Below are positions 1-64,000 of a DNA stretch of 64,000 nucleotides, in pieces. Location of the stretch: assembly GCA_017962745.1 (NCBI GenBank), contig JAGCUR010000005.1, positions 7,193 to 71,192 on the forward strand. The letters run 5' to 3'. The position numbers were made by a program, and so were the translations under genes. How positions within the stretch are numbered: the first letter of the stretch is position 1; each line of letters begins with the position of its first letter. The stretch is from Bacilli bacterium. Its GTDB lineage: Bacteria; Bacillota_I; Bacilli_A; ML615J-28; CAG-698. Below the pieces are notes generated by a model. The model was not told where the DNA came from, did no database searches, and saw nothing but the letters and a program-made list of their open reading frames with translations.

Positions 1-198
<198 letters not shown>

Positions 199-269
199 CT
201 ATTTGCAACCATTATATAACTTTTTTTTGGTATTTTCAAGAAATGAAAACATTATCTTTGTTTCCAAAA

Positions 270-300
270 TGCAGTTGTGTTAAAATGATTAAAGAAGGGA
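270..300 (+). promoter_or_regulatory. Putative extended -10 promoter (TGtTAAAAT) and RBS (AAGAAGGGAAG) for rqcH
   Basis: gtgttaaaat motif about 25 nt upstream of the ATG at 310; GA-rich RBS 7 nt before the start. The -35 is weak. Confidence 0.3.
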
Positions 301-309
301 AGTGTAATT

Positions 310-1875
310 ATGGCTTTTGATGGCGTATTTGCCCATTACATGTTAGAAGAGATTAAACCCGTTTTAATCGGCAAAAGAATATCTAAAGTTGAAGCTATCA
401 ACGAGACTGATTATGCTTTTAGCCTAGCCGGAAAGCTAGCTTTAATTTTATCAGCCGATAAAAACTTTTCGCATTTCCGCGTTACGCAAAAAGATTTTAT
501 CCATACTGATAATCATTTTGGTAACATTTTAAAGAAGTATTTCAACTCTGCTTTCATTGATTCAATCAATCAATTTGGGTCTGATCGTATCATTTGCTTA
601 TCAGTTACTAAAAATGATGAGTTAGGCTATCCTAAAGTTTACAAATTAGTATTTGAGTTTACGGGAAAAACTTCTAACTTAATTATATTAGATGAGGCTG
701 ATATCATAATTGAAGCATATCACAAACATTTTGAGATTGATTCTAGAATCATTAGTCCAAATGTGGCCTATGCAAAACTAGAATCTACTAAAGTAGACCC
801 GTTTAGTATGAAAAGCGATGATACTACTTTACAAGAAAACATCTACGAAGGTGTATCAAAACTTTTGTTTAGTGAATGCTGTTATGTATCTTCACTTTTA
901 AATGTAATTAATAGAAAAGTAGATCCTACTTTAATAGCTGGTAACAAAATTAACTTCTACTGCTTTGATTTACTTCATTTAGAGGGTGAAAGAATAAAGT
1001 ATGATGATTTATCTAGTTTGATTGAGGGCTATATTGAAAAATCAAAACTGGCATCTACTGAAAACGCAGATGAGAAATTAGCTAAAGCATATTGTCTAAA
1101 AGAATTAGAAAAAGCTAAAAACAAATTAGCTAAACAGGCTGACGAGTTAGCTAAAGCTAAAAACTATGCATCCTTAGAGCGCGATGCCCAACTACTTGCT
1201 AGTAACATTCATCTAGTTAAACCTTATCAAGAAGAAATCAAAGTGATTGATTATAATACTGGTGAAGAAGTCACTTTACCTCTAAACACCAAAATCAGTC
1301 CAAATGAAAATGTTAACTTCTACTTTAATAAAGTTAAAAAGCAAAAAAGAACAATTGAAGCCCTTGATGAACAAATCGAAAATACCCATCAAGAGATTGA
1401 ATATTTAGAAACTTTATTAAACCAAATCTCTATTGCTACAAACTCTTCAATTAAAGAAATCTGTAAAGAGATTGGCCTAGCTAAACCTGATAAGAGGATA
1501 GTTAAACCAGCAATTACTAGATATATTGATGAAGATGGGTATGTAATATTAGTTGGTAAAAACAATACCCAAAATAATTACATCACAAATAAACTAGCTA
1601 GAGCTAACGATTACTTCTTCCATATTGCATCATATCCTGGCTGCCATGTTATTTATAACGGGCCACTAACGGAAGATAAAATAAAACTAGTAGCTAGCAT
1701 TTGTGTTTACCATTCGAAAAAGACGAGTATTATGGCTGTTGACTATGTTCAAGTAAAATACTTAAAGAAAGTAAAAGGAACAAACGGTTCGTTTGTTACT
1801 TACACTAATCAAAAAACAACGCATGTGGATGGAGATATAGAATATATTAACGCTCATGCTAAACTAGTAAATTAA
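310..1875 (+). CDS. rqcH: Ribosome quality control protein RqcH / fibronectin-binding protein A (NFACT family)
   Basis: N-terminus MAFDGVFAHYMLEEI..GKRISKV resembles B. subtilis YloA/RqcH (MSFDGMF..GGRITKI). Central coiled coil and C-terminal NFACT-R-like region. Adjacent to gmk as in Bacillus. Confidence 0.8.
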   Translation: MAFDGVFAHYMLEEIKPVLIGKRISKVEAINETDYAFSLAGKLALILSADKNFSHFRVTQKDFIHTDNHFGNILKKYFNSAFIDSINQFGSDRIICLSVTKNDELGYPKVYKLVFEFTGKTSNLIILDEADIIIEAYHKHFEIDSRIISPNVAYAKLESTKVDPFSMKSDDTTLQENIYEGVSKLLFSECCYVSSLLNVINRKVDPTLIAGNKINFYCFDLLHLEGERIKYDDLSSLIEGYIEKSKLASTENADEKLAKAYCLKELEKAKNKLAKQADELAKAKNYASLERDAQLLASNIHLVKPYQEEIKVIDYNTGEEVTLPLNTKISPNENVNFYFNKVKKQKRTIEALDEQIENTHQEIEYLETLLNQISIATNSSIKEICKEIGLAKPDKRIVKPAITRYIDEDGYVILVGKNNTQNNYITNKLARANDYFFHIASYPGCHVIYNGPLTEDKIKLVASICVYHSKKTSIMAVDYVQVKYLKKVKGTNGSFVTYTNQKTTHVDGDIEYINAHAKLVN

Positions 1876-1876
1876 A

Positions 1877-1910
1877 AGAACATATTTCTTAGGAAATATG
1901 TTCTTTATTT
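1877..1910. terminator. Bidirectional rho-independent terminator between convergent rqcH and nth
   Basis: Hairpin aagaacatatttc-ttagg-aaatatgttctt flanked by A and T runs; overlaps the 3' end of nth. Confidence 0.6.
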
Positions 1911-2524
1911 ATACATATATTGCTAAATGGACAATTGTCACATTTAGGGCTTTTAGCTGTGCAGATGTTTCTACCAAATGCGATTAGTAGATGATGTAAG
2001 TGACACCATGTAGACTCTTCAAAATAATTCTTTAAATCTTTTTCAACGCCTACTACATCTTTTGCTTTAGAAATACCTAATCTATTAGCTATTCTAAAGA
2101 TATGCGTATCAACTGGCATAGCAGGTATTTTATAGCCTTCTACCATCACAACACTTGCTGTTTTATGGCCTACCCCTGGTAGGCTTTCTAATTCAAGGAT
2201 TGTTTTAGGAATATCACCATTAAACCTTTCAACTAATTCTTTACTTAAAGCTACGATGTTTTTAGCTTTAGAATTAGATAAGCCAATTGGTTTAATGATT
2301 TCTTTTACATCTTCTTCTTTGGCTTTAGCTAAACTATAAGTATTTGGATAAGCACTAAATAAAGTAGGTGTTACTTTATTAACAGCTACATCCGTAGTTT
2401 GAGCTGATAGCACTACACTTACTAATAATTCAAATAAATTATTATAAATTAGGCCACATTTAGCATTAGGAAATAATTTATCTAATTCTTCATAAATATA
2501 ATTACTTGAGACTGTTAAAGACAT
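1889..2524 (-). CDS. nth: Endonuclease III (HhH-GPD DNA glycosylase with 4Fe-4S cluster)
   Basis: HhH motif LPGVGHKTASVV and C-terminal CX6CX2CX5C cluster (CTAKSPKCDNCPFSNIC); 211 aa. Confidence 0.9.
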   Translation of the reverse strand: MSLTVSSNYIYEELDKLFPNAKCGLIYNNLFELLVSVVLSAQTTDVAVNKVTPTLFSAYPNTYSLAKAKEEDVKEIIKPIGLSNSKAKNIVALSKELVERFNGDIPKTILELESLPGVGHKTASVVMVEGYKIPAMPVDTHIFRIANRLGISKAKDVVGVEKDLKNYFEESTWCHLHHLLIAFGRNICTAKSPKCDNCPFSNICINKEHIS

Positions 2525-3116
2525 TATTAAATTTCTCTTGTAAATTGCTATCTACTTTACTATCTTGAGTTCTAGTTGTATCCATTAAATAAGCATCTAC
2601 GAATCTAGAACCTATTTTTTTCTTCATCGCACAAGTTTTGATAGCTTCACTTACTTCTTCATATGTATATTCATCATCAATGATCCAATGATTGATCATT
2701 TGTAAATCCATTGCGGATGGAGTTTTATTAAAGTAAGTTGCAAAGTCTTCAGCTACTTTTTTAACGATGCTAGTTTTACTAACTTCATCGTTATTAGCAT
2801 CATCTCTATCAAGCAGTGTTGCTAGGCGGTTATAAATACCATCAAGGTTAATAACTTCCCCGTTTTCACCGATATCAATAGTTACATAGCCTCTCTCAAC
2901 TAGTCCTACGATCTTTTTACTAACTTGATTAACATCAATACTCATCTTTGATGCTACACTTGCTGCATCTAGATTCTTTTTGTATTTGATTAATTCGTTA
3001 ATCTTAATTAAGATGATGGCATCAACTTCATCTAAATCAAGGCAAAAATACTTTTCTAATACTAATTTATCAAAATCGATTACTTGGTTTTTAATTAATG
3101 TATAATATTGACTCAT
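2502..3116 (-). CDS. dnaD: DnaD-domain replication initiation / membrane attachment protein
   Basis: 204 aa; N-terminal winged-helix-like region and C-terminal DnaD/DDBH2-like region; lies immediately upstream of nth as in the B. subtilis dnaD-nth arrangement. Confidence 0.6.
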   Translation of the reverse strand: MSQYYTLIKNQVIDFDKLVLEKYFCLDLDEVDAIILIKINELIKYKKNLDAASVASKMSIDVNQVSKKIVGLVERGYVTIDIGENGEVINLDGIYNRLATLLDRDDANNDEVSKTSIVKKVAEDFATYFNKTPSAMDLQMINHWIIDDEYTYEEVSEAIKTCAMKKKIGSRFVDAYLMDTTRTQDSKVDSNLQEKFNNVFNSLK

Positions 3117-3823
3117 TATTTATTACCTGCCACAATTCCTAATGCATTTTTAGCGGCTATTTGTTCCGCTTCTTTTTTAGTCTTACCAATACCTTTACCT
3201 AACATTATACCATCATGATATACAGCTACTTCAAAAGTACGATCATGAGCAGGTCCAGATGATGATAATAGTTCGTAGTTAACACTATTTCTACTTTCTG
3301 CTTGGATGTATTCTTGAAGTTTGCTCTTATAATCGATAAAGAAACCATAATCATCAGTTTTCATCTTTGGAAAAACATGTTTAACTAAGAAGTCCCTAAC
3401 ATATTCCATATCGTGGTCTAAATACATAGCCCCAAGAAATGATTCAAAGACATCTCCGATTATAGCATCACTAATGCCATCGTTATATCTAACCCCATGA
3501 CCAACTAATATTAGTTTATCAATTTCTAATTCTTTCGCATAAGTAGCGTTTGCTTGTTCGCAAACAAACTTTGCTCTAATCTTAGTCATCGTACCTTCTG
3601 GGATATTACGGTTATCGTATAAGTATTCGGCTACTAAAAAGCCAAGTATTGAATCCCCTAAGAATTCTAATCTTTGATAATTCTCAAGTTTTTTGCCTTT
3701 AGTTTCGTTGACATAAGTTTGATGGGTAAAAGCTTGTTCATATAAACGCATTGAGTTATAAGTTAAGCCAAGCTTTTTCATCACCTTTTTAAACTCAGGT
3801 GCAAAACTAAATTCTTCACTCAT
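3116..3823 (-). CDS. rnc: Ribonuclease III
   Basis: RNase III signature ERLEFLGDS and C-terminal dsRBD (KGIGKTKKEAEQIAA); 235 aa. Confidence 0.95.
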   Translation of the reverse strand: MSEEFSFAPEFKKVMKKLGLTYNSMRLYEQAFTHQTYVNETKGKKLENYQRLEFLGDSILGFLVAEYLYDNRNIPEGTMTKIRAKFVCEQANATYAKELEIDKLILVGHGVRYNDGISDAIIGDVFESFLGAMYLDHDMEYVRDFLVKHVFPKMKTDDYGFFIDYKSKLQEYIQAESRNSVNYELLSSSGPAHDRTFEVAVYHDGIMLGKGIGKTKKEAEQIAAKNALGIVAGNK

Positions 3824-4823
3824 TATTTTGTTCCTCTAATGATAAATAAGTCTTCATCATTTCGACAACTTCGCCTTTAACCGCTTTTCTAGCTTGGGCA
3901 ATCGCAAACTTGAAGTCCATAGCTTCACTAGATCCATGTGATTTAGTAACGATTCCATCAACTCCAAAGACTAAAGCGCCGCCAACTTCAGCTCCACTCA
4001 TACGGTACTTGAAGTTTTTGAAAGTCTTTCTCATGAATAAGTAACCAATCTTACTAAAGAAAGATTTACCAATTTCTTCTTTTAAGATAATACCAACTGC
4101 TTTAGCAGTTCCTTCTACTGATTTAATACAGATGTTTCCTGAATAGCCATCAGTAATGATAATATCGCAAGGAGTAGTAAATAATTCTTTTGGCTCAACG
4201 TTACCGTAGAAATTAATTGATTCACATTTTTCAAATAAAGCGAATGCTTCTTTTTCTAGTTCACGACCTTTTCCTGGTTCAGTACCGATATTAAGCAAGC
4301 CTACAAGTGGTTTTTCAATACCTCTAGTTTTACTTAAATAAACGGAAGCAAACTGCGCATGTTGAAGCATATGTTCTGGTCTGATATCAGTATTAGCACC
4401 AACATCTAGAACTAATCTAGATTTGCCACCAACTACTGGCATAGCTGGACATAATGCAACACGTTGCATTCCCGGTATTCTTCTAATAATCATATGGGCA
4501 GCTACAATTACTCCTTGAGTAGGACCAGCAGTAACTACGCCATCGCATTCTTTATCATGAACTGCTTGGAATGCTTTAACTAGTGATAACTCTTTATTTG
4601 TTCTAATTGTTCTAATCGGATCTTTTTCACCCATTGATAAAGCTTCAGGTGCATGCACGATTTTTACACGATTTGATGGAACTAAATATTTCTTAATTTG
4701 TTCTTCATCACCAAATAATGTGAATTCCACATCATCAAATTCTTTAACTGCTAAGTTAACGCCCTTTACAATTTCACTTGGTGCGTTATCGCCACCCATG
4801 GCATCAATTGCAAGTTTAATCAT
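3816..4823 (-). CDS. plsX: Phosphate acyltransferase PlsX
   Basis: MIKLAIDAMGGDNAP N-terminus and overall PlsX length (335 aa); 8-nt overlap with rnc. Confidence 0.9.
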   Translation of the reverse strand: MIKLAIDAMGGDNAPSEIVKGVNLAVKEFDDVEFTLFGDEEQIKKYLVPSNRVKIVHAPEALSMGEKDPIRTIRTNKELSLVKAFQAVHDKECDGVVTAGPTQGVIVAAHMIIRRIPGMQRVALCPAMPVVGGKSRLVLDVGANTDIRPEHMLQHAQFASVYLSKTRGIEKPLVGLLNIGTEPGKGRELEKEAFALFEKCESINFYGNVEPKELFTTPCDIIITDGYSGNICIKSVEGTAKAVGIILKEEIGKSFFSKIGYLFMRKTFKNFKYRMSGAEVGGALVFGVDGIVTKSHGSSEAMDFKFAIAQARKAVKGEVVEMMKTYLSLEEQNNE

Positions 4824-4835
4824 ATGTTCCTCCGT

Positions 4836-6854
4836 TTATTCGATTATTTCTTTTTTACTTTGATAATTATCATCCGCAAGTTTTAATAATCTTGCATACT
4901 CTTTACTAAATAGATTACCACTATCGATTAATTCTTGTGCTTCTTTATTAGCTACTTCTAAAACATCTTTATCAACTAATAAGTCAGCTAACTTAAATGT
5001 TTGGAAACCAGATTGTTTCTCGCCGAATATTTCACCGCCACCGCGCATGATTAAATCTTCTTCGGCTAGAATAAAGCCATCGCCTACTTCTTCAATTAGT
5101 TTAAGACGCTTAATTGCAGTCTCTACTGTAGAATCAGATAACAAGAAGCAGTATGCTTGATAATCACTTCTTCTAACACGACCACGCATTTGGTGAAGTT
5201 GGGCAATACCGAATCGATCTGCATCAAGGATAGCGATTGTAGTAGCATTGATGACATTTACACCAACTTCAATAACGCTAGTTGCTACTAATATTTGATA
5301 TTCATTAGACGCAAACTTGCGCATAATTTCATCTTTTTCTTCTGTCTTTAGTTTACCATGAATTAACCCAACATTACAAAAACCATCGTAGAATTTCTCA
5401 ACGCGATTATAAACATCAATCGCATTTTGTAATTCCATTACATCTGATTCATCAATCATTGGAGCAATAATGTAAGCTTGACGACCTTTTTTTACTTCGC
5501 CACCGATGAAGTTAAGTACTTCTTGTAAATGCGTATAATCTAAATACTTAGTAATAACTTCTTTTCTATTACCAGGCATTACTTTGATTGTAGAAATATC
5601 AGAATCCCCTAAGATACTAATAGCAAGCGTTCTTGGAATTGGAGTTGCACTCATCTTCAAATGGTCGATTAAGTAACCTTTACCAACCATTGATACTCTT
5701 TGTCTAACACCAAATCTATGTTCTTCATCAGTTACAACTAAACCAAGTTTTTTAAAGAATACTTCTTTTTGAATTAAAGAATGCGTACCAATTACGATAT
5801 TAATGTTTCCATTTTCTAAATCATCAAGGATTTCTTTTTTAGCTGCTCCGGTAATACTTGAAGTAAGCAAAGCAACTTTAATTTCACTATTAGCGAAGAA
5901 ATCGCTAAATGTTTTATAATGTTGGAATGCAAGTACTTCTGTTGGAACCATAATAGCTCCTTGATAACCAGCTGTTGTAATTGCATATAAAGCAATAGCA
6001 GCTACCACTGTTTTACCGCTTCCTACTTCACCTTGAAGAAGTCGATTCATTTTGTATGTAGAACTAACATCACCTAAAATATCATTTAAGCATTTTTCTT
6101 GATCGCTAGTTAGCTTATATGGAAGAGAATTGATAAAGTTATTAACTTTATCTTTATCATAATCAATACTTACACCTTCAGGGGCATTCTTACGCATATA
6201 AAGCATATATTTAACTTTTAATTCGAACTTTAATAATTCTTCAAATTTAAGTCTTTTAATTGCTTTAGATGTTTCTTCCATTGATTCTGGAATATTAATA
6301 TATCTAACTGCTTTCTTAATACCGATTAAATCATACTTTTTAAGTAGATCATCTGGTAAGTCTTCTTCTAATAAATATGAATAATCATAATATAATCTTT
6401 CTTTGATCTCTAATACTTTTTTATCATCAACACCTTTAATATTAAATATAGGGTTAATTGCATTGCTTAACTCATCAAAGGCAATTTCTGATGCAATAAA
6501 GTGATCAAGTCTACCATCAAATTTACCAGTAAGTCTTACATACTTACCATAGAATATTTGGCTTTTTAAGAAGTGACGATTAAAAATCGTTACTCTTATT
6601 TTATTACCATCAATATCTACATAGAAATTCATTACGCTTAAATTTGATTTTACATTAGCAATTGTTGCTTTGCCTTGTGCAATACCAGCAATTGTTAATG
6701 TTTTTCCAATCTCTACATCACAATAATTAGTAATTGTATAATCTTCAAATCTTGAAGGGTAATGATAAAGCATATCTTCTACCGTATTAATACCGGCTTT
6801 TTTAAATGTTTGTACTTTCTTGGCTGTCAAGAATGTGATTTCACTCAAATCCAT
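4836..6854 (-). CDS. recG: ATP-dependent DNA helicase RecG
   Basis: 672 aa; wedge domain, Walker A GEVGSGKT, DEEH box, and TRG-motif region typical of RecG. Confidence 0.9.
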   Translation of the reverse strand: MDLSEITFLTAKKVQTFKKAGINTVEDMLYHYPSRFEDYTITNYCDVEIGKTLTIAGIAQGKATIANVKSNLSVMNFYVDIDGNKIRVTIFNRHFLKSQIFYGKYVRLTGKFDGRLDHFIASEIAFDELSNAINPIFNIKGVDDKKVLEIKERLYYDYSYLLEEDLPDDLLKKYDLIGIKKAVRYINIPESMEETSKAIKRLKFEELLKFELKVKYMLYMRKNAPEGVSIDYDKDKVNNFINSLPYKLTSDQEKCLNDILGDVSSTYKMNRLLQGEVGSGKTVVAAIALYAITTAGYQGAIMVPTEVLAFQHYKTFSDFFANSEIKVALLTSSITGAAKKEILDDLENGNINIVIGTHSLIQKEVFFKKLGLVVTDEEHRFGVRQRVSMVGKGYLIDHLKMSATPIPRTLAISILGDSDISTIKVMPGNRKEVITKYLDYTHLQEVLNFIGGEVKKGRQAYIIAPMIDESDVMELQNAIDVYNRVEKFYDGFCNVGLIHGKLKTEEKDEIMRKFASNEYQILVATSVIEVGVNVINATTIAILDADRFGIAQLHQMRGRVRRSDYQAYCFLLSDSTVETAIKRLKLIEEVGDGFILAEEDLIMRGGGEIFGEKQSGFQTFKLADLLVDKDVLEVANKEAQELIDSGNLFSKEYARLLKLADDNYQSKKEIIE

Positions 6855-6930
6855 AAAGCCACCTCTTTTCTAAAAAAGGTAACGTTTCAATCTCGATATA
6901 GACTAATTCGTTACCATCATTTTTATAATA

Positions 6931-8616
6931 TTATTCTACAGCAACTATGTAATTATATACGTCTTGTCCACCATTAACTACTTGTACATCAACATTAGAA
7001 TGGTTTCTTTGAACATATTTAGCAGCATCATTTGCTTCTCTTTCGCTAACACCATTACCATAAATGATAGTCACTAATGATTTATCATCATTAACTGCCA
7101 TATCAATTACTTCTTTAAATGTGTTGTATAAATGACGATGTGCTGATACTAGTTTGCTATCAAGCATGCCGATGTAGTCATTCTTTTCTACATTCACATT
7201 GTTAACTTTAGTCTTTCTAATAGCATAAGTAATTGCGATGCTTGTTACATTTTCAAGTTGTGCTTGCATATCGCTAACGATATCGTCAACTTCACTTGAT
7301 AAGTCAATCATTGTTAAGGCTGAGAAACCTTGAGCAATTGTCTTAGCAGGAATTACTACTACATTGCTTTCATCATAAATCTTGGCAGCTTGGTTGGCAG
7401 CTAAGATAATGTTCTTATTGTTAGGGAACACAATAATATTTTCTGCGTTAAGATGATCAAAACCTTTAATAAAGTCTTCAGTAGATGGATTCATTGATTG
7501 TCCACCACTTACAACATAATCAACACCAAGTTCTTTGAATGTTTGTGTTAAACCTTCGCCGTTAGCAACTGCAACGATTGCATATTTGCTTCTTTCAGCT
7601 GGTTTAACTGGCTTTTCTTCAACTTCAACTTCTTCAACAGGTGCCTCAGTTGGCTTTTCTTCCTTGCTAGCAAGAGTTGTATGTTGAAGAGTCATGTTTT
7701 CAATCTTTAACTTTACAAATTCACCATATTGTTGACCGATGTTTAATACAACACCTGGAGTTAATGTGTGAACATGTACTTTAACGATGTCTTCATCCTT
7801 AACAATAACGATTGAATTACCAATTGGAGAAATTTGATCTAGTACAGTGTTTTCTGAGAATTCTTCTACACTTCCTACTTTTTCTGGGTCAAGTTTTAAA
7901 ATGAATTCTGTGCAGTAACCAAATTCAGCTTCTTCTTTGTTTAAATCTTCAAAGACTGCTGAAGTACCGAAATTCATAGTTTCTTGACTATCAAGCATTT
8001 CTCCGTTAACCGCTTTACGCATACCTTCAAGAATACATACTAGACCAGCTCCACCACTATCTACTACGCCAGCTTCTTTTAAAACTGGTAATAAATCTGG
8101 AGTTCTATCAAGTGATGCTTTTGCTTCCGCAATGTATTCATCAAAGAATTCATTGATTGACATTCTTGAAGAAGCGATTAAAACTAATTTTTCAGTAGCT
8201 TCTCTAGCTACAGTTAAAATAGTACCTTCCGCTGGTGTTAGGACTGCTTTATAAGCTTGTTCTACACCGCTCTTAAAAGCTTTGGCTAAACTAATAGCAG
8301 TTACGCTAGTATATTTTTCGAAGCCTTTGGAAATACCTCTAAATAATTGTGATAAGATAACACCAGAGTTTCCTCTAGCGCCCATTAACATACCACGAGA
8401 AACTTTTTTAGCAACTTCATATATATTTTTACTGTCGAATTCGGCGATTTCATTAACGCCACCTTCGATAGTCATTCGCATATTTGTACCAGTGTCTCCA
8501 TCAGGAACAGGGAATACATTTAAAGCGTCGATTGTTTGATAGTTACGTTTTAAGTTTTCAGCGCCATTTATAACAAGTAGTTTGTATAAGGCACCATCGA
8601 TTTTGTTTATTTTCAT
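6931..8616 (-). CDS. DAK2-domain fusion protein YloV (Dak phosphatase-like plus DegV-like C-terminus)
   Basis: 561 aa; Dak2 N-terminal domain and uncharacterised C-terminal domain; conserved neighbour of recG in Firmicutes. Confidence 0.8.
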   Translation of the reverse strand: MKINKIDGALYKLLVINGAENLKRNYQTIDALNVFPVPDGDTGTNMRMTIEGGVNEIAEFDSKNIYEVAKKVSRGMLMGARGNSGVILSQLFRGISKGFEKYTSVTAISLAKAFKSGVEQAYKAVLTPAEGTILTVAREATEKLVLIASSRMSINEFFDEYIAEAKASLDRTPDLLPVLKEAGVVDSGGAGLVCILEGMRKAVNGEMLDSQETMNFGTSAVFEDLNKEEAEFGYCTEFILKLDPEKVGSVEEFSENTVLDQISPIGNSIVIVKDEDIVKVHVHTLTPGVVLNIGQQYGEFVKLKIENMTLQHTTLASKEEKPTEAPVEEVEVEEKPVKPAERSKYAIVAVANGEGLTQTFKELGVDYVVSGGQSMNPSTEDFIKGFDHLNAENIIVFPNNKNIILAANQAAKIYDESNVVVIPAKTIAQGFSALTMIDLSSEVDDIVSDMQAQLENVTSIAITYAIRKTKVNNVNVEKNDYIGMLDSKLVSAHRHLYNTFKEVIDMAVNDDKSLVTIIYGNGVSEREANDAAKYVQRNHSNVDVQVVNGGQDVYNYIVAVE

Positions 8617-8694
8617 AATAACCTCACAACTAATCCACTAAAATCTATACCATTTTACCACAGACAGCGAAAAAAATCAAGTAAATAATACATT

Positions 8695-8727
8695 AATAAA
8701 AGGCCTATCTTTTTTTTTGATAGGCCT
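8695..8727 (-). terminator. Rho-independent terminator downstream of lgt
   Basis: Stem aggcctatc / gataggcct with a 9-nt loop, followed on the minus strand by TTTATT. Confidence 0.6.
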
Positions 8728-8732
8728 ATTAA

Positions 8733-9587
8733 TTATTCGTCTTTTATTTCTTCTTCAATTTCCTCAGGACTCTTAGCATCCTTAGCAGTAGCTGTAATTT
8801 GTGATGCTATTTTTAATTCTTCTTGACGCTTATTAGTTAAGTATCTTACAAAGAAGAATAGTGGAATTGTCATAGCAACCATAACGATTGACCAGAATTG
8901 TGATGGAGTTAAACCGGATACAAATTGGCCACGGTCATCTCCTCTAACAAATTCAATCAAGAAACGCCATATACCGTATGCCCCAGTATAAATTGGGAAT
9001 GTATAGTAGAACTTCTTCTTAAGAACTAAAAACATCATTAGTCCACATAATAAGAATAAGAAGGCTGCTTCCATTAGCTGAGTTGGCAGTAAATGATCAC
9101 CATGATACATATTTACTGCAAACCAAGAATACCATTTACCTTCAGGTACTTCCATACCATAACAGCATCCCGCAAAGTTACAACCGATTCTGCCAAATCC
9201 ATGGGCAATCGTGATGCAACAAGGTGCAATCGGTAAAATATCCGTAATTCTACCGCTTAGTTTTGGTCTTCTAATCATATAGATAATAATGAATGTAGCT
9301 ACACCAAAGATAAGTCCACCAATGAATGTTAAGTTTTCTAATGAGAAATGAAAACCAGCTGATGGGTCTTCTAAATAATTATAGAAATCTTGCCAAAGTG
9401 ATGCTCCTAAAAAACCAAGTAGAATTGATACATAGCCAAGCATTTCTGTAAACTCTAAAAACTTAGGATCTACTTTAATCTTTTTACCCATAAATCTAAG
9501 TAAAACGATACAAGCAATAATACCAATACCTATACATATTCCGTATAATGTTACCCACCTACCAGCAATTAATCGATCTGGATACAT
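8733..9587 (-). CDS. lgt: Prolipoprotein diacylglyceryl transferase
   Basis: Multi-TM protein with Lgt-like motifs (HGFGRIGCNFAGCCYG, PTQLMEA); 284 aa with a charged C-terminal tail. Confidence 0.85.
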   Translation of the reverse strand: MYPDRLIAGRWVTLYGICIGIGIIACIVLLRFMGKKIKVDPKFLEFTEMLGYVSILLGFLGASLWQDFYNYLEDPSAGFHFSLENLTFIGGLIFGVATFIIIYMIRRPKLSGRITDILPIAPCCITIAHGFGRIGCNFAGCCYGMEVPEGKWYSWFAVNMYHGDHLLPTQLMEAAFLFLLCGLMMFLVLKKKFYYTFPIYTGAYGIWRFLIEFVRGDDRGQFVSGLTPSQFWSIVMVAMTIPLFFFVRYLTNKRQEELKIASQITATAKDAKSPEEIEEEIKDE

Positions 9588-9608
9588 AATTTACCTCCTA
9601 AATGCAAG

Positions 9609-10544
9609 TTATAACTTACTTGCAATCTCCTCAATTTCTCTCAAGCAATGAGATATTCCTGATTTACTCATTGGTTTACCAAAGTATGTAGAATCTTCGC
9701 TGCAAACTTCACTTAAATCACCCAACGTATAATCAGGATAATCAATCCTTAGTAGCACTGCCCCAATTAATCTTGGTGACAATGCTGCATAACCAATTGT
9801 TTCTTCTATCTTTTTAATAGCAGCTAGCTGCCTATTAGTAGCTTCCTCAAATCTAGCGCCATTGGCTAAGTCGCAATTAACCATTCGGTTAGCATAGTTT
9901 TCATAATCTCTTTTAATTCTTGCATCTTCGAATCGATATAATTCATTATATGCACCAATTAACTTTAGAAAGTCACCAATCGCTTCGCTTTTCTTTAAGT
10001 ATACTACATGTCCCTTTTCTCTAACTATACATTTCGCATGAATATCATAATATGATAATCCTCTAATGATATAATTTGCTTCATTTTCGTTAGAGCAAAC
10101 TATTTCTAAATGATATCTTTTAGTTTTATCGGGATCATTGATTGATCCTTTAGCTAAAAACATACCAGTTATAACTTTTTCTATTTTTGCTTCATATTTA
10201 TCTGATACTTCTTCATTGATTAAGTAGCCATCACTACTTAAATCTAGGTCAATCAATATATCTTTAAGCCCATCTTTTAACCTTATGACAAACATCGTTT
10301 GTCCTTTTAGTTTCGATTGACTTTTAGAATACATTTCATAATTAGCATTATATAGTTTCTTTAAGATAGCAGCCATTTTTCTCGTGATTGTGTTAGATGT
10401 AGTAGATAGATCTAACCTAACACCATCATGAGATAATCCAATCTCCCCTTTTAGTTTGATATAGCCATATAGTATCGCCTTATCATCTTCAAGGGTTGTC
10501 TGAATTGTCGCTACTTCTTTTTTGACTTGGCGAGCATATGACAT
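9609..10544 (-). CDS. whiA: DNA-binding protein WhiA
   Basis: 311 aa; degenerate LAGLIDADG-like N-terminal domains and C-terminal HTH; length and layout match Firmicute WhiA (YvcL). Confidence 0.8.
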   Translation of the reverse strand: MSYARQVKKEVATIQTTLEDDKAILYGYIKLKGEIGLSHDGVRLDLSTTSNTITRKMAAILKKLYNANYEMYSKSQSKLKGQTMFVIRLKDGLKDILIDLDLSSDGYLINEEVSDKYEAKIEKVITGMFLAKGSINDPDKTKRYHLEIVCSNENEANYIIRGLSYYDIHAKCIVREKGHVVYLKKSEAIGDFLKLIGAYNELYRFEDARIKRDYENYANRMVNCDLANGARFEEATNRQLAAIKKIEETIGYAALSPRLIGAVLLRIDYPDYTLGDLSEVCSEDSTYFGKPMSKSGISHCLREIEEIASKL

Positions 10545-10556
10545 AGCTGCCTCCTT

Positions 10557-11138
10557 TTACTTTTTATTTTTAACTTTTTTGTGTCGATAATAAAAATCAA
10601 CACTGTATTTTTTAATAAATTCTCTAACAATTAATAAAATTGCACAGACGATTAAATATCTACCAATTGAAATTGGCGTAACTATAAAAGGTATAAAGAT
10701 ACATACAAATAATGCTACTAGTGGCGGTACTACCATCACTAGCCCAAATGTTTGAATGAATGTCTTTTTAAAAATTACTAAGAATACATTTCTTAATACT
10801 AATTCAATAGCACTAAACATTAGGCTATAGAATAATAAATCATACCATTTACCTTCACACCAACTAATATATCCACTTAAGCCAATAAATAGTAAGGCTG
10901 TAGATATAATGTAATATAAAGATTCGATTAAAATCGTTAAGAAGTTACGCTTCGGTGCTTTTATGGAAATGACACGAATTTGATTTTTATCAACACCCAT
11001 TTGTTGACTTAAGTCATCAAGCATTTGTTGCATCTCTTTTTCCACATCTTCTGCAGTCTTCTTTTTTGGTTTATCTTCTTTCTCTTTAGTCTCTTCTTTT
11101 TTATCTTTTGGTTCTAATTCGTTTTTATTATCTTCCAT
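10557..11138 (-). CDS. Hypothetical membrane protein (charged N-terminal 60 aa, then 3-4 TM helices)
   Basis: ORF with a K/E/D-rich N-terminus followed by hydrophobic helices. No recognisable family. Confidence 0.5.
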   Translation of the reverse strand: MEDNKNELEPKDKKEETKEKEDKPKKKTAEDVEKEMQQMLDDLSQQMGVDKNQIRVISIKAPKRNFLTILIESLYYIISTALLFIGLSGYISWCEGKWYDLLFYSLMFSAIELVLRNVFLVIFKKTFIQTFGLVMVVPPLVALFVCIFIPFIVTPISIGRYLIVCAILLIVREFIKKYSVDFYYRHKKVKNKK

Positions 11139-11147
11139 TTTTCTACC

Positions 11148-13961
11148 TTAAAGGCATTTTTTCACATATTGTCCTGTGTATGACTCTTCACATTTAGCAA
11201 TATCTTCTACGCTACCTTCAAAGACGATTTCCCCACCTGCATTACCACCTTCAGGTCCTAAATCAATAATATGGTCAGCTTGTTTAATAACATCTAAGTT
11301 ATGTTCAATAATTATAACTGTTGCCCCTTGGTCAACGATATAATTAAGAACACTTAATAGTCTACCAATATCATCAGTATGTAAACCTGTAGTTGGTTCA
11401 TCTAGAACATATACTGCCCCTGGTGTAATAGTCTTATAAAGCTCACTAGCTAGTTTAACCCTTTGGGCTTCTCCACCTGATAAAGTAGTTGCCATTTGTC
11501 CTAGCTTAATATAGCCAAGACCTACATTATATAAAGTATCTAGCTTAGTTTTTATATTTTTAATGTTAGCAAAGAATTCTCTTGCTTCTTCAATTGTCAT
11601 CTCGAGAACATCATAAATGCTCTTTCCTTTGTATTTTACTTCTAATGTTTCACGGTTATATCTAGTTCCATGACATTCTTCACATGGAATATAAACATTA
11701 GGTAAGAAATTCATTTCGATGCAAACAACACCATCACCTTGACATTTTTCGCATCTTCCACCCTTTACATTAAATGAAAAGCGTCCTTTACTATAACCAC
11801 GTTTCTTTGCTTCAATCGTCTCCGCAAACAAATCTCTGATGTGATCAAACACACCAGTATAAGTTGCAGGGTTAGATCGTGGTGTTCTACCAATCGGTGA
11901 TTGGTCGATAACTACCACTTTATCGACGTTTTCGATTCCTTCGATTGCATCGCATAAACCTGGTTTTACTTTTGTCTTATAAAGTTGTCTTTGTAAAGAC
12001 TTAACTAATATTTCGTTAACTAAACTACTTTTACCCGATCCACTGACACCGGTTACTAATACCATTTCTCCTAAAGGAATTGAAACATCAATATTCTTTA
12101 AGTTGTTTTGTTTAGCACCGATTATCTTTAAATATTTACCATTACCGCTACGCCTTTTAATAGGTACGCCAATCTTAGCGTCTCCTCTTAAATACTTAGC
12201 AGTAATGCTACCAGCAACCTGGCTTACTTCTTCTGGTGTACCAACGGCTACAACTTCGCCACCATGTACCCCTGCTCCTGGGCCGATATCCACTAAATAA
12301 TCGCTTTGACGCATAATCTCTTCATCATGTTCAACAACAATTACCGTATTACCTAAATCACGCATTTCTTTTAATGCGTTGATTAATCTTTGGTTATCTC
12401 TTTGGTGCAAACCAATTGATGGTTCATCAAGGACATATAAAACGCCTGATAGTTTTGACCCAATTTGAGTAGCTAGCCTAATACGTTGCGCTTCACCACC
12501 TGATAAAGTGGCAGAAGCACGATCAAGTGTTAGGTAATCTAAGCCTACTTCTTTTAAGAATGATAATCTATTTTTAATTTCTTTAAGCGCTAAATGGGCA
12601 ATCAATTTATCGTTCTCATCAAGTTCTAAGTTATCGATGAAACTAATTGCTTCCTCAATTGTCATCTTTGAGAATTCATAAATATTAATTCCCCCAACTA
12701 GGACACTTAGTGCTTGTTCAGATAATCTTTTACCACCACACTTAGGACAAGTGTGTTCAGCTAAATAACTACCGTAATATTCTCTACCAAAACTAGAATT
12801 AGTTTCGTGATATCTTCTCTCAATTAAAGATGCAATACCTTCAATCTTTTGTGTCTGTCTAAAAGTATTGAAGTTAACAGTAGTCATCTCATAAGTAATT
12901 GGCTCTTTTGCTCCAAATAAAATAATATCTTTTGCTTCATCAGATAAATCTTTATAAGGAGTGTCTAAGCTAATCCCATAATGATTACAAAGAATTGAAA
13001 ACTTTTGCCATTCAATATTTTTCGTATCTACAATATTCTTTAAATATCTAATAGCCCCTTCTCTAATCGATTTTTCAGGATCAGTAATTAATAAATCATA
13101 ATCGATTGATTCAATAACCCCAAGTCCATGACATTCATCACATGCTCCAAATGGAGAATTGAATGAAAATAGTCTTGGTTCTAATTTAGCGATTGAAAAA
13201 TCGCAATAAGGACAAGAATGTTTTTCACTAAATACTAATTCTTTATCATCAAAACTAACGATGATTTTTCCATCAGCTAGTTTTAGTGCAGTTTCTAGTG
13301 AAGAATACAGTCTAGATCTAATATCATCTTTTACTTTAATTCTATCTACTACTGCTTCAATTGTATGTTTTACATTTTTATCAAGTTCTGGAACTTCTTC
13401 AATTTCATACATAACTTGGTCTACTCTAACTCTTGTATAACCTTGTTTTAATAAAAGTTCTAAAACTTTTTCATGTCTACCTTTTTCCCCAACCGCAACA
13501 GGCGCATAAATTACTACCTTTGTATCAGCAGGATAAGCTAAAACTCGATTACACATTTGTTCCACAGTTTGTGCTTCAATTAGCACATGATGATGTGGAC
13601 AATATGCTTTACCAATTCTTGCATATAATAATCTTAAATAATCATATACTTCAGTAACCGTACCAACTGTAGATCTAGGGTTTTTACTAGTAGTCTTTTG
13701 GTCGATTGATATTGAAGGTGACAAACCTTCAATTGAATCTACATCTGGTTTATTAACTCCCCCTAAAAACTGTCTAGCATAAGCCGATAAGCTCTCTACA
13801 TATCTTCTTTGACCTTCAGCGTAAATCGTATCAAACGCTAGCGAAGTCTTTCCTGATCCCGATAAGCCAGTCATGACAATAAGTTTATCTTTAGGAATTC
13901 TTAAAGATATGTTTTTTAAATTGTTTTCTCTTGCCCCTTTAATCTCAATAAACCTTTGCAT
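11148..13961 (-). CDS. uvrA: Excinuclease ABC subunit A
   Basis: 937 aa; two ABC ATPase modules (GLSGSGKTSL and GVSGSGKSSL), zinc-finger Cys pairs, LSGGEAQR signatures. Confidence 0.95.
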   Translation of the reverse strand: MQRFIEIKGARENNLKNISLRIPKDKLIVMTGLSGSGKTSLAFDTIYAEGQRRYVESLSAYARQFLGGVNKPDVDSIEGLSPSISIDQKTTSKNPRSTVGTVTEVYDYLRLLYARIGKAYCPHHHVLIEAQTVEQMCNRVLAYPADTKVVIYAPVAVGEKGRHEKVLELLLKQGYTRVRVDQVMYEIEEVPELDKNVKHTIEAVVDRIKVKDDIRSRLYSSLETALKLADGKIIVSFDDKELVFSEKHSCPYCDFSIAKLEPRLFSFNSPFGACDECHGLGVIESIDYDLLITDPEKSIREGAIRYLKNIVDTKNIEWQKFSILCNHYGISLDTPYKDLSDEAKDIILFGAKEPITYEMTTVNFNTFRQTQKIEGIASLIERRYHETNSSFGREYYGSYLAEHTCPKCGGKRLSEQALSVLVGGINIYEFSKMTIEEAISFIDNLELDENDKLIAHLALKEIKNRLSFLKEVGLDYLTLDRASATLSGGEAQRIRLATQIGSKLSGVLYVLDEPSIGLHQRDNQRLINALKEMRDLGNTVIVVEHDEEIMRQSDYLVDIGPGAGVHGGEVVAVGTPEEVSQVAGSITAKYLRGDAKIGVPIKRRSGNGKYLKIIGAKQNNLKNIDVSIPLGEMVLVTGVSGSGKSSLVNEILVKSLQRQLYKTKVKPGLCDAIEGIENVDKVVVIDQSPIGRTPRSNPATYTGVFDHIRDLFAETIEAKKRGYSKGRFSFNVKGGRCEKCQGDGVVCIEMNFLPNVYIPCEECHGTRYNRETLEVKYKGKSIYDVLEMTIEEAREFFANIKNIKTKLDTLYNVGLGYIKLGQMATTLSGGEAQRVKLASELYKTITPGAVYVLDEPTTGLHTDDIGRLLSVLNYIVDQGATVIIIEHNLDVIKQADHIIDLGPEGGNAGGEIVFEGSVEDIAKCEESYTGQYVKKCL

Positions 13962-13978
13962 GTGGCCCTCCTTTCTAT

Positions 13979-18066
<4,088 letters not shown>

Positions 18067-18086
18067 TTTGGTCCTCCTTTTATATT

Positions 18087-19721
18087 TTAATTTGGTTTAA
18101 AATTTGATTTTAAAGATACAGTGCAGTTGAATACTAAATTATCATCAGTTGTATCTTCATCAACTCGGTAATATCCATCACGGATGAATTGATACATATT
18201 ACCAATCTTGTATTCATTAGCACCTTCAACGTAACCATCTAATACTTCCCAAGAATTAGGGTTAACGCATTCAGTAATATCTTTTTCTTCATCTGGAATA
18301 ATTAAGACATCGAATTTGTTGAACTTAGCAGCCTTAGCAGTCGTTGCTTCCACAAATCCAATTGTTCCATTAGGCTTTCTTTCATTAAATCCAGATCCAG
18401 ATAAAGTAGCAGGATCGTAAGTTGCATGAACGCAAGCAATATTACCATCTTTATCATAATCTACATCGTTAGCTTTAATAAAGTAAGCATGGAATAATCT
18501 AACTTCTAAACCTAAAGCCAAACGTTTATATTGTCTATTAGGTTTTTCTAAACAGAAGTCATCTTGTTCAATATATAAATATTTTGAAAAAGCAATCTTT
18601 CTTTCGCCTAATGCTTCATTTTCTTGGTTATTAGATGCTACTAAATATTCAATTTTTCCTTCTGGATAATTATCAATTACGACCTTTAGTGGTTTAGTAA
18701 CAGCCATAATGCGGTTAACTTTAAGTTTTAAATCTTCTCTTACGAAATGATCTAACATACCATCATCAACTGTAGAGTTAATGCGTGATAAGCCCGCTGC
18801 TAAAATGAATTCTTTAATTGCTTCTGGACTTACACCACGTCTTCTTAAACCTGCTAGTGTTGGCATACGTGGATCATCATATCCTTTAACTTTGCCACTA
18901 TCTACAAGCGCCTTTAAGTATCTTTTACTCATTACCGTATTTGGAATATTTAAGCGACCAAATTCGATTTGTTCCGGAACATGTTCCATTTCGCATTCTC
19001 TAACTACCCAATCATATAATGGACGGTGATCTACATACTCTAAACTACAAAGAGAATGTGTAATACCTTCAATTGAATCTTGCAAAGGATGCGCAAAATC
19101 ATACATTGGATAAATGCACCATTTATTACCTTGACGGTGATGATTGATATGAATGATTCGATATAATACAGGATCACGCATATTGATGTTAGGTGAAGCC
19201 ATATCAATCTTCGCACGTAATGTTTTTTCCCCATCTTTATAAAGACCATTTTTCATGTTCTCAAATAGTTCTAAGTTTTCTTCTACGCTTCTATTTCGAT
19301 ATGGTGATTCAATTCCAGGAGTAGATAAGCTACCACGGTATTTATTAACTTCTTCGGCACTTAAATCACAAACATAAGCTAAACCTTTACGGATTAGCTT
19401 TTTAGCTAATTCGTATTGTGCTTCAAAATAATCAGAACCAAAGAATACATTAGCTGGATCATATCCTAACCATTTAATATCATTCTTGATCGCCTCTACA
19501 AAACTAGCATCTTCTTTAACGGGGTTTGTATCATCAAATCTAAGATTTGTTTTACCATTAAAGCACTTAGCTAATTCAAAATTAGTAACTAGCGCTCTAG
19601 CATGTCCGATATGTAAATAAGCATTTGGTTCAGGTGGAAATCGTGTAACGATTTCACTAACCTTACCACTTGCTAAATCCATTTCCATTTTTGTTTTAAT
19701 AAAATTGGTAATTTCTGCCAT
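18087..19721 (-). CDS. glnS: Glutaminyl-tRNA synthetase
   Basis: RFPPEPNAYLHIGHA, NLRFDDTNP, RAKIDMASPNI, NKWCIYPMYDF, ITHSLC and VMSKR closely follow E. coli GlnRS motifs. Confidence 0.85.
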   Translation of the reverse strand: MAEITNFIKTKMEMDLASGKVSEIVTRFPPEPNAYLHIGHARALVTNFELAKCFNGKTNLRFDDTNPVKEDASFVEAIKNDIKWLGYDPANVFFGSDYFEAQYELAKKLIRKGLAYVCDLSAEEVNKYRGSLSTPGIESPYRNRSVEENLELFENMKNGLYKDGEKTLRAKIDMASPNINMRDPVLYRIIHINHHRQGNKWCIYPMYDFAHPLQDSIEGITHSLCSLEYVDHRPLYDWVVRECEMEHVPEQIEFGRLNIPNTVMSKRYLKALVDSGKVKGYDDPRMPTLAGLRRRGVSPEAIKEFILAAGLSRINSTVDDGMLDHFVREDLKLKVNRIMAVTKPLKVVIDNYPEGKIEYLVASNNQENEALGERKIAFSKYLYIEQDDFCLEKPNRQYKRLALGLEVRLFHAYFIKANDVDYDKDGNIACVHATYDPATLSGSGFNERKPNGTIGFVEATTAKAAKFNKFDVLIIPDEEKDITECVNPNSWEVLDGYVEGANEYKIGNMYQFIRDGYYRVDEDTTDDNLVFNCTVSLKSNFKPN

Positions 19722-19725
19722 CTTC

Positions 19726-20385
19726 TTACCTCTTAATAACTTCTAATTCGCTGATATTTTTCGCATTTGCATACTTTTTAAAAATATCGATTGTTTCTTT
19801 TTTATCTTTATCGATTTCAGATTCTGAAAAGCAAATAACAAATACTAATATTTTTTTAGTAGTAGGCCTAATCATTGTCCTTGCCGTATCGGATGTGGTA
19901 GAACCAAATGGTCCAACTTCGTCCACATACACCGGAATATTAGAGACATTGATTTGCCCTCTACCAATGCCAAAATATAAGTCACTTTCTTTACCTAATC
20001 TAATATGCACATCTCCTACTATTTTTTCATAGTCTAAAATAGCAGTCGATCTTGCTAACTTAATCGATAAGATATTACCAGCATCAACTAAATTGTTGAT
20101 GCGGTAAAGGCCATATCCTTTAACAAGTCTTCGGTATAAAGATTCTACAGCTAGACGGTACCTACTAGGATCTTTACCTAAAGCTTTATAAGAATCTCTT
20201 GCCTCTTTGATAAGAGGAATATTCAACACCTCTTCTAGTGAATACTCCTCTTTAATCATTGATTCATATTTTTTAATCTCATCTTCAATAATGCTACTAT
20301 CTTTTAGCTCTACATCCATAGAGTAAGCTAAAACATTAAATGAAGGTAATTTATTTAATATTTCTCTTTCAATTTCAATAATCAT
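19726..20385 (-). CDS. B3/4 domain protein (PheT B3/B4-like tRNA-binding domain, standalone)
   Basis: INNLVDAGN..ILDYEKI.GDVHIRLGKE..YFGIGRGQINVSN..VYVDE matches the B3/4 domain core; 219 aa. Confidence 0.6.
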   Translation of the reverse strand: MIIEIEREILNKLPSFNVLAYSMDVELKDSSIIEDEIKKYESMIKEEYSLEEVLNIPLIKEARDSYKALGKDPSRYRLAVESLYRRLVKGYGLYRINNLVDAGNILSIKLARSTAILDYEKIVGDVHIRLGKESDLYFGIGRGQINVSNIPVYVDEVGPFGSTTSDTARTMIRPTTKKILVFVICFSESEIDKDKKETIDIFKKYANAKNISELEVIKR

Positions 20386-20387
20386 TT

Positions 20388-23300
20388 TTATTTATTCTTT
20401 TTATCTCTTTTAGCTTGATATTTCTTAATCAAATTACCAGCTTCTTCAATCTTATCTACAAGCTTTAAATACTCTTTAACGCGTTTATCTTTGCTAGCTT
20501 CATTAACTTGCTTCTTAGCATAATCGCGATTATTCTTTAAGTTATCGCCTTTTGCTTTCAAATCATTAATTTGATTTTTCAAATTCGCGATTTCATTAGT
20601 ATCATTGCTTGCTTTCAATACTTCATTTAATCCCGCAATCTTTTCATTGTTTTCAGCGATTGCTAAATCGAATGATAAGTATTGTTCTTTTAACTTCTTA
20701 TATTCTCTAACAGAAGCTATATCGTTACTATAAGTCTTTTCTGCTTGACAGAATGATTCATATTTCTTATGAAGTTCAACCTCTTTAGGACTAATCTTAC
20801 TTTCTTTAAGTTCGATTTCTTCTTCCTTTTCTGGTGCTACTTCTTTTTTAACTTCTAAATCTTCATAAACATTATTATTTAGAGCTTCTTTAACTTCCTC
20901 TTTATCAACTGGACTTATAGTATCTTTACCACTAACTACTTCACCTTTATCGTTTACTCTAATATCAGTGATATCATCTTCAGCGATTAGTTTTCTTGGT
21001 TGACGAGATACTTGTGAATCTAAGAATTCACGATATTTACGTTCTCTAATCTCATCTTGGCTTTCAATAATACGTGGTTCGTCATCTTTAACAACATTAG
21101 CTTCTTCAAACTTCTTATTAAGTTCTGCTTCACGGGCAAGCTTAGATTGTTCCTTAGCTTGTTTGTTAAGATAAGTTTCTTTTAAAGCTTTCTCTTCTTC
21201 TTCAAGTCTTAGAAGTTGATCTTCAATACCTTTAATAATATTTTGATATCTTAGATTAATCTTACGAACATCATCATCGCTTAATTTATTTAATTGACTT
21301 TGACGAGTAGTTAATTCAAAGAACACTTTTTGTTTTTCAACTTCAAATTTTTCTAAGGCTTCTTCGCTATGATCTTCCCCATTTTGATAATCAGCACTAA
21401 TCTCTTCAATTCTAGCTTTTAATTCTTCAATCTTTTTCGCATATTCTTTTTGAAGAGCATCATTATTGCTTAACTCAATCTTATGGTTAGCGTTCTCTAC
21501 AACTTTTCTTTCCTCTAATGATTTACGCGTACGACGAATATTATTAAGTTTATTTAAATATTCGCTATCAAAAGTAATAACTACTTGTGGTTCATCGCTT
21601 GCTTCAATTAGTGGAGTTTGTCTAGCTTCTAGTGGAGCTAACTCTTCAAATTCAGCTACTTTTTCTTCATAAGAATCATAAATTGGGGCTTCCGTACTTA
21701 CAATATCACCATCTGGAGTACTTGCAACTTCTTCTCCACTTACTAAATCTTTCTTAACTTCAGCAGGAGCATCTAAGTTAACTACTACCGCATCTTCGCT
21801 AACTGGAGTTACAACTGGACTAACTACATTACCTTTCTTAATGTCTTCAACAGCTGAATCAAGGTTAGCATCTAACTCTTTAATTGATTTAGCATATACA
21901 TCATCAAGCATTTCTTTTTTAGCCTTGATTGTATCTTGAAGTTCAGCACCAGCATATTTAGTAGCGATATTTAATTTATCGTTTTCATTAGCATAAACAA
22001 ATTCATTTTGTTTCTTAGCAGCTTTATAAGCATCAAGTAAACTTGCTAAATTATTAAAGCCTTTTAATTCATTAGCTTTAAATATATCTTTAAGTTTAGA
22101 TGCATATTCTTCTAATTCAGAATAGTTAATATTGCTGCTTTGAGTTTCTTGCTTTTTAGCTAATGCTTCATTTAAATCTTTGATTTGTGCTTCTAAAGCT
22201 TCAATCTTAGCATTTAATGCATCGCTTTCTTGCTTTCTTTCTTTTTGTAAACCAGCAATAACTTGATCACGTTTAGCAATTTCACGATCATGATCTTCTC
22301 TAACCATGTTATCGTATGGATCATTATATCCATAGAATGGACCTTGATATGGCACACGTGGTCCAAACATATCTCTTCTAGATAAGTCTTGAACTAAATC
22401 AGCAATCTTATCGATTTGTTGATCACGTTTGCTTTCTTTAATTGAATCTTCTAAACGCTTAATCTCTAATTCTTTTTCTTTCAAAGCTTCATATAATTCT
22501 TGTTCAGCTTCTAAATGCGCATTCTTTTCATTTTCTAAAGCTTCACGATAATTTTCAATTACTAAAGCTGTATTAGCAATGCTAGTTTCATTTTCTTCTA
22601 CACCTTTAATCATTTCATCAAGTTGTTTACCGATTGCTTCACTTTGTTTAGCATAAGCTGCTTTTTCAATTTCTAATTGTTCTTTTAGCTTATCTACTTC
22701 ATTAGCTAATCTTACAACTTCTAATTCTTTAGCTTTGAGTTGTTCTCTTAAGTCTTCATCACTAGATAAATCTGGATTATCATTAGTTAAGTTTCTAACT
22801 TTTTCACTTAAGCGAGCGATTTCTTCATTTAATGAATTATTTAATTCATTTAAACTATTAATGCTTACATTAGCTTCTGCAAGTTTACGGTCTAAATCAA
22901 TGTTATTAGCAGTTAGATCACGATTTTGCGCATTAGCTTCTTTTAGCTTAGCTTCTAATTCTTTAACATCTTCTGCAAGTCCAGCATATTTCTTAGCTTC
23001 ATCTTCTCTAATTTCTGCTTCTTTAATAACATTTTCTTTCTTGTATTTAGCTAACTCATCTTTAGCTTCTTTAATAGCTTCATTAGCTTTTGCATCAATT
23101 TCTTGTTTGTATAAGTTAAGGTATGATTCTTGTAATTCTACTTCTTTCTTACCTTTTTCTAACTCTCTATTCTTTTCTACAAGCTTGCTTCTTTCTTCTT
23201 CAACTTCACTTAAAACATCTGCATCCTTAACATTTCTTTCCTTAGCATTAGTTAAGTCATTCTTTAATAATTCAATTTCTTTATTAGCAAGTTCTAATTT

Positions 23301-24806
23301 CTTTTCATAATCAGCTTTTAAGTTATCATTTTCAGTTTGCTTGCTTAAAAGAGAATTATTGGCTTTAGTAAGTTGCATCTTAGCAGTAGTTAATTCTTTA
23401 CTAGCTTGATCAACTTCTTTTTGCTTATCCTTTAATTCTTTCGCATGTTCTTTTTGAATTGCTTTAACTTTCGCATTAAATTCTTTATTTAAGTTTGCTT
23501 CAATCTTAGAAGTATCGACACTGCTTGCATTCTTTAATTCATTTGCTTCCTTTGATAATCTTTCAACTTCTGAATCAAATCTATTTTGTAAAGCCTCATA
23601 TTCTTCATCTTTAGCTTTCAATGCTTCGTTATATTTTTCATTAACGCCTTCTTCTAATTTAGCGTTTTCTTCTTTTAGACGCGCATTTTCTTCTAAAGCT
23701 AAAGCTTCTTTAGCTTCAAGTTCTTTAACTTTAGCTTCAAGATTAGCAATTTCTTCTCTAAGCTTAGCAAGGTTAGCATCTTCAATTTCTACTGGTTCTT
23801 CTTTAACTTCAGCTTGAACCTTAGCTAACTTATCTTTTAAGTTCTTATTCTTAGCTTCAAGTTCTTTAAGATTCTCTTTAACTTGATCATCTTTAGCCAT
23901 CTTGCCATCCATGATTCTTTGTTCTAAATCTTTTTTAGCGGCAATTTGTTCACGAAGACGTTGTAAGCTTTCGCTAACATTTTCATCTTTTTTAGCTGGG
24001 CCTTCTTTTTTAACACCAGTTTTCTTTGGTCCTAACTTTTCAAGACTTGTATCAGGAGTAGTCTTTTTAGCTACTTTGATATCATCGCTAGCTTCATTTT
24101 CTTGATTCTTAGAAGCATTTTCTAAGCTAGCCAGTTTATCTTCAGCTGCTTTACGAGCTATTGCTCTAGCTTCAGCTTTTTCTTTTTCACGCTTAATTAA
24201 AGCTTCTAAGCGCGCTTTTTCTTTTTCTTTCTCTTTAGCTTCTTTAATTGCTTGTTTAGCTTTTTCTTTAGCTTTAGCTTGTTTAATTGCTTGTTTTTCT
24301 TTTTCTTTAGCTTTTGCTTTCTTTACAGCTTCTTTTCTTTTAGCTGCTTCTTTAGCTTTAGCTTGTTTTTCTTTTTCTTTCTTAGCTTGCTTTTGCGCTT
24401 CTGTTAATGGTTTCTTTGTAGAAGCTTTTTTAGCTGCTGGCTTTTTAGCAGCTGGTTTTTTTGCTGGAGCCTTGGCAGCTGGCTTTTTAGCAGGTGCTGC
24501 TTTCTTTTCTTCTTTTGGAGTAGCATCTTCTACCTTTGCTTCTTCAGCTTTTGGTTCTTCAGCTTTTGGTTCTTCAGCTTTTACTTCTTCTACTTTTTCT
24601 TCTTGTTTTACATCTTCATGAAGCGGTTCGCTTGGCGAAGAGTCTTTGTTTTCGTTTGCTTTTTCGTTGATTGCGTTTTCGATAATGGCGCTATCGTCAT
24701 CTAGCAAACTCTTTTTCATATCCGCTAATTCTTTTTCGATTGAAAATTCTTCATCGTGTTTATTTGCGTTTTTTTGTTTATTTTCCATTCTAAATTCCTC
24801 CGCCAA
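20388..24806 (-). CDS. Giant coiled-coil protein with N-terminal Lys/Ala/Pro-rich (histone H1 / AKP-repeat-like) tail; function unknown
   Basis: 1472 aa; N-terminal PKAEE x3, AKKPAAK repeats and KAKEKEK runs; then more than 1000 aa of heptad-rich E/K/L sequence; no TM and no Walker motifs (not SMC). Confidence 0.8.
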   Translation of the reverse strand: MAEEFRMENKQKNANKHDEEFSIEKELADMKKSLLDDDSAIIENAINEKANENKDSSPSEPLHEDVKQEEKVEEVKAEEPKAEEPKAEEAKVEDATPKEEKKAAPAKKPAAKAPAKKPAAKKPAAKKASTKKPLTEAQKQAKKEKEKQAKAKEAAKRKEAVKKAKAKEKEKQAIKQAKAKEKAKQAIKEAKEKEKEKARLEALIKREKEKAEARAIARKAAEDKLASLENASKNQENEASDDIKVAKKTTPDTSLEKLGPKKTGVKKEGPAKKDENVSESLQRLREQIAAKKDLEQRIMDGKMAKDDQVKENLKELEAKNKNLKDKLAKVQAEVKEEPVEIEDANLAKLREEIANLEAKVKELEAKEALALEENARLKEENAKLEEGVNEKYNEALKAKDEEYEALQNRFDSEVERLSKEANELKNASSVDTSKIEANLNKEFNAKVKAIQKEHAKELKDKQKEVDQASKELTTAKMQLTKANNSLLSKQTENDNLKADYEKKLELANKEIELLKNDLTNAKERNVKDADVLSEVEEERSKLVEKNRELEKGKKEVELQESYLNLYKQEIDAKANEAIKEAKDELAKYKKENVIKEAEIREDEAKKYAGLAEDVKELEAKLKEANAQNRDLTANNIDLDRKLAEANVSINSLNELNNSLNEEIARLSEKVRNLTNDNPDLSSDEDLREQLKAKELEVVRLANEVDKLKEQLEIEKAAYAKQSEAIGKQLDEMIKGVEENETSIANTALVIENYREALENEKNAHLEAEQELYEALKEKELEIKRLEDSIKESKRDQQIDKIADLVQDLSRRDMFGPRVPYQGPFYGYNDPYDNMVREDHDREIAKRDQVIAGLQKERKQESDALNAKIEALEAQIKDLNEALAKKQETQSSNINYSELEEYASKLKDIFKANELKGFNNLASLLDAYKAAKKQNEFVYANENDKLNIATKYAGAELQDTIKAKKEMLDDVYAKSIKELDANLDSAVEDIKKGNVVSPVVTPVSEDAVVVNLDAPAEVKKDLVSGEEVASTPDGDIVSTEAPIYDSYEEKVAEFEELAPLEARQTPLIEASDEPQVVITFDSEYLNKLNNIRRTRKSLEERKVVENANHKIELSNNDALQKEYAKKIEELKARIEEISADYQNGEDHSEEALEKFEVEKQKVFFELTTRQSQLNKLSDDDVRKINLRYQNIIKGIEDQLLRLEEEEKALKETYLNKQAKEQSKLAREAELNKKFEEANVVKDDEPRIIESQDEIRERKYREFLDSQVSRQPRKLIAEDDITDIRVNDKGEVVSGKDTISPVDKEEVKEALNNNVYEDLEVKKEVAPEKEEEIELKESKISPKEVELHKKYESFCQAEKTYSNDIASVREYKKLKEQYLSFDLAIAENNEKIAGLNEVLKASNDTNEIANLKNQINDLKAKGDNLKNNRDYAKKQVNEASKDKRVKEYLKLVDKIEEAGNLIKKYQAKRDKKNK
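24420..24600. repeat. Short tandem in-frame repeats (15-bp PKAEE units and AKKPA units) inside the coiled-coil gene
   Basis: ttcagcttttggttc x3 and gctggctttttagcagctgg-type reiterations visible in the DNA. Confidence 0.7.
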
Positions 24807-25848
24807 ATAATCCCCTAATTATTTCAAATGATATGTAACCATATACGGTACTTGCACATAAGTATGTGCCTTTAAATAATATAAACCTCGTGATGTAAAG
24901 GAATGTCTTTCTTCCTTTCATCTTTGCCATCTTGTGTGTATATGCATCGCTTAGGGCTTCAATGTCACTAAAGTCCACATCTGTAATACCCGTATCACTA
25001 ATTGGAAGTGGGTCTAGTTTACATTCTTTTTTACGCAATGCTTTTTGATAGTATTTTAATGTTTTCTTTGATTTACGATTGAAGTCGCTATTTACTTTGT
25101 TTGTTAATTTTTCATTTAAGCTAGCATGAGTTTTAGTGTAACTTGTAAATTCATGACAAACTGCATGATACAAGCCAATAAATAACATACTAGTGATCGC
25201 AATATAAATTCCTACTACTGCTACGATATTTACCCACTTTGAGCTAAATGCAGCTTCTCTAGCTAGTTCTAAGTTTAAATGTAATTCTTTACCAAATAAT
25301 GTGAAGTCTTTTGCAATACCCCATAATTTAGTAAGTCCAAAATACATTACAAGTAGGGCTGCAAGTCCTAAAGGTAAAAAGATATAAGCACCGACTTTAA
25401 TCTTAGCGATATCGTTAGGTCTAACAGCTTCTTTTACATCGCTTACTTTTAAAATAACTTTTGATTTATTTTCTTTGTATTCTTTAATCCAAGCTTTAAT
25501 GGCATTTAGAATTATCTTTTTACGTTTACCAAGTTTAAATTCTTCTGTCCTTAAAACTTCTTTAATCGTTCTAGTTTCTTTTCTTTTAACTTTTACTTTA
25601 AAGTCTTCGATTGAATGAACATTACATTTATCTGCTTTATTAACGCGGAACATGAAAGGATTACCATTAATTGCATGTTCGTGTTCATAAACTACTTCTT
25701 CGTTATATCGTTTAATGATTTGTTCTTTTTGTTCAATGTCTTCATCATTTGCTATACTTTGATTTTCACTATCTACATCATTAATTCTATTTTCATCTTT
25801 TGATGTAGGGTCAAGATCATAAGTTTTAATTTCACGATTCTTACGCAT
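24790..25848 (-). CDS. Membrane protein (cytoplasmic charged N-domain, 2 TM, C-terminal domain), translationally coupled to the coiled-coil gene
   Basis: 352 aa; TM helices IFLPLGLAALLVMYFGL and VNIVAVVGIYIAITSMLFIGLY; its stop overlaps the start of the 1472-aa ORF by 17 nt. Confidence 0.6.
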   Translation of the reverse strand: MRKNREIKTYDLDPTSKDENRINDVDSENQSIANDEDIEQKEQIIKRYNEEVVYEHEHAINGNPFMFRVNKADKCNVHSIEDFKVKVKRKETRTIKEVLRTEEFKLGKRKKIILNAIKAWIKEYKENKSKVILKVSDVKEAVRPNDIAKIKVGAYIFLPLGLAALLVMYFGLTKLWGIAKDFTLFGKELHLNLELAREAAFSSKWVNIVAVVGIYIAITSMLFIGLYHAVCHEFTSYTKTHASLNEKLTNKVNSDFNRKSKKTLKYYQKALRKKECKLDPLPISDTGITDVDFSDIEALSDAYTHKMAKMKGRKTFLYITRFILFKGTYLCASTVYGYISFEIIRGLFGGGI

Positions 25849-25885
25849 ATAATCCTCCTTTCATGAAAATTTCATATTATTTTAA

Positions 25886-26419
25886 TTAGTTTACACCCAA
25901 AGCTAAGATAGCATCAACAATTTCTTTTACTTGCGGTAAAAGATAGAATATTTTACTAGCAACATTGGCGTGATATAGCGATCCTGGGATGTTCAAGAAT
26001 AAAATGTATAGAAGTAATCCGATGATGTATGCATTGACTACACCAAGCACACCACCCACTATACAAGATGTCGCGCTTTTATCTTTCAAGAATGATTTAA
26101 CATCACGTCTTTTAAACGCACCAATTATCAAGTAGAATATTAGTTTTACCATAAAGTAAATAATTAAGCCGACTAGTAGTTTTACCGCTACATCTGGATG
26201 TACCACCAAAAAGATATTTACTACTTTGGCGATAATGTCTTTAATACTGCCAAGCCCGCTTATGATATTTGCTACTATGCTAGTTAGAAATAGGGCCGCA
26301 GCTAAGCCAGCGATACTACTAAGAGTTCTTCTTAGTTGGTTATAGAAGCCAAAATATAGTCCCGATAAGAACATAAAGATGGCAATTATTAATAAAACTA
26401 AATCAAAATTAAAACTCAT
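25886..26419 (-). CDS. CvpA-family-like small membrane protein
   Basis: 177 aa, four predicted TM helices; size and topology resemble CvpA (colicin V production protein family). Weak assignment. Confidence 0.4.
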   Translation of the reverse strand: MSFNFDLVLLIIAIFMFLSGLYFGFYNQLRRTLSSIAGLAAALFLTSIVANIISGLGSIKDIIAKVVNIFLVVHPDVAVKLLVGLIIYFMVKLIFYLIIGAFKRRDVKSFLKDKSATSCIVGGVLGVVNAYIIGLLLYILFLNIPGSLYHANVASKIFYLLPQVKEIVDAILALGVN

Positions 26420-26486
26420 TTTTTATAATAAAGTGCCATTAGTGGCCACTTCCCCTTTTATCTCATTATACTACAAGGCCCCTGAT

Positions 26487-26522
26487 TTTACAAACTAAAA
26501 AAATCACATCCCAAACCGGATA
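26487..26522. terminator. Rho-independent terminator downstream of tsaD (bidirectional A/T tracts)
   Basis: Stem atcacatcc / ggatatgat with a 6-nt loop flanked by AAAAAAA and TTTTTT. Confidence 0.55.
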
Positions 26523-26569
26523 TGATTTTTTTATAAATTTATCTATATTTACTAGTTGATTTTTTCCTA

Positions 26570-27538
26570 TTATGATTGCTGTTTATCACTAGTTAATTTT
26601 TGAAAATAACCAGCTACAGCGATCATTACAGCGTTATCTGTGCAGTATCTAAACTTTGGAAATACTAATTCTACGGAATCCAGTTTCCTAATAGCATCAG
26701 ATAGTCTAGCACGCAGGCCCTTATTAGCAGCTACACCACCCGCTACAATCACTTGTTTTACGTTATATTCTAGCGCGGCTTTAACTGTTTTTTTAACTAA
26801 AACATTGGTTACTGTATCTTGAAATGCATATGATAAAGCGTGGAAATTAACGTCTTCGCCCTTCATATGGCACTTATTTAATAGGTTCAAAACAGCTGAT
26901 TTTACCCCAGAAAAACTGAAATTATAATCATCACTATCATATATTGGTAGGTGATATAAAGGCTCTCTTTTATATTCACAAGCAAGATTATCAACCATTA
27001 CTCCACCAGGATAAGGTAGGCCCATAACGCGGGCGACTTTATCATAAGCTTCCCCAACGGCATCATCCATGGTCTCACCAAGTACGCTAAAGTCATAATG
27101 ATCCCTCATTAAAACAAGCTCAGTATGGCCACCACTTACAACTAATGCTAGTGTAGGAAACTTAAAATCTGCCTCCACATAATTAGCATAAATATGCCCA
27201 TAAATATGATCAACACCGATGCATGGAATACTATTTGCTAAGCTAAATGCATAAGCAGCATTAATCCCTACAAGTAGTGATCCAATTAATCCTGGATGAG
27301 TAGTAACTGCTACTAAGTCGATATCGCTAGCGGTTTTCCCCGCTTGTTTGAATGCTTCATCAAACACGCTAATAATCTTAGCGATATGCTTTCTGCTAGC
27401 AATTTCTGGTACTACTCCCCCATATAATTTATGGATATCTATTTGGCTATATACGACATCAGCTAATATCTTTTTGCCATCTTCTACGATCGCTACAGCT
27501 GTTTCATCGCAACTTGTTTCTACCCCTAAAACAATCAT
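26570..27538 (-). CDS. tsaD: tRNA N6-adenosine threonylcarbamoyltransferase TsaD (Kae1/Gcp)
   Basis: MIVLGVETSCDETAVAIV N-terminus and HxxxH metal site (HIYGHIY); 322 aa. Confidence 0.95.
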   Translation of the reverse strand: MIVLGVETSCDETAVAIVEDGKKILADVVYSQIDIHKLYGGVVPEIASRKHIAKIISVFDEAFKQAGKTASDIDLVAVTTHPGLIGSLLVGINAAYAFSLANSIPCIGVDHIYGHIYANYVEADFKFPTLALVVSGGHTELVLMRDHYDFSVLGETMDDAVGEAYDKVARVMGLPYPGGVMVDNLACEYKREPLYHLPIYDSDDYNFSFSGVKSAVLNLLNKCHMKGEDVNFHALSYAFQDTVTNVLVKKTVKAALEYNVKQVIVAGGVAANKGLRARLSDAIRKLDSVELVFPKFRYCTDNAVMIAVAGYFQKLTSDKQQS

Positions 27539-27984
27539 TTTACATCTCCAAAACTTTTAATTAATACGAGGGCATCTTCCCCGTTATCATAATATCTTTC
27601 ACGTTTATGCGAAAAGACGAATCCATGCTTTTTATATAAATTTCTAGCCACTGCATTTGATTCTCTAACTTCTAAACTCAAGTTATAAACTTTCGATAAC
27701 TCGCATAGCTTAATTGCAAAATCAAGCATCATTTCACCAAATCCAAGGCCACGGTATTCTTCATCCACATAGAAATTTATAATTTCTGAATTATCGTTAA
27801 TCCATAAACCAATATAGCCGTGTACTAATTTATCGATCTCTAAAACCATGTAATGAGCATATGGATTAAATGTTAAGTCGGTATAAATTAAATCATATCC
27901 AAGGGTCGTACCAAAAGCTTTAATTTCACCTTCAATGACATCATTTATATCCTCAACTGTCATCTCTCTTAAATTGTATTTCAT
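27535..27984 (-). CDS. rimI: Ribosomal-protein-alanine N-acetyltransferase (GNAT)
   Basis: GNAT fold motifs (YVDEEYRGLGFG); position between tsaB and tsaD as in the Bacillus ydiCDE operon. Confidence 0.8.
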   Translation of the reverse strand: MKYNLREMTVEDINDVIEGEIKAFGTTLGYDLIYTDLTFNPYAHYMVLEIDKLVHGYIGLWINDNSEIINFYVDEEYRGLGFGEMMLDFAIKLCELSKVYNLSLEVRESNAVARNLYKKHGFVFSHKRERYYDNGEDALVLIKSFGDVK

Positions 27985-28571
27985 TACATACCTTCTCTTA
28001 AATAATTAGGTTCTAGTAAATCGATATTTTCTACTCTTCTTGCAACCTTTTCTACACCGGTTGCATCATAACCAATATGGTCATTACTAATAAATATATC
28101 AACTGAATATTTATTATTATTTTTATCAGCTTCAACCTTTTCTAAGAATACTTCACCTTCAATTTCATCATACCCATTACCATTACATTTAATGATTTTG
28201 TGGTAGACATAATCCTTTTTAGCTTTCATATCAATAGCAATTACTTTGCCATCTTCAGCTAAATATTTTGTAGCCATTAAATCTAAGCTAGATACAATAT
28301 ATAAAGGTAGGTTAAGTGTCCAAGCAAACATCTTAGCTACTGTTAGGGCAACGCGCAGGCCTGTGTATGCTCCCGGCCCTCCTCCACAAATAATTTTATC
28401 GAAGTCTTTAACTTCTAAATTATTTTGTTTTAATCCTTCTTCAATCATTTTAAGTAAGTTATCCGAATGATTATTTTTGCCTGGTGCAATATATTCATAA
28501 ATTAATTTATTATCTTCTAAAAAGCTAACGATTAAGTATTCACTTGATGTATCCATAATCATTATTCGCAT
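27984..28571 (-). CDS. tsaB: tRNA threonylcarbamoyladenosine biosynthesis protein TsaB (YeaZ)
   Basis: Inactive Kae1-like fold (MIMDTSSEYLIVS); 195 aa; operon context. Confidence 0.85.
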   Translation of the reverse strand: MRIMIMDTSSEYLIVSFLEDNKLIYEYIAPGKNNHSDNLLKMIEEGLKQNNLEVKDFDKIICGGGPGAYTGLRVALTVAKMFAWTLNLPLYIVSSLDLMATKYLAEDGKVIAIDMKAKKDYVYHKIIKCNGNGYDEIEGEVFLEKVEADKNNNKYSVDIFISNDHIGYDATGVEKVARRVENIDLLEPNYLREGM

Positions 28572-29008
28572 ATTGCATCCACCACCTTGTCATATTCACT
28601 ATCTTCCCAAGATATAGTTAATTCTCTTTTATCATTTCCTAAATTACTAATAAATATATGGAGGCAACCTTTTGGTAACAAACTTTCAATATAGTGAGAC
28701 CATTCAATTATACTAACTCCACCCATTTCAAAATATTCAGCTAGTTCAAACTCATCATCGTTAGTTCTATATACATCTAGATGATATAAAGTTAGTCTAC
28801 CTTCATATATTTTCATGATGACAAAAGTAGGGCTATTGACAATTCCTTCTACTCCTAACCCTTTAGCGATACCTTTAGTCATAGTAGTCTTACCTGCTCC
28901 TAAATCGCCATCTAGGGCAATTACCATATTAGCTTCTACAACTTTACCGATTCTTTCGCCTAAGTCAATCATTTGTTTAGCATTATTAATATAAATGATC
29001 TTTTCCAT
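28562..29008 (-). CDS. tsaE: tRNA threonylcarbamoyladenosine biosynthesis ATPase TsaE (YjeE)
   Basis: Walker A GDLGAGKTT; 148 aa; operon context. Confidence 0.9.
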   Translation of the reverse strand: MEKIIYINNAKQMIDLGERIGKVVEANMVIALDGDLGAGKTTMTKGIAKGLGVEGIVNSPTFVIMKIYEGRLTLYHLDVYRTNDDEFELAEYFEMGGVSIIEWSHYIESLLPKGCLHIFISNLGNDKRELTISWEDSEYDKVVDAICE

Positions 29009-29077
29009 AACTTGCCTCTAATAATTTCATTTTAAAAGGAACCAAAGTAAATATTAACTTTAGTTCCAAATATTTAC

Positions 29078-30406
29078 TTAATCTAAATCTTTCTTTAGCT
29101 CTTTTGCTAACTGTTCGTAACCTGGTTTACCAAGTAGAGCAAACATATTTTTCTTATATGCTTCTACACCTGGTTGGTTAAATGGATTAATACCTAAAAT
29201 ATAACCACTTATTCCGCAACTTATCATAAAGAAATATAAAAGATATCCAAAGTTTTCTGCGTCTAACTTATCAATTGATATAACAATATTTGGTACCCCA
29301 CCGCTAACATGGGCTAGCTTTGTACCTAGGGTTGCCATATCCTTTACATAGTTAACATCTTTACCTTCTAAATAATTTAAGCCATCTAAGTTTTCTTCAT
29401 CATGACCAACTACGATATTTTTATCTGGATTATCGATGTTAACGATTGTTTCAAACATCGTTCTAGTTCCATCTTGGAAGAACTGGCCAATTGAATGTAA
29501 GTCCGTAGAATAAACAACACTTGCTGGGAATAAGCCTTTACCATCTTTACCTTCGCTTTCCCCGAATAGTTGTTTCCACCATTCGCTTAAATATTTAACT
29601 TTAGGTTCATATGTAACTAAAGCTTCAATCACTTTACCTTTGCGGTATAAGGCGTTTCTTGTTGCCGCATATAAAACTGCTTGGTTATTTAGGGAATCAT
29701 CTTTAGTATAATCATTATATGCTTGATTAATTCCTTTAACTAAAGCTTTAATATCAATGCCACTAGCTGCAATTGGAAGGAGTCCCACTGGAGTTAAGAA
29801 TGAGAATCTTCCCCCTACATCATCAGGTACGATAAATGTTTTATAGCCAGCTTTATTTGCTTCTTGGCGTAAAGCTCCTCTTTTTGCATCAGTTGTAGCG
29901 ATGATTCTAGATGCATAAGCTTTACCATATTTTTTAATTAATAATTCTTTGAATAATCTAAAAGCAATCGCAGGTTCTGTAGTAGTTCCTGATTTAGAAA
30001 TAACATTGATACAAAAATCTTTATCTTCTAAATATTCTAGGGTTTCTTTAATGTAAGTACTAGATAAACTATTACCAACAAAGATAACTTCTAAATCATC
30101 TTTATCTGGATAATATGGTTTTAATGCACTAATTACGGCTTTAGCTCCTAAATAACTTCCACCAATACCAATTACTACTAATACCTTAGCCATCTTCTTG
30201 ATAGCTTTTACAGTATCAATAATATCGCACAATTCTTCTTCAGTATATTTAGATGCAAAATCAATCCATCCTAAGAAGTCATTACCTTCACCAGTTTTTT
30301 CTAAAAGCGTATGAAAAGCTTCTTTTGCAACTGGTGCTAGCGCTTTAATTTCTTGTTCGCTTACAAAATTATAAACGCACTTTAAATCCAAACCAAGTTT
30401 ACTCAT
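29078..30406 (-). CDS. pgi: Glucose-6-phosphate isomerase
   Basis: 442 aa, Firmicute-type PGI (IGIGGSYLG SIS motif, GESEGKDGKGL). Confidence 0.9.
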   Translation of the reverse strand: MSKLGLDLKCVYNFVSEQEIKALAPVAKEAFHTLLEKTGEGNDFLGWIDFASKYTEEELCDIIDTVKAIKKMAKVLVVIGIGGSYLGAKAVISALKPYYPDKDDLEVIFVGNSLSSTYIKETLEYLEDKDFCINVISKSGTTTEPAIAFRLFKELLIKKYGKAYASRIIATTDAKRGALRQEANKAGYKTFIVPDDVGGRFSFLTPVGLLPIAASGIDIKALVKGINQAYNDYTKDDSLNNQAVLYAATRNALYRKGKVIEALVTYEPKVKYLSEWWKQLFGESEGKDGKGLFPASVVYSTDLHSIGQFFQDGTRTMFETIVNIDNPDKNIVVGHDEENLDGLNYLEGKDVNYVKDMATLGTKLAHVSGGVPNIVISIDKLDAENFGYLLYFFMISCGISGYILGINPFNQPGVEAYKKNMFALLGKPGYEQLAKELKKDLD

Positions 30407-30743
30407 TACTTTCTCCCTTTAATTGATCTTGAATAAATTGAGGAAGGTGATCTCTTAGTGTCTTAAAGCCTAGTTGATAATGAGGGATATCACCTTTAAC
30501 TCCACGAGTTTTATTTAAAGACTTATAACTTAGTTTTAGTCTTTTGTTTTCTTCTTCCACTTCTACAACTCTTAGTTTAACTTTTTCACCAATCTTTACA
30601 AAGTCGGATATACTTCTAACATATCCATCACTAAATTCGGAAATATGGATTAATCCGTTATAGTCATCTACCACAACAAATGCGCCATATCCGACGATTT
30701 TTGTAATAATACCGTATACAATATCTCCAGCCTTGATACTCAT
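30399..30743 (-). CDS. S1-domain RNA-binding protein (YugI / general stress protein 13-like)
   Basis: 114 aa single S1 domain (GDIVYGIITKIVGYGAFV); adjacent to pgi as yugI is in B. subtilis. Confidence 0.75.
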   Translation of the reverse strand: MSIKAGDIVYGIITKIVGYGAFVVVDDYNGLIHISEFSDGYVRSISDFVKIGEKVKLRVVEVEEENKRLKLSYKSLNKTRGVKGDIPHYQLGFKTLRDHLPQFIQDQLKGESNE

Positions 30744-31027
30744 TATTCTTCCACCGTTACTGTTTCAACCGCAATAACGCCAGGAACTTCTTCTAATAAT
30801 ATCGCTTCAATCCCATCTTGGATAGTTAGGTCAATGCTCGTACAGCCTACGCATGCGCCAAGCATTTTAACGTAAACTATGCCGTCACTAAACCTAACAA
30901 ACTCCACATCCCCACCATCATGTTGAAGATAGGGGCGGACCTTATTAAGGATAAGCTTTACTTTCTTTTCAATTTCTTCGTTTGTCATTAGTTTTTTACA
31001 GCCTCTCTTAAATAGATTATACATCAA
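30743..31027 (-). CDS. NifU-like Fe-S cluster assembly domain protein (Nfu)
   Basis: CVGC motif within a NifU C-terminal-domain-like fold; the true start is probably the internal Met (MTNEEIEKK), giving about 81 aa. Confidence 0.7.
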   Translation of the reverse strand: MMYNLFKRGCKKLMTNEEIEKKVKLILNKVRPYLQHDGGDVEFVRFSDGIVYVKMLGACVGCTSIDLTIQDGIEAILLEEVPGVIAVETVTVEE

Positions 31028-31107
31028 TTTATAATTGATTACTAGTTAAATAAATTACCAAAATAAAAGACACCATAATGTATATGGTGTCTACAACTAT
31101 TATCATT

Positions 31108-31350
31108 TCATAAATACTTTTTTAATAATTGTTCTATTCTGATAATTATAGTTTTTAAATAGTATTCTTTCCTAGCATTACTCATTATTTCAATGGCATT
31201 ATACTCAGTTGGAATATCATCAATAAGAGATTTAATCTTATCCATATTTTCGTTTATTCTACTATAGACTCTAAATATTGATTCTTTATTATTTTGGCTG
31301 ACTATATCTAATATCTTTGTGATTGGAATTTTTTTTCTCCAGCGCGTCAT
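31108..31350 (-). CDS. Hypothetical small protein
   Basis: 80-aa ORF, weak RBS, no recognisable motifs. Confidence 0.3.
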   Translation of the reverse strand: MTRWRKKIPITKILDIVSQNNKESIFRVYSRINENMDKIKSLIDDIPTEYNAIEIMSNARKEYYLKTIIIRIEQLLKKYL

Positions 31351-31405
31351 GCATACTCGAGGTTTCGATTACTTAATTCACATTTTGAGAAATCAATTAT
31401 CTTCA

Positions 31406-31810
31406 TTATAATGTGTACCTCCTTACGAGTTTTTTCCATTCAGTCTCGCTGATTAAATGGTTAGTGGTTTCCTTTTTTGCTTGAGAATCTATTGCATCAG
31501 CTATATTCATATATAATCCGTAATCACCCAACAAATCTGCTTCTTCAGCCTTATCCACTAAATCTTTCATTGTGTTTGATAATTCAAAATCAATTTGCAC
31601 ATCGTTGTTAATATAATTATATGATCTATTCGCATAAATGTCGTTTAGTATTAAATTAGTTAAATATCGATTGATATTATCAACTTTGCTCAACTTATTC
31701 ATTATTAACTTGTTATCATTTCTAATTCGCAATTTAATAGTCTTATAATTATCGCGAATAAAACTATTAATATATTCTTGTTGATTAAACATTTCCATCA
31801 CCATAATCAT
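31406..31810 (-). CDS. Hypothetical protein
   Basis: 134-aa ORF (likely start MEMFNQ), N/I/Y-rich, no recognisable motifs. Confidence 0.35.
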   Translation of the reverse strand: MIMVMEMFNQQEYINSFIRDNYKTIKLRIRNDNKLIMNKLSKVDNINRYLTNLILNDIYANRSYNYINNDVQIDFELSNTMKDLVDKAEEADLLGDYGLYMNIADAIDSQAKKETTNHLISETEWKKLVRRYTL

Positions 31811-31906
31811 TATAATACATTTGGGGGCAAATGTAAATATTAATTTAAAATAATTTGTTTTTTACGAAAAATAAAAGCGGAATAGTAATTCTACTCCGCT
31901 CAAACT

Positions 31907-33334
31907 CTAATTTTTATTTATTATTGCTCTTGCAATTTTTACGCCATTGGCTCCAGCTTGGGCTAAGCCTCTTGTAATTCCAGCACCATCACCACCTAGA
32001 TATAAATTCTTAATTTGAATTGTTTCAAAATTAGAATTTACTTCTGGTCTATCAGAATAGAATTTAGCTTCTACGCCATAGAATAATGTATGGTCATTAG
32101 CAATACCAGGAGTTACATGTTCAAGCGCTTGAACCATTTCGATTAATGATTTCATTGTATTGTAAGGTAAAATTAAACCAAGATCACCCGCAACAGCTTC
32201 TTTTAAAGTTGGTTTTACGAAGCCTTCGGCGATTCTCTTTTGTGTACTACGTCTACCTTTAATGATGTCACCATATTTTTGCACGATTACTGATCCACCT
32301 GATAATTTATTAGCAAGGTGGGCAATTTGACGAGCATATTCATTTGGATCTTTGAATGGTGAATCAAATGTATGTGAAACTAGTAATGCAAAGTTAGTAT
32401 TTTTACTACCTAGTTTTGGATCATGATATGAATGGCCATTGCATACCATTATACCATCCCAGTTTTCAATAACGACATGACCACTTGGGTTAGAGCAAAA
32501 TGTTCTAACTTGTGTTCCTACACTAGTATTATAAATGAATTTACCTTCGTATAAACTTTCGTTAATTGAATCCATAATGATATCGTTAGTTTCAACTCTA
32601 ACACCAATATCTACATGGTTGTTAGTAAACTTAACACCATATTTAGATAAAGTGTCGCTTAACCACTTCGAGCCACCTCTTCCGATACCTAAAGCTACGT
32701 TATCGGCATAAATGATTTCATCATTATCTAAAATAACACCTTTAACTACATCATCTTCTACAAGTACATCCTTAACATTTGTTTCAAATAAACAATCAAT
32801 ATGTTCTTTTAAAGTCTTATTGATATCAGTTAAGATACTTAAGTTAACTTCAGTTCCTAAATGTCTTACTTCACTTCTAAGAAGTTTTAATCCCGCAGCG
32901 ATTGCTTTTTTTTCAATTTCATATACTTCTTTAGTGTTAGGATTAGTAATTTCTTTTGGTGCACCATGTTTTAAGTTAATGGCATCTACATATTTTATTA
33001 ATTCTAATACTTCATCAGTATCAAGATATTCATCCATCCAACCACCAAATTCATTAGTGATATTGAACTTACCATCAGAGTATGCCCCACTACCACCGAA
33101 TCCACAAGTCATTGAACAAGCAGGTTTACAACCGCTATGTCCTCTTTTATCAACAGGGCATTGCTTAACTTTACCAGCTAGGATTGGACAATTTCTTTTG
33201 CCGATATCGCGTCCACGATCAATCAATAATACTTTTTTCTCCGGAGCTTTGAGCATTAGCTCATAAGCCATATAGATACCCATTGGACCGGCGCCAACTA
33301 TAATAACATCATATTTATTCATATTTTCCTCCAT
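31907..33334 (-). CDS. FAD-dependent oxidoreductase (COG2509-like uncharacterised FAD-dependent dehydrogenase)
   Basis: N-terminal Rossmann motif YDVIIVGAGPMG, Cys-rich insert (CPVDKRGHSGCKPACSMTCG), C-terminal FAD-dependent domain; 475 aa. Confidence 0.7.
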   Translation of the reverse strand: MEENMNKYDVIIVGAGPMGIYMAYELMLKAPEKKVLLIDRGRDIGKRNCPILAGKVKQCPVDKRGHSGCKPACSMTCGFGGSGAYSDGKFNITNEFGGWMDEYLDTDEVLELIKYVDAINLKHGAPKEITNPNTKEVYEIEKKAIAAGLKLLRSEVRHLGTEVNLSILTDINKTLKEHIDCLFETNVKDVLVEDDVVKGVILDNDEIIYADNVALGIGRGGSKWLSDTLSKYGVKFTNNHVDIGVRVETNDIIMDSINESLYEGKFIYNTSVGTQVRTFCSNPSGHVVIENWDGIMVCNGHSYHDPKLGSKNTNFALLVSHTFDSPFKDPNEYARQIAHLANKLSGGSVIVQKYGDIIKGRRSTQKRIAEGFVKPTLKEAVAGDLGLILPYNTMKSLIEMVQALEHVTPGIANDHTLFYGVEAKFYSDRPEVNSNFETIQIKNLYLGGDGAGITRGLAQAGANGVKIARAIINKN

Positions 33335-33384
33335 AATGTTTTTAGAATAGAAAAATGCACCCGATTAGAGGTGCATTAAGCTTA

Positions 33385-34125
33385 CTATTCTTCAGCTTCT
33401 TCATCTAGTTCCACATTATGATAGATATCTTGAACATCATCAATTTCATTTAATGCATCTATAACTCGGTGTAATTGATTAACATGTTTCTCATCTTCAA
33501 ACTTGATATAAGTTTGAGGAATCCATGTTACATGGTCTTCTAAGAAATTAATGTCAGGTTTTGCATCTGTTAATGCATCTCTTGCTTTAGAATAATCTGT
33601 GTTAGGTGCACAAATTGTAACTACACCATCTTCATCTGTTTCATATTCTTGTACATCAACATCAGCCATTAATAATATTTCTAATGCTTCATCTTCACTT
33701 AAGTTATCGAATGCTAATACTGCATAGTTGTGGAATTGATAGCTAACGCTTCCGGCAACACCTAGGTTGAATCCACATCTAGAAAGTGCAGTACGAACTG
33801 ACACTAAAGTACGATTAGTATTATCTGTTAAGCACTCTACGATGATTAAAGATCCAGCAGGGCCGAATCCTTCATATCTAATGCTTTCATAGTTTTCACC
33901 AGTTCCACCTTTAGCTTTTTCGATAGCTTTCTTAATGCATTCAGCAGTAACTTGTTCTTTCTTTGCTCTTTCAATTTCTTTCTTAAGTGCTTGGTTAACG
34001 CTAGGATCAGGTAGTCCACTCTTTGCAGCCATATAGATTAGTTTTGACCATTTGGCATTTAATTTACTTTTAGCAGCAGCAGTTTTGGCCATTGATGCTG
34101 CACGAACTTCATGTGCTCTTCCCAT
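33385..34125 (-). CDS. YebC/PmpR-family transcriptional regulatory protein
   Basis: ESIRYEGFGPAGSLIIVECLTDNTNRT matches the YebC core ([22 protein letters not shown]); 246 aa. Confidence 0.8.
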   Translation of the reverse strand: MGRAHEVRAASMAKTAAAKSKLNAKWSKLIYMAAKSGLPDPSVNQALKKEIERAKKEQVTAECIKKAIEKAKGGTGENYESIRYEGFGPAGSLIIVECLTDNTNRTLVSVRTALSRCGFNLGVAGSVSYQFHNYAVLAFDNLSEDEALEILLMADVDVQEYETDEDGVVTICAPNTDYSKARDALTDAKPDINFLEDHVTWIPQTYIKFEDEKHVNQLHRVIDALNEIDDVQDIYHNVELDEEAEE

Positions 34126-34211
34126 AATTTAACCTTCCTTTATTTGTTTTATTACTTAACCATTATACCACTAGATAGGGTATTTGTAAAATGATTTAAT
34201 GATTTTTATAT

Positions 34212-34244
34212 AAATAAAATAAAGCTAACCTTTTGGTTAGCTTT
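34212..34244 (-). terminator. Rho-independent terminator downstream of the lipoprotein gene
   Basis: Stem aaagctaacc / ggttagcttt with a tttt loop; T-rich tract on the minus strand. Confidence 0.55.
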
Positions 34245-34249
34245 ATAAT

Positions 34250-35296
34250 TTATTGTGGATTATTTTCCATCATCGCATTTAGATAAACTGCTTCGTTTTC
34301 GCCATCCCATGTTAGGCCAATCCAAGCATTATCATTAGTATAATCATAATTAGTATATTCACCATCTACTCTTGGGCCAGTGCATGTCCAGTCAGCAAGT
34401 GCACCATCTAAAAATACTTTTAGTAGAGCAAATGTAGACTCACTTAATTCTTCACCACCAATAATATCAAAGCAATAACTTGTAGCACCTTCTGAATATG
34501 GATAATCATCAACTTCTAATCCTTCTAATTCAGGAAGTAGAATACCAGTTACTTTTTGGAATTCGCTTCTTGCTTTGGCAAATGATTCGCTCATATTTGC
34601 AGAAGCAGGTTCAGGAAGTGTAGGAGCAGTCACTTGAGAACCAGTCTTGAATTCAGTTACTTCATAACTGAAGCTTGAACTTTCTCCTTCTACTGTAGCT
34701 GCAAATTCAACTTTCATTGTAATACCTGTTTCTTTATCCACATATACTTTATATGCAAAATTAGAAATACCTGCAATTTTTCCAATTGCTCCACCAATTC
34801 CTAAATTTAAATCATAAGTATAACAATTTCTACCTGCAACTTTTGCATCTGCACCTTTCTTGAATTGTCCATTATATGCATTTGCCCAATATAACCAACT
34901 AGTAGATGCTACTTTGTAACTGCTAATATATGATTCGCCTTGTTCTTTTTGAACAGTCGATTCATATTGATAACCAGCTTCATTATTATAAGAATAATAA
35001 TGAACGTTGTTTTCTTCCTCTAAAAGGGCTGCACCTTCACCATCTGTTAGCATCCATACAACGTTACCTTTAGCACCAATTGTAAAAGTACCGCTATCAC
35101 CTTCATCATCACTATAATGGAAAGTAATTAAATAGCCATCGCTTTCCATCTTTTCTAGCTTTGCTTGTGATTCTTCTTGTGTAATCTCTAAACTGTCAGT
35201 TCCGCCTTCACCGCCAGTAAGTTTACCTGCAAGATCGCATCCAGTTAAAGCGAATGTAAATAAAAATAATAATAAAAAACTTAATACTTTTTTCAT
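34250..35296 (-). CDS. Lipoprotein of unknown function
   Basis: Signal peptide plus lipobox (LFTFALTGC); 348 aa, mostly beta-rich G/Y/T composition. Confidence 0.65.
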   Translation of the reverse strand: MKKVLSFLLLFLFTFALTGCDLAGKLTGGEGGTDSLEITQEESQAKLEKMESDGYLITFHYSDDEGDSGTFTIGAKGNVVWMLTDGEGAALLEEENNVHYYSYNNEAGYQYESTVQKEQGESYISSYKVASTSWLYWANAYNGQFKKGADAKVAGRNCYTYDLNLGIGGAIGKIAGISNFAYKVYVDKETGITMKVEFAATVEGESSSFSYEVTEFKTGSQVTAPTLPEPASANMSESFAKARSEFQKVTGILLPELEGLEVDDYPYSEGATSYCFDIIGGEELSESTFALLKVFLDGALADWTCTGPRVDGEYTNYDYTNDNAWIGLTWDGENEAVYLNAMMENNPQ

Positions 35297-35419
35297 AATT
35301 TTCCTTTCGTAGCATAATATGCTTACTTATAAATTTTAGCACATCATCTAATTTCTAGCAACAATCGTTAATAAAAGGCTATCTAAATTATATAACCAAT
35401 TATAAATTTTTGATTTTTT

Positions 35420-35472
35420 TGTATAAATAATTGTTTTATGCTATAATCTAATAAATAGGAAGAGGTGATGCT
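35420..35472 (+). promoter_or_regulatory. Putative promoter (extended -10 TGcTATAAT) and RBS (AGGAAGAGGTGA) for ktrBA
   Basis: tgctataat about 30 nt upstream of the ATG; strong SD 6 nt before the start. Confidence 0.45.
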
Positions 35473-36831
35473 ATGGGCTTAACGCGCCGTAAAAATATGC
35501 CTGTTGTTATGTTACTCTCAATCGGCTATTTCACCACTATAATTTTAGCAACAATTTTACTGATGTTACCATTTGCTAGTCGCGAAGGGCACACTAGTTT
35601 TATCGATGCAGTCTTAACTGCAACAAGCGCTACTTGTGTAACAGGTTTAATTGCTTTTGATACTGCAGCCCACTGGACGCTCTTTGGTCAAATTGTCATC
35701 ATGTTAGCAATCCAAATCGGTGGTCTTGGTTTTATGACAATTATCACTTTATTATTTATGGTAATAAAGCGAAACATCGGTTTATATAATCGTACTGTCA
35801 TAATGCAATCTGCAGGATCATATAATATATCTGGTACTACTAAATTAATTAGAAGAATCATTTTAGGTACATTAGCGTTTGAAGCGATTGGAGCTGTCTT
35901 AATTTATTTTAGTATTAAGGATACGTATACCGAAAAGACTTGGTATTATGCGATATTCCATTCAATATCAGCTTTCTGTAATGCGGGATTTGATGTCTTT
36001 GGTGCCGGTAGCGGATTTGCTCCCGTATCGTTAACGCCTTTTTCTCATAATTACGGGCTATTATTTACTTTAATGGGCTTAATAATTATTGGCGGTTCCG
36101 GATTTATCGTTTGGAGCGATATCATCGATTCAAGATTTAAGTGGAGTAGATTCCAAGTTCATACAAAAATAGTTGTGGTGGCAAATAGCGTCTTAATTGC
36201 TATCCCTGCAATATTATTTTTCATTTTCGAATTTACGAAAGTTGGAACTAATGCTGCTTTTGCGGATATGCCGTTCTGGGATAAGATCGTAAACGCCCTG
36301 TTTATGTCGGTAACTCCAAGAACTGCGGGCTTCAATAGCGTCGATTTAAATAGCATGACTGCTAGTGGCCAGTTGCTTACCGTTTTCTTAATGCTAATCG
36401 GTGGTAACTCGGGTTCTACTGCTGGTGGTGTTAAAGTAACTACGATTGTTATAATCTTTGCAACTTTAATATCATCTGCTCGTGGACAAGAAAACATTGT
36501 AATGTTTAAACGTCGAATTAATGAAAAGTTGATAAAACAATCTTTATCGCTTTTAATTGCTTATTTAATTATAATTTTAACAGCGACTCTAATTATTGGT
36601 TCTTATGAAAATTATTCTTTAATGGAAATACTATTTGAAGTTGTATCAGCTATAGGAACAGTTGGTTTATCACTTGGCTTAACTGGCACTTGTGCCGTCG
36701 CCACAAAGATTATAATTATTATATTAATGTATATTGGTAGACTTGGGGCACTAACGCTATTTGATCTACTTCTAAAAGATACAAATGATACGATTGTAGA
36801 AAAACCAGAAGGAAAGGTATTGGTAGGATAA
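35473..36831 (+). CDS. ktrB: Potassium uptake protein KtrB/TrkH family (membrane subunit)
   Basis: 452 aa, about 8-10 TM helices with four selectivity-filter-like glycine stretches (TGL, GGLGF, NAGFD, GGNSGSTAGG). Confidence 0.85.
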   Translation: MGLTRRKNMPVVMLLSIGYFTTIILATILLMLPFASREGHTSFIDAVLTATSATCVTGLIAFDTAAHWTLFGQIVIMLAIQIGGLGFMTIITLLFMVIKRNIGLYNRTVIMQSAGSYNISGTTKLIRRIILGTLAFEAIGAVLIYFSIKDTYTEKTWYYAIFHSISAFCNAGFDVFGAGSGFAPVSLTPFSHNYGLLFTLMGLIIIGGSGFIVWSDIIDSRFKWSRFQVHTKIVVVANSVLIAIPAILFFIFEFTKVGTNAAFADMPFWDKIVNALFMSVTPRTAGFNSVDLNSMTASGQLLTVFLMLIGGNSGSTAGGVKVTTIVIIFATLISSARGQENIVMFKRRINEKLIKQSLSLLIAYLIIILTATLIIGSYENYSLMEILFEVVSAIGTVGLSLGLTGTCAVATKIIIIILMYIGRLGALTLFDLLLKDTNDTIVEKPEGKVLVG

Positions 36832-37472
36832 TGAAAACTATATTAATTATTGGAATGGGTGAATTTGGTAAACACCTAGCATATCGTTTACTTGATTTAA
36901 AAGCTGATGTATGCGTAGTAGATACTGATAAAGAATTGATCAATGTTTTATCAGAAGATTTTGAAAACGCATATGTAGCAGACTGTACTAAAGATGCTGC
37001 TTTAAAAGATTTAGGTGTTAAAACATTTGATATATGCGTTGTATCAGTAGGTAGCGACTTACAAACATCGCTAGAAATCACATCAAAATTAAGACTAATG
37101 GGCGCTAAATATATTATTGCGAAAGCAACTAACACGCTTCAATCGAAGTTTCTAATTATGGCTGGTGCTAATGAATCAATATATCCCGAAAAAGATATCG
37201 CTTCAAAAGTAGCACAAATGTGTATTGCTGATAACGTACTTGATGCCTTTGTTATTTCTGATGAATACAGCGTTTTTGAAATGAAAGTAAGAAATGAATG
37301 GATTGGAAAACCACTTAATCAATCTAACATCAGATCAAAATATAACTTAAATGTTATGGCGGTTAGAGGTGATAATGGTATCATCGTTCCCGATCCTGAA
37401 TATGTATTTACGGAAGATGATAGTATATTCTTATTCGGTAAATCATCAGTTCTTAAAAAATTATCTAAATAA
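36831..37472 (+). CDS. ktrA: Potassium uptake protein KtrA/TrkA (RCK_N plus RCK_C)
   Basis: GMGEFG Rossmann motif (NAD/ATP-binding RCK_N) and C-terminal RCK_C; start overlaps the ktrB stop. Confidence 0.85.
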   Translation: MKTILIIGMGEFGKHLAYRLLDLKADVCVVDTDKELINVLSEDFENAYVADCTKDAALKDLGVKTFDICVVSVGSDLQTSLEITSKLRLMGAKYIIAKATNTLQSKFLIMAGANESIYPEKDIASKVAQMCIADNVLDAFVISDEYSVFEMKVRNEWIGKPLNQSNIRSKYNLNVMAVRGDNGIIVPDPEYVFTEDDSIFLFGKSSVLKKLSK

Positions 37473-37477
37473 AATTA

Positions 37478-37510
37478 AAAAACAGACATTTTTAAATGTC
37501 TGTTTTTATT
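37478..37510. terminator. Bidirectional rho-independent terminator between ktrA and the MFS transporter gene
   Basis: aaaaacagacattt-ttaa-atgtctgtttttatt hairpin with flanking A and T tracts. Confidence 0.7.
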
Positions 37511-37520
37511 TATCAAAATA

Positions 37521-38843
37521 TTATAATTCTTTAATCGATTTATTAAAGAATAAAAATAGGGTAGTTATTAGTAAGCCCGCTGTACATACAATAAGTAGAC
37601 CAGCAGATCCTAGATAAGTAATTGCAACTCCACCTAAAAACATAGCAACGGGAATTAAGCCTTGCGAGCCAATGCTACTAACGCTTGTAACTTTTCCCAT
37701 CTTATCTTTATCTACAATCTTCATCATTAATGTAGAGGTAGATACATTAACTAAAACTAGTAGCATACCAATTATTAGTAATACGATAATCACAGAAACT
37801 AAGACAATATTTATACCAAATATATTATTAGTAAATAAAATATAGGTAGCCGGTATTAGGCCAATTACTATGGTAATAGCAACCATCGACCATCTAATTG
37901 TACCACTGTATTTTTCTTTTTGCTCAGCTCCCGATATAATTATTCCCATAATTAGTGAGCCAATTCCCACCGCTACACTAAAGAATGAGTTCCACATCTC
38001 CGGAGCGATAAAATCTTTAAACATGTAATTAGAACTTGTTAGGTCAGTTGCTATAAAATATGGTGCAAAATTATCAAATATTGGTGAGAAGAAAAAGTTA
38101 ATAAATAGTATGCACAGTAGTAATGCTAAAATTGCCCTCATCGATACTACATATTTAAACCCTTCTTTAATATCAGTTAGTACAGCTTTCATTGTTATCT
38201 TCTCGTCACGCTTTTCAAAGTTGCTTTCATATTTAATAAACATCTCGGAAACGCCACTTAAAATGTAACATACACCGACAACTAAAAATAAAATGTTAAT
38301 CGGTATTAAAGTATATAATATTCCCGCTAACACAACCCCTACTATTGATTGAAAACTATTCATGATTGAATAATATGATTGAGCTTGTTGATACATATCT
38401 TCTTCTACGATTTGCGGAAGCAAAGCACTAGAAGCTGGTGAAAAAATACCTCCAATTGCATTACCAATTATTGTAACTACAAATAGAGCAGCAACTTTAG
38501 CCGTAGTTGAAGTAATTACAGTCATTAAAAGAATCGTAAAGACAATAATTACAGCCCCTTTTATGTAGTCACAAATATACATGATCTTGGCTTTATTAAA
38601 CCTATCACCAATTGCTCCTCCAAATAAAGTAACAACACAAAATACCACTCCACCTACTGCTAAATAAAGCCCTTGGATCAAAGCATTATTATCAGTTATT
38701 TTTAAAATATAAAAACTAACTGCAAATGAATAAAATAACGATCCTACATTAGATACTAGTGCTCCTAAAAAGCCAAGCGTAAAGTTTTTATTTCTAAATA
38801 CATTTTTCTTAACTTTCTTTTCCTCTTCATTCATAATCTTCAC
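37521..38843 (-). CDS. MFS transporter (12 TM)
   Basis: 440 aa, repeated hydrophobic helices; MFS-like loop between TM2 and TM3 (GGAIGDRFNKAKIM). Confidence 0.75.
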   Translation of the reverse strand: MKIMNEEEKKVKKNVFRNKNFTLGFLGALVSNVGSLFYSFAVSFYILKITDNNALIQGLYLAVGGVVFCVVTLFGGAIGDRFNKAKIMYICDYIKGAVIIVFTILLMTVITSTTAKVAALFVVTIIGNAIGGIFSPASSALLPQIVEEDMYQQAQSYYSIMNSFQSIVGVVLAGILYTLIPINILFLVVGVCYILSGVSEMFIKYESNFEKRDEKITMKAVLTDIKEGFKYVVSMRAILALLLCILFINFFFSPIFDNFAPYFIATDLTSSNYMFKDFIAPEMWNSFFSVAVGIGSLIMGIIISGAEQKEKYSGTIRWSMVAITIVIGLIPATYILFTNNIFGINIVLVSVIIVLLIIGMLLVLVNVSTSTLMMKIVDKDKMGKVTSVSSIGSQGLIPVAMFLGGVAITYLGSAGLLIVCTAGLLITTLFLFFNKSIKEL

Positions 38844-39894
38844 CCATTACTTCTTTATAAATGAACACTGCATCTTCTTTTAATGCTTTAGGTGACTCAT
38901 CAATAAATTTACGACGCATATCTGATAAATCAAAAGATGCATAAATTGGTTCTTTATCGTTATAATAATATTTAACTTCACCTGTACTACTAACATCCAC
39001 ATTGTTAATAGAATCTTTCGTTTCTTTTAAATAATTTAGAGTATCAGAATAATCCATACCTAAATTTCTTTCACAGAATGCTTTTAAGAACATATAAGCA
39101 AACATAATATTATTAAATAATGTACCCTTCTTGGTAATTGAATTAATAAATGTAATACTCCACAAAACTAAATCATATGCATCCTTTACTTTATTATTCT
39201 TAAGTAAAGCTTCCACTTGCATATTATTAGTATTAACAATATCGGCTACTGACTTTAAGAATGCTTCAGATGCAATTTTTTGCGCTGCTTCGATATTTCC
39301 TAATGCTAATTCACAACTAGCCATTTCAATATTTGCATTTTGAATATTGTTACTTTCAATATATTCTTTAGCTAAATCATATTTTTCTTGTTTAAGATAA
39401 ACTGATATAATCCCTTTTTGTAATTGGTTAATAGTGACATTATTGATATTATCTTTTTTAAAGATAACGATCCCTCTTTCACAATATTCAATTACAAGAT
39501 TTCCCACTACATCATCATTACTAAATAATAAATAACCAGCAAGGTAATTAATAGCTTTGCTTAACAAATCAAAATTATTAGGGTTCTTAGTAACAATAAG
39601 TTTAACCTCATCAACACTAATATCAAATTTTGACGCTTCTAAGCATTTATCAATTCTTTCAATAAATTTCTTTACTGATGTTGATTTAATATCATAATCA
39701 AGTAAGTAATCAATTGATACATCAAAATAAATAGCTAGTTCTCTTAATTTATCAATATCAGGAAGTGATTCCCCTCTTTCCCATTTTGATACAGCTTGCC
39801 TAGATGTATCAATGATATCAGCTAGTTGTTCTTGGGAAATATCTTTACTCTTTCTTAATTCAATAATCTTATCACACAACATATTTACCACCAT
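38827..39894 (-). CDS. XRE-family HTH transcriptional regulator with C-terminal helical (TPR-like) domain, RNPP/Rgg-like layout
   Basis: N-terminal HTH_XRE (ISQEQLADIIDTSRQAVSKWERGESLPDIDKLRELAIYFDVSIDYLL) plus about 280 aa helical C-domain; stop overlaps the MFS gene by 17 nt. Confidence 0.7.
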   Translation of the reverse strand: MVVNMLCDKIIELRKSKDISQEQLADIIDTSRQAVSKWERGESLPDIDKLRELAIYFDVSIDYLLDYDIKSTSVKKFIERIDKCLEASKFDISVDEVKLIVTKNPNNFDLLSKAINYLAGYLLFSNDDVVGNLVIEYCERGIVIFKKDNINNVTINQLQKGIISVYLKQEKYDLAKEYIESNNIQNANIEMASCELALGNIEAAQKIASEAFLKSVADIVNTNNMQVEALLKNNKVKDAYDLVLWSITFINSITKKGTLFNNIMFAYMFLKAFCERNLGMDYSDTLNYLKETKDSINNVDVSSTGEVKYYYNDKEPIYASFDLSDMRRKFIDESPKALKEDAVFIYKEVMGEDYE

Positions 39895-39981
39895 CTTTCA
39901 CTTCCATTATACCATCAAAAAAGCGATAATCAACCATTTATGGTTGCTTTTGTGTCAATTTTACGCAACCACTGGTTGCAT

Positions 39982-40011
39982 TAAAAAACATCCTATAAAT
40001 AAATATAGGAT
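39982..40011 (-). terminator. Rho-independent terminator downstream of tRNA-Pro
   Basis: Stem catcctata / tataggatg with a 6-nt loop, followed on the minus strand by TTTTTT. Confidence 0.6.
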
Positions 40012-40024
40012 GGTTTTTAATAAA

Positions 40025-40101
40025 TGGTCGGAATAATGAGATTCGAACTCATGACCTCTAACTCCCGAAGCTAGCGTTCTACCAAGCTGAACTATATTCC
40101 G
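40025..40101 (-). tRNA. tRNA-Pro (anticodon CGG)
   Basis: 77-nt cloverleaf: 7-bp acceptor CGGAATA/TATTCCG, D arm GTTC-AGCTTGGTA-GAAC, anticodon arm CTAGC-TTCGGGA-GTTAG (CGG), T arm ATGAG-TTCGAAT-CTCAT, discriminator A, encoded CCA. Confidence 0.85.
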
Positions 40102-40178
40102 ATTTCTTATCCATTATAACATAAACTATTATTTCATTGAATCAATAAATTAAAAATAACTGGAAGTTATCCTTCCAG

Positions 40179-43100
40179 TTATTTAAGAGCGCCTTTAATC
40201 TCTAATGTTTTTAAATCAACACTAGCTTTTTCTAAATCATAATTTCTAAAGTATATTATTACCTTTCTAACATTATCTACATCTAGTCCTAAATCATTTA
40301 AAGCATTTTCATATTCATCAAGTTGAACTTTGTATTTTTCAATTAAAGAAGCTTTAAATACTTCTTCATCGCTAATGTATACTGCTTCATCTGACTTATA
40401 ATCAAATATGATAGCATCCTTTCCACTAATTGCTAGTAAGTCGATTGATCCATTAGAAATAATATCTTTATCTTTTAAATAACTATAATTTAATTCTGAA
40501 TATAAATCATATTTATAAATATTATTATCTGAATAATATTTATTTAGGGCAATCGCGCACGTATGAATAAATCTAAATAAGTTATCATAGTCTTCAATAA
40601 TTGAAGCATATAATTCTAGTGCCTTATTAACTGATGCATCCACATCATGATTATTATCTTTAACCATTAGTTCAAATGCTTTATGCATAATCGTCCCCAC
40701 AATTGCGGATTGTGGACGAGGGGTAGATAAGTCTTCATCTTGATGCTTCAAGAATTCTTGATACCTAATCTTAGATTTATTTTCTAGTTTTGATGGAGAA
40801 ATGTAAGTTAGGCCTTTATGGGTATTGCTAAAGTCTAATTCACGCACTTGATAATCGCTACACTCTTTCTCATCTACTATTAAAGTCTCTTCAGCTTCAA
40901 GACTTCTTAAACCTTTTATTCCATAAATATCATTTTCATATTCAAAGAATAACCCTTTAGATTTATCATCATATGCATAAATGAATGCTTCTTTAGGGCG
41001 AGTTGCAATAACGTATTCAAGTCTTGCTAGTTCTTCATCTTCTTCTTTTTGGATTAACCTAGCAGCATCTTCATCCATTAGATCGATTTTTGAATAATAA
41101 AAATGATCTTCTTTTAGGCGTTCATTGAGATAAAGGATACCACCTTTATAAGCAGTTGCTGGATGTTCTTCTTTAGTCACTTTATCTAAAGCAACCCAAA
41201 TAACAATTTTAGCTTCTAAACCTTTAGCTTTGTGGGTATTAATGATGCTTACGCAGTTAGCATTATCTTCAATTAATGATTCATATTCAATTGCATTATT
41301 AACATAATCATTAAATCTAGCATCTAACTCGTTACCGTTATAATAATCAGATGCAAATACTTCTTCAATCATTTGGAATAGTTTTGATCTAATATTATTA
41401 ATAATAAATCCTTCATTAATACTATCTTCTTCAATCAACCATTCTAAATGATTAGCAAGATAAATTGCTTGGCCATATGCGGACATATCATTAGTTTTAG
41501 CTAATAATTCTTCATATAATTTATTAACTAAATCATTTTCTTGTTCTATTGTTAAGCCATTAAATTTATCTTTATAAATATTTTTAAATACCGACGAAGC
41601 GAGTTCAATTGCTCTATCACTAACACAAGCGATTGAAGCAAATAAATTCACAAATGAACGAAGTGCTTGGTATGCACTAAAGTTACTCTCTCCTGCTACT
41701 TTTGTTGGGATACCGTATTTAGTAAATTCTTGCACATAGTCGCTCATTGCATTATGGTTTTGCATCAAAACCATAATATCTTTAAACTCGACTGGTTTAT
41801 AGCTTACTATATATTCGCCATTTTTATCTTTAGTTACATCTCTTACTTTTTTATTATTAACTAAATATAAAATAAGTTTAGCAATTGTTTCTGGATCTTT
41901 ATTTAAATGATTGTAAAAACCAATTAAATTATCTTCATTTAAATAATCAGCTTCATCTACAATATTCTTTTTAGCTACTAGCATATCGTTATATGCTTCA
42001 CTAGTTAAGCAAATATTTCTAAATGTGTCATTAACATATTCAATTATTTTATTGTTAGATCTAAAATTGATATTTAAGTTGTAACATTGCGCATTAGATT
42101 TGCCTTTTTCGCCTTGGCCAAACATATCGATATCATATAATTTCATCGTATCGAAATATACATCTGGTTCAGCTCCTCTAAAGCGATAAATTGATTGCTT
42201 GGGATCTCCTACTAAATATAAGGCATTATCAATAAATTTATCATCTTCACGCGTAAGTAGTAATGCTATATCTCTTTGTAAATGATCAGTATCTTGATAT
42301 TCATCAATATAAATATGTTTATAATGCTTCTTTAGTTTAGCTAATACATCTTTGTTTTCTTTTAACAGTTTTGCTACTAAATAAATACATTGGTTATTAG
42401 ATATATTATCTTTATCTTTATCGATATAATCTAAATACTCTAAATATGCTTTGTAAGCATAGCCTACAATCTTAACTGAATAATCTTTACGGTAAGCATC
42501 TTTGCGTTCATTATAAACTTTGATCTTCGCTTCAAAGTTAGCTTTAAATTCTTGATATTCATCTTTAACTACATTCTTTCTATATTTATTACCATTAAAT
42601 GGAAAGACGAATTTGTATTTTAGAATATCACCAAAGTCTACTTTTTTATCTCCATATATTTCTTCATACTTACCAGTAATTAGAATTGCTGCTTCATCGT
42701 TTAATACTTTTACTTTTTTAGGGTTCTCATCATAATTTGATAATTCAACCATGTAAGCCATATTTTCTTTAATGAAATCAAAATATTCATAATAATCATT
42801 TTCAATATCTTGGATAGTTAATCCGCTACTAAAATCATGATTATAAATATCTTTTAGTTCAATCTTATCTACATAGTTAGTTAGAACATTAAAGATATTT
42901 TCCATATCTTTTTTAATAACTATGTGTCTAGCTCCACTAATAGATAAATCATCAATATCTTTTTGGCTTAGCTTTTTAAAGAAAGCATCAAATATATCTT
43001 TTTTTCGCTTCAAATCATCTTCATCTACTAACACTTTAAAGCTTGGATTTAGATTTGCATAAATAGAATTCTCTCTTAAGATATCATTACAGAATTTATG

Positions 43101-43487
43101 GATTGTGGAAATATGCATTAAGTCGATATGATTCAGAGCATATTCTAAATTATCTTTGTATGATAAATATTCTTCATCCATTATTCTTCTATTTAATTCC
43201 GTAATAATCTTTGATCTTAGCTCTTCTGCTGCTTTATTAGTAAATGATATAGCTACAAAGTCATCAGGTTTTTCCCCATTTCCTAAAAATCCTACGATTC
43301 TAGAAACTAGTGATGTTGACTTTCCAGCTCCCGCTCCCGCAACCACAAACACGTTACGTTTATCAACTAACAAGTGGCTGCGTTTAATCATCTCTAAATC
43401 GTACGCTTCTTTAATCAAGGTATCCATCTTTAACCCTCTTAACGCAAACGCCCTTGTAGCTACAGAACTTACAATGATCTTTACCAT
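40179..43487 (-). CDS. addA: ATP-dependent helicase/nuclease subunit A (AddA/RexA; UvrD-like helicase plus C-terminal PD-(D/E)xK nuclease)
   Basis: Walker A AGAGAGKST (after a probable true start at the internal MDTLIKEAY), UvrD motifs, C-terminal nuclease motif (IDLLAI..IIFDYKSD); 1102 aa as annotated. Confidence 0.8.
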   Translation of the reverse strand: MVKIIVSSVATRAFALRGLKMDTLIKEAYDLEMIKRSHLLVDKRNVFVVAGAGAGKSTSLVSRIVGFLGNGEKPDDFVAISFTNKAAEELRSKIITELNRRIMDEEYLSYKDNLEYALNHIDLMHISTIHKFCNDILRENSIYANLNPSFKVLVDEDDLKRKKDIFDAFFKKLSQKDIDDLSISGARHIVIKKDMENIFNVLTNYVDKIELKDIYNHDFSSGLTIQDIENDYYEYFDFIKENMAYMVELSNYDENPKKVKVLNDEAAILITGKYEEIYGDKKVDFGDILKYKFVFPFNGNKYRKNVVKDEYQEFKANFEAKIKVYNERKDAYRKDYSVKIVGYAYKAYLEYLDYIDKDKDNISNNQCIYLVAKLLKENKDVLAKLKKHYKHIYIDEYQDTDHLQRDIALLLTREDDKFIDNALYLVGDPKQSIYRFRGAEPDVYFDTMKLYDIDMFGQGEKGKSNAQCYNLNINFRSNNKIIEYVNDTFRNICLTSEAYNDMLVAKKNIVDEADYLNEDNLIGFYNHLNKDPETIAKLILYLVNNKKVRDVTKDKNGEYIVSYKPVEFKDIMVLMQNHNAMSDYVQEFTKYGIPTKVAGESNFSAYQALRSFVNLFASIACVSDRAIELASSVFKNIYKDKFNGLTIEQENDLVNKLYEELLAKTNDMSAYGQAIYLANHLEWLIEEDSINEGFIINNIRSKLFQMIEEVFASDYYNGNELDARFNDYVNNAIEYESLIEDNANCVSIINTHKAKGLEAKIVIWVALDKVTKEEHPATAYKGGILYLNERLKEDHFYYSKIDLMDEDAARLIQKEEDEELARLEYVIATRPKEAFIYAYDDKSKGLFFEYENDIYGIKGLRSLEAEETLIVDEKECSDYQVRELDFSNTHKGLTYISPSKLENKSKIRYQEFLKHQDEDLSTPRPQSAIVGTIMHKAFELMVKDNNHDVDASVNKALELYASIIEDYDNLFRFIHTCAIALNKYYSDNNIYKYDLYSELNYSYLKDKDIISNGSIDLLAISGKDAIIFDYKSDEAVYISDEEVFKASLIEKYKVQLDEYENALNDLGLDVDNVRKVIIYFRNYDLEKASVDLKTLEIKGALK

Positions 43488-46029
43488 CCTTAGTATTAAG
43501 GAGTGGCACTACTTCATCTACGCTCTTTCTTATTATATTAAATAGATCTGGCCTCTTTTCTAAAAACGGAATAATGACATTATCGATACAGTTAAATACT
43601 GATTCATAAGTTTTTCCTTCCATTACTTCAAATGTATCATATACATTTTCATCGTTAGAGAATGGATAACTATAAACAAATGAATCGACTACGATTACAT
43701 CATAATCAAGATTAAACATCTTATCTTGATATAAGCTAATCGCATAAGGATAAAGGATATGTTGAATATAAGGATTATTAGCTTTATCTTTATATTTACC
43801 ACTCTTGTAATCCACAAATCTTAAATGTAAAATTCTATTTTCTAAATAACCATCAAGTCGATCAATAAATCCACTAAATACTAATTTATTATTTTTAGGA
43901 TAAATAGCTTTATATTTATCACTTAAATTAAATTCAGTAGCAAGCACACGATATTTTTTATTCTTAAAATCTTTCTCAATCATTTTAATAATATAATCAT
44001 GAGCTGTATCTTTGATTTCTTTAATCTCTTTGTATTTAATGTATTCGTTTCTTTCAGCGTTTCTCTCTTCAGCCTCTTTTTTCGCAATTCTAAATGCTTC
44101 ACTAAAGATTGCCTCATCAATAGAAGGTTTATAGTTTTCAAGCTTTAAAGACATGTTAGCATATTCTTCTAATATCTTATGGAAGAATGTACCTTTTTCA
44201 TTAGCTTCTAACCAGTTATAAACTTCTAGTTGTTGATAACTAACATCACTAAGCCTTGCCATATACTGGTAATAATATTGTAATGGACAATTCATTAAAT
44301 TAGTTAGTGCACTAGGTGATAGTTTAAACACATCTTCTTTTTCTTTTATAGTTTGTTTCTCTACAATAACTTCTTCATCTAAGTGTTCTTCATCACTTAC
44401 AATACTACCATTATCAAGCGCTCTACTAACTTTCTCTACTGCTACAATTTCTTTATGGGGCATGCAGATATTAGTATCTTCAATATCATATAAATTCTTA
44501 TGAATTGATTCAATTCCTTTAGTTAAGTTAATCAAATAAATTGATTTAGCTGAATCACGCATATCTATCTTATTAAATGAAGAATAAGATAAATAAATAT
44601 TAGAATTACTATAATCTAAATAATAATCTAACGCATCAGTTACTTTTCTCTTTAAGCATTCTAAAGTATGAATGCTAGTACCCTTGCTAAACGCATTCTT
44701 ATATTCATCTATATTAACAATAAATGGATTTTCTGAATCATAACTATTTAGATAAGTTTGACTAAGTCCTAAAATAAATAAGTTTTGGCGAAGTGAAAAA
44801 GACTTATTTATGCTAGATACAAGTAATGCTTCGCCACTATCTGCTTCACTATAACGAAGCGATCCTAATTCTTCTTCTAACACTTTAATCTTATCGTTAG
44901 TATAAGCTAGTATATATTTTAAGTTATCAATCTTATCAATTAAAACTAACTTTTCATTAGTAGCCTTACAATACTTTTTGATAAAGGTAATAAACTTATC
45001 AAAATCAATTGTATCTTTACTAGGAAATGCTTCAATTAGTTCATTTAAGAATTCATAAATGTTAGTTTTAGAATTACTATATTTAATATCATCTAATAAT
45101 AAATTAGTTCTCTCTTTTCCAAACCCCACGATTACTTTTGGAAATGCTAAAGTTTTATAAAACTCTTCTAAATATACTTCATCTAATGCTTCATTCTTTA
45201 AAGCTTTTTCTAATAATTCATATTTAAAATCAGCTTTTACATATTCTAGTATATCTAAAATAAATGATACAAGATTTGTAGATTTGGCATGAACATTAGT
45301 CAATCTATATTTGATTCCTAATGAATCAAATAAACCTCTTGCTAAGTTTTCATAAATATCATTAGTATAAATAACTTCGCAATCACTTAAAGCTAACTTA
45401 TTCTTATTAATAATATCTACTACATTTAATAATTCATTATAAACTCCATATGTATCATACACTGCTACGATGTTTTTATCTCCAAGTGTAGGACTAACAT
45501 TAATTACTTCTTTGAAGTAATTATTAATAGCTTTCCTTTCTAATCCTGATAATTCTAAATCATTTAATAAATAAGCACTAATTTCAACTTTTTCATTAAA
45601 TACTTTAGTTAGAGCATATGGATAATCAACTAAATCTAGTTCATCTAGTTTTAAGTTGTAGTCTTTAAGTAACTTAGCATAGTCAGCTTTATACATGCCT
45701 TTAAATGAATTCGCTTCATTTAGCCTACAATCATTTATTAAATCAAGTAATTTCATGATTGAATCAGGGCTTAAATTTAAATCTTTTAAGCCATAATCAT
45801 TTTTAGAAATTAGACCAAATATAATAAATGCAGCTTCTTTTGTGCTAATTAGTCTCAATCCTTTATTATTTATTAAGTTGTATTTTTCAATTAGTTTTTG
45901 TGCTAATAGTCTTGGCGTTAATATTTCATAATTAACAATTGCTCGATGATTTAAATTAAGGTTAGCAACATATCGTCTAACGACATTTAAATCACTACCA
46001 ATTAACACTTTCTTTTCAAGTAATTTCAT
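43411..46029 (-). CDS. addB: ATP-dependent helicase/nuclease subunit B (AddB/RexB-type; inactive helicase scaffold plus C-terminal Fe-S nuclease)
   Basis: 872 aa; no N-terminal Walker A (RexB-like); C-terminal nuclease motif (GFIDRLDGY..VDYKSGK) and Cys cluster (CKFCSYKGVC); upstream of and overlapping addA. Confidence 0.7.
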   Translation of the reverse strand: MKLLEKKVLIGSDLNVVRRYVANLNLNHRAIVNYEILTPRLLAQKLIEKYNLINNKGLRLISTKEAAFIIFGLISKNDYGLKDLNLSPDSIMKLLDLINDCRLNEANSFKGMYKADYAKLLKDYNLKLDELDLVDYPYALTKVFNEKVEISAYLLNDLELSGLERKAINNYFKEVINVSPTLGDKNIVAVYDTYGVYNELLNVVDIINKNKLALSDCEVIYTNDIYENLARGLFDSLGIKYRLTNVHAKSTNLVSFILDILEYVKADFKYELLEKALKNEALDEVYLEEFYKTLAFPKVIVGFGKERTNLLLDDIKYSNSKTNIYEFLNELIEAFPSKDTIDFDKFITFIKKYCKATNEKLVLIDKIDNLKYILAYTNDKIKVLEEELGSLRYSEADSGEALLVSSINKSFSLRQNLFILGLSQTYLNSYDSENPFIVNIDEYKNAFSKGTSIHTLECLKRKVTDALDYYLDYSNSNIYLSYSSFNKIDMRDSAKSIYLINLTKGIESIHKNLYDIEDTNICMPHKEIVAVEKVSRALDNGSIVSDEEHLDEEVIVEKQTIKEKEDVFKLSPSALTNLMNCPLQYYYQYMARLSDVSYQQLEVYNWLEANEKGTFFHKILEEYANMSLKLENYKPSIDEAIFSEAFRIAKKEAEERNAERNEYIKYKEIKEIKDTAHDYIIKMIEKDFKNKKYRVLATEFNLSDKYKAIYPKNNKLVFSGFIDRLDGYLENRILHLRFVDYKSGKYKDKANNPYIQHILYPYAISLYQDKMFNLDYDVIVVDSFVYSYPFSNDENVYDTFEVMEGKTYESVFNCIDNVIIPFLEKRPDLFNIIRKSVDEVVPLLNTKDGKDHCKFCSYKGVCVKRVKDGYLD

Positions 46030-46131
46030 AATACATTCCTCTTCATAAATAATTATAGCATTAACTATAACCTTATAACATATGAAAATTATTTCATTTT
46101 CGTTAACAAAAGAGGAGATTTATCTCCTCTT

Positions 46132-47424
46132 TTATTCTTCAGTATAAGTTATCTCTTCTGCTTTTTTATAATCTAGTTCGGTAACGTCTTTTAACTTCTT
46201 TTGAATTTGACGCGTTCTAGTACCTACTAGGTTTTCAATTTCATTATCAGCTTGTTTAATCTTATCTTGTGCTTTCTTTAAAACTTCCGCAAATGTATTA
46301 AATTCCGTTTTAACTGCACTTAATAAGTTCCATACTTCACTAGATCTCTTTTGAATAGCTAGAGTTCTAAATCCGACTTGTAAACTATTGAGTAATGCTG
46401 CCATTGTAGTAGGGCCGGCAATAATGATACGATAAGTGTTTTGTAATTCATCGATTAAGCCGCTTTTTGCAACTTCAGCGTACAGCCCCTCAACTGGTAA
46501 AAACATAATACCAAAATCAGTTGTGAATGGTGGCTCAATGTATTTATCTCTAATGTCTTTCGCAAACTTTTTAATGCTAGCCTTTAGGCTTGTTTGCGCT
46601 TTTTCAATTTGATCTTTATCTAAGCTGTCATAAGCATCTAGTAAGTTAGAATAGCCATCAAGTGGGAACTTAGAATCAACTGGTATCCTAACAATCTCAT
46701 CATTATCACCCGGAAGTCTGATTGCAAACTCTACTGGATCTTTAGATTTAGGTCTCGTCACTACATTTTCTTCATATTGATCAGCAGTAAGAAGTTGACT
46801 TAAGATTTGTGAAAGTTGCATTTCACCCCAAATACCTCTAGTCTTAACATTAGTTAAGACTTTCTTTAGATCGCCTACACCTGTTGCTAATGTCTGCATT
46901 TCACCTAAGCCTAATTGAACTTTATCTAAGTTTTCTTGAACTAGTTTAAATGATTCTGTCAAACGCTTATTTAGTGTAGATTCTAACTTTTCATCAACAG
47001 TCTTACGCATCTCTTCTAATTTCTTAGAATTTTCTTCTTGTAATTTTTCAATTGATTTAGCCAGAGTTTCTCTAATACTATTTAAATATTCTTCTATCTT
47101 ATTAGTATTTTCTTTAACACTTGCTTCTACACCTGATACATTTTCTTTCAAAGTATTAGTTAATAGATCAAGTTTTTCATTTGTAGACTTATTAAAGTTA
47201 TCTAAATAAGAATTAAGGTCACTACTAATCGCTTTTTGAACATTACTTAACTTATTATCAATTTCTTGTTTTAATCTACTAATCTCATCTTTGATTTCTT
47301 TTTCTAGTTTAGTTGTGTCTAGTTCTTTTTGTCCATCGTTTTTCTTTTTGAAGATTAAGAATAAAAATACTAAACAGGCAAGTACCAAAACAATTAGTAT
47401 TATTAATAAAATAGTATCAATCAT
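46132..47424 (-). CDS. rmuC: DNA recombination protein RmuC
   Basis: 430 aa; N-terminal TM anchor, long coiled coil, C-terminal RmuC nuclease-like domain. Confidence 0.75.
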   Translation of the reverse strand: MIDTILLIILIVLVLACLVFLFLIFKKKNDGQKELDTTKLEKEIKDEISRLKQEIDNKLSNVQKAISSDLNSYLDNFNKSTNEKLDLLTNTLKENVSGVEASVKENTNKIEEYLNSIRETLAKSIEKLQEENSKKLEEMRKTVDEKLESTLNKRLTESFKLVQENLDKVQLGLGEMQTLATGVGDLKKVLTNVKTRGIWGEMQLSQILSQLLTADQYEENVVTRPKSKDPVEFAIRLPGDNDEIVRIPVDSKFPLDGYSNLLDAYDSLDKDQIEKAQTSLKASIKKFAKDIRDKYIEPPFTTDFGIMFLPVEGLYAEVAKSGLIDELQNTYRIIIAGPTTMAALLNSLQVGFRTLAIQKRSSEVWNLLSAVKTEFNTFAEVLKKAQDKIKQADNEIENLVGTRTRQIQKKLKDVTELDYKKAEEITYTEE

Positions 47425-47488
47425 TTTTATCTCCTTATATTTATCGTAATTAGATTATATCATTTATTACTAATAAATCTATATTTTT

Positions 47489-47944
47489 TTAAATGACATC
47501 AATGGTTTTTCCTAAAGCATTAAAAAGCTTATTAATCTTTGCTAAAGTGGGGTTACCTATCCCTTTTTCTAGTTTAGAAATGTCGCCTTGATCAATATGC
47601 GATAGCTTTGATAGTTGTACTTGTGTAATTCCTTTTTCTTCTCTAGTCTTTGCTAATAGTAGCCCTATTTTTTGATTCAAAGTAGTTGATACATAACCTA
47701 CTAGTTCACCATCTTCATAAACTGTCATTGCATCAATATCAATATCATCATTCCAAATTACGCCATAACCACCTCCATCAAGATGGCCACTTAAGAATAA
47801 ATCGCGATTAAGTTCTAATTCTTTAATCTTTGGATACTTATTCTTTAGCAAAGCCATATCATATATTATTACTTTACCATCCTGAAAAGTAAGTTCAATT
47901 TTTACACCTTCTAAAAAGCGAATGTTTATAGCAGAAACAATCAT
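47489..47944 (-). CDS. DUF2442 domain fused to C-terminal XRE-type HTH
   Basis: N-terminal 85 aa follow the DUF2442 pattern (ELTFQDGKV..DLFLSG..GYGVIWNDDIDIDAMTVY); C-terminal KGITQVQLSKLSHIDQGDISKLEKG is a Cro/C1 HTH. Confidence 0.65.
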   Translation of the reverse strand: MIVSAINIRFLEGVKIELTFQDGKVIIYDMALLKNKYPKIKELELNRDLFLSGHLDGGGYGVIWNDDIDIDAMTVYEDGELVGYVSTTLNQKIGLLLAKTREEKGITQVQLSKLSHIDQGDISKLEKGIGNPTLAKINKLFNALGKTIDVI

Positions 47945-47992
47945 AATTCACCTCTATTACTCGAGCCCTTTTTATCTTTCTATAATTACCTG

Positions 47993-48115
47993 TTACCCAC
48001 ATATCCATAAGGTCTTTTTTGTTTTTAGTAATAAACTCTTTGACCATTCTTTGTGCTCTTTATTCTTTAAATACATTCTAATAACGATTCCATAAAAAGC
48101 AATAATCGTTGGCAT
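47993..48115 (-). pseudogene. Truncated DUF4160-like ORF (40 aa remnant) with strong RBS
   Basis: Translation MPTIIAFYGIVIRMYLKNKEHKEW.. matches the DUF4160 N-terminal signature (MPtI..FyGi.IrMY..dHnPPHfH) but diverges and stops after 40 aa; AAGGAGG 7 nt upstream of the ATG. Confidence 0.5.
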
Positions 48116-48132
48116 TAACTCTATCCTCCTTA

Positions 48133-48161
48133 ATTATATGGTATTTATACCATATTGTCAA
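48133..48161 (-). promoter_or_regulatory. Consensus sigma-70-type promoter (TTGACA-17-TATAAT) with a perfect 9-bp inverted repeat (atatggtat-N2-ataccatat, 48136-48155) in the spacer; putative autoregulatory operator
   Basis: Minus-strand read: TTGACAatatggtataaataccaTATAATtaaggagg..ATG; the palindrome occupies the spacer and overlaps the -10. Confidence 0.6.
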
Positions 48162-48221
48162 ATGTATATTTTGCATTTCATACATATAATTAACATAAGA
48201 GTTAACTTTTTCTTAACAAAA

Positions 48222-48254
48222 TAAAAAAGATGCAATCGCTTCACGATTACATCT
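48222..48254 (-). terminator. Rho-independent terminator downstream of the flavoprotein gene
   Basis: Stem gatgcaatcg / cgattacatc (one mismatch) followed on the minus strand by TTTTTTATTTTG. Confidence 0.5.
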
Positions 48255-48263
48255 CTAGTTAAA

Positions 48264-48887
48264 TTATCTAATAAAATTAGTAGCAACTCTTTCTTCGTCT
48301 TCTAGCATTTCTTGATACTTTTCTTTTCCATCTTTAATCGATTTCATCAAGAAAGCCATTCTTTTAGCGACAATTCGCGCGTTACGAAGTCCTTCTAAAT
48401 CCGACTTAACTTCGCCTTTAGCGCCACCAAAAGCATTGTTCCAATAATCACCTGATGCTATAGGCATACCAGATATTGTGAAATACTTGTTGATGATATC
48501 AAAGCTAGTTTCAGTTCCGCCACGTCTAGCTATATTGAAGTTAGCACCAACTTTAAATCTAACGTCATAATTTCTACTATAGAAAAGCCTATCAAGTAAT
48601 GAAATTACTGATCCATTTGGTGAACCAAAATATACTGGGCTCACAACAATTAGTCCATCGGCTTCTTTAAACTTTTCACTTACTTCATTTACGATATCAT
48701 TAAATACGCAACCGTTTTTCGTCTTTTTACAAGTAAGGCAGGCCATGCAGCCCCTTACTTCTTTAGTGCCAATATTTTGAATAACAGTTTGTACATCATA
48801 CTTATTAAATTCGTTTTCTAATTCTTCAATTAAATTAGCACAATTACCATCAATACGCGGTGATCCATTAATAATTAGTACTTTCAT
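48264..48887 (-). CDS. Iron-sulfur flavoprotein-like NADPH-dependent FMN reductase (flavodoxin-like fold with compact Cys cluster)
   Basis: MKVLIINGSPR, SPVYFGSPNG flavodoxin-like motifs plus CX2CX2CX6C (CMACLTCKKTKNGC) as in the Isf family; 207 aa. Confidence 0.65.
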   Translation of the reverse strand: MKVLIINGSPRIDGNCANLIEELENEFNKYDVQTVIQNIGTKEVRGCMACLTCKKTKNGCVFNDIVNEVSEKFKEADGLIVVSPVYFGSPNGSVISLLDRLFYSRNYDVRFKVGANFNIARRGGTETSFDIINKYFTISGMPIASGDYWNNAFGGAKGEVKSDLEGLRNARIVAKRMAFLMKSIKDGKEKYQEMLEDEERVATNFIR

Positions 48888-48917
48888 TTTAGTCTTCTCC
48901 TTTTATAGATTTAATAA

Positions 48918-51380
48918 CTATTCTCTAGATCGCGTGTTATCTGCGATATTCCATCTCTTGATAGAAAACATTGAGAATAGATGCGTTAATATAATAATTA
49001 ACATTATAAATGCAAAAGCAATCGCTACTGCTGGAACGCTAAATACTGTTGGATAAGTTTGCGTCGGTGATGAGCAGACCTTAAATAGTAGTACCGAAAT
49101 ATAATATCCTGCCGGTATCGCAAATATTGATGCTATCAATAATTGTGCTACACTTTGCAAAGTCCAAACATCTGATACGTTTTTAAGTGTAAAGCCAATT
49201 GCTCTTAAGATTGTTAGTTGTCTCTTTTGTTCCATCAAAGCATTTTGACTCATAATAACTAGGATTATTAATCCCATACCAAATGAGAATCCAACCATTA
49301 CATAAATAAAGATATTTATGGCATCGAATATATCGTGGATGTCCTTACTTAGATTTCTTGTAAATACCGTAAGGGTTCCTGATGCTGCATCATCTAAATA
49401 TTCTAAGACAGCATCTTCATTATTAGTATTAAATAAGATAGATGAAACATATGTATCTGTAATTTGACTCAACTGATATTTTGATAAATAAGTAATCGGA
49501 TGGAAATACTGATTAGATATGTCAACTACTAATACATCAACACCATTTACTCTAATCGTATCACCTTTTCTAACTTTCAATTCTTTCGCTAACGTCTTTG
49601 GTAAAATAATACCATTTCTTGGAATGCTTAAAAACTTTCTTGCATGAGCATCTGGAATATTAACCATATTATTTTGTGATGTCTCATCGATTGCTAAACA
49701 TTCTAGGTATGTTTTCCTATTACCATTAGTTGCTTCCACATAAGTATAATAACAATTTTCACTTTTAGTAATAAAATCTTTGCTAGTTAATTCTTCTGCT
49801 TCTTCTTCAGTTATTTGACCAGCATAATAAATTTGGCCATCATATTGTGGACGAATGTCAACCGATTGATTTACCATTCTTGTCTTTGCGGCAAAGAAAG
49901 ATAATGTAATTATAATAATTACAAATGAGGCAAAGATTGAAAATGTAGATACAAAGAAACGTTTGAAGTTTTGGGCAATTGAGTTAACACCAAGTTTTGT
50001 ATTCATCGGTGCTTTATCAATAAATCTACTTAACCATTTTGGTAATGGTTTTCTCTTTGATTCGTTAGAAATCGTCGCATCCTTTGGTGTAATTCTTAAT
50101 ATTCCTCTACAAGAAATTAATGTCGTAAATTCGGAAAAGGCAATTAGTGCTACACATGCGCCGACGCAGATTCCAGCTTGCAAACCAATAGGTAATGTTG
50201 GCATTGAATATGTCTTACGCATTACTAGTATTAGCTGCGAATTAATTAGATATCCTAGTCCTACTCCTAAGATACCAGATAGTGCACTCATCAAGAATGT
50301 AAATAAGAAAAATAATGCACTAATATCGCGGAAGCCAACACCAATTGACATCATAACACCAATTTCTTTGGTCATTGCGGTAATCATTTGATTAATGAAT
50401 AGACCAATAACAATCATCGTAACAAAATAGAAAAATATTGGTAAGAAAATTGATGCTGTTCTTAATTGCTTAATGCAGTTTTCTAAATACAATATGTAAA
50501 TTAATTTATGAGCTTCACTCTTTTCTTTAACTTCAATTCCTTTGGCGTCTAAATAAGCATTTACATTTTGAACAACCTCTTCTTGGCTATATCCTTCCTT
50601 AGCTTCAATTAGTATTTGATTAGCATATTTACTAGCATAATCATTACCAATTAAATATTTATCAGCTAAATCTGGAATATCGCTACCGATTATTGCTACA
50701 GCAGTTTGATAATAAGCACTATACTCTTCGCTTGAGTTAATCTTTTCATCGATTACTGCTGCTAATCTCTCTAATGCCTTATCTAGTTCTATTTCGTTGA
50801 TATAAATATAGCCGAAGTCACTATTATCACTCCACACATAATCATTAGCACGCGCTTTAATTCCTTCAGGCGTTTCAATTATTTCATTTATATATAATGG
50901 AATGTATGTTTTAAAGTAACCTATCTTAATTTCATCACCAAGTTTAAGACCATTGTTTTCTGCGAAGTTACGAAGCACTGATACATTTACCGCGTCAACT
51001 CTTCTTTCCTTTTGTTCTACAATATATCTTTTAAATACTTGGTTATCTTCTTCACTAAATGTATAAATTCTAGAAGTAATTATACGCCCCTTCGAATTTA
51101 CCATACGAACGTCTAATGTAAGACGGTAATCAACTTGCGCAACGCCTTCAACTTGCGCAACGCCTTCTATAGTTGCTTTTTCGACTAAGCCTGTTTTAAA
51201 TATCGCATCAACGCTTTCATATTCCTTTAAATATCCTTTAAATTCTGTTTGAAGGTGGAATAATGTAGAGGCAAATGCACAAAGCATTCCAATCGAAAGC
51301 ACCGATACAAAAACCATTGATACAAAAAGGCCAGCATACCTTTTGAAGAATGGTTTAAACATTATTTTAATCATTACCAA
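48918..51380 (-). CDS. ABC transporter permease, FtsX/MacB-like (two FtsX modules with large extracytoplasmic domains)
   Basis: 820 aa; N-terminal TM, extracytoplasmic domain, 3-4 TM, second extracytoplasmic domain, 3-4 TM; overlaps the upstream ATPase gene. Confidence 0.75.
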   Translation of the reverse strand: MVMIKIMFKPFFKRYAGLFVSMVFVSVLSIGMLCAFASTLFHLQTEFKGYLKEYESVDAIFKTGLVEKATIEGVAQVEGVAQVDYRLTLDVRMVNSKGRIITSRIYTFSEEDNQVFKRYIVEQKERRVDAVNVSVLRNFAENNGLKLGDEIKIGYFKTYIPLYINEIIETPEGIKARANDYVWSDNSDFGYIYINEIELDKALERLAAVIDEKINSSEEYSAYYQTAVAIIGSDIPDLADKYLIGNDYASKYANQILIEAKEGYSQEEVVQNVNAYLDAKGIEVKEKSEAHKLIYILYLENCIKQLRTASIFLPIFFYFVTMIVIGLFINQMITAMTKEIGVMMSIGVGFRDISALFFLFTFLMSALSGILGVGLGYLINSQLILVMRKTYSMPTLPIGLQAGICVGACVALIAFSEFTTLISCRGILRITPKDATISNESKRKPLPKWLSRFIDKAPMNTKLGVNSIAQNFKRFFVSTFSIFASFVIIIITLSFFAAKTRMVNQSVDIRPQYDGQIYYAGQITEEEAEELTSKDFITKSENCYYTYVEATNGNRKTYLECLAIDETSQNNMVNIPDAHARKFLSIPRNGIILPKTLAKELKVRKGDTIRVNGVDVLVVDISNQYFHPITYLSKYQLSQITDTYVSSILFNTNNEDAVLEYLDDAASGTLTVFTRNLSKDIHDIFDAINIFIYVMVGFSFGMGLIILVIMSQNALMEQKRQLTILRAIGFTLKNVSDVWTLQSVAQLLIASIFAIPAGYYISVLLFKVCSSPTQTYPTVFSVPAVAIAFAFIMLIIILTHLFSMFSIKRWNIADNTRSRE
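51131..51166. repeat. Perfect 2 x 18-bp in-frame tandem duplication inside the permease gene (protein EGVAQV-EGVAQV)
   Basis: caacttgcgcaacgcctt repeated twice consecutively. Confidence 0.9.
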
Positions 51381-52078
51381 ACCACCTCAGATGCTTTGAT
51401 AATATGGTCATTAACCTCTTCGCTTACAACTTTGCCATTTTTCATCGTGATGATACGATTAGCCATACCGGCTATTTCTTTAGTATGTGTAACTAAAACA
51501 ACTGTTTTTCCTTCATTATGAATTTCTTCTAGTAACTCTAATACCGCTTTACCAGAAGTATCATCTAAGGCTCCTGTCGGTTCATCACACAATAGTATTT
51601 CACTATTTTTATTTAAAGCTCTTGCGATAGCAACTCTTTGTTGCTGCCCGCCAGATAATTGACGAGGGAATTTGTTTTCTTTACCTTCTAGTCCTACGCG
51701 CTTTAATAATTCCATTGCCTTTTCTTTATCACGGGCTCCTGGAGCTAACATAACATTTTGTAAGACCGTAATATCGTTAATTAAGTTAAAGAATTGGTAA
51801 ACAAAACCGATTGTATCGCGTCGATATAAAGTTAACTCTTTATCGCTAAACTTTACGATATCATCTCCTAATACATCAATTACACCGCTATCGACTTTGT
51901 CGATACCGCCTAACATATTCAGAAAAGTTGATTTGCCAGATCCCGATCCGCCAACGATGACTAAGAATTCATGTTCGTATACTTTAATAGATACTTTATT
52001 TAAAGCATACATCAAACCTTCTCCTTCTCCGTATGTCTTTATTAAATCTTTAGCTTCAATTATAACTTTTTGTTCCAT
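51374..52078 (-). CDS. ABC transporter ATP-binding protein (MacB/LolD-like)
   Basis: Walker A GGSGSGKST, signature LSGGQQQRVAIARA, Walker B LLCDEPTGALD; 234 aa. Confidence 0.9.
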   Translation of the reverse strand: MEQKVIIEAKDLIKTYGEGEGLMYALNKVSIKVYEHEFLVIVGGSGSGKSTFLNMLGGIDKVDSGVIDVLGDDIVKFSDKELTLYRRDTIGFVYQFFNLINDITVLQNVMLAPGARDKEKAMELLKRVGLEGKENKFPRQLSGGQQQRVAIARALNKNSEILLCDEPTGALDDTSGKAVLELLEEIHNEGKTVVLVTHTKEIAGMANRIITMKNGKVVSEEVNDHIIKASEVVW

Positions 52079-52096
52079 TTTTACCCTCGCATTTTT

Positions 52097-53677
52097 TTAT
52101 AATAATGTTGATATTATTTTAATTAATGAACATAAGTGTCTTGCGGCTCCTGTTAATTTATAATTAGCTGGAACTTTTTCTGACACTTCTAGCATCTGTT
52201 TGAAATCTTCTAGTATATCTTGAGCACAATGATTACGATATAGAATTGTTCCGCATTCAAAATGGTGAACTAAACTTCTAAAATCGAAATTGATTGTCCC
52301 AACCATCGCTAATCTTTCATCAGCTAAAATAGTTTTCATATGATTAAATCCAGGCTTGTAACGATAAATATTTACTCCGGCATCAAGTAAATATCTAAAA
52401 TGAGATTCTGCTACTTTGTAAACTAACTTCTTATCAGGTATACCTGGTACGATTAAGTGTACTTTAACTCCCCTCAAAGATGCATTGCGCAATGCATCAA
52501 GCAACTCATAAGTTGGGATTAAGTAAGGAGTTGAGATGAATACTTCATAACGGGCATAATTTAAAATATTAATATATGTTTGCTCACCAATTAAAGCATC
52601 ATCAATTCCACCAGGCCCATCACCAAATGGCATAACATAGCCATCCTCTTCAAATTTAGGATATTGATACATTAAATATTTATTATAATCGCTTACTTCT
52701 TCAGCTGCTAAGTCAAAGTTTTGAAGGAAGATTGTAATTAAGTTATTAATAGCGCTACCTTCAATTTTAACCATTGCATCTTTCCAGTAGCCAAATCTTT
52801 CAATTACGTTACCATATTCATCAGCTAAGTTCATGCCACCTGTAAAGGCCATTTGATGATCGATAACGACAATCTTACGGTGGTCACGGTTATTATAAAC
52901 ACCTGATAGAATCGGTCTAAATGGATGGAACTTATAACACTTAATACCAAATGTTTTTAAGTATTTAGCAGTATTTGATGCAATCGTTCCGCTACATCCC
53001 ATATCATCATAAATTAATCTTACTTCTACCCCTTCTTTAGCTTTCTCAATTAAAGTATTCTTGACATCTGTCCAGTAAACACCATCAGCGATAATAAAGA
53101 ATTCCATGAAAATGAATTCTTTAGCTTGTTTTAAACTTTCAAGTAATACAGGGAAGAATTCTTCGCCAGTTTTATAATAAGTTACTTTGTTATTGACATG
53201 TGGTCCAACTTCAGTTGTATTGTTTAAATAACAAAAAGTGCCAGCCGCATGGCCCATATCGATTTTAGTTGCTTCATCTAATGTGAAATGGGCATGATAT
53301 GCATTTCGCGTAGCTTTAATAATAATGCGGTCTTTCTTTCTTAAGCCGTGGTTTCCAAAAATAATAAACATGATTGAAAAGAAGAATGGTAATAACAACA
53401 TACCAACAATCCATGGAATCTTAAATTCTGGGTCTTCTTGTTTATTAATGATTTTAAAGAATATAATCACCGCTACCACGAAGCCAATTATTCTAAGCAA
53501 TAAATATATTAATAAAATTACACCTTGCCAATTTTGCATCGTTTCATCGGTACCAAATATTTTAGTCATTAAATCATCCATACCAAATTGAAGGAATAAG
53601 AATATTGATGCTTCAATCAGTAATAAAGTAATAAAAATGATATGACCTGAGAATAAATTTCTTAAAAACTTTTTCAT
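52097..53677 (-). CDS. cls: Cardiolipin synthase (PLD superfamily, two HKD motifs)
   Basis: N-terminal TM helices; HKD motifs HRKIVVIDHQMAFTGGMN and HMKTILADERLAMVGTINFD; 526 aa. Confidence 0.85.
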   Translation of the reverse strand: MKKFLRNLFSGHIIFITLLLIEASIFLFLQFGMDDLMTKIFGTDETMQNWQGVILLIYLLLRIIGFVVAVIIFFKIINKQEDPEFKIPWIVGMLLLPFFFSIMFIIFGNHGLRKKDRIIIKATRNAYHAHFTLDEATKIDMGHAAGTFCYLNNTTEVGPHVNNKVTYYKTGEEFFPVLLESLKQAKEFIFMEFFIIADGVYWTDVKNTLIEKAKEGVEVRLIYDDMGCSGTIASNTAKYLKTFGIKCYKFHPFRPILSGVYNNRDHRKIVVIDHQMAFTGGMNLADEYGNVIERFGYWKDAMVKIEGSAINNLITIFLQNFDLAAEEVSDYNKYLMYQYPKFEEDGYVMPFGDGPGGIDDALIGEQTYINILNYARYEVFISTPYLIPTYELLDALRNASLRGVKVHLIVPGIPDKKLVYKVAESHFRYLLDAGVNIYRYKPGFNHMKTILADERLAMVGTINFDFRSLVHHFECGTILYRNHCAQDILEDFKQMLEVSEKVPANYKLTGAARHLCSLIKIISTLL

Positions 53678-53688
53678 TGTTATCTCCT

Positions 53689-54207
53689 TTAAAATAATTC
53701 ACTAATCATGCTTTGTCTTTTTTGCACGCGTTTAGCTTTATATACTTTTGAACATAAAAACTCTTTTAAAGCTATCCATGTATCCGCATTACATACAATT
53801 CTAGCTTCAGTTGTTTTTGGAAAACACTTAAAATTAATCGGCCACATATGAGATAATATTAAGTTTGCTACTTTATCACTAATATCAAAATCTCTTTTAG
53901 CATTGCTTACCGCAATCGATGGATGCCTTGATCCATGATGTTTAAGCAAGCTTCTATCGCTTCGCCAATCATACAAATAATAATCGTGTAAAATGGAAGC
54001 AATCAAGATCGACTCTAAATCTAATTCTTTCTTTTTCTTTAGCGCTCTTTTAATTGCTAATTTGGCAACTAAAAATGAGTGAATATAACAATTAGATCCG
54101 CGATGCATACTAACATCCTTCATCCTATCAATTAACGGATTATTTAAATATGAATAATAAATTGTTTCTAGTTTTTCTTTTTCTTCTAAACTTAAACTTC
54201 TTTTCAT
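53689..54207 (-). CDS. HD-domain phosphohydrolase
   Basis: HSFLVA..ILHDYYLYDW..H..D pattern consistent with an HD metal-dependent phosphohydrolase; 172 aa. Confidence 0.55.
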   Translation of the reverse strand: MKRSLSLEEKEKLETIYYSYLNNPLIDRMKDVSMHRGSNCYIHSFLVAKLAIKRALKKKKELDLESILIASILHDYYLYDWRSDRSLLKHHGSRHPSIAVSNAKRDFDISDKVANLILSHMWPINFKCFPKTTEARIVCNADTWIALKEFLCSKVYKAKRVQKRQSMISELF

Positions 54208-54278
54208 ATATTGGCCTTTTACTCTACTTTAAATTATAACATAAAAAAGACTAGAAAAATCTAGTCTTCGCAAATTAA

Positions 54279-56309
54279 TTAGTTAATTTTTTTGGTTAAT
54301 GTTAAGATGTTTTTATTATCTAGATATTGATAACTTACTTCATCCATATTTTTCTTAACTAAGAATATGCCTAGTCCACCAATTTGACGATCTTCAGCTG
54401 ATAAAGTATTATCGGGATCAGCTTTCGCAAGCGGGTCAAATGGCATACCACTATCAATAAATTGTAAGGTTACAACTCCATCATTAAATCCTAATTTGAT
54501 TTCACAATCGCCTTCTCCTTCACCATATGCATAATTAGCGATATTAACAAACACCTCTTCAATCGATAAATCAATTTGGGTTTGGGCTTTCATTTGGCAA
54601 TCGTGCTTTTCTAAGAATTCATCGATAAATTCCATTACTTGATAAAGGTTTTCATTCTTCGCCTTTACAACTAGTTTATTTTCTTCTTTTTTGTTTAGTT
54701 CAAAGCATACCATAGTTAAATCATCAAACTGAGGCGCTTCTCCTACGAACTTGTCTACATCTGAATGAATGAAATCTAAGATTTCTTTTGGGGAAGATGC
54801 TTTACATTCATTTAAAGCATTTACCATCCTATTCATACCATATAACTCTTTATCCGTATTAGTAGCTTCAGTAACTCCATCAGTATATAAAAATAGTTTA
54901 TCGCCCGGATGTAAATCAATCTCATAATCGTTATATTTAGCATTAGCGTTAGCACCGATTACTAAGCCATGCTTATTTTTGAATAATTCAAATGATCCCC
55001 CATCGTGATATATTGCTGGGTCATCATGACCAGCATTACTTGCTACAATCTTGCCTGTAGATAATTGCACAATACCCAGCCATACAGTTACAAACATATC
55101 AGCTTCATTGTGCTTACAAATTCCTTCATTAACAAATGTCAATATTTCTCCTGGTGTTCCACCCATTCGCGTTCTGTCGCTTATTAGGATGTTAGTTACC
55201 ATCATAAACAAAGCAGCCGGAATTCCTTTTCCACTTACATCCGCAATGACGATTGCTAAATGATCATCATCAATTAAGAAGAAATTATAGAAGTCCCCAC
55301 CTACAACTTTCGCTGGGGTCATACTAGCATAAATACCAAAGTCAGATCGTTCTGGAAAGGCTGGGAAATTATTAGGAATTGAGTTTTCTTGAATAGTTGA
55401 TGCTATTGATAACTCAGCTCCAATTTTTTCTTTTTCTTTAGTAGCAATAGTTAAGTTATTCATATAACTTAACATATCTTCTTCCATCTTATCGACCGAT
55501 TTAGCTAAATTCGATATTTCTTGAATCCTACTAATATTACCTAACTTCTCGCCTTGCGAACTCTCTTTCGCAAATCTTGTAGCTTCATTTGCCACTTTAC
55601 GCATTGGTTGAACAAACTGTTTCTTTAAATAAGCTATCGTAATTAGAGCTGTAAGGATAGCAACTAATATAATTGAAAGAGCGATATTTACTAAATATGG
55701 CTTTCTAGCTGCTTTCAATTCACCAATCGGCCTTTGAATGCACATTAATGCTACTACTTTACCATTAGATGCTTTCATCGGCACTAAAATGGTAATGTGC
55801 GGATTTTGGCCATTCAAATTTCTGGTCCTAAAAACAGTTTCATATTCTTCTTCGCCTTTATACAAAGTTTCATATTTTTTTTTATATTCATCATTGGTTG
55901 TGTCGCGCTTATGACCTAATTCCCATGGCGTATAATTAGTATTATCGACACCATTATTAACCGCATTAAAGATGGATACAAATCTTCCATAATCGCTTTC
56001 ATCTACTTTAATAATATAGACAAGCGATAAATTCATTTTATCGCAATATGCATCTAGATAAGCTTTCGTTTGATTATATTCTTCATCAATCCCATTTTCT
56101 AAATAATTATCTAGATGATCTATATTTACTAATGAACAGGCAGTTGCCGCCATATGGTAAGATGTTGTAGAGTATTCTTTTTTAAAAGCAGTCGTAAAAC
56201 TCATCAATCCAATTACGCTAACAACTAAACTAAAGAATACAAGCAATACCAATATGAAGCTAATAATACGAAAAGATAAAGATGAAAATATTTTTTTCAG
56301 TTTATTCAT
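54279..56309 (-). CDS. Membrane sensor PP2C (SpoIIE/RsbU-type) phosphatase fused to a C-terminal RsbW/SpoIIAB-type GHKL serine kinase domain
   Basis: TM1, extracytoplasmic domain of about 170 aa, TM2, HAMP-like linker; PP2C motifs (GGDFYNFFLIDDDHLAIVIADVSGKGIPAALFM, FDDLTMV); C-terminal N-box EEVFVNIANYAY and G-boxes IDSGMPFDP, GGLGIFLV. Confidence 0.75.
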   Translation of the reverse strand: MNKLKKIFSSLSFRIISFILVLLVFFSLVVSVIGLMSFTTAFKKEYSTTSYHMAATACSLVNIDHLDNYLENGIDEEYNQTKAYLDAYCDKMNLSLVYIIKVDESDYGRFVSIFNAVNNGVDNTNYTPWELGHKRDTTNDEYKKKYETLYKGEEEYETVFRTRNLNGQNPHITILVPMKASNGKVVALMCIQRPIGELKAARKPYLVNIALSIILVAILTALITIAYLKKQFVQPMRKVANEATRFAKESSQGEKLGNISRIQEISNLAKSVDKMEEDMLSYMNNLTIATKEKEKIGAELSIASTIQENSIPNNFPAFPERSDFGIYASMTPAKVVGGDFYNFFLIDDDHLAIVIADVSGKGIPAALFMMVTNILISDRTRMGGTPGEILTFVNEGICKHNEADMFVTVWLGIVQLSTGKIVASNAGHDDPAIYHDGGSFELFKNKHGLVIGANANAKYNDYEIDLHPGDKLFLYTDGVTEATNTDKELYGMNRMVNALNECKASSPKEILDFIHSDVDKFVGEAPQFDDLTMVCFELNKKEENKLVVKAKNENLYQVMEFIDEFLEKHDCQMKAQTQIDLSIEEVFVNIANYAYGEGEGDCEIKLGFNDGVVTLQFIDSGMPFDPLAKADPDNTLSAEDRQIGGLGIFLVKKNMDEVSYQYLDNKNILTLTKKIN

Positions 56310-56313
56310 ATTA

Positions 56314-56610
56314 TTACCTAATTGTTAAGAAGTCCGTAAATCCTGTTATTTCAAATACTTCCATTACATCTTCTTGCACGTTTTCAATAACCATTTCTCC
56401 TCGACCACTCATTAATTTTTGGGCTTTCAAAAATATTCTAAGTCCGGCTGAAGATGTATAATCCATTTCTTTTAAATCAAATACTAAAGATGTAACACCT
56501 TCTAAGTTTTCCATAAGGAATGATTCAAGTTCTGGTGCAGTAACTGTATCTAGTCTGCCATTTAAACAAATAGTTAGTTTTTCTCCTTCACGTGTATGGC
56601 TAATATTCAT
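56314..56610 (-). CDS. STAS-domain anti-sigma-factor antagonist (SpoIIAA/RsbV-like)
   Basis: 98 aa; conserved phosphorylatable-serine motif DYTSSAGLRIFL; 4 nt upstream of the PP2C-kinase gene. Confidence 0.8.
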   Translation of the reverse strand: MNISHTREGEKLTICLNGRLDTVTAPELESFLMENLEGVTSLVFDLKEMDYTSSAGLRIFLKAQKLMSGRGEMVIENVQEDVMEVFEITGFTDFLTIR

Positions 56611-56626
56611 AATAATTCTCCTTAAA

Positions 56627-57202
56627 CTAAATTATATTTTTAATATTCTTAATGACATCATCAATTATTAACTCTGCGTTACTTCCATCAATATCTAAGC
56701 CTTCAGCTTTAATAAATAATGTATTTTTAATTTCAAAGAAATCTTTAGCAAGACTATCGACATAATTAAATGCATAATTATCTTTAGGAATAAACCCACC
56801 AGATGTAGCTACATATATTAATCTTTTTGCTTTGCATAAGCCAACTGGAATTCCTTCATCACTATATACAAAACTCATTCCATTGATACATATATTTTCT
56901 AAATATATCTTTAAGACAGATGGAAAAGATAAATCCCAATACGGAGCAGCAATGACAATCTCATCAGCCTCTTTAAACTGCTTCACATAGCGAAAATAAT
57001 CATCGCTAAAATCATTTTCTAAAAATGCCTTGTCTCTTAAGTCTAATGCGTCTTTATCGAGTGGTTTGATATCTTCTTTATATAAATCTACTTCTGCTAT
57101 CCTGCCATCTAGATTATTAAGCACTTCTTTTGCTAACTTAAGTGTTCTAGAATTAGAGCGCAAGCAAGCATTGATGAATAATATGTTTTTCATTAGAACC
57201 AA
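56627..57202 (-). CDS. FMN-dependent NAD(P)H:quinone oxidoreductase / azoreductase-like flavoprotein
   Basis: ADEIVIAAPYWDLSFPSVLKIYLENI parallels AzoR [26 protein letters not shown]; the likely true start is the internal MKNILFINA. Confidence 0.65.
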   Translation of the reverse strand: MVLMKNILFINACLRSNSRTLKLAKEVLNNLDGRIAEVDLYKEDIKPLDKDALDLRDKAFLENDFSDDYFRYVKQFKEADEIVIAAPYWDLSFPSVLKIYLENICINGMSFVYSDEGIPVGLCKAKRLIYVATSGGFIPKDNYAFNYVDSLAKDFFEIKNTLFIKAEGLDIDGSNAELIIDDVIKNIKNII

Positions 57203-58332
57203 AGTGAATCAAGTGTCTTTACATTTTCATTTATGAAGTTTAAGCAATAAGCACTTACTTGACTTGCATATGGATCATCTAGACCAAATCTACGTACCAT
57301 CCAACGGAAGATATGCAAGTAACTGATAAAGGCTGCTTTTCTTTCCACTTCTTTAATGAAATCTTCATCACGACCTTCAAAATAATATTTTAAAGTATAT
57401 TTCCATAAGTCTTGGCATTGATTTCTTTCAATTCCTAAGAAAGCGGCACTATTGTTTTTATCAATGCAAGAATAACCTAAGTATGCTCCATAAATTTCTG
57501 AGAATTCAAAGATTGGATGACCTAAAGCTAGGGTATCCATATCGATAAGTAAATTCTCATTGTTTTGTTTCATAATGTTTTTAATATGATAATCACCATG
57601 AAGCATATTATTTGTATTAGGTACATCATTAACTAATTTCATTACTTTACCGTAAACTTCAGCGCTTAAGTAAGGTTTTGCAAATTCAGCCCACTTTAAA
57701 ACTTCTTCTTTTTTGTTTGGAAGTTCACCTGGTTTTAAGGTAGTTGAGTGAATAATCTTTAAGATATCAACGCTTTCTTTTGCTAACTGTTCTACATTCG
57801 CGCCTTCACGGATTAACATCGCAAATGATTTCGCATTAAGTAGTTCGAAAACTGAACCATATAATTCTCCAACTTTAACTACATCGTATGGAATAGCAGT
57901 TGGGATTCCCATAACAAATGCTTTACGCGCTAGTTCTCTTTCATGTTGGATATCAGCTAGAGAATCAGGATTCTTATAAAGTTTAACTATTGTATCAGGA
58001 TCAGTACGATATACGATACCATTAGCACCTTCGCCGATTACTTCGCATCCTTCAATTGATATTTCACGATATGCTTTTGATATTTCCATCATCTCTGTAA
58101 AACCAGTCATATCAAATATTTCATAAACGTCTAGTTTACAGTTGATAATTTTCGTATCTGGATTGCTCTTTTTAATCCTTAAGATTACTCTTAAACCAGC
58201 GCTTGAAATATATTCAAGGCCTGACGCATCAAGAATAATCTCACCACTAAAACCATTAATTTCTTGGTTAAGAGCCTCTTCTACGGCGCTCGCGTTTGTC
58301 GAATCGATTCTACCTGTTAATTTTACGATCAT
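57193..58332 (-). CDS. STAS-domain protein fused to an APH/protein-kinase-like phosphotransferase domain
   Basis: N-terminal 100 aa STAS with EYISSAGLRVIL; C-terminal Gly-rich loop GEGANGIVY..VKLYK, catalytic HGDYHIKNIM and IDMDTLALG (Brenner/HGD and DFG-equivalent motifs). Confidence 0.7.
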   Translation of the reverse strand: MIVKLTGRIDSTNASAVEEALNQEINGFSGEIILDASGLEYISSAGLRVILRIKKSNPDTKIINCKLDVYEIFDMTGFTEMMEISKAYREISIEGCEVIGEGANGIVYRTDPDTIVKLYKNPDSLADIQHERELARKAFVMGIPTAIPYDVVKVGELYGSVFELLNAKSFAMLIREGANVEQLAKESVDILKIIHSTTLKPGELPNKKEEVLKWAEFAKPYLSAEVYGKVMKLVNDVPNTNNMLHGDYHIKNIMKQNNENLLIDMDTLALGHPIFEFSEIYGAYLGYSCIDKNNSAAFLGIERNQCQDLWKYTLKYYFEGRDEDFIKEVERKAAFISYLHIFRWMVRRFGLDDPYASQVSAYCLNFINENVKTLDSLWF

Positions 58333-58458
58333 AGTTTTCTCCTTAAATTATTATCTATTAACATTATAACAAAAAAATAATGATATAAAAACTATAAAAA
58401 AGAAAAAGACTAATTATTTATTTAGTCTTTTTTCATAGTCAAATATGCATTAAAAGTT

Positions 58459-59589
58459 TTAATTCATTAGTTTATCTTTTAATGTGTTAATTTGTAATTC
58501 GCTCATTCCGGCTTCAGTTAAAAATGCCTCAGCATATACTGATAAATCACAAGTTTTATAATCTACACTATTATCATTTACCATGCTTTTTATCATTGGG
58601 TTAAGTAAACTATCAATGATTACGCTATATTTATCTGAATCTTCCCCAATACGATAATAATTATAATATGTAATCATATAGTCTTTTACTATTTCATCAT
58701 AGCCTGCTCCAACTAATGCTTCTAGTAACATACAAACAAAGCCAGTTCGATCTTTTCCTTCAGTGCAGTGTACAAGATATGGCCCATCGTGTTTAATCAT
58801 TTCTTTTAAACCGCCCGCAACTTTTTCTTTAAAGTCTTGAGAGCCATAATTCATATTTAGACCGATTGGATAAACAGCATCACTTTCATATAATGCTAAG
58901 AAATATGGGCAGTTAAATGAAGGATTATTGATGTAACCACTAACTTTTGCATCAGTATCTGCCAAATCTAAAATAAATGATACTCCTGCTTCTCTAATTA
59001 GCGCATCTACAAATGTAGCTCTATTATGTTGGTTATCGCAAGGTGAAGCTGAACGATATAACGTATTAGCTTTTAAACCCGTTACATTAGAGGCTCTAAA
59101 GTTAGCAAACATCTCATCACTATCATATCTTTCTCTTTCATCAAGATATTGAAGATTACGAACATTTTGAATTGGCAGATATTTGCCTTTTTCATTTATG
59201 GTAATAGTTGCTGTATCTTCTTCAGACAAATTTGCCACAAAGAATAAATCATCACCATTATTAATTGCTACTTTAATAAAGTCATAGCCAGGGTATGCTA
59301 CAAGCAATGGTTCGCCATTATTTGTATAATAACCATTATAATATGGGATATCCTCTAGTATATAGCCATTAGAAAACTTAACAGTTACCGAATCACCATA
59401 CTCAAAACCTAGTTCGTTAAATTCTTCGATTGTTTTAGTAACATATACACCACCAAATTCTAATTCGTGAATTATTGGTTGTTTTTTAAGGGCTACTTTA
59501 CCACTGCAGGCAAATATTGGTAAAACTAGTATTATGCATAAGATACTAAATATTAAAATATAAGATAAAACATTTTTGATTTTCTTCAT
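58459..59589 (-). CDS. Secreted/lipoprotein tyrosine-phosphatase-like protein (CX5R P-loop)
   Basis: Signal peptide with lipobox-like LPIFACSG; C-terminal HCTEGKDRTG PTP active-site loop; 376 aa. Confidence 0.65.
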   Translation of the reverse strand: MKKIKNVLSYILIFSILCIILVLPIFACSGKVALKKQPIIHELEFGGVYVTKTIEEFNELGFEYGDSVTVKFSNGYILEDIPYYNGYYTNNGEPLLVAYPGYDFIKVAINNGDDLFFVANLSEEDTATITINEKGKYLPIQNVRNLQYLDERERYDSDEMFANFRASNVTGLKANTLYRSASPCDNQHNRATFVDALIREAGVSFILDLADTDAKVSGYINNPSFNCPYFLALYESDAVYPIGLNMNYGSQDFKEKVAGGLKEMIKHDGPYLVHCTEGKDRTGFVCMLLEALVGAGYDEIVKDYMITYYNYYRIGEDSDKYSVIIDSLLNPMIKSMVNDNSVDYKTCDLSVYAEAFLTEAGMSELQINTLKDKLMN

Positions 59590-59655
59590 AATCTTATCTC
59601 CCTATTTATAACATCATTATATAACAATACTTTACCAATAACAAATAAATATGAT

Positions 59656-59684
59656 TTGCCAAAGAAGGGTTATTATGATATAAA
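59656..59684 (+). promoter_or_regulatory. Putative sigma-A promoter for glgB (TTGCCA-17-TATAAA)
   Basis: ttgcca, 17 nt, tataaa, about 25 nt upstream of a GGAGG RBS. Confidence 0.45.
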
Positions 59685-59705
59685 GGATTTGTATTAAGAA
59701 TTATT

Positions 59706-61715
59706 ATGGAGGTAAAAATGTATCGCCTAATTAATATATTTCCTGAATTAAAACCATTCAGTAATGATATTGATTTAAGAATGGAACGTTATAAGAATAA
59801 ACATAAGCAATTAGTTAAGCGTAATAAGACATTATGCGATTTTGCTAATGCACATAACTATTATGGCTTCCATCGTTTAGATAATGGCTGGGTATACCGT
59901 GAATGGGCACCTGGTGCTGATATGTTATACCTTACCGGTGATTTTAATAATTGGCACTGGTTAGATCATCCAATGACTAAACTAGATAATGGTAATTGGG
60001 AATTATTCTTAAGTGGGGAGACAATTCATCCAGGCAGTCGCGTCTTAACTATCGTTAAGAATGGTGACAAGTTGACTCAACATATCCCCCTTTATGCTCG
60101 CCGTGCTATTCAAGACCCGACTACGATGAGTTGGTGTTGTGAAGTAACTGATGACCTAGCTAATTATCCATGGAGCGATGAAGGATTTTTTAGCGATGAA
60201 GCCCCTCTAATTTATGAAGCACATGTGGGGATGTGCGGTGAAGGCCAAAAAGTTGAAACATACCGCGCGTTTGCGGATAACATCTTACCTCATGTTAAGT
60301 ATTTAGGTTATAACACAATTCAGCTAATGGCAATTATGGAACATCCATATTATGGCTCATTTGGTTATCAAGTAAGTAGCTTCTTTGCGGCTTCATCTAG
60401 ATTTGGTTATCCTGATGAACTTAAATATTTAGTCAATAAAGCTCATTCGATGGGTATTAGAGTATTACTAGATGTCGTGCATTCACATGCGGTAAGTAAT
60501 ACGCTAGAAGGCATCAATATGTTTGATGGTACTGATTACCAGTTCTTCCATAGCGGAGCTAAAGGTAATCACCCAGCCTGGGGTACAAAACTATTTAATT
60601 ACGATAAACCAGAAGTCCTACACTTCCTACTAAGTAACTTGAAGTTTTGGATGGAGGAATATCATTTTGATGGTTTCCGCTTTGATGGCGTTACATCAAT
60701 GCTTTATCACGACCACGCTTTAGGTACTGATTTTTCTAATCTAGCGATGTATTTTACAATGAATACTGATATTGAAGCTTTGACTTACTTGCAACTAGCT
60801 AACGAGTTAATCCATCAAGTTAACCCCCATGCGATAACGATCGCGGAAGATATGAGCGGTATGCCAGGCATGTGTAATGATATTAAAGATGGTGGTATCG
60901 GTTTTGATTACCGTTTAGGCATGGGCTTACCTGATATGTGGATTAAGTTAATCAAAGAGTGCAGTGATGAAAACTGGAACTTAGGCGCAATCTGGCACGA
61001 ATTAACTAACCGCAATGTTAAGACTATTGCTTATACTGAAAGCCACGATCAAGCTTTAGTAGGTGATAAAACAATTATGTTTAGGCTAGCTGATGCGGCA
61101 ATGTACACGCAGATGCGTAAAGACTGCCATACCCCAGTAATTGATAGAGCCATGGCCTTACATAAAATGATTCGCTTAATTACAATTGGAGCTGGTGGCA
61201 ATGGTTACCTTGACTTTATGGGTAATGAATTCGGTCATCCAGAATGGATAGATTTCCCACGTGTAGGTAATGGTAATAGCTATTGGTACTGTAGAAGACA
61301 GTGGAGCTTATTATTCAATCAAGATTTAAAATATCAATGCTTAAATTACTTTGATCGCGATATGGTTCATACTGCTGCATACTATCACATATTTGATCAA
61401 TTCTGGCCAGATATCAAATGGATTCACGAAGATGATAAAGTAATTGCCTTTGAAAGAGGTGGATTACTATTTGCCTTTAACTTCTCACCAACTAAAGATT
61501 ATTCGGATTATTCAATCCCAGTAAGTAAAGGTGAGGATTATGAAGTGTTATTCTCAAGTGATGATTACATTTATGGCGGATTCGGTAGAATCGAAAGAAA
61601 ATCACATAGTGCCTTTATTCCTGGTATGAATGGTAACTATGTGAGATTATATATGCCATCTAGGACATGTATCATTCTTTGTCCTAAGAGTATGGTAGGA
61701 AAAAAAGAAGACTAG
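59706..61715 (+). CDS. glgB: 1,4-alpha-glucan branching enzyme (GH13)
   Basis: GH13 catalytic regions (GIRVLLDVVHSHA, GFRFDGVTSMLY, EDMSGMPG, YTESHDQALVGDK); a GGAGG RBS positioned for the second ATG (59718) suggests the true start is MYRLINIF. Confidence 0.85.
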   Translation: MEVKMYRLINIFPELKPFSNDIDLRMERYKNKHKQLVKRNKTLCDFANAHNYYGFHRLDNGWVYREWAPGADMLYLTGDFNNWHWLDHPMTKLDNGNWELFLSGETIHPGSRVLTIVKNGDKLTQHIPLYARRAIQDPTTMSWCCEVTDDLANYPWSDEGFFSDEAPLIYEAHVGMCGEGQKVETYRAFADNILPHVKYLGYNTIQLMAIMEHPYYGSFGYQVSSFFAASSRFGYPDELKYLVNKAHSMGIRVLLDVVHSHAVSNTLEGINMFDGTDYQFFHSGAKGNHPAWGTKLFNYDKPEVLHFLLSNLKFWMEEYHFDGFRFDGVTSMLYHDHALGTDFSNLAMYFTMNTDIEALTYLQLANELIHQVNPHAITIAEDMSGMPGMCNDIKDGGIGFDYRLGMGLPDMWIKLIKECSDENWNLGAIWHELTNRNVKTIAYTESHDQALVGDKTIMFRLADAAMYTQMRKDCHTPVIDRAMALHKMIRLITIGAGGNGYLDFMGNEFGHPEWIDFPRVGNGNSYWYCRRQWSLLFNQDLKYQCLNYFDRDMVHTAAYYHIFDQFWPDIKWIHEDDKVIAFERGGLLFAFNFSPTKDYSDYSIPVSKGEDYEVLFSSDDYIYGGFGRIERKSHSAFIPGMNGNYVRLYMPSRTCIILCPKSMVGKKED

Positions 61716-61733
61716 TAACTAGTCTTCTTTTTT
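61701..61733. terminator. Bidirectional terminator palindrome shared by convergent glgB and the PP2C sensor gene; both stop codons lie inside the stem
   Basis: aaaaaagaagactagt-a-actagtcttctttttt; glgB TAG at 61713-61715, minus-strand TAG at 61719-61721. Confidence 0.7.
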
Positions 61734-63944
61734 GTTTCCACGATATTCTACACAAAGCATTGTTAAATCGTCGAATTGTTCCGCATCCTTAACAAATTCA
61801 TTTACTTCTTTGCGGACAGTTTCTAATATTTCTTTTGGAGATGCATTGCCTGCTTTATTTAAAGCAACAACCATTCTATCCATTCCAAATAATTCTTTTT
61901 CACTGTTAGTAGCTTCTGGAACACCATCTGTATAAATGAATAACCTACTGCCAGGTTCTAGCATAATATCATATTCTTTATATTTAGCACCATCAATTCC
62001 ACCGATAACAAATCCATGTTTATCTTTGAATATTTCAAAATTACCATTTGGTTGTTTAACAACTGGATATTCGTGACCGGCATTAGCAGCAGTTAACTTA
62101 CCAGTCGATATTTCTAAAATACCCAACCATACGGTAACAAACATTTCTTCGCGGTTATTAGAACAAATTGCTAAGTTAGTATCGGTAAGAATTTGAGCTG
62201 GTGATTTACCCATTTGGGCATTATTAGCTAAGATGATCATTGATGCCATCATGAATAGTGCAGCAGGTACTCCTTTACCACTTACATCAGCGATAAAGAT
62301 ACATAAGTGATCATCATCTACTAAGAAGAAGTCGTAGAAGTCGCCACCTACTTCTTTGGCTGGGTCCATTGATGCATAAACATCAATTTCTGGACGTTCT
62401 GGGAAGGCTGGATAAATGTTAGGTAACATATCAGCTTGAATACGAGTAGCAAGTGATAATTCAGCTCCGATTCTTTCTTTTTCGGCTGATATTCTAGCAA
62501 CCTCAGATATATACTTAACAGTCTTTTCTGATAACATTGCAAATGATTCCGCAAGTAACTCAATCTCATCATGAGTACGATATTCATCTTCCATAACGAA
62601 TTGCAAATTATCGCCATCTAGTGATTGGATACGTTTTGTAATTGTTTCTAATGGTTTTACAATACGCTTAGATAAAATTAGTGAAGCCGTAATGGCTAAA
62701 ATTACAATGATTGCAAGTAACACAATGATTGTCATCTTAGTTTGCGAAATACCTTTATTGTATGAGATAGTAGCATCATCTTTAATAGTGTCTAATTGGT
62801 CGATCATCATAGTAGTTGGCAGGTCAGCAAGTGACTTTGGTACAACACTTATAATTGCCCAGCCAACGCTAGCTATTGGGGCACCAGCTACATAATTTAA
62901 GCCATCAGATAATTCGATTAAACGCAGATTAGTACTTTCACTCATTGCATCGTTAATAAATGCAGCGAGTTGTGTGTTAGAAGATTGTCTTAAGTCTTCT
63001 GCTTCTTCTGCAGGTACCACTCTAAATTCACCAGTTGTTTGCGGTGAGAATAAGACATGACCGTTTTGATTAACGATACATACGAAGCTACCACTTCGAG
63101 CTGTAGCATTAACTGCTGCTGATACATCATTTAAGAATAAGTCGGCCCCAATTACAGCTACTAATTCTTCTCCTTGATAAACAGGTAGTGAGCACATAAT
63201 ACTAATTTCATTGGTGAATAAGTCAGTCGTAACATCAGTGAAATGTATTTTTCTAGATTGAACTGCTCCTGTATACCATAATCGTTCACGAATAGGAATT
63301 GATAATAAGTTGCCATTATCATCAAACTTTGATTTTGAATGATCATCAACTAGTAGCATTACACCATCAGGTAATGCACAATAGCAAGAATCAACTTTGG
63401 CATCCGAATAAACTGCCATCATTAATTCTGATAAGTTACCGATAAGTCCTAACTTAGCGCTAATCGTAGGATCATCTAAATCAACGCCTTCTTCTTTTAG
63501 AACTTGCATGGTAATCTCGCCATCTTTGTTAATATCTGGTAGTTCCACATCTCTTGCTGGATAATCACCAGGATTAGCAAATAGCTTACTAGTATAATCA
63601 GCAATTATATTAACAATTTTAATCGTATCATCGAATAAATCTTCCGCGATATATGCTTCCATTTGAATACTTTGAAGCATATTAGAATCTAATAATGCTG
63701 TCATAGTTTGTTCAGAAATGGATGTAATTGAATCATTTTGTGCTTCATTTGTATTACGTACTAGATTAGTCAATCTACCACTTTGATAAAATACAACTGC
63801 CGCAAAAGCAGCCATCATCAAAATAATCGTAATAAGCACTAAATTAAATATCTTCTGTTGGATACCACCGATTGTAATGTTTTTAAATTTCTTCATATAC
63901 TCATACCATTCCCATTCTAAATCACTACCCGTAAGGGTTATCAT
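61719..63944 (-). CDS. Membrane sensor PP2C (RsbU/SpoIIE-type) phosphatase with large extracytoplasmic ligand-binding domain and HAMP linker
   Basis: TM1, extracytoplasmic domain of about 350 aa, TM2, HAMP; PP2C motifs GGDFYDFFLVDDDHLCIFIADVSGKGVPAALFM and FDDLTMLCVEY; no kinase domain; 741 aa. Confidence 0.75.
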   Translation of the reverse strand: MITLTGSDLEWEWYEYMKKFKNITIGGIQQKIFNLVLITIILMMAAFAAVVFYQSGRLTNLVRNTNEAQNDSITSISEQTMTALLDSNMLQSIQMEAYIAEDLFDDTIKIVNIIADYTSKLFANPGDYPARDVELPDINKDGEITMQVLKEEGVDLDDPTISAKLGLIGNLSELMMAVYSDAKVDSCYCALPDGVMLLVDDHSKSKFDDNGNLLSIPIRERLWYTGAVQSRKIHFTDVTTDLFTNEISIMCSLPVYQGEELVAVIGADLFLNDVSAAVNATARSGSFVCIVNQNGHVLFSPQTTGEFRVVPAEEAEDLRQSSNTQLAAFINDAMSESTNLRLIELSDGLNYVAGAPIASVGWAIISVVPKSLADLPTTMMIDQLDTIKDDATISYNKGISQTKMTIIVLLAIIVILAITASLILSKRIVKPLETITKRIQSLDGDNLQFVMEDEYRTHDEIELLAESFAMLSEKTVKYISEVARISAEKERIGAELSLATRIQADMLPNIYPAFPERPEIDVYASMDPAKEVGGDFYDFFLVDDDHLCIFIADVSGKGVPAALFMMASMIILANNAQMGKSPAQILTDTNLAICSNNREEMFVTVWLGILEISTGKLTAANAGHEYPVVKQPNGNFEIFKDKHGFVIGGIDGAKYKEYDIMLEPGSRLFIYTDGVPEATNSEKELFGMDRMVVALNKAGNASPKEILETVRKEVNEFVKDAEQFDDLTMLCVEYRGNKKED

Positions 63945-64000
63945 TCATATAATATCATTGTATCATAAACTACCCCCTATTTCATAATCTTTTTAATATG

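Follow-up and report, generated by a model that had tools for sequence, protein, structure and literature searches.

A giant coiled-coil protein and its co-encoded membrane protein as a candidate membrane-tethered scaffold of uncultured gut and rumen Bacilli

Introduction

What might a very large, mostly coiled-coil protein do in a bacterium when its gene lies one base downstream of the gene for a membrane protein? The question is raised by a stretch of 64,000 nucleotides (here, the window) from an uncultured member of the Bacilli. Reduced-genome Bacilli (RFN20, RF39, ML615J-28, and Acholeplasmatales-like bacteria) are abundant in gut and rumen and are represented almost only by metagenome-assembled genomes (MAGs), and some have lost peptidoglycan and sporulation (PMC10868615). 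An earlier note on this DNA described the protein as having a histone-H1-like N-terminal tail and suggested that it might be a membrane-anchored filament or nucleoid tether. We regard the protein and its membrane partner as a concrete candidate structural system in reduced-genome gut and rumen Bacilli, one that is accessible by heterologous expression without culturing the host. Should the giant protein be only a lineage-specific coiled coil with a minor role, the analysis would still provide a useful annotation of an unnamed family.

Results

The giant gene is conserved and tightly coupled to a membrane-protein gene

The open reading frame (ORF) of the giant protein is a real, conserved gene. 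Its mechanical extent is 20388..24806 on the minus strand, with 1472 codons and a TTG start at 24806. However, an ATG at 24788 is found 8 nt past a GGAGGA and 1 nt past the TAG stop of the membrane-protein gene, and in an alignment of relatives the homologues start at the equivalent Met. Given this spacing and the homologous starts, the protein probably comprises 1466 aa from the ATG at 24788. Thus, the ORF of 1472 aa proposed earlier is genuine except in its likely start, and the reported overlap of the upstream stop with the giant start applies only to the mechanical TTG, although the coupling of the two genes, 1 nt apart, is no less tight (Table 1).

Table 1 Features of the giant gene and its surroundings (coordinates in the window; all on the minus strand)
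Feature	Position	Strand	Residues	Description and basis
Promoter-like site	26465..26493	(-)		TTGTAA-17-TATAAT, 10/12 matches; consensus match only
CvpA-family membrane protein	25886..26419	(-)		177 aa; PF02674 (Colicin_V)
Partner membrane protein	24790..25848	(-)		352 aa; hydropathy, AF2 pLDDT 75, family alignment
Shine-Dalgarno-like GGAGGA of giant gene	24796..24801	(-)		Read directly; within membrane-protein gene 3′ end
Giant coiled-coil protein gene	20388..24788	(-)		ATG start, 1466 aa
Conserved N-terminal helix motif	24699..24749	(-)	14-30	EFSIEKELADMKKSLL; alignments
Low-complexity tract	24408..24638	(-)	51-127	Acidic block, then K/A/P block
K/E/A-rich charged helix	24114..24407	(-)	128-225	Opens with conserved KPLTEAQK
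Family hallmark motif	23910..23972	(-)	273-293	SLQRLREQIAAKKDLEQRIMD; rod start
Main coiled-coil rod	22374..23978	(-)	271-805	~530 aa; heptad scan versus shuffles
Pro/Tyr/Gly-rich linker	22299..22373	(-)	806-830	PRVPYQGPFYGYNDPYDN at 810-827
Long helix and compact helical bundle	21834..22298	(-)	831-985	AF2, bundle pLDDT 80-93
Acidic Pro/Val-rich disordered linker	21567..21833	(-)	986-1074	AF2 pLDDT <50
Two long helices (helical hairpin in model)	21093..21566	(-)	1075-1232	AF2 pLDDT ~90
Mostly disordered linker	20790..21092	(-)	1233-1333	Conserved RIIESQDEIRERK motif
C-terminal four-helix region	20391..20789	(-)	1334-1466	AF2 pLDDT 89-96
Stand-alone B3_4-domain protein	19726..20385	(-)		PF03483, E = 2.3e−15

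The partner consists of an N-terminal domain, in which the motifs NPF and SIEDF are invariant across the family alignment, a first transmembrane (TM) helix (residues 152-176), a short outer loop, and a second TM helix (residues 204-232) that runs into a K/R-rich helix. By the positive-inside rule at the TM flanks, the NPF/SIEDF domain is placed in the cytoplasm. The two TM helices assigned to the partner earlier are strong, but a C-terminal helix (residues 317-348), weakly hydrophobic in the window protein, is clearly hydrophobic in relatives, and therefore the partner probably has three membrane segments. PDB profile searches with two alignments of the membrane protein returned nothing significant.

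The pair belongs to a long housekeeping gene array

From cvpA through lgt, the gaps between genes are 1 to 37 nt, and the promoter-like site lies in the only sizeable gap of the array (150 nt). The CvpA assignment scores 30.3 bits against a cut-off of 29.3 (E = 4.7e−7), and the protein has four hydrophobic stretches. Its location just upstream of the pair, as noted earlier, is shared by the window and most relatives; at loci L010 and L011 the gene is missing there. The B3_4 gene begins 2 nt past the giant stop and in every case directly follows the giant gene. Synteny extends over the whole tsaE-pcrA block in all relatives, with TsaEBD, RimI, an S1-domain protein, the B3_4 protein, and GlnRS encoded nearby, and with the DNA-repair genes pcrA, ligA, and uvrA further along the same array. 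Several members of the block come and go, namely CvpA, Amidase_3, a Cpn60-family gene (L008), and two extra genes (L013). This neighborhood of tRNA modification, GlnRS, and DNA repair gives no functional pointer. After rnc (3116..3823) come a DnaD-like gene and nth; smc is indeed not there, which has no bearing on the smc content of the genome. Rfam detected only a tRNA-Pro in the window.

One relative carries spore-germination, YunB, and amidase genes. Because the giant family is present in such a lineage, a link to wall loss, raised by the earlier mention of a possibly wall-less lineage, is not supported.

The two genes stay together while diverging rapidly

An exhaustive HMMER search of 1.84 billion representative sequences retrieved 26 relatives of the giant protein, mostly of 1144 to 1679 aa. 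Close relatives number 9, and the lengths of all full-length relatives are 1103 to 1679 aa with the L013 ORF included. Each of the 20 source names looked up among the 26 reads "hypothetical protein" and belongs to a MAG of Bacilli or Acholeplasmatales. Scanning 185,579 GTDB species genomes by peptide pattern yielded a single species, represented by a MAG from water-buffalo rumen, and a metagenome scan found only three loci; both scans use one or two peptide patterns and hence undercount the family. An exact look-up of the 1466-aa sequence found no record, and a literature search found no description of the family.

The order membrane protein, giant protein, B3_4, GlnRS recurs in all 9 distinct related loci, and the partner encoded immediately upstream is consistently an NPF/SIEDF membrane protein of 317 to 354 aa (alignment and synteny). 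The gap between the two genes is 1 to 14 nt in 9 of 10 loci, the window included, and 124 nt at L013. The pairing, which is therefore conserved in every relative examined, holds even at 23 to 33% pair identity and where CvpA is missing. The gene pairing is obligate, and it is set within a long housekeeping gene array. The giant and membrane proteins have diverged in step, and far more rapidly than their neighbors, a joint divergence that cannot be separated from shared phylogeny. Judged from the sequences retrieved, both proteins are restricted to a clade of uncultured gut and rumen Bacilli. In sum, the pair is fast-evolving, strictly conserved as a unit in a housekeeping operon, and without counterpart in annotated families.

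A long rod is followed by a segmented C-terminal third

The unbroken heptad rod (residues ~265-791 in the heptad scan) is well beyond shuffled sequences, and it would measure ~79-80 nm if it were a continuous coiled coil. At the start of the rod lies the family hallmark, which in the window includes LQKLREQIxAQKxLE; a regular-expression scan of 24 members recovered the hallmark in 20, and its residues L275, K286, L288, and E289 are nearly invariant (alignment A6). The rod varies from ~320 to 490 aa between its flanking motifs where both could be located. It appears longer in the largest proteins of the family.

The Pro/Tyr/Gly-rich linker that follows, reported previously, is present; AF2 assigns it pLDDT <50, and alignment A1 shows no variation at Y819 and D823 and almost none at P813, Y814, and P824. 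However, the description of more than 1000 aa of heptads interrupted by this one linker does not hold, since heptad-consistent segments make up ~68% of the protein and the C-terminal 660 aa consist of helical segments and bundles split by three disordered stretches (808-823, 986-1074, and 1233-1333; AF2 model of residues 700-1466). The second of these has a net charge of −16 and 8 Pro. The pair of long helices behind it opens with a FDSEYLNKLNNIRR motif that is conserved across the family. Within the giant protein, the C-terminal region (1334-1466) is conserved most widely and is another family mark found in the window; L1339 and Y1440 are invariant in 23 of 23 sequences (alignment A6), and the basic C-terminus ends in KKYQAKRDKKNK. 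Conservation is thus strongest where the rod begins and in the C-terminal third, and the rod itself differs in length among members, as expected of a spacer with specific ends.

The basic N-terminal tract is kept in composition

The conserved helix motif near the N-terminus has eight invariant residues (F15, S16, E18, L21, M24, K25, L28, and L29; alignment A1), and a related DFSLE..L.EMK..L is present in most distant members. A helical-moment test of the motif was not significant (14% of shuffles reach it), so we refrain from describing it as an amphipathic helix that binds membranes.

Behind the motif, the protein carries AEEPK repeats (two to three), (A)KKPAAK repeats, and KAKEKEK runs; at the DNA level these are tandem repeats of 15 bp and 39 bp. 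By composition, the acidic AEEPK block has a net charge of −9. The K/A/P block (residues 96-127, 32 aa) has 12 K, 12 A, and 6 P (37.5%, 37.5%, and 19%), no D or E, and a net charge of +12. The charged helix that follows (128-225) has a net charge of +16 and is 10% hydrophobic. The low-complexity tract differs in sequence and length among homologues: relatives substitute K/T/S runs, (ERLAKEKEK)n repeats, or PLLKKRxLP repeats for the H1-like tract, and distant members have (ERLAKEKEK)n repeats in place of the 128-225 helix. Nevertheless, all 28 members have a cationic patch in the N-terminal region (best 40-aa window, net +5 to +16), whereas the net charge of the whole protein lies between −17 and −158. 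The patch is weak (+5 to +7) in P0033, P0035, P0038, P0040, and P0044. The histone-H1-like character of the tail accordingly stands for its acid-free K/A/P composition but not for its sequence, which relatives do not conserve. Pfam and NCBIfam detected no DNA-binding or RNA-binding domain in the window protein or the family members.

The giant protein is cytoplasmic and belongs to no recognized family

Motif and hydropathy scans found no signal peptide, TM segment, Walker A motif ([AG]xxxxGK[ST]), or LPXTG in the giant protein, in which no 19-residue hydropathy window exceeds 1.6. The protein is cytoplasmic and has no enzymatic or ATPase domain. Neither it nor the membrane protein was assigned to a family in Pfam, NCBIfam, PADLOC, or PHROGs, and none of 23 giant-family members has a Pfam domain. 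A reading as a phage or defence gene was rejected. A faint NCBIfam match to SlaB (E = 0.14) reaches 11 bits against a 700-bit cut-off, and there is no Pfam match to EzrA or DivIVA. Profile searches of the PDB with three alignments of the giant protein returned generic coiled coils only, with the matches (dynactin CC1, vimentin, myosin, and crescentin) confined to the rod region, and Foldseek with the AF2 model of residues 700-1466 found nothing below E = 0.2. On these comparisons, the giant protein appears to match no known protein family and to share only generic coiled-coil similarity.

Discussion

The likeness to known systems is one of architecture. Scy and FilP of Streptomyces and crescentin of Caulobacter are large, cytoplasmic, mostly coiled-coil membrane scaffolds without a nucleotide-binding domain. 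The giant protein shares these properties, but it has no homology to them beyond coiled-coil composition (the rod profile matches crescentin weakly, E = 1.9e−4, among many unrelated coiled coils), and it adds a polycationic N-terminal tract, a segmented C-terminal third, and a co-transcribed membrane protein. HMW2 of the Mycoplasma pneumoniae terminal organelle (~1800 aa) is cytoplasmic and mostly coiled coil with proline-rich interruptions, and it works with membrane proteins. It is likewise a long cytoplasmic coiled-coil protein of a reduced Bacilli/Mollicutes lineage. However, the giant family also occurs in a spore-former-like relative, attachment-organelle genes are not found nearby, and none of the 26 matches of the exhaustive search is a mycoplasma protein (20 source names looked up). 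In Firmicutes, the helical-bundle or coiled-coil proteins EzrA and DivIVA organize division or poles at the membrane; EzrA (~560 aa) has its own N-terminal TM helix, with spectrin-like triple-helix repeats behind it, and DivIVA is small and binds the membrane directly. The giant protein differs from EzrA in lacking a TM segment, which is instead found on a separate polypeptide. The K/A/P composition of the histone H1 C-terminal domain and of mycobacterial HupB "PAKKA" tails confers non-specific DNA binding. The resemblance is limited to the composition of residues 96-127, and there is no HU or H1 globular domain. TolA domain II and ER/K single alpha-helices are long K/E/A-rich spacer helices, charge-balanced in ER/K. 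Residues 128-225 are similarly K/E/A-rich, hydrophobic-poor, and helix-type, but they have a net charge of +16 and are found without Tol-Pal context or TolA domain III. Helices rich in K and E may serve as inert single-alpha-helix spacers and need not be binding modules.

We tentatively propose that the pair is a scaffold of two components, in which a coiled-coil protein is tethered to the membrane and binds a polyanion through its polycationic tail. The cellular role is inferred from the features above, as are dimerization, binding of a polyanion, and contact of the giant protein with its partner. The 352-aa protein would sit in the cytoplasmic membrane, with its conserved N-domain and K/R-rich helices facing the cytoplasm, and the 1466-aa protein would be produced from the same transcript, one base downstream. 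The giant protein probably dimerizes via its ~530-aa heptad rod of ~80 nm, and it probably binds the membrane protein through one of its conserved ends, for which the EFSIEKELADMKKSLL helix and the C-terminal four-helix region are the candidates. The K/A/P block and the K/E/A helix, together net ~+28 on an otherwise strongly acidic protein, would be suited to a polyanion; nucleoid DNA is the most plausible ligand, with RNA or anionic lipid as alternatives. In that case, the assembly would be a long spacer or tether that organizes the space between membrane and cell interior. A cytoplasmic giant protein with a canonical coiled-coil rod fits such a membrane-associated scaffold.

Other readings of the same features differ in what they make of the rod and of the gene order. 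An unlikely one is that the giant protein is a self-assembling intermediate filament (IF)-like cytoskeletal protein under the membrane, active in shape or division, whose N-terminal tract is a head or spacer that binds no nucleic acid. The coiled-coil rod and further helical segments, with long helices in the AF2 model, are as in rods of bacterial IF-like proteins; the head, rod, and tail layout and the A6 profile matches to vimentin and crescentin rods agree with this, and the membrane partner could be an attachment site. However, equally good matches to dynactin, myosin, Ndc80, and SMC arms indicate composition, not kinship, the C-terminal 660 aa with segmented bundles and disordered linkers are unlike IF rods, and rod length is not conserved. 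Somewhat less probable still, the adjacency may be inherited gene order, and the giant protein a soluble one with an unrelated role, e.g., a condensate or crowding scaffold formed through charge-block disorder. Its blocks of opposite charge, acidic or basic, and its three disordered linkers are compatible with this, and so is a tsaE-pcrA block in which the order of every gene is conserved across all relatives. Yet CvpA, Amidase_3, and others come and go while the membrane and giant genes are never separated, and the two proteins are both clade-restricted and both unusually fast-evolving.

A scaffold linked to RNA or translation is a further reading: polycationic tails bind RNA no less readily than DNA, and with TsaEBD, RimI, the S1-domain protein, the B3_4 protein, and GlnRS as neighbors, the lysine-rich tract could hold RNA or ribosomes at the membrane. 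However, the domain searches detected no RNA-binding domain, and the neighborhood is not specific to translation because pcrA, ligA, and uvrA are in the same array; we judge this improbable. A secreted or surface-anchored fibrillar protein (an M-like adhesin or S-layer-associated protein) would account for a fibrillar coiled coil with repeats and for the faint SlaB match, but the N-terminus is highly charged, the locus is a housekeeping array rather than a surface-protein locus, and the conserved internal motifs are unlike hypervariable adhesins. With no export signal, hydrophobic segment, or LPXTG, and with a C-terminus ending in KKYQAKRDKKNK, a surface adhesin was rejected as scarcely credible. 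We give even less credence to a diverged chromosome ATPase of the SMC, MukB, RecN, or Rad50 type. The long coiled coil, the place after rnc from which smc is missing in the window, and weak profile matches to SMC5/6, SMC2 arms, and the Rad50 coiled coil speak for it. In opposition, the N-terminus is low-complexity, and the PDB matches are to arms only and rank below dynactin, vimentin, and myosin. This type was rejected on domain content: there is no Walker A motif; searches of the window protein and 22 relatives with Pfam and NCBIfam gave no SMC_N, hinge, or ABC match; no zinc hook or hinge match was found for the giant protein; and the AF2 model of residues 700-1466 has no globular head. The earlier view that the protein is not SMC is thereby borne out, and the profile and fold comparisons suggested for SMC, MukB, RecN, and M-like surface families (Pfam, NCBIfam, PDB, and fold) detected none of them.

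For the membrane-tethered scaffold that we prefer, the earlier idea of a membrane-anchored filament or nucleoid tether is retained in part. The cytoplasmic location, the coiled-coil rod, and the conserved pairing agree with it, whereas relatives keep the composition of the H1-like tract but not its sequence, and CvpA is not a universal neighbor. A more specific and rather doubtful version is that the pair is an unrecognized membrane-to-nucleoid tether or cortical cytoskeleton of reduced-genome gut and rumen Bacilli, present before the loss of wall and spores and kept after it. As a tether, a dedicated polytopic anchor would hold a rod of ~80 nm or more, and the polycationic tail would grip the chromosome. 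The clade to which this tether would belong is the RFN20 / RF39 / Acholeplasmatales-like radiation.

The giant gene is effectively coupled to a membrane protein gene

The giant coiled-coil protein is encoded on the minus strand by an unbroken ORF of 1472 codons (20388..24806 in the window ORF list), whose mechanical start, a TTG, reaches 17 bases into the 3' end of the 352-codon ORF upstream of it (24790..25848, minus strand). An alternative start, the ATG at 24788, lies 8 nt past a GGAGGA and 1 base past the upstream TAG (junction ...GGC GGA GGA ATT TAG A ATG GAA AAT...), and close homologues all open with M(A)ENKNKN... at the position of this ATG. Therefore, the giant protein is most likely 1466 amino acids long. 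The stop/start overlap described in the earlier note thus gives way to a spacing of 1 base, yet the tight coupling it proposed stands, and the two genes are effectively coupled.

Fourteen co-directional genes, from cvpA (25886..26419) to lgt (8733..9587), are separated by intergenic gaps of only 1 to 37 nt, a spacing within this housekeeping array that is compatible with co-transcription. Only the gap ahead of cvpA is wider (150 nt), and it contains a promoter-like site (consensus match only). Opposite the coiled-coil gene, an antisense Ser/Leu-rich ORF of 191 aa (22735..23310, plus strand) reflects the GAA/AAA/GCT-rich codons of the sense strand; it is almost certainly no real gene.

The giant protein combines a charged N terminus, a rod and a modular C terminus

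The giant protein is dominated by E (16%), K (16%), A (11%) and L (9%); Cys occurs once and Trp is missing. None of its 19-residue windows reaches the hydrophobicity needed for a signal peptide or a transmembrane helix, and neither a Walker A nor an LPXTG motif was found in it. The repeats, charged tracts and linker that the earlier note had described were all located as such, but its more than 1,000 aa of heptads with one interruption shrink to an unbroken rod of only about 530 aa, followed by a modular C-terminal part. Tandem DNA repeats of 15 bp and 39 bp encode the low-complexity units, which explains the different lengths of these units among homologues.

Sequence features of the giant protein and its predicted structure (AF2 model of residues 700-1466, mean pLDDT 74)
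Feature	Residues	Properties
Short helix motif, conserved	14-30	EFSIEKELADMKKSLL
Acidic tract with AEEPK repeats	51-95	net charge −9
K/A/P tract	96-127	12 K, 12 A, 6 P, zero acidic residues
K/E/A-rich segment	128-225	10% hydrophobic, net charge +16; conserved KPLTEAQK at its start
Heptad-consistent rod	about 265-791	
Rod-start motif	273-293	SLQRLREQIAAKKDLEQRIMD
Pro/Tyr/Gly linker	806-830	
C-terminal part	last 640 aa, after linker	
AF2: long helix running up to linker, then disordered linker		
AF2: 59-residue helix and compact bundle	bundle 889-985	pLDDT 80-93
AF2: disordered acidic stretch	89 residues after the 889-985 bundle	
AF2: two long helices	1075-1232	pLDDT about 90
AF2: mostly disordered stretch	roughly 100 residues after the 1075-1232 helices	conserved RIIESQDEIRERK
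AF2: C-terminal four-helix region	1334-1465	pLDDT 89-96

The giant protein represents a new family restricted to uncultured Bacilli

Neither the giant protein nor the membrane protein has a match in Pfam, NCBIfam, PADLOC or PHROGs, and none of 23 family members carries a Pfam domain at E ≤ 1e−3. PDB profile matches are confined to the rod and fall on mutually unrelated proteins (dynactin CC1, vimentin, myosin, crescentin, Ndc80, MCPs and SMC arms), a signature of shared composition rather than descent. Despite the matches to SMC arms, an SMC-like chromosome ATPase is essentially excluded: SMC, MukB, RecN and Rad50 were ruled out, as no ATPase head is present. An M-like surface protein was ruled out because export and sorting signals are missing, and the surface-protein reading is likewise essentially excluded. 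The giant protein is a new, unnamed family among the bacterial scaffold proteins rich in coiled coil, a broad known class from which it is set apart by its size, its charge-block N terminus and its dedicated membrane partner.

A word-indexed search returned 9 relatives of the giant protein (82 to 32% identity); for the membrane protein it returned 17, and every relative of either protein is metagenomic. In an exhaustive HMMER search, a profile of the C-terminal 767 residues of the giant protein matched 26 of 1.84 billion cluster representatives at E ≤ 1e−3 (14 of them at E ≤ 1e−30), mostly proteins of 1144 to 1679 aa. Where a source names a relative, the name is solely "hypothetical protein", from MAGs labeled Bacilli bacterium, Acholeplasmataceae bacterium or Acholeplasmatales bacterium. 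A pattern-limited scan of GTDB species genomes gave a single match, in a water-buffalo rumen MAG. The family is thus limited to a radiation of uncultured Bacilli, a distribution that fits the reduced-genome orders described previously (PMC10868615). Because both proteins diverge fast, positional counterparts in more distant Bacilli could exist yet escape detection.

The gene pair is conserved across related loci

In the window and in all nine distinct related loci (L001, L003, L004, L005, L008, L009, L010, L011 and L013, with L002 and L012 as near-duplicates), the gene order is tsaE-tsaB-rimI-tsaD-variable slot-membrane protein-giant protein-B3_4-glnS. The gene pcrA comes next in eight of the nine, L013 being read only as far as glnS. 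The membrane gene ends 1 to 14 nt before the giant gene (124 nt in L013). The next genes after the giant gene, only a few bases apart, are in every case those for a stand-alone B3_4 protein and glutaminyl-tRNA synthetase (GlnRS) (window 18087..20385, minus strand; L001, L003, L004, L008-L011 and L013); a genuine GlnRS is uncommon among Bacilli. In most loci CvpA occupies the variable slot; L008 has an added Cpn60-family gene there, and L013 two other genes. Because CvpA is missing in L010 and L011, its proposed link to the giant gene is loose, whereas the pairing with the membrane protein is unbroken in all loci.

At least one lineage with the gene pair looks like a spore-former: L010, the most distant relative, holds YunB, GerA, GerAC and spore-permease genes (1..226 and 16382..19807) adjoining the conserved block. 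Directly upstream of tsaE, an Amidase_3 (N-acetylmuramoyl-L-alanine amidase) gene is found in three distant relatives, L008 (1981..2661), L010 (3833..4501) and L011 (3618..4283), and is missing at that position in the window (29008..29078 compared), L001, L003, L004 and L009, which may reflect the loss of cell-wall genes from some lineages of the clade. Given these spore and amidase genes, the family is not limited to wall-less lineages, and the wall-less framing of the earlier note is unsupported.

The two proteins diverge rapidly and in step

Identity to the window across loci is 70 to 95% for GlnRS, 65 to 83% for TsaD and 61 to 81% for B3_4, and drops to 23 to 31% for the membrane protein and 26 to 33% for the giant protein (partial alignments). 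Divergence of the two is in step (rank correlation of bits per residue about 0.9; 8 loci, hand calculation). This agrees with co-evolution but is no proof of it, since the housekeeping proteins rank the loci in roughly the same way.

Within the giant protein, conservation in a 23-sequence alignment is focused on the rod-start motif, a few rod-end and bundle positions, and the C-terminal helical region with its invariant L1339 and Y1440. The rod-start motif, LQKLREQIxAQKxLE, is present in 20 of 24 sequences scanned, and its distance from ERNxH..EQKL ranges from about 320 to 490 residues among members with both located, with an apparently wider spacing in the longest proteins. Each of the 28 members examined is strongly acidic as a whole (net charge −17 to −158) and carries a cationic patch ahead of the rod (best 40-residue window +5 to +16), whose sequence differs by subfamily: K/A/P in the window's, K/T/S runs, (ERLAKEKEK)n repeats, or PLLKKRxLP repeats in the spore-former subfamily. 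In four members of the latter (P0038, P0041, P0043 and P0044), the basic region in the N-terminal 30 to 200 residues is built from up to six copies of (S)PLLKKR(D/E)LP(T/E), which has the look of a repeated short linear motif for binding and not of simple low complexity. This combination of conserved ends, a rod of variable length and a patch kept in composition but not in sequence is what a spacer or tether would be expected to show if it had specific attachment points and a single electrostatic contact independent of sequence.

The membrane partner exposes conserved residues to the cytoplasm

The membrane protein, previously described as having two transmembrane helices, does contain two strongly hydrophobic ones (152-176 and 204-232), to which a C-terminal helix (317-348), moderately hydrophobic here and clearly so in relatives, has to be added. 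Flanks rich in K/R precede TM1 and follow TM2, and the 27-residue inter-TM loop is acidic; therefore, the N-terminal domain and the 233-316 segment are placed in the cytoplasm. In the AF2 model (pLDDT 75), a small alpha/beta N-domain is accompanied by a beta-hairpin in the outer loop and by a TM2 that extends into a long helix. Among 10 divergent sequences, invariant residues form one set in the cytoplasmic N-domain (NPF 63-65, S79, E81, R100 and W120) and a second after TM2 (F256, Y266-Y267 and K314).

A membrane-tethered scaffold is tentatively favored

The giant protein is cytoplasmic, built largely of coiled coil and has no detectable enzymatic domain; its obligately adjacent polytopic partner turns a conserved domain toward the cytoplasm; and both proteins are clade-restricted and diverge rapidly in parallel. 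We tentatively propose a scaffold or tether that is anchored at the membrane and touches a polyanion, most plausibly the nucleoid, with its basic tail. The two proteins would bind one another, the rod would dimerize (530 residues at 0.148 nm per residue giving about 79 nm), and the polycationic tract would bind DNA, RNA or anionic lipid. The observation in the earlier note was real and mostly accurate, with start codon, heptad extent and transmembrane count corrected. Its membrane-anchored cytoskeletal or nucleoid-tethering filament survives as an unproven interpretation drawn from sequence: no kinship to SMC, MukB, RecN or a surface-protein family was found, and the membrane pairing is kept in all loci.

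A self-assembling filament akin to intermediate filaments, with no nucleic-acid binding, is rather unlikely; it would suit the rod and its vimentin and crescentin matches, and the charged N-terminal tract would then be a head domain or spacer. Less likely still is that synteny alone joins the pair, the giant protein being soluble with an unrelated role; the conserved order of the surrounding block would suit this, but the adjacency persists where the variable slot changes. An RNA- or translation-linked scaffold, to which the neighboring glnS and the polycationic tract could point, is improbable. The gene pair is a solid lead for the cell biology of uncultured reduced Bacilli.

Other features of the window

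After rnc, where Bacillus subtilis has smc-ftsY, the window has a DnaD-like gene (DnaD_N and DnaB_2 domains) and an nth-like gene (by eye) (1889..3823, minus strand). Between uvrA and whiA, a 193-aa ORF (10557..11138, minus strand) with no Pfam match encodes a protein that starts with a K/E-rich tail and continues into about four hydrophobic helices, and L004 has an unannotated 195-aa gene at the equivalent place. Pfam likewise gave no match for minus-strand ORFs of 348 aa (34250..35296) and 134 aa (31406..31810); at the place of the former, L004 carries a 351-aa gene for which no Pfam family is recorded.

Just past a tRNA-Pro(CGG) (40025..40101), two helicase/nuclease-like ORFs of 1102 and 872 aa (40179..46029, minus strand), AddA/AddB-like by eye only, occupy the window's lowest-GC stretch (0.26-0.29 versus about 0.32 elsewhere). 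Farther along the minus strand, Pfam identifies a STAS domain fused to an APH-type kinase domain (57193..58332) and a dCache sensor fused to a SpoIIE/PP2C phosphatase domain (61719..63944), and a membrane ORF (54279..56309) is similar to this set by eye only. Together, the three ORFs would suggest a partner-switching signaling set in a reduced genome.

Follow-up and report, generated by a model that had tools for sequence, protein, structure and literature searches.

The window analyzed here, a 64,000-nucleotide stretch of DNA, harbors what is probably a chromosomal type II toxin-antitoxin operon of the DUF4160/DUF2442 (DhiT/DhiA-like) kind, in which the antitoxin represses its own promoter and the toxin gene has recently been deleted. 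This reading is carried by the observed domain identities, the nature of the deletion, the reality of the deleted allele, the conservation and covariation of the operator, and an asymmetric pattern of gene loss across the family. In the ancestral state, one strong promoter would transcribe an 84-aa DUF4160 toxin together with a 151-aa antitoxin. The N-terminal DUF2442 domain of the antitoxin would neutralize the toxin, while its C-terminal Xre-type HTH, as a dimer, would bind an 18-20 bp palindrome that lies in the promoter spacer and touches the -10 hexamer. Bound in this position, the antitoxin would exclude RNA polymerase and turn off transcription of its own operon. In the window lineage, a 97-nt deletion between two GAGCACAA repeats removed the invariant HNPPHxH core of the toxin and shifted its frame, and a 1-nt insertion came after it further downstream. 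The remaining state would be an autoregulated orphan antitoxin-repressor behind a translated 40-codon relic.

Architecture of the module

The module lies on the minus strand of the window, where a sigma-70 promoter with a palindrome in its spacer is followed in turn by a 40-codon ORF and a 151-codon ORF. The -35 hexamer TTGACA (48156..48161) and the -10 hexamer TATAAT (48133..48138), both on the minus strand and 17 nt apart, match the sigma-70 consensus at 12/12 positions and form the sole such site in a scan of 46000-49000. Related loci carry a -35-like hexamer (TTGACA, TTGAAA, or TTGATA) at the equivalent offset. The ribosome-binding site AAGGAGG (48125..48131, minus strand, read from the sequence) belongs to the former toxin gene; it stands 9 nt ahead of the ATG of the toxin relic at 48115 and is identical in loci that carry an intact allele. 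The first-pass annotation had described this promoter and AAGGAGG site as feeding a 40-aa ORF on the minus strand, and each element is found where it had been placed. A terminator-like hairpin of the upstream FMN-reductase gene (48226..48256, minus strand) marks the 5' border of the module.

An Rfam scan of 47300-48400 returned no match near any gathering score. A candidate caiA sRNA spanning the promoter and leader (48113-48190, minus strand) scored 29.7 bits (E = 0.012; gathering score 55.5) and was judged a chance match.

The antitoxin and the origin of its HTH domain

The 151-aa protein encoded at 47489..47944 (minus strand), behind the ribosome-binding site GAGGTG (47949-47954, minus strand, from the sequence), is assigned as the antitoxin and predicted autorepressor from Pfam, AlphaFold2, and Foldseek. 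Pfam places DUF2442 (PF10387) on residues 6-77 (about 47714-47929, minus strand; 41.5 bits, cut-off 23.9) and HTH_3 (PF01381) on residues 97-150 (about 47495-47656, minus strand; 44.2 bits, gathering cut-off 23), in agreement with an earlier description of this ORF as a DUF2442 domain fused to a Cro/C1 HTH. The AlphaFold2 model (pLDDT 93) has its best full-length Foldseek match in the Protein Data Bank (PDB) in entry 2AUW, with 155 aligned columns and E = 9e-5. This entry is surfaced by the fold search alone; PDB sequence searches with the antitoxin return HTH relatives only. The HTH of the model superposes by itself on ClgR, C.BclI, HipB, and HigA, and helices 89-143 fit ClgR and C.BclI at 0.6-0.8 Å rmsd. 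PDB matches of the intact toxin are de novo designed proteins that are considered spurious, and no meaningful relative was found among them.

The DUF2442-HTH_3 fusion is old, widespread, and family-wide. More than 340 homologues of the antitoxin that contain both domains were found; they are 60-74% identical and come for the most part from gut and rumen Bacilli that have not been cultured. A search with the DUF2442 part alone recovers 337 representatives of 50%-identity clusters, in which stand-alone proteins of ~80-100 aa are mixed with proteins of ~150 aa, and 8/8 tested representatives of the ~150-aa class contain both DUF2442 and HTH_3. Together with the same build in 2AUW, these counts overturn the first-pass proposal that the HTH was acquired at this locus. 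Three antitoxin builds occur beside toxins 45-60% identical to the window-family toxin, namely DUF2442 only, DUF2442 with HTH_3, and DUF2442 with HTH_59, which makes the DNA-binding module an exchangeable part of the antitoxin family and one that has been swapped. PADLOC returned generic HTH matches only and assigned no defense system.

Two further arrangements were seen among relatives. L097, L101, L105, L128, and about 40 more of the loci L094-L173 have toxins 45-55% identical to the window-family toxin; within that set, antitoxins of ~144-148 aa combine DUF2442 with HTH_59 (42 bits; weak HTH_17), and others are stand-alone DUF2442 proteins of 80-99 aa. In L008-L010, an extra 96-aa HTH_3 gene begins 3 nt past the antitoxin stop (e.g. 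3471-3761 in L008), giving a three-gene module.

A predicted operator in the promoter spacer

A perfect inverted repeat of 9+9 bp, ATATGGTAT-AA-ATACCATAT, fills the promoter spacer at 48136..48155 (minus strand), its final three bases doubling as the start of the -10 hexamer. The first-pass annotation had noted a perfect 9-bp repeat within the spacer and -10, and it is indeed present at 48155-48136. Within it, the conserved core TATGG-N8-CCATA occupies 48137-48154. The palindrome is unique in the 64 kb even when up to three mismatches are allowed (0.17 expected), and a search for a second operator in the window found none, restricting the palindrome to the module's own promoter.

Comparison of the window with 44 related loci, three of them from metagenomes and 41 from GTDB species representatives, reveals an 18-bp palindrome at the matching promoter position in 44/45, beginning 1-2 nt past the -35-like hexamer and running into the -10. 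Across these loci the spacer palindrome is more conserved than the hexamers that flank it. In the Bacilli clade the core TATGG-N8-CCATA is exact in nearly all loci, and the central eight bases are variable. In a Lachnospiraceae clade whose antitoxins are 35-40% identical, the operator reads TATAGGATATATCCTATA, with half-sites TATAGG..CCTATA, both changed in mirror image. The recognition helix QGDISKIE is almost invariant. Immediately ahead of QGDISK, loci with TATGG/CCATA operators encode D, and those with TATAGG/CCTATA operators encode Y, H, or K. This residue of the recognition helix is likely to help determine specificity.

A spacer that is better conserved than its hexamers, the symmetric covariation of the half-sites, and the correlated change in the helix lead us to read the palindrome as the site of a dimeric repressor. 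It is highly likely to serve as the HTH protein's operator, as the first-pass annotation had anticipated, given its position in 44/45 loci and the covariation of its half-sites; physical binding of the HTH to the palindrome is inferred from the same patterns. Position, half-site covariation, and correlated helix change are strong comparative support for the predicted negative autoregulation.

Seven loci (L011, L012, L013, L017, L027, L028, and L031) carry an extra operator copy ~32 bp, or three helical turns, upstream, beyond the -35 and ~80 nt upstream of the toxin start. The window has no such copy. The two-operator arrangement suggests cooperative or two-state control in these seven loci, as in C-protein systems.

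At 48148 (minus-strand operator position 8), the toxin-deleted allele of the window has T, completing a 9/9 palindrome, and the intact alleles L001-L004 have G, leaving 8/9. The difference is a single substitution, and T is the family consensus. The idea that the perfect palindrome compensates for a lost co-repressor was rejected on this ground and because symmetry is independent of toxin status across loci.

A toxin gene inactivated by deletion

The closest homologue of the 151-aa protein, P0001 (97% identical), is encoded on four metagenome contigs, L001-L004, in the same neighborhood as in the window: ABC-type permease, FMN reductase, the module, RmuC, and AddB. The flanking genes are 96-99.5% identical to those of the window at the nucleotide level, which identifies L001-L004 as conspecific strains or as members of a very close species. 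In these strains an intact 84-aa DUF4160 gene precedes the antitoxin, with an intergenic gap of 12 nt in L001, and the L001 toxin matches PF13711 at 76.5 bits (cut-off 23) over profile positions 1-64 of 65.

Relative to L001-L004, the window toxin bears two lesions, a 1-nt insertion and a 97-nt deletion with 8-bp direct repeats at its ends. At the deletion junction (48051..48058, minus strand) a single GAGCACAA remains, where alignment places two copies 97 nt apart in the intact allele; a direct repeat at the ends of a deletion is the signature of slippage or microhomology deletion. The deletion takes out codons 22 to about 53. It thereby removes five of the 15 residues that are invariant across 21 intact toxins (N22, P23, H25, H27, and G47), and the HNPPHxH core lies among the residues lost. 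The frame shift that the deletion causes produces the 40-codon ORF (47993..48115, minus strand), of which residues 1-21 are toxin and the next 19 are frameshifted nonsense. The last third of the toxin, codons 52-84 with the old stop, is still present out of frame at 47957..48059 (minus strand), as located by tblastn and alignment, a remnant that the first-pass annotation overlooked. Codons 52-81 survive at 48059-47970 in another frame, 97% identical to the intact allele by tblastn. The insertion lies in this remnant, where alignment reveals an A5 run (47969..47973, minus strand) with one A more than the A4 of the intact allele.

A Pfam search with the 40-aa ORF alone gave no match, so the relic owes its DUF4160 identity only to comparison with intact relatives: over residues 1-21 it shares 90% identity with the N-terminus of the full 84-aa protein. 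The DUF4160-like character proposed earlier for its first 16 residues is therefore well founded. Of the two profiles suggested in the same annotation, PF10387 matches the 151-aa ORF, and PF13711 matches the intact toxin of the relatives but not the 40-aa ORF by itself. The view of a decayed DUF4160 partner that diverges holds in part, in that a dead DUF4160 gene is present, broken by a deletion and an insertion and not eroded by divergence. The window copy of the toxin is non-functional. Its inactivation in the window lineage is recent.

Asymmetric loss across the family

Loss of the toxin recurs throughout the family. An antitoxin-anchored census of 46 loci, by construction blind to loci that have lost the antitoxin, contains 25 loci with both genes intact, 16 with a dead or absent toxin and a full-length antitoxin, five with both genes damaged (L015, L026, L034, L037, and L043), and none with an intact toxin and a broken antitoxin. 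The toxin is thus lost in 21/46 loci, and 16 of these 21 keep a full-length antitoxin with promoter and operator. The lesions are diverse. Besides the 97-nt deletion of the window, they comprise two in-frame TAA codons (L029, L030), a frameshift (L041), stubs 8-26 codons long (L036, L043, L047), C-terminal stubs (L014, L015, L037, L049-L051), and clean excision after which promoter and operator stand 34-53 nt before the antitoxin start (L018-L020, L022, L025, L032). Deletion, nonsense mutation, and frameshift account for about 16 separate events of toxin loss among the 46 loci. Distances from operator to antitoxin start form a series of ~300, 211 (the window), 158, 138, 117, 100, 73, 49, and 34 nt, in which the toxin is whittled away and both flanks are retained.

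A toxin-anchored census of 80 metagenome loci, which only partly compensates for the blind spot of the first, points the same way. Here 73/80 toxins are intact, and for 64 of these the contig extends far enough downstream to look for a partner; a complete DUF2442 ORF follows the intact toxin in 64/64. An intact toxin without an antitoxin is accordingly absent from both sets (0/64 toxin-anchored and 0/25 antitoxin-anchored loci). This asymmetry is what a toxin-antitoxin relationship predicts, and it is the best in silico support obtained here for a DUF4160 protein that would be harmful without its partner in this subfamily.

Nonsense codons interrupt the toxin in the other 7/80 toxin-anchored loci (L096, L114, L148, L150, L152, L158, and L170), and five of the seven keep the antitoxin. 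Each of these toxins has one in-frame nonsense codon and is otherwise well conserved; in L170, TGG has become TGA at the invariant W72. Null toxin alleles seem to be common in natural populations. An alternative genetic code was rejected as the source of the in-frame stops, which include TAA, TAG, and TGA and are followed by antitoxins that read normally.

Some orphan loci retain traces of how the toxin was lost. In the Lachnospiraceae orphans L049, L050, and L051, the toxin stubs lie 100-160 nt upstream of the antitoxin and start at or near M-W codons (ATGTGG), which are conserved in the C-terminal part of the toxin. The paired locus L048 is closer to the orphan L051 than L049 is, suggesting independent deletions with similar end points. 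In L014, an 85-aa AbrB/SpoVT-like ORF (MSTKGQIVLPSEMREAL..., 2214-2500) ends beside a seven-codon toxin stub, MKLKGLE*, followed by an intact antitoxin; no operator was found at this locus, and a different small gene seems to have replaced promoter and toxin.

Fate of the orphan antitoxin

It is possible, if not the favored view, that the orphan DUF2442-HTH protein is no dying relic and is retained by selection, either as an anti-addiction or immunity factor against incoming DUF4160 toxins or as a domesticated repressor. In its favor, L018, L019, and L020, from three different species-level genomes, have exactly the same toxin-deletion junction when compared with the paired locus L023, which indicates that the loss predates their split. 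Since then their antitoxins have reached dS 0.16-0.50 at a dN/dS of 0.04-0.05, within the paired range of 0.03-0.12, an indication that selection still acts on at least some orphans. The retention of full-length antitoxin, promoter, and operator in 16/21 toxin-less loci fits such selection, and DUF4160 domains serve as effectors in other systems, e.g. Menshen NsnC (PMC12065111). Against it, retention is not universal, since the antitoxin is damaged in five toxin-less loci, where decay also happens, and a second DUF4160 toxin may be present elsewhere in the orphan genomes. The window itself has neither a second DUF4160 gene nor a second operator; a search of the 64 kb for other DUF4160 or DUF2442 genes found none. 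The dN/dS of the window antitoxin, 0.27, is calculated from eight changes relative to the intact allele (4 synonymous, 4 non-synonymous), too few to inform.

Only tentatively, then, might it be generalized that HTH-fused DUF2442 antitoxins regularly survive the loss of the toxin and thereafter evolve under purifying selection as strong as in pairs. If so, the antitoxin would have a selectable function of its own, possibly a chromosomally encoded immunity to DUF4160 toxins brought by mobile elements or by defense and competition systems, or regulation of the host. The window would then capture the first step in the transition from paired to stand-alone antitoxin, still polymorphic within one species.

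An unlikely alternative makes the HTH protein a local transcription regulator and not a toxin-antitoxin remnant; protein and strong autoregulated promoter would now act mainly on the DNA-repair genes downstream, rmuC and addB, by read-through. No terminator-like site was found on the minus strand at 47425-47488, between the antitoxin stop (47489) and rmuC (47424), and in a 74%-identical relative (L005-L007) the module also lies directly upstream of addB. Other family members, however, occupy unrelated neighborhoods, e.g. beside PAP2 and lyxose-isomerase genes in L008. In addition, rmuC has its own TG-extended -10, TGATATAAT (47454-47462, minus strand), and the operator occurs solely at the module's own promoter. 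Some read-through from the toxin-antitoxin promoter into rmuC and addB is possible.

Least credible, and very improbable, is an assembly or sequencing artifact in an organism that truly carries the intact operon: the extra A does sit in a homopolymer run, a classic error site, but three independent assemblies (L091, L092, and L093; Logan SRR12529100, ENA ERZ28653882, and ENA ERZ28018842) match the window base for base through promoter, junction, and A5 run, an exact-protein look-up finds the window antitoxin on seven contigs, and an 8-bp direct repeat bounds the deletion as expected of slippage or microhomology deletion. The deleted-toxin allele is real. An exact search of the JGI metagenome collection did not find the deletion junction. 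Intact and deleted alleles come from one study series, and the species thus appears polymorphic for presence of the toxin.

Significance

As a toxin-antitoxin operon that has lost its toxin, the window module is ordinary biology and a very clean example of it. It belongs to a known kind of module and brings nothing conceptually new to toxin-antitoxin biology; the operator code, the asymmetry of loss, and the constrained orphans are the modest added value of the comparison. For an uncultured lineage of gut or rumen Bacilli, two DUF labels nonetheless become a specific, testable DhiTA-type module. The gains are a predicted spacer operator, TATGG-N8-CCATA, a likely specificity residue, and a natural pair of intact and deleted toxin alleles in the same cohort. 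Recurrent toxin loss with retention of the antitoxin-repressor and its promoter offers a clean system in which to ask why orphan antitoxins persist.

Comparison with known systems

The first-pass annotation treated DUF4160/DUF2442 pairs as modules of unknown function, a description overtaken by work on DhiT/DhiA (PMC8198452) and on Thermus plasmids (PMC12724237) and by the existence of an NCBIfam DhiT model. In Dickeya dadantii 3937, the first gene, a DUF4160 protein, inhibits growth, and the second, a DUF2442 protein, relieves the inhibition; the two genes are co-transcribed with the toxin gene first, and their promoter is repressed ~50% by the antitoxin and more strongly by the toxin-antitoxin complex (PMC8198452). 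DUF4160 also figures in a comparative study as one of the toxin and effector domains, with DUF2442 noted as a neighbor (PMC12065111).

The window module shares with DhiT/DhiA both Pfam families, the toxin-first order, abutting genes, and a single upstream promoter. Repression of that promoter by the antitoxin is established in Dickeya and predicted in the window. Unlike its Dickeya counterpart, the window antitoxin has an extra C-terminal Xre-type HTH of ~60 aa, its toxin is deleted, and its host belongs to an uncultured low-GC Bacilli lineage. The NCBIfam model toxin_DhiT (NF048015) scores the intact relative of the window toxin at 80.2 bits (E = 1e-22), below the equivalog cut-off of 100, and an NCBIfam search with the window antitoxin matched no DhiA model. 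These scores place the module in the same superfamily as DhiT/DhiA and not as its orthologue, so that toxicity of this subfamily's DUF4160 protein and neutralization via the DUF2442 domain would be extrapolations across a Pfam-level relationship, by analogy with the Dickeya pair.

On Thermus plasmids, a DUF4160/DUF2442 pair enhances plasmid persistence, and a plasmid without the second ORF of the pair cannot be established (PMC12724237). This "persistence-enhancing module" of Thermus thermophilus (DUF4160, 87 aa; DUF2442, 92 aa) has the same domain pair and order as the window, and it cannot do without its second gene once the first is there (PMC12724237). The Thermus module is plasmid-borne and its antitoxin has no HTH, whereas the window family is chromosomal and its antitoxin is HTH-fused. 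Searches of PLSDB and INPHARED found no full-length homologue of the window antitoxin, leaving a plasmid or phage origin of the module unsupported.

The nearest structural counterpart of the antitoxin is 2AUW (NE0471 of Nitrosomonas europaea), released in 2005 by structural genomics as a "putative DNA binding protein." Both proteins join an N-terminal beta-rich domain, which in 2AUW we take to be DUF2442, to a C-terminal lambda-repressor-like HTH; identity is 12% and the TM-score 0.44, reflecting a different orientation of the domains. By sequence, the closest solved HTH domains are those of HigA, HipB, C.BclI, and C.Esp1396I (E = 1e-4 to 1e-6). The antitoxins HigA and HipB and the controller proteins (C-proteins) of restriction-modification systems, C.BclI and C.Esp1396I, are dimeric repressors of their own operons that act at palindromic operators overlapping the promoter, but their toxin-binding or partner parts are unrelated to DUF2442. 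The window locus would accordingly represent a subfamily of DhiTA-type modules in which an Xre HTH equips the antitoxin for predicted self-repression via a spacer palindrome.

Follow-up and report, generated by a model that had tools for sequence, protein, structure and literature searches.

Among the described systems closest to the locus analysed here, the partner switches of Bacillus subtilis (RsbU/RsbP-RsbV-RsbW-SigB and SpoIIE-SpoIIAA-SpoIIAB-SigF) have their sigma gene directly after rsbW or spoIIAB. Bifunctional kinase/phosphatase regulators with a STAS partner are known from Pseudomonas aeruginosa (HsbR/HsbA) and Shewanella oneidensis (CrsR/CrsA). SypE of Vibrio fischeri carries an RsbW-like kinase and a PP2C phosphatase on one polypeptide, and the output of that system, SypA, is not a sigma factor (PMC8256260, PMC10120452). 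In P. aeruginosa the PP2C protein SiaA acts together with a kinase and a small switch protein, the latter being an activator of the diguanylate cyclase SiaD (PMC8457831). In Anabaena All4160 an N-terminal STAS domain sits on a glycosyltransferase and is reported to be controlled by the PP2C protein HenR and the RsbW-like kinases Alr3423 and All2284 (bioRxiv 10.64898/2026.04.08.717354). Mycobacterium tuberculosis Rv1364c (PAS-PP2C-RsbW-STAS) is cytoplasmic, has a PAS sensor and its own C-terminal STAS domain, and acts with SigF. Sigma-free partner switches and STAS-enzyme fusions are therefore already known, and the module described here is a variant with an APH-fold kinase.

The module comes from a rumen bacterium and lies in the window, the whole 64-kb stretch of DNA that was analysed, with the following features:

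61719-63896 (ORF to 63944), minus strand: dCache_1-TM-(HAMP-like)-PP2C protein, 725-741 aa, without a kinase domain (Pfam dCache_1 and SpoIIE)
59706-61715, plus strand: glgB
58459-59589, minus strand: PTP-like protein (Y_phosphatase3, Pfam E 7e-17) with the CX5R motif HCTEGKDR
about 58431-58395, minus strand: AT-rich hairpin and T-run that ends the PTP gene and precedes the STAS-APH -10 box
58363-58371, minus strand: TGTTATAAT, an extended -10 box and candidate promoter about 30 nt 5' of the STAS-APH start, read from the sequence
57193-58332, minus strand: STAS-APH fusion, 379 aa (Pfam STAS at residues 1-88, APH at 98-278)
56627-57193 (ORF to 57202), minus strand: Flavodoxin_2 / AzoR-like NAD(P)H-FMN oxidoreductase (Pfam 77.5 bits, E 1e-21)
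56314-56610, minus strand: stand-alone RsbV/SpoIIAA-like STAS protein, 98 aa (Pfam STAS E 3e-13)
54279-56309, minus strand: membrane sensor PP2C-GHKL, 676 aa (Pfam SpoIIE/PP2C E 4e-50, HATPase_c_2 E 7e-23)
54246-54269, minus strand: intrinsic-terminator-like hairpin with a 10-bp stem and T-run, directly after the PP2C-GHKL stop (terminator scan and sequence)
54241-54233, minus strand: second TGTTATAAT extended -10 box, in front of the HD gene

An earlier note on this DNA had described a minus-strand cluster of about 10 kb. The signalling genes are indeed on the minus strand, but the plus-strand glgB, which that note missed, interrupts them mid-region and is convergent on the 741-aa gene, and the region is predicted to comprise at least four transcription units because hairpin/T-run terminators and the two TGTTATAAT boxes divide it. 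The functional unit is a four-gene operon (58371-54246, minus strand) with hairpins at both ends and the order STAS-APH, Flavodoxin_2, STAS, Cache-like sensor-PP2C-RsbW. The promoter upstream of STAS-APH is putative, and a consensus scan places a promoter-like site at 58442-58413 as well. Within the operon the four genes are translationally coupled or nearly so: the STAS-APH stop codon and the start ATG of the 188-aa Flavodoxin_2 protein overlap in the sequence TAATG, and there is also a 4-nt gap. The domains that the note had named (PP2C, RsbW-type GHKL, two STAS, APH, Flavodoxin_2, PTP-like and dCache) are each present by Pfam. Of the TM-sensor-HAMP layout that it had given to both sensors, the transmembrane segments and ectodomain stand, with the ectodomain between two transmembrane segments in both proteins (hydropathy), whereas HAMP scores 18.5 bits in the 741-aa protein, under the Pfam cutoff of 25, and goes undetected in the 676-aa protein.

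Hydropathy and the structural model give the 676-aa protein a first transmembrane segment (~14-38), a ~165-aa Cache/PDC-like ectodomain, a second transmembrane segment (~206-228) and a long helical linker, followed by PP2C (347-538) and an RsbW-type GHKL serine kinase (549-673). The PP2C invariants are GGD339, D357VSGKG, TD477G and D529D530, and those of the GHKL domain E585..N589, D619xG621 and G644GLG647; with both domains intact on the cytoplasmic side of a two-TM sensor, the protein, which has at least 8000 homologues, is predicted to be a bifunctional phosphatase and kinase. Its AF2 model (pLDDT 82) shows an ectodomain topology of a helix plus five strands. The resemblance to Rv1364c that had been suggested earlier is borne out by the top Foldseek match, 3ke6 (Rv1364c RsbU+RsbW, E 3e-19); SiaA-PP2C (TM 0.85) and SpoIIAB (1l0o, TM 0.74) also match, and the GHKL domain matches the NCBIfam RsbW and SpoIIAB models weakly.

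The 98-aa STAS protein exceeds the cutoff of TIGR00377 (NCBIfam, 67.6 bits), and its Ser54 aligns with SpoIIAA Ser58 and RsbV Ser56 in a residue alignment to structures. It is 33% identical to the STAS domain of STAS-APH, where a YISSAGLR motif holds the phospho-acceptor equivalent, Ser44, so the acceptor serine is kept in both. STAS-APH also matches TIGR00377, and TIGR02172 below threshold. Its kinase motifs (the P-loop GEGANGIVYR, K117, the catalytic loop HGDYHIKN at 245-252 and IDMDT at 263-267) are invariant in the family alignment. The AF2 model (pLDDT 85) has as its nearest folds APH(2''), MTR kinase, amicoumacin kinase and choline kinase, and the substrate of the APH domain is most likely a metabolite and not a protein, since this modelled fold and the short activation segment resemble those of small-molecule kinases. 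The flexible linker between STAS and kinase falls below pLDDT 50 at residues 75-86, and for this reason no docking of the one on the other is claimed. Homologues number at least 8000; among the best 150 representatives at 50% identity, 121 still have the STAS domain fused to the kinase. No other member of the module is as well conserved or as diagnostic as STAS-APH. This was overlooked in the first reading, and we propose STAS-APH as the probable output of the switch.

Set against the described systems, the locus shares with the B. subtilis switches its PP2C, its GHKL serine kinase and the position of the STAS phospho-serine, which upholds the description of the set as one of partner-switching type (Pfam, alignment). 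It differs from them in having no sigma gene in or near the operon, kinase and phosphatase on one membrane protein, and a second STAS fused to an APH-fold kinase. Rv1364c, the best structural match and also a sequence match, has the same PP2C-RsbW fusion order; here, however, the sensor is transmembrane and Cache-like, and the STAS proteins are separate, one of them carrying an enzyme. SypE/SypA offers the same one-polypeptide kinase/phosphatase setting the phosphorylation of a STAS partner, but SypE, HsbR and CrsR are cytoplasmic and REC-switched, unlike the extracytoplasmic sensor and helical linker found here, and none of these systems has a STAS-kinase fusion as partner. SiaA, a membrane-anchored, HAMP-containing PP2C, is the best NCBIfam match for both PP2C proteins and, by TM-score, the PP2C fold nearest to the 676-aa model. 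The two proteins nonetheless reach only 71-74 bits, about 10% of the 700-bit SiaA equivalog cutoff, and no equivalog model comes near its cutoff with the module proteins. Moreover, there is no GGDEF protein here, and SiaC is not known to be a Pfam STAS protein. All4160 is likewise an enzyme with an N-terminal STAS, and there phosphorylation controls the enzyme directly; the fused enzyme is a glycosyltransferase there and an APH-fold kinase here, and the All4160 system lacks the additional free STAS and the fused PP2C-kinase sensor in the operon that are both present here.

Comparison of gene neighbourhoods used 80 metagenome loci in which STAS-APH was constant by construction. A 98-aa STAS lies beside it in 35 of the 80, an RsbW-like GHKL in 38 (19 fused to PP2C, 20 free) and a RelA/SpoT-type HD_4 hydrolase in 41; HD_4, missing from this window, is directly upstream in most of the other genomes. 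The STAS-APH/STAS/RsbW core recurs in dozens of independent loci, and no sigma gene recurs near it. Orders such as STAS-RsbW-(HD_4)-STAS-APH recur, and the fusion therefore takes the slot of sigB or sigF in classical operons. Natural fusions comprise HATPase_c_2-STAS-APH, STAS-APH-HATPase_c_2 (two) and HD_4-STAS-APH, some of which could be artefacts of metagenomic gene calling. Linkage is strong and not obligatory, as about half of the long-flank loci have STAS-APH (with or without HD_4) and no STAS or GHKL within 6 kb. Both large proteins are 54-67% identical to proteins of Clostridia MAGs; the STAS-APH/STAS/PP2C-RsbW trio makes up a large family, common in rumen and gut Firmicutes yet uncharacterised and unstudied.

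With somewhat better than even confidence, we read the operon as a phosphoserine module of the partner-switching type, with the fused APH kinase as its output and no sigma factor in that role locally, as gene order, co-occurrence and natural fusions suggest. By analogy with RsbU/V/W, SpoIIE/AA/AB and SypE/SypA, the GHKL domain would phosphorylate the STAS serine and the PP2C domain strip the phosphate. Through the helical linker, the balance of the two would follow the ligand state of the ectodomain, as family knowledge suggests; control of PP2C by exchangeable sensor domains through a coiled-coil linker has been described (PMC12143880). The STAS domain of STAS-APH may replace sigma as the alternative partner of the RsbW domain, or be its substrate, or both, and the free 98-aa STAS may compete for that domain, in which case phosphorylation of the two STAS domains would decide whether the APH kinase is free and active. 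Where HD_4 is encoded upstream in other genomes, it may reverse the APH reaction.

The 741-aa dCache-PP2C protein, whose start is probably Met17 of the ORF as in a 98%-identical strain, shares 51% identity with the 676-aa protein across linker and PP2C (318 aa). It aligns end to end with a module-linked dCache-PP2C-GHKL protein (34% over 738 aa) and ends where the GHKL domain of the latter starts. Its gene is a separate monocistronic unit, in the relative L004 not adjacent to the module. In B. subtilis RsbU and RsbP both act on RsbV-P, and two PP2C proteins with different sensors could converge on one STAS pool in like manner; the same pool of phosphorylated STAS probably receives a second extracellular signal by way of the 741-aa protein.

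An unlikely reading is that an alternative sigma factor from another part of the genome is what the RsbW-type domain sequesters, the 98-aa STAS being an ordinary antagonist and STAS-APH a side branch or second antagonist. The GHKL matches to RsbW and SpoIIAB, and the nearest overall structure, Rv1364c, whose RsbW domain acts on SigF, are consistent with this, and the visible part of the genome is 64 kb. The earlier note had suggested a reduced genome that may have few or no alternative sigma factors. The module also occurs in L094, from a genome that includes a SASP gene; its bacterium is presumably a spore-former and would then have many sigma factors, so that absence of sigma factors does not define the module. 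However, in agreement with the earlier note, no sigma gene adjoins the module here or in about 90 related loci: the 64-kb window yielded no recognisable sigma-70-family gene (ORF translations by eye, Pfam on unclear ones), none lies next to the module in the upstream region of the 98%-identical strain or in L004, none within 8-10 kb on either side in five long contigs, and Sigma70 is absent from the top 25 families among 149 neighbour ORFs. The slot after RsbW is held by (HD_4-)STAS-APH, and the RsbW-STAS-APH fusions point to the fusion as cognate partner.

It is also doubtful that the free 98-aa STAS is itself the output, as are SypA, RbaV and SiaC, its unphosphorylated form regulating a non-sigma target (for example in-operon cargo or, as MlaB does, an ABC ATPase) and STAS-APH serving as a second STAS kinase or decoy. 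Such action by unphosphorylated STAS-only proteins is documented (review PMC8256260; SiaC-SiaD, PMC8457831; MlaB-MlaF, PMC7367683), both here and in L004 the downstream genes include an ABC transporter, and the gene exactly between STAS-APH and STAS varies. That gene is Flavodoxin_2 only in the clade of the window (L001, L004, L014) and an SDF transporter in L093 and L095, and the flavoprotein, whose matches to azoreductase models (NCBIfam) are below cutoff, is therefore lineage-specific cargo inside the operon. Such cargo is not conserved (Flavodoxin_2 in 2 of the 149 neighbour ORFs, SDF in 7), whereas the census was built so that STAS-APH is constant; a terminator separates off the ABC genes, which occur with the module only in a close relative, and the APH fold with its short activation segment is like that of small-molecule kinases, not protein kinases.

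It is highly improbable that unrelated signalling genes, with no common pathway, came together in the 10-kb region by chance. In favour of such a chance juxtaposition, glgB, the PTP lipoprotein and dCache-PP2C each form a transcription unit of their own and are not next to the module in the 76%-identical L004, but the coupling or near-coupling of the four core genes speaks against it, and recurrence of the core in dozens of independent loci and in single-polypeptide fusions contradicts it for the core, leaving it true for glgB and the PTP gene.

The PTP lipoprotein, glgB, HD, cls and ABC genes are neighbours and not components. The PTP-like protein, formerly counted among the components, has an N-terminal hydrophobic/lipobox segment and is a predicted extracytoplasmic lipoprotein; its gene has its own terminator-like hairpin directly 3' and adjoins the module only in near-identical strains and one other locus. 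Cardiolipin synthase, HD hydrolase and ABC exporter, once taken as hints to the output, are separated by a terminator, have their own promoter and are not recurrent neighbours, keeping company with the module in one close relative only, L004.

The textbook outputs of partner switching in Firmicutes are alternative sigma factors. Between 54279 and 63944 the chemistry of such a switch appears, from its conserved residues, to be present and intact with no sigma factor locally, and the best-conserved addition to it is a STAS domain joined to a small-molecule-type kinase. The window has a G+C content of ~32% and nearly all of its genes lie on the minus strand. Seven ORFs fall within the region, and the ~10 kb run of minus-strand genes described in the earlier note holds for six of them, with plus-strand glgB (59706-61715) interrupting it. 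The features of the region are:

Minus strand: 676-aa sensor protein, full-length SpoIIE/PP2C (Pfam, E 4e-50) followed by HATPase_c_2 (E 7e-23)
Minus strand: 98-aa STAS protein (Pfam STAS)
56627-57193, minus strand: Flavodoxin_2 protein (Pfam)
Minus strand: STAS-APH fusion, 379 aa (Pfam STAS and APH)
Minus strand: PTP-like protein, 376 aa (Pfam Y_phosphatase3; active-site motif HCTEGKDR)
Minus strand: dCache_1-SpoIIE protein, 741 aa (Pfam)
59706-61715, plus strand: glgB (CBM_48, Alpha-amylase, Alpha-amylase_C), mid-region, converging on the 741-aa gene
53689-54207, minus strand: HD gene, downstream of the switch operon
54269-54246, minus strand: terminator with 10-bp stem, directly after the PP2C-GHKL stop
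58363-58371, minus strand: extended -10 box TGTTATAAT, read by eye, after a hairpin/T-run terminator and preceding the switch operon
54233-54241, minus strand: second TGTTATAAT box, read by eye, after a hairpin/T-run terminator and preceding the HD-cls-ABC block

These genes appear to form at least five transcription units: the dCache-PP2C gene, glgB, the PTP gene, a four-gene switch operon (STAS-APH, Flavodoxin_2, 98-aa STAS, PP2C-GHKL) and the HD-cls-ABC block. As a consensus promoter scan of the window was not enriched (75 sites against 84.9 expected from shuffles), we infer promoters from the two TGTTATAAT boxes only; the extended -10 sequence is identical before the switch operon and the HD-cls-ABC block. 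Upstream of the operon, an AT-rich hairpin and T-run at the end of the PTP gene is followed by TGTTATAAT; within it, the STAS-APH stop overlaps the flavoprotein ATG (TAATG) and 4 nt separate the 98-aa STAS stop from the PP2C-GHKL ATG. Rfam and tRNA scans of the 64 kb gave no riboswitch or leader near the switch operon, and tRNA-Pro(CGG) at 40025-40101 (minus strand) is the sole RNA gene found by Rfam and ARAGORN in the window.

Pfam bears out the PP2C, GHKL, STAS, APH, Flavodoxin_2, PTP-like and dCache domains first read from the sequence, with HAMP as the exception: it scores 18.5 bits against a cutoff of 25 in the 741-aa protein and has no Pfam match in the 676-aa protein, where the AF2 model has only a long helical linker between TM2 and PP2C. 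Full-length SpoIIE matches of the two PP2C proteins reach 171 and 168 bits, and HATPase_c_2 in the 676-aa protein 81.5 bits. Across 27 full-length homologues of the latter, the PP2C metal ligands (GGD339, D357VSGKG, TD477G, D529D530) and the GHKL N, G1 and G2 boxes (E585/N589, D619xG621, G644GLG647) are invariant. Its AF2 model (pLDDT 82) comprises an ectodomain of a long helix and five strands, a long helical linker, PP2C and GHKL, with an ectodomain topology that is predicted to be Cache/PDC-like; a precomputed dCache_1 match is on record for one homologue of 71% identity. The top PDB match of the model is 3ke6, the RsbU+RsbW fragment of Rv1364c (E 3e-19), in agreement with the likeness to Rv1364c proposed in the earlier note on the strength of the PP2C-RsbW fusion; further fold matches are the SiaA PP2C domain (TM 0.85) and SpoIIAB. 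By hydropathy, two transmembrane segments bracket the ectodomain in both PP2C proteins, as expected of the membrane-anchored sensors with extracytoplasmic domains first proposed, and signalling from sensor to PP2C via a dimeric helical linker has been put forward as a general mechanism (PMC12143880). The 741-aa protein, whose gene start corresponds to the Met17 equivalent in a 98%-identical strain, shares 51% identity with the 676-aa protein across linker and PP2C. Since its end-to-end alignment with a module-linked dCache-PP2C-GHKL protein finishes at the very start of the kinase domain of that protein, it is best read as a kinase-less paralogue, and with another ligand it could dephosphorylate the same STAS domains.

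Phosphorylation falls on Ser58 in SpoIIAA and Ser56 in RsbV, and alignment to structures places Ser54 of the 98-aa STAS protein with both. Free and fused STAS domains share 33% identity and the SSAGLR motif, where Ser44 of the fusion holds the equivalent position; SSAGL is invariant in the alignment of the STAS-APH family. Equally invariant, among 14 STAS-APH homologues, are the P-loop GEGxNGxVYR, K117, the catalytic loop HGD247xHxKN252 and D264/D266. The kinase half matches APH (PF01636) at 33.6 bits (cutoff 23.2), with the Brenner catalytic loop HxDxxxxN and metal-binding Asp present, and scores 105.1 bits over the full TIGR02172 model, below the curated cutoff of 228.2; the protein is related to TIGR02172 while lying outside the curated family. 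In the AF2 model (pLDDT 85, with low confidence in linker residues 75-86), the closest folds to the kinase domain are APH(2''), 5-methylthioribose kinase, amicoumacin kinase and choline kinase, all of which are small-molecule kinases. The few residues between the metal-binding Asp and the next helix are typical of such enzymes, and a small-molecule type is the best reading of the modelled kinase fused to STAS.

Set against RsbU/V/W and SpoIIE/AA/AB, the STAS phospho-Ser, GHKL boxes and PP2C aspartates are all matched here, whereas the adjoining sigma gene is missing. No sigma factor was recognised among the ORFs of the window, none lies within 8-10 kb on either side of the module in five long contigs (precomputed Pfam annotation), and the Sigma70 family is absent from the 25 most frequent Pfam families among 149 neighbouring ORFs; the claim that the cluster encodes none therefore stands for the window, for related loci and for recurrent neighbours. 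One of the five long contigs (L094) carries a SASP gene alongside the module, pointing to a spore-forming host rich in sigma factors. In other samples, identical contigs stop where a divergent gene begins, <400 nt upstream of the 741-aa gene; all assemblies of the strain break there (window 63945-64000, L001:1-402), and the divergent gene begins MNNDIIKLLNLESYNIDLDKS... In a 98%-identical strain the same place is occupied by an aminotransferase and an NAD-epimerase-like gene and the divergent gene is missing, so that the latter probably represents the insertion of a repeated or mobile element. As neither upstream gene of that strain is a sigma factor, a sigma gene just past the window edge was rejected.

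Conservation among relatives separates the module from its surroundings. The closest genome is the buffalo-rumen MAG Bacilli bacterium RGIG8164, with 76% identity for the 676-aa protein, and in the 22 kb compared the order is CstA, then STAS-APH, Flavodoxin_2, STAS, PP2C-GHKL, HD, Cls, ABC and ABC permease; the PTP, glgB and dCache-PP2C genes do not adjoin the module there. Five further loci (L005-L009) encode PP2C-only or distant proteins of high-GC Clostridia and were uninformative. At least 8000 homologues exist for STAS-APH, and at least 8000 likewise for the 676-aa architecture as a whole. Over their full length they are 54-67% identical to proteins of Eubacterium, Ruminococcus, Ruminococcaceae and Clostridia MAGs, which go under no more specific names than "STAS domain-containing protein", "phosphotransferase", "TIGR02172 family" or "SpoIIE family protein phosphatase". 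With just the kinase domain as query, an exhaustive search gave 1981 clusters at 50% identity (393 at E <1e-30); STAS lies directly N-terminal of the kinase in 121 of the 150 best clusters, most of which keep SS(A/S)G(L/I).

A census of 80 metagenome loci, fetched with a STAS-APH profile and annotated by phmmer queries from the window, many of them on short contigs, placed at least one switch partner near STAS-APH in 51. A ~98-aa STAS protein occurs at 35 of the 80 and an RsbW-like GHKL protein at 38 (19 PP2C-fused and 20 free, one locus having both). Of the 16 loci whose flanks both reach 3 kb or more, eight have STAS, eight have GHKL and six have no switch partner within 6 kb. The most frequent neighbour of the family is an HD_4 protein, found at 41 of the 80 loci (e.g. 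L079:7379-7963; L088:7395-7955 and 11042-11641; L010:7425-7988; ~40 others) and directly upstream, in the same orientation, in 31 of the 58 with enough upstream sequence. These proteins, of ~190 aa, are RelA/SpoT-hydrolase-only and small-alarmone-hydrolase-like, with HD and ED motifs intact. Recurrent orders are HD_4, STAS-APH, STAS, RsbW; HD_4, STAS-APH, STAS, PP2C-GHKL; STAS, PP2C-GHKL, STAS-APH; and STAS, RsbW, HD_4, STAS-APH, the last of which puts the fusion in the slot held by sigB or sigF in classical operons. The window order, STAS-APH, (flavoprotein), STAS, PP2C-GHKL, fits the recurrent arrangement both with and without a leading HD_4. No HD_4 was found anywhere in the 64 kb, and the module is an ordinary member of the family lacking this usual partner. 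The HD gene at 53689-54207 was ruled out as its counterpart (phmmer E 0.058, hhalign probability 1.5%) and belongs to an unrelated HD subfamily.

Natural fusions among 50%-identity representatives join the same components: HATPase_c_2-STAS-APH (one), STAS-APH-HATPase_c_2 (two), HD_4-STAS-APH (P0371) and HD-CE-STAS-APH. As RsbW-type kinases occur fused to STAS-APH, these proteins argue that the STAS domain of the fusion is a direct partner of the RsbW-type kinase, and the HD_4-STAS-APH protein ties the hydrolase to the kinase. Elsewhere STAS-APH is fused to PHP, a PolyA_pol head nucleotidyltransferase, an Na/H exchanger or a GH3 adenylating enzyme (the representatives with fusions other than HD_4 being P0244, P0251, P0314, P0260, P0312, P0319, P0384 and P0389), and some of the fusion proteins could be gene-calling artefacts. 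For one STAS-kinase core, such a range of partners is wide.

In the best-supported model, the RsbW and PP2C domains of the sensor control the APH kinase through the two STAS domains. They would set the phosphorylation and binding state of both, the state of the fused STAS would in turn control the kinase, and the free 98-aa STAS would act as a competitor. Which STAS is phosphorylated, the sign of regulation, the kinase substrate and control of any sigma factor elsewhere are points that we infer. The logic is that of SypE/SypA, one of several known non-sigma partner switches (PMC8256260), of SiaABCD (PMC8457831) and, most closely, of the Anabaena STAS-glycosyltransferase All4160 with HenR and its kinases (bioRxiv 10.64898/2026.04.08.717354). 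The PP2C-RsbW fusion is common to Rv1364c, but that protein has a PAS sensor and STAS on the same chain, whereas here STAS is encoded by separate genes and the sensor is transmembrane and Cache-like. In contrast to the REC-controlled SypE, HsbR and CrsR, neither PP2C protein has a Pfam Response_reg match, and against SiaA (NF038263) the two score 70.9 and 73.8 bits, with an equivalog cutoff of 700. Partner switches that work without sigma, STAS-enzyme fusions and regulators with fused kinase and phosphatase are each already known; in the literature, no characterised member and no paper was found on the STAS-APH family, TIGR02172 or the HATPase_c_2+SpoIIE+STAS module.

In thousands of rumen and gut Firmicutes genomes, the same three-part chemistry appears to be wired to a STAS-fused kinase of antibiotic/metabolite fold, often with an alarmone-hydrolase-like enzyme as part of the wiring. 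Should that wiring hold, an enzymatic, post-translational class of output would be added to partner switching in the very phylum that defined the sigma paradigm. HD_4, the 98-aa STAS, STAS-APH and the cytoplasmic portion of the 676-aa sensor are proteins in which to study how extracellular signals sensed by Cache domains may lead to metabolic change in abundant gut anaerobes. It is a long shot that the switch gates a cycle of small-molecule phosphorylation, in which the kinase makes a phosphorylated metabolite or nucleotide-like signal and HD_4 removes the phosphate; the module would then be a Cache-driven second-messenger or alarmone-like system, so far unrecognised and widespread among Firmicutes of the gut and rumen.

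The flavoprotein, cardiolipin synthase, HD hydrolase and ABC exporter had been taken as a hint of envelope or redox stress, a suggestion that is not supported for the HD, cls and ABC genes: they form a separate unit that accompanies the module only in the close relative L004. Flavodoxin_2 is variable cargo, its place being filled elsewhere by an SDF transporter. The PTP-like protein, with a single N-terminal hydrophobic/lipobox segment by hydropathy, is predicted to be extracellular, as the earlier note had it, and its gene ends in its own terminator-like hairpin. A defence-system reading was dropped, since PADLOC gave no meaningful match for STAS-APH, PP2C-GHKL, STAS, the flavoprotein, HD, HD_4 or PTP (the window HD protein has one weak match, E 0.0012).

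In the Pfam scan of the 149 neighbouring ORFs, HD_4 (21) was followed by SDF (7), Hydrolase_4 (7), Metallophos (6), BrkB (4) and others. The SDF protein, a sodium:dicarboxylate symporter of 532-536 aa (L093:11174-12784, L095:11144-12742, L094:15676-17274, L079:4931-6535), is encoded inside or beside the module, often exactly between STAS-APH and STAS, the position of Flavodoxin_2 in the window. A Peptidase_M15 (VanX-like) gene also recurs near the module (L012, L094, L095), and at L093 an FMN_red/Flavodoxin_2 gene lies 2 kb from it. The window itself has two different flavodoxin-fold NAD(P)H/FMN reductase genes <9 kb apart, FMN_red at 48264-48887 and Flavodoxin_2 at 56627-57193, both on the minus strand. 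The FMN_red gene ends an ABC block and is followed by a strong terminator with a 14-bp stem (48133-48256, minus strand) and then by a perfect TTGACA-17-TATAAT promoter before a DUF2442-HTH_3 gene (47489-47944). Among housekeeping genes further along, a 352-aa membrane protein with no Pfam match (24790-25848, minus strand) overlaps at its end the TTG start of an unusually large, low-complexity gene (20388-24806, minus strand), which encodes a largely coiled-coil protein of 1472 aa rich in Lys, Glu and Ala.

Follow-up and report, generated by a model that had tools for sequence, protein, structure and literature searches.

Kinase and phosphatase domains fused into one switch protein are already known from HsbR, CrsR and SypE, and Rv1364c and OsaC share the domain fusion. 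HsbR/HsbA of Pseudomonas aeruginosa and CrsR/CrsA of Shewanella oneidensis place a PP2C domain ahead of an RsbW-like kinase/anti-sigma domain in a single polypeptide, the order also seen in the 676-aa protein described here, and the genes of HsbR and CrsR adjoin that of the STAS protein which they both phosphorylate and dephosphorylate (PMC6482189). HsbR and CrsR are soluble, with a cytoplasmic REC input fed by a phosphorelay, whereas the REC domain is absent from the 676-aa protein, whose N-terminal part consists of a transmembrane (TM) helix, a Cache-like outside domain, a second TM helix and a HAMP-like region. RpoS, FlgM and HsbD are known as partners of HsbR/CrsR. The 676-aa protein plausibly works like HsbR but stands outside that family. 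Rv1364c of Mycobacterium tuberculosis (PDB 3ke6) is a didomain of PP2C (RsbU) and GHKL (RsbW) in the order found here; 3ke6 is the best fold match of our model, covering both domains (Foldseek E 2.9e-18, 364 aligned columns), and sequence similarity to Rv1364c is detectable in the PP2C part. Rv1364c differs in being cytoplasmic, with an N-terminal PAS domain and a fused STAS domain (PMC12143880), whereas STAS is a separate gene in the present locus. OsaC, like Rv1364c, carries the PP2C/kinase domain fusion (PMC12143880).

Other systems share some of these traits. SypE of Vibrio fischeri is a dual serine kinase/phosphatase acting on S56 of the single-domain STAS protein SypA, and no known sigma factor serves as its output (PMC8256260, PMC3610818); it differs in its kinase-REC-PP2C order, its solubility and its REC input. 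SiaA of P. aeruginosa, a two-TM HAMP-PP2C membrane phosphatase, is the best NCBIfam/PDB sequence match for aa 208-538, and the SiaA/SiaB/SiaC partner switch controls an enzyme, the diguanylate cyclase SiaD, instead of a sigma factor (PMC7647112); it differs in having its kinase, SiaB, as a protein of its own and Thr68 as the phosphorylated residue of its substrate SiaC. Because the SiaA equivalog NF038263 scores 70.9 bits against a cutoff of 700, with only the HAMP-PP2C part aligned, the 676-aa protein is not a SiaA ortholog. RsbU-RsbV-RsbW and SpoIIE-SpoIIAA-SpoIIAB of Bacillus subtilis share their three protein families and the acceptor serine with this locus, but consist of three separate proteins with sigma B or sigma F as output. 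The STAS-enzyme fusion All4160 of Anabaena and its phosphatase HenR (bioRxiv 10.64898/2026.04.08.717354) offer a precedent for the reading of the STAS-APH fusion proposed below; they differ in their output, polysaccharide synthesis, in having kinases as separate proteins, and in their cyanobacterial host.

The locus lies in the window, meaning the whole 64-kb stretch of DNA that was analysed, and has the following features.

57193..58332, minus strand: STAS domain fused to an APH-like (TIGR02172-type) kinase, 379 aa (Pfam STAS and APH; TIGR02172 E 4.8e-30)
56627..57193, minus strand: flavodoxin-like/FMN-reductase-like gene between the two STAS genes, 188 aa (Flavodoxin_2 E 1.4e-21)
56314..56610, minus strand: 98-aa single-domain STAS gene, the presumed substrate (Pfam STAS and TIGR00377)
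54279..56309, minus strand: PP2C/kinase membrane-protein gene (sCache-like/HAMP-like/PP2C/GHKL), 676 aa, single ORF (Pfam SpoIIE and HATPase_c_2)
56199..56270, minus strand: TM1, aa ~14-37 (Kyte-Doolittle peak 3.17; +3 charged N-terminus)
55695..56198, minus strand: extracytoplasmic single Cache/PDC-like sensor domain, aa 38-205 (AF2 model, Foldseek)
55626..55694, minus strand: TM2, aa ~206-228 (Kyte-Doolittle peak 2.65, then KKQ..R..K)
55461..55625, minus strand: HAMP-like helix-connector-helix, aa 229-283 (AF2 shape, NCBIfam alignments)
55380..55460, minus strand: helical linker from the HAMP-like region to the phosphatase, aa 284-310 (continuous helix 263-310 in the AF2 model)
54690..55352, minus strand: PP2C/SpoIIE-family phosphatase domain, aa ~320-540 (Pfam PF07228)
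54282..54677, minus strand: RsbW/SpoIIAB-type GHKL Ser-kinase domain, aa 545-676 (Pfam PF13581)
54246..54269, minus strand: terminator-like hairpin directly 3' of the PP2C/kinase stop codon (10-bp stem, then a T-run)

The gene is best read, at a probability of roughly 0.7 for the whole scheme, as encoding a transmembrane bifunctional partner-switching regulator. The single Cache/PDC-like outside domain would bind a ligand, and the signal would travel through TM2 and the HAMP-like helix-loop-helix into a long helical linker that would set the activity of a dimeric SpoIIE/RsbU-type PP2C phosphatase. The C-terminal GHKL domain would use ATP to phosphorylate S54 of the co-transcribed 98-aa STAS protein, and very likely also the equivalent serine in the STAS domain of STAS-APH, and the PP2C domain would take the phosphate off the STAS serine. 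From these proposed steps it would follow that the phosphorylation state of STAS reports the external signal and decides its binding partner. We infer both enzyme activities as well as the identity of the substrate.

The STAS gene had been reported to end 4 nt before the 676-aa ORF, and the junction agrees, reading ...AGG TAA taat ATG... with 4 nt between the STAS stop and the start of the ORF. A strong AAGGAG Shine-Dalgarno sequence precedes the PP2C/kinase gene. The flavodoxin-like gene occupies the equivalent position in only 2 of 80 loci (L005 and L055), the other orthologous loci having an SDF symporter or nothing there; for this reason it was regarded as a variable insert and rejected as a conserved component. 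The hairpin at 54246..54269 is a possible operon end, being a consensus match only in a window whose total of terminator-like sites does not exceed the shuffled expectation. Promoter predictions likewise did not rise above shuffled expectation, and the operon boundaries are tentative as a result. Beyond the hairpin, which separates it from the candidate operon, lies an HD gene (53689-54207). HD_4 genes or fusions adjoin STAS-APH in three related loci (L087, L088 and L018), but BLASTP gave the HD gene no significant similarity to them; it was rejected as their counterpart and is not counted as a component of the PP2C/kinase system.

The AF2 model shows the expected order of TM, sensor, TM, helix-loop-helix, linker, PP2C and GHKL. 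TM1 sits within a continuous helix (11-59) and TM2 belongs to helix 196-249, both hydrophobic segments having Lys/Arg-rich cytoplasmic flanks. The 168 residues between them, modelled at pLDDT 88.6 and containing the invariant C89 and C190, match the sensor domains of WalK, Tlp3, KinD, Htc10 and DctB (Foldseek, E ~1e-5, TM 0.45-0.56). The extracytoplasmic sensor domain that had been proposed is supported by two hydrophobic segments with a Cache/PDC-like fold modelled between them. Pfam dCache_1 is sub-threshold on this domain (E 0.07, 13 bits against a cutoff of 45) and reaches E 5e-6 in one homolog (P0008), and a sequence-profile search of the PDB with the domain returned no match; the modelled fold agrees with the Cache/PDC class, the sequence profiles do not.

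The HAMP domain of the preliminary description is weakly supported. The region after TM2 is modelled as a helix to aa 249, a 13-residue loop (250-262) and a helix from 263, its P235, E242 and R245-F-A motif are invariant among homologs, and NCBIfam aligns it to the TM2-HAMP regions of NarQ, MtrB and ChvG. The helix-loop-helix shape and these alignments favour the assignment, while the profile searches do not: Pfam HAMP (PF00672) gave no match to the 676-aa protein at E <= 10, and the best PDB profile matches, a poly-HAMP kinase and the Af1503 HAMP, were in register at a non-significant E of 0.1-0.23. A homolog (P0170) has a weak Pfam HAMP match (E 0.078). In the linker that follows, E299-L, A303 and I306-Q307 are conserved. 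This helix resembles the crossing-helix linker of RsbU-type PPM phosphatases, and N-terminal sensor domains, HAMP included, control PPM dimers via the linker (PMC12143880).

Both catalytic domains had been called complete, and the follow-up upheld this. Pfam SpoIIE (PF07228) matches aa 347-538 (E 3.8e-50, 171 bits against a cutoff of 25) over profile positions 1-191 of 192, and the PP2C motifs GGD339FY, D357VSGKG, AGH428, TD477G and FD529D530 are invariant in the 30 homologs, of 54-84% identity, over which motif invariance was scored. The metal-binding D339, D357, D477 and D529/D530 are all present and in register with SiaA (6k4e), RssB and Rv1364c in HMMER alignments, and Foldseek matches the PP2C part to 6k4e (TMt 0.87), SpoIIE and RsbX. 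The domain is complete and of the SpoIIE/RsbU subfamily, and its sequence predicts a phosphatase.

For the C-terminal domain, Pfam HATPase_c_2 (PF13581) matches aa 549-673 (E 6.8e-23, 81.5 bits against a cutoff of 27.4) over profile positions 2-127 of 127. The N-box E585xxxN589, the G1 box D619xG621, the G2 box G644GLG647 and R641 are invariant in the same 30 homologs, and E/N, DxG and G-x-G align in register with SpoIIAB (1th8/1til) and RsbW (6m36) by HMMER, the SpoIIAB counterparts being E/N, DEG and GMG. In the G1 box the second Gly of the canonical DxGxG is replaced by Pro (DSGMPF). B. subtilis RsbW, an active kinase, reads DEGDSF at this position and shares the deviation. A loss of catalytic residues was looked for by alignment to RsbW/SpoIIAB and to PP2C enzymes, and none was seen in either domain. 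The RsbW and SpoIIAB equivalog models score 24-29 bits against cutoffs of 135-155, and the SpoIIE equivalog is also far below its cutoff. The kinase domain is complete and of RsbW/SpoIIAB type, with kinase activity predicted from its residues.

The 98-aa STAS protein matches Pfam PF01740 (E 2.9e-13) and, above cutoff, the anti-sigma factor antagonist family TIGR00377 (E 7.5e-19). Its S54 aligns to S58 of SpoIIAA and S56 of RsbV, is invariant in 38 of 38 neighbouring STAS proteins, and is the presumed phospho-acceptor (or S53). All 19 of 19 STAS-APH fusions keep this serine motif, YISSAGLR, and the STAS-APH kinase residues K117, E131, HGD247, N252 and D264 are conserved. Of the 32 loci whose PP2C and kinase are fused, 14 contain STAS-APH, as do most loci of close orthologs, and one locus (L053) encodes STAS-APH-HATPase_c_2 as a single protein. 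Since this conserved fusion lies in the same candidate operon, the adjacent STAS protein is probably not the sole substrate, and STAS-APH is a candidate second substrate or output. Neither STAS-APH fusions nor TIGR02172 turned up in the literature searches.

A search with the protein at E <= 1e-30 brought up about 9,900 cluster representatives, kinase-less and other-sensor variants included. Separate, translationally coupled PP2C and kinase genes occur in L072, L073, L077 and L048 (4-nt overlaps) and in L009, and in L051 and L055 the kinase gene comes before the PP2C gene. A STAS gene is present in 38 of 47 loci with the kinase domain versus 4 of 31 without it (Fisher p = 2e-9); sensor-PP2C proteins of ~540 aa without a kinase domain are common, and STAS neighbours are missing beside them too. 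Six loci with the fused protein have no STAS gene, four of them on contigs under 7 kb. The co-occurrence of kinase and STAS, together with the fusion and fission of PP2C and kinase, supports a functional trio of kinase, phosphatase and substrate. MatE-HATPase_c_2 fusions adjoin homologous PP2C genes, and related STAS/GHKL fusions to HD_4, HAD and MatE hint at a wider set of enzymes and transporters gated by STAS. A phmmer search of ORFs of at least 60 aa in the 64-kb window, with a single B. subtilis SigF query and of limited sensitivity, found no sigma-70-family ORF, and nine annotated loci have no sigma Pfam domain within 6-10 kb.

These neighbourhoods bear on the view that the GHKL domain is mainly a binding module, a tethered anti-sigma factor as in CrsR/HsbR with its partner encoded elsewhere, in which STAS would free the sequestered partner and kinase activity would be a reset step only. 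In the RsbW/SpoIIAB family, of which the domain is a member, the founders are anti-sigma factors, the D3 domains of CrsR and HsbR bind RpoS (PMC6482189), and the MatE-HATPase_c_2 fusions suggest a role as a STAS-docking module on other proteins. However, the invariant ATP-binding residues argue for catalysis, the conserved neighbourhood partners are STAS proteins and a STAS-enzyme fusion rather than sigma factors, and no sigma-70-family ORF came to light in the window with the single SigF query, or within 6-10 kb in the nine loci; we consider this view unlikely.

It is quite improbable that one catalytic domain is a pseudo-enzyme scaffold, leaving the protein effectively a sensor phosphatase only or a kinase only, with the kinase domain of the former serving as a substrate-recruiting arm. 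The frequent ~540-aa kinase-less versions imply that the phosphatase works without a fused kinase, and the departure of the G1 box from DxGxG fits such a loss, but every residue known to bind metal or ATP is retained without variation among homologs of 54-84% overall identity, the sequence lines up in register with active enzymes, and the active kinase RsbW shares the G1 deviation. Split PP2C and kinase genes in related genomes might also suggest that two adjacent genes were joined by an error of assembly or annotation, a reading of negligible probability. A hidden stop that would separate two ORFs was looked for, and the ORF listing gives an uninterrupted frame over 54279..56309 (-) with zero internal stops. 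The protein is 100% identical to 'MAG: SpoIIE family protein phosphatase [Bacilli bacterium]', the identical protein stands on three independent contigs from different samples, and it aligns over its whole length with thousands of full-length homologs of 660-690 aa; continuous frame, contigs and homologs together refute the two-ORF reading.

Within the bifunctional regulator favoured here, the extracellular signal may govern both activities. Only the PP2C domain directly adjoins the HAMP-like region and linker helix, and we infer that the signal would act mainly on the phosphatase; the kinase may be constitutive, since a free-standing kinase gene exists in related loci. By analogy, a fusion lacking reciprocal control would run a futile ATP-consuming cycle, such as SiaA, SiaB and SiaC ran together in vitro (PMC7647112). 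The output would not be a sigma factor but the APH-like kinase under STAS control, or some other partner protein. Its more specific form is put forward tentatively, at less than even odds: the module may control no sigma factor and may relay the extracellular signal via STAS serine phosphorylation, switching STAS-APH as a small-molecule or protein kinase.

The locus differs from the known systems in its Cache-HAMP membrane input, in a window where no sigma factor gene was detected and in the conserved STAS-APH neighbour, and a membrane HAMP-PP2C-HATPase_c_2 architecture with STAS did not turn up in the literature searches. The class of single-polypeptide kinase/phosphatase switches would also exist with direct transmembrane Cache-HAMP input, in a form that occurs in great numbers among gut and rumen anaerobes, from which there seems to be no study of any member. 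Through the ligand of its Cache-like domain, the system could be linked to a metabolite of the gut or rumen. The STAS-APH gene is the more useful lead, as it could reveal a non-transcriptional output of partner switching; if this reading of STAS-APH is true, it would represent a widespread but unstudied kind of output for partner switching among Firmicutes of the gut and rumen.

The PP2C-kinase protein, a membrane protein of 676 amino acids, and the adjacent 98-amino-acid STAS protein, its presumed substrate, form an arrangement that is real and far beyond chance. Both are encoded within a tight minus-strand string, which runs as follows:

58442-58413, minus strand: promoter-like site upstream of the gene string, consensus match only
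57193-58332, minus strand: STAS-APH gene, first in the string, encoding a 379-aa protein, a STAS domain fused to an APH-like kinase domain
56627-57193, minus strand: flavodoxin-like gene, second in the string
56314-56610, minus strand: STAS gene, 98-aa ORF
54279-56309, minus strand: PP2C-kinase gene, 676-aa ORF
54269-54246, minus strand: terminator-like hairpin after the PP2C-kinase gene, consensus match only

As the preliminary description stated, the STAS gene ends 4 nt before the next start, and the phosphatase and the RsbW/SpoIIAB-like kinase share one protein. The junction reads AGG-TAA-taat-ATG, no stop interrupts the larger frame, and a strong AAGGAG ribosome-binding site lies ahead of the STAS gene. 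Both domains are complete in full-length Pfam matches, SpoIIE/PP2C at aa 347-538 (E 3.8e-50) and HATPase_c_2 at aa 549-673 (E 6.8e-23), and the STAS domain of the smaller protein scores above the TIGR00377 anti-sigma-factor-antagonist cutoff.

The catalytic residues of both domains are retained, again as first proposed. HMMER alignments place GGD339FY, D357VSGKG, TD477G and D529D530 in register with the PP2C domain of SiaA, RssB and Rv1364c, while E585/N589 (N-box), D619xG621 (G1) and G644GLG647 (G2) align in register with SpoIIAB and RsbW, and none of these residues varies among 30 homologs of 54-84% identity. The sole deviation is the replacement of the second glycine of G1 by proline; RsbW of B. 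subtilis likewise lacks this glycine (DEGDSF). In the STAS protein, S53-S54 lie within DYTSSAGLR, and S54 aligns to SpoIIAA S58 and RsbV S56; across related loci the acceptor-aligned serine is invariant in 38 of 38 stand-alone STAS neighbours and 19 of 19 STAS-APH fusions. The PP2C domain of SiaA is a phosphatase of experimentally shown activity (PMC7647112). When searched alone, the kinase domain has its best PDB sequence match in SenB (9qih; aa 604-670, E 6.7e-5), a recently deposited 304-aa chain with the motif DRGAGFDP.

The proposed extracytoplasmic sensor domain is supported by its predicted fold. Two strongly hydrophobic stretches (about aa 14-37 and 206-228) with positively charged cytoplasmic flanks enclose 168 residues, which, modelled separately (pLDDT 88.6), resemble the Cache/PDC sensors WalK, Tlp3, KinD, Htc10 and DctB (Foldseek E ~1e-5, TM ~0.5); dCache_1 sequence scores are sub-threshold, and no sequence match to this domain was found in the PDB. 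Within it (window 55695-56198, minus strand), C89 and C190 are invariant across the 30 homologs, as are many aromatic residues, and these cysteines might be joined as a disulfide or contribute to the sensing of ligands or redox state. In the full-length AlphaFold2 model, built with 30 homologs as input (mean pLDDT 83.6), a long helix (aa 11-59) precedes an alpha/beta domain. Next come a helix (aa 196-249) that includes TM2 and the first cytoplasmic helix, a loop of 13 residues, a further helix (aa 263-310) leading into the PP2C fold (aa 324-538), and the GHKL fold (aa 545-674). HAMP is the least supported of the original labels: the shape of the region is compatible, P235 and E242 are invariant among the 30 homologs and the top PDB profile matches are HAMP proteins in register, but these matches are non-significant and a Pfam search of the protein returned no HAMP.

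A classical partner-switching phosphorylation cycle inside one membrane protein is the most likely reading, and such a built-in kinase/phosphatase switch is supported to the extent that sequence, predicted structure and comparative genomics allow. The GHKL domain would phosphorylate S54 of the STAS protein, the PP2C domain would remove this phosphate, and the extracellular Cache-like domain would set the balance via the HAMP-like region and helical linker. In RsbU-type phosphatases, N-terminal sensors, HAMP among them, govern PPM dimers via crossing helical linkers (PMC12143880). Because the modelled linker enters the PP2C domain, with the kinase joined through a short connector to the opposite end of that domain, and because the kinase is a free-standing gene in relatives, we think that the phosphatase is the main target of the signal and that kinase activity may be constitutive; by analogy with HsbR or SypE, reciprocal switching of both activities is possible.

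The concept of a fused kinase/phosphatase acting on a STAS protein is already established. HsbR and CrsR each combine REC, PP2C and kinase/anti-sigma domains, in that order, and target the adjacent STAS proteins HsbA and CrsA (PMC6482189), SypE is a kinase-REC-PP2C protein that targets SypA (PMC3610818; PMC8256260), Rv1364c combines PAS, PP2C, kinase and STAS, with OsaC also multidomain (PMC12143880), and SiaA, a HAMP-PP2C protein with two TM helices, has its kinase, SiaB, as a separate protein (PMC7647112). The PP2C-kinase protein has a SiaA-like membrane input and a fusion of the same sort as HsbR and Rv1364c, whose didomain structure (3ke6) is the top fold match to its model; lacking a REC domain, it lies outside the HsbR/CrsR family. 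Since SiaA, RsbW, SpoIIAB and SpoIIE equivalog scores all fall far below their cutoffs, it is, as judged from sequence, no ortholog of these proteins.

The membrane form is highly abundant in databases and is annotated as a matter of routine, apparently with no experimental studies. A GenBank MAG entry, 'SpoIIE family protein phosphatase [Bacilli bacterium]', matches the protein at 100% identity, and one homolog is named 'ATP-binding SpoIIE family protein phosphatase' in one source. Matching clusters in the database number at least 8,000, with both Pfam domains in all but one of the 120 matches listed. An exhaustive search yielded 9,879 clusters (50% identity) at E <= 1e-30. Some resemble the protein over its full length; others, about 540 aa long, share its sensor and PP2C and have no kinase domain; others again, of 700-870 aa, join the HAMP-PP2C-kinase core to a different sensor, such as dCache_1. 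Eighty loci were sampled from species-representative genomes, mainly of rumen and gut Clostridia, with some Erysipelotrichaceae, Treponema, Synergistaceae, Bacteroidales and Elusimicrobium. Phosphatase and kinase are fused in 32 proteins and are separate neighbouring genes at 15 loci, several with the 4-nt overlaps typical of translational coupling; two loci have the reversed gene order. A STAS gene accompanies 38 of 47 loci with the kinase domain versus 4 of 31 without it (Fisher p = 2e-9). This fusion and fission, together with kinase-STAS co-occurrence, is good evidence for a single functional unit made up of phosphatase, kinase and STAS.

Additional features surround the string. A second membrane sensor phosphatase (61719-63944, minus strand; 741 aa, dCache_1 and SpoIIE/PP2C, no kinase domain) has a PP2C close to that of the PP2C-kinase protein (phmmer E 2e-100). 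RsbU and RsbP of B. subtilis are two inputs to the same STAS protein, and by analogy the 741-aa phosphatase could be a second input to the STAS proteins here. Just upstream of STAS-APH lies the gene of a 376-aa protein (58459-59589, minus strand) whose N-terminus is hydrophobic and whose C-terminal domain is Y_phosphatase3 (tyrosine phosphatase family); this protein had no phmmer match among ORFs of the 80 loci. Long ORFs are nearly all minus-strand across the window (1-64000), and GC skew is negative save at about 36-38 kb and 60-62 kb, the sites of plus-strand genes, a pattern that fits one replichore of a Bacillota genome of low GC (~32%) in which genes strongly favour one strand.

Regarding output, no sigma-70-family ORF was found within the 64-kb window by a search of limited sensitivity, nor any such gene in nine annotated related loci. 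STAS-APH, for which literature searches found no publication, joins an N-terminal STAS domain bearing the YISSAGLR serine to an APH-like kinase domain from TIGR02172, an uncharacterised family; this kinase domain keeps K117, E131, HGD247, N252 and D264. It is abundant and highly conserved (62-85% identity among top database matches) and occurs in 14 of the 32 loci with a fused PP2C-kinase protein. Most loci of close orthologs in related genomes have it beside the PP2C-kinase gene: L001, where it is the only STAS gene, L005, L018, L083, L084, L085, L087 and L088; it is absent from L086. Because the acceptor serine, kinase residues and linkage are conserved, STAS-APH is probably a second substrate and is a candidate for the output; that a partner switch with Cache sensing has a STAS-gated APH-like kinase as its output is a more tentative proposal, somewhat less probable than even. 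In close orthologs' loci an SDF (sodium:dicarboxylate symporter) gene often lies within or beside the cluster (L083, L085, L088), and small HD_4 genes, SpoT/small-alarmone-hydrolase-like, stand directly upstream of STAS-APH:

L087:3970-4554, HD_4 gene
L088:3949-4515, HD_4 gene

The HD gene of the window (53689-54207), considered as their counterpart, shows no similarity to them. Unusual fusions occur near homologous PP2C(-kinase) genes:

L053:3349-4899, a single protein uniting STAS, APH and HATPase_c_2
L018:2512-4254
L016:4203-5297
L017:1391-3172
L025:4456-6366
L049:4624-6390
L021:32-1390

The types represented are STAS-APH-HATPase_c_2, HD_4-STAS-APH, STAS-HAD (Hydrolase_3) and MatE transporter-HATPase_c_2, and their presence in these neighbourhoods suggests that the targets gated by STAS/GHKL modules are enzymes and transporters, not sigma factors.
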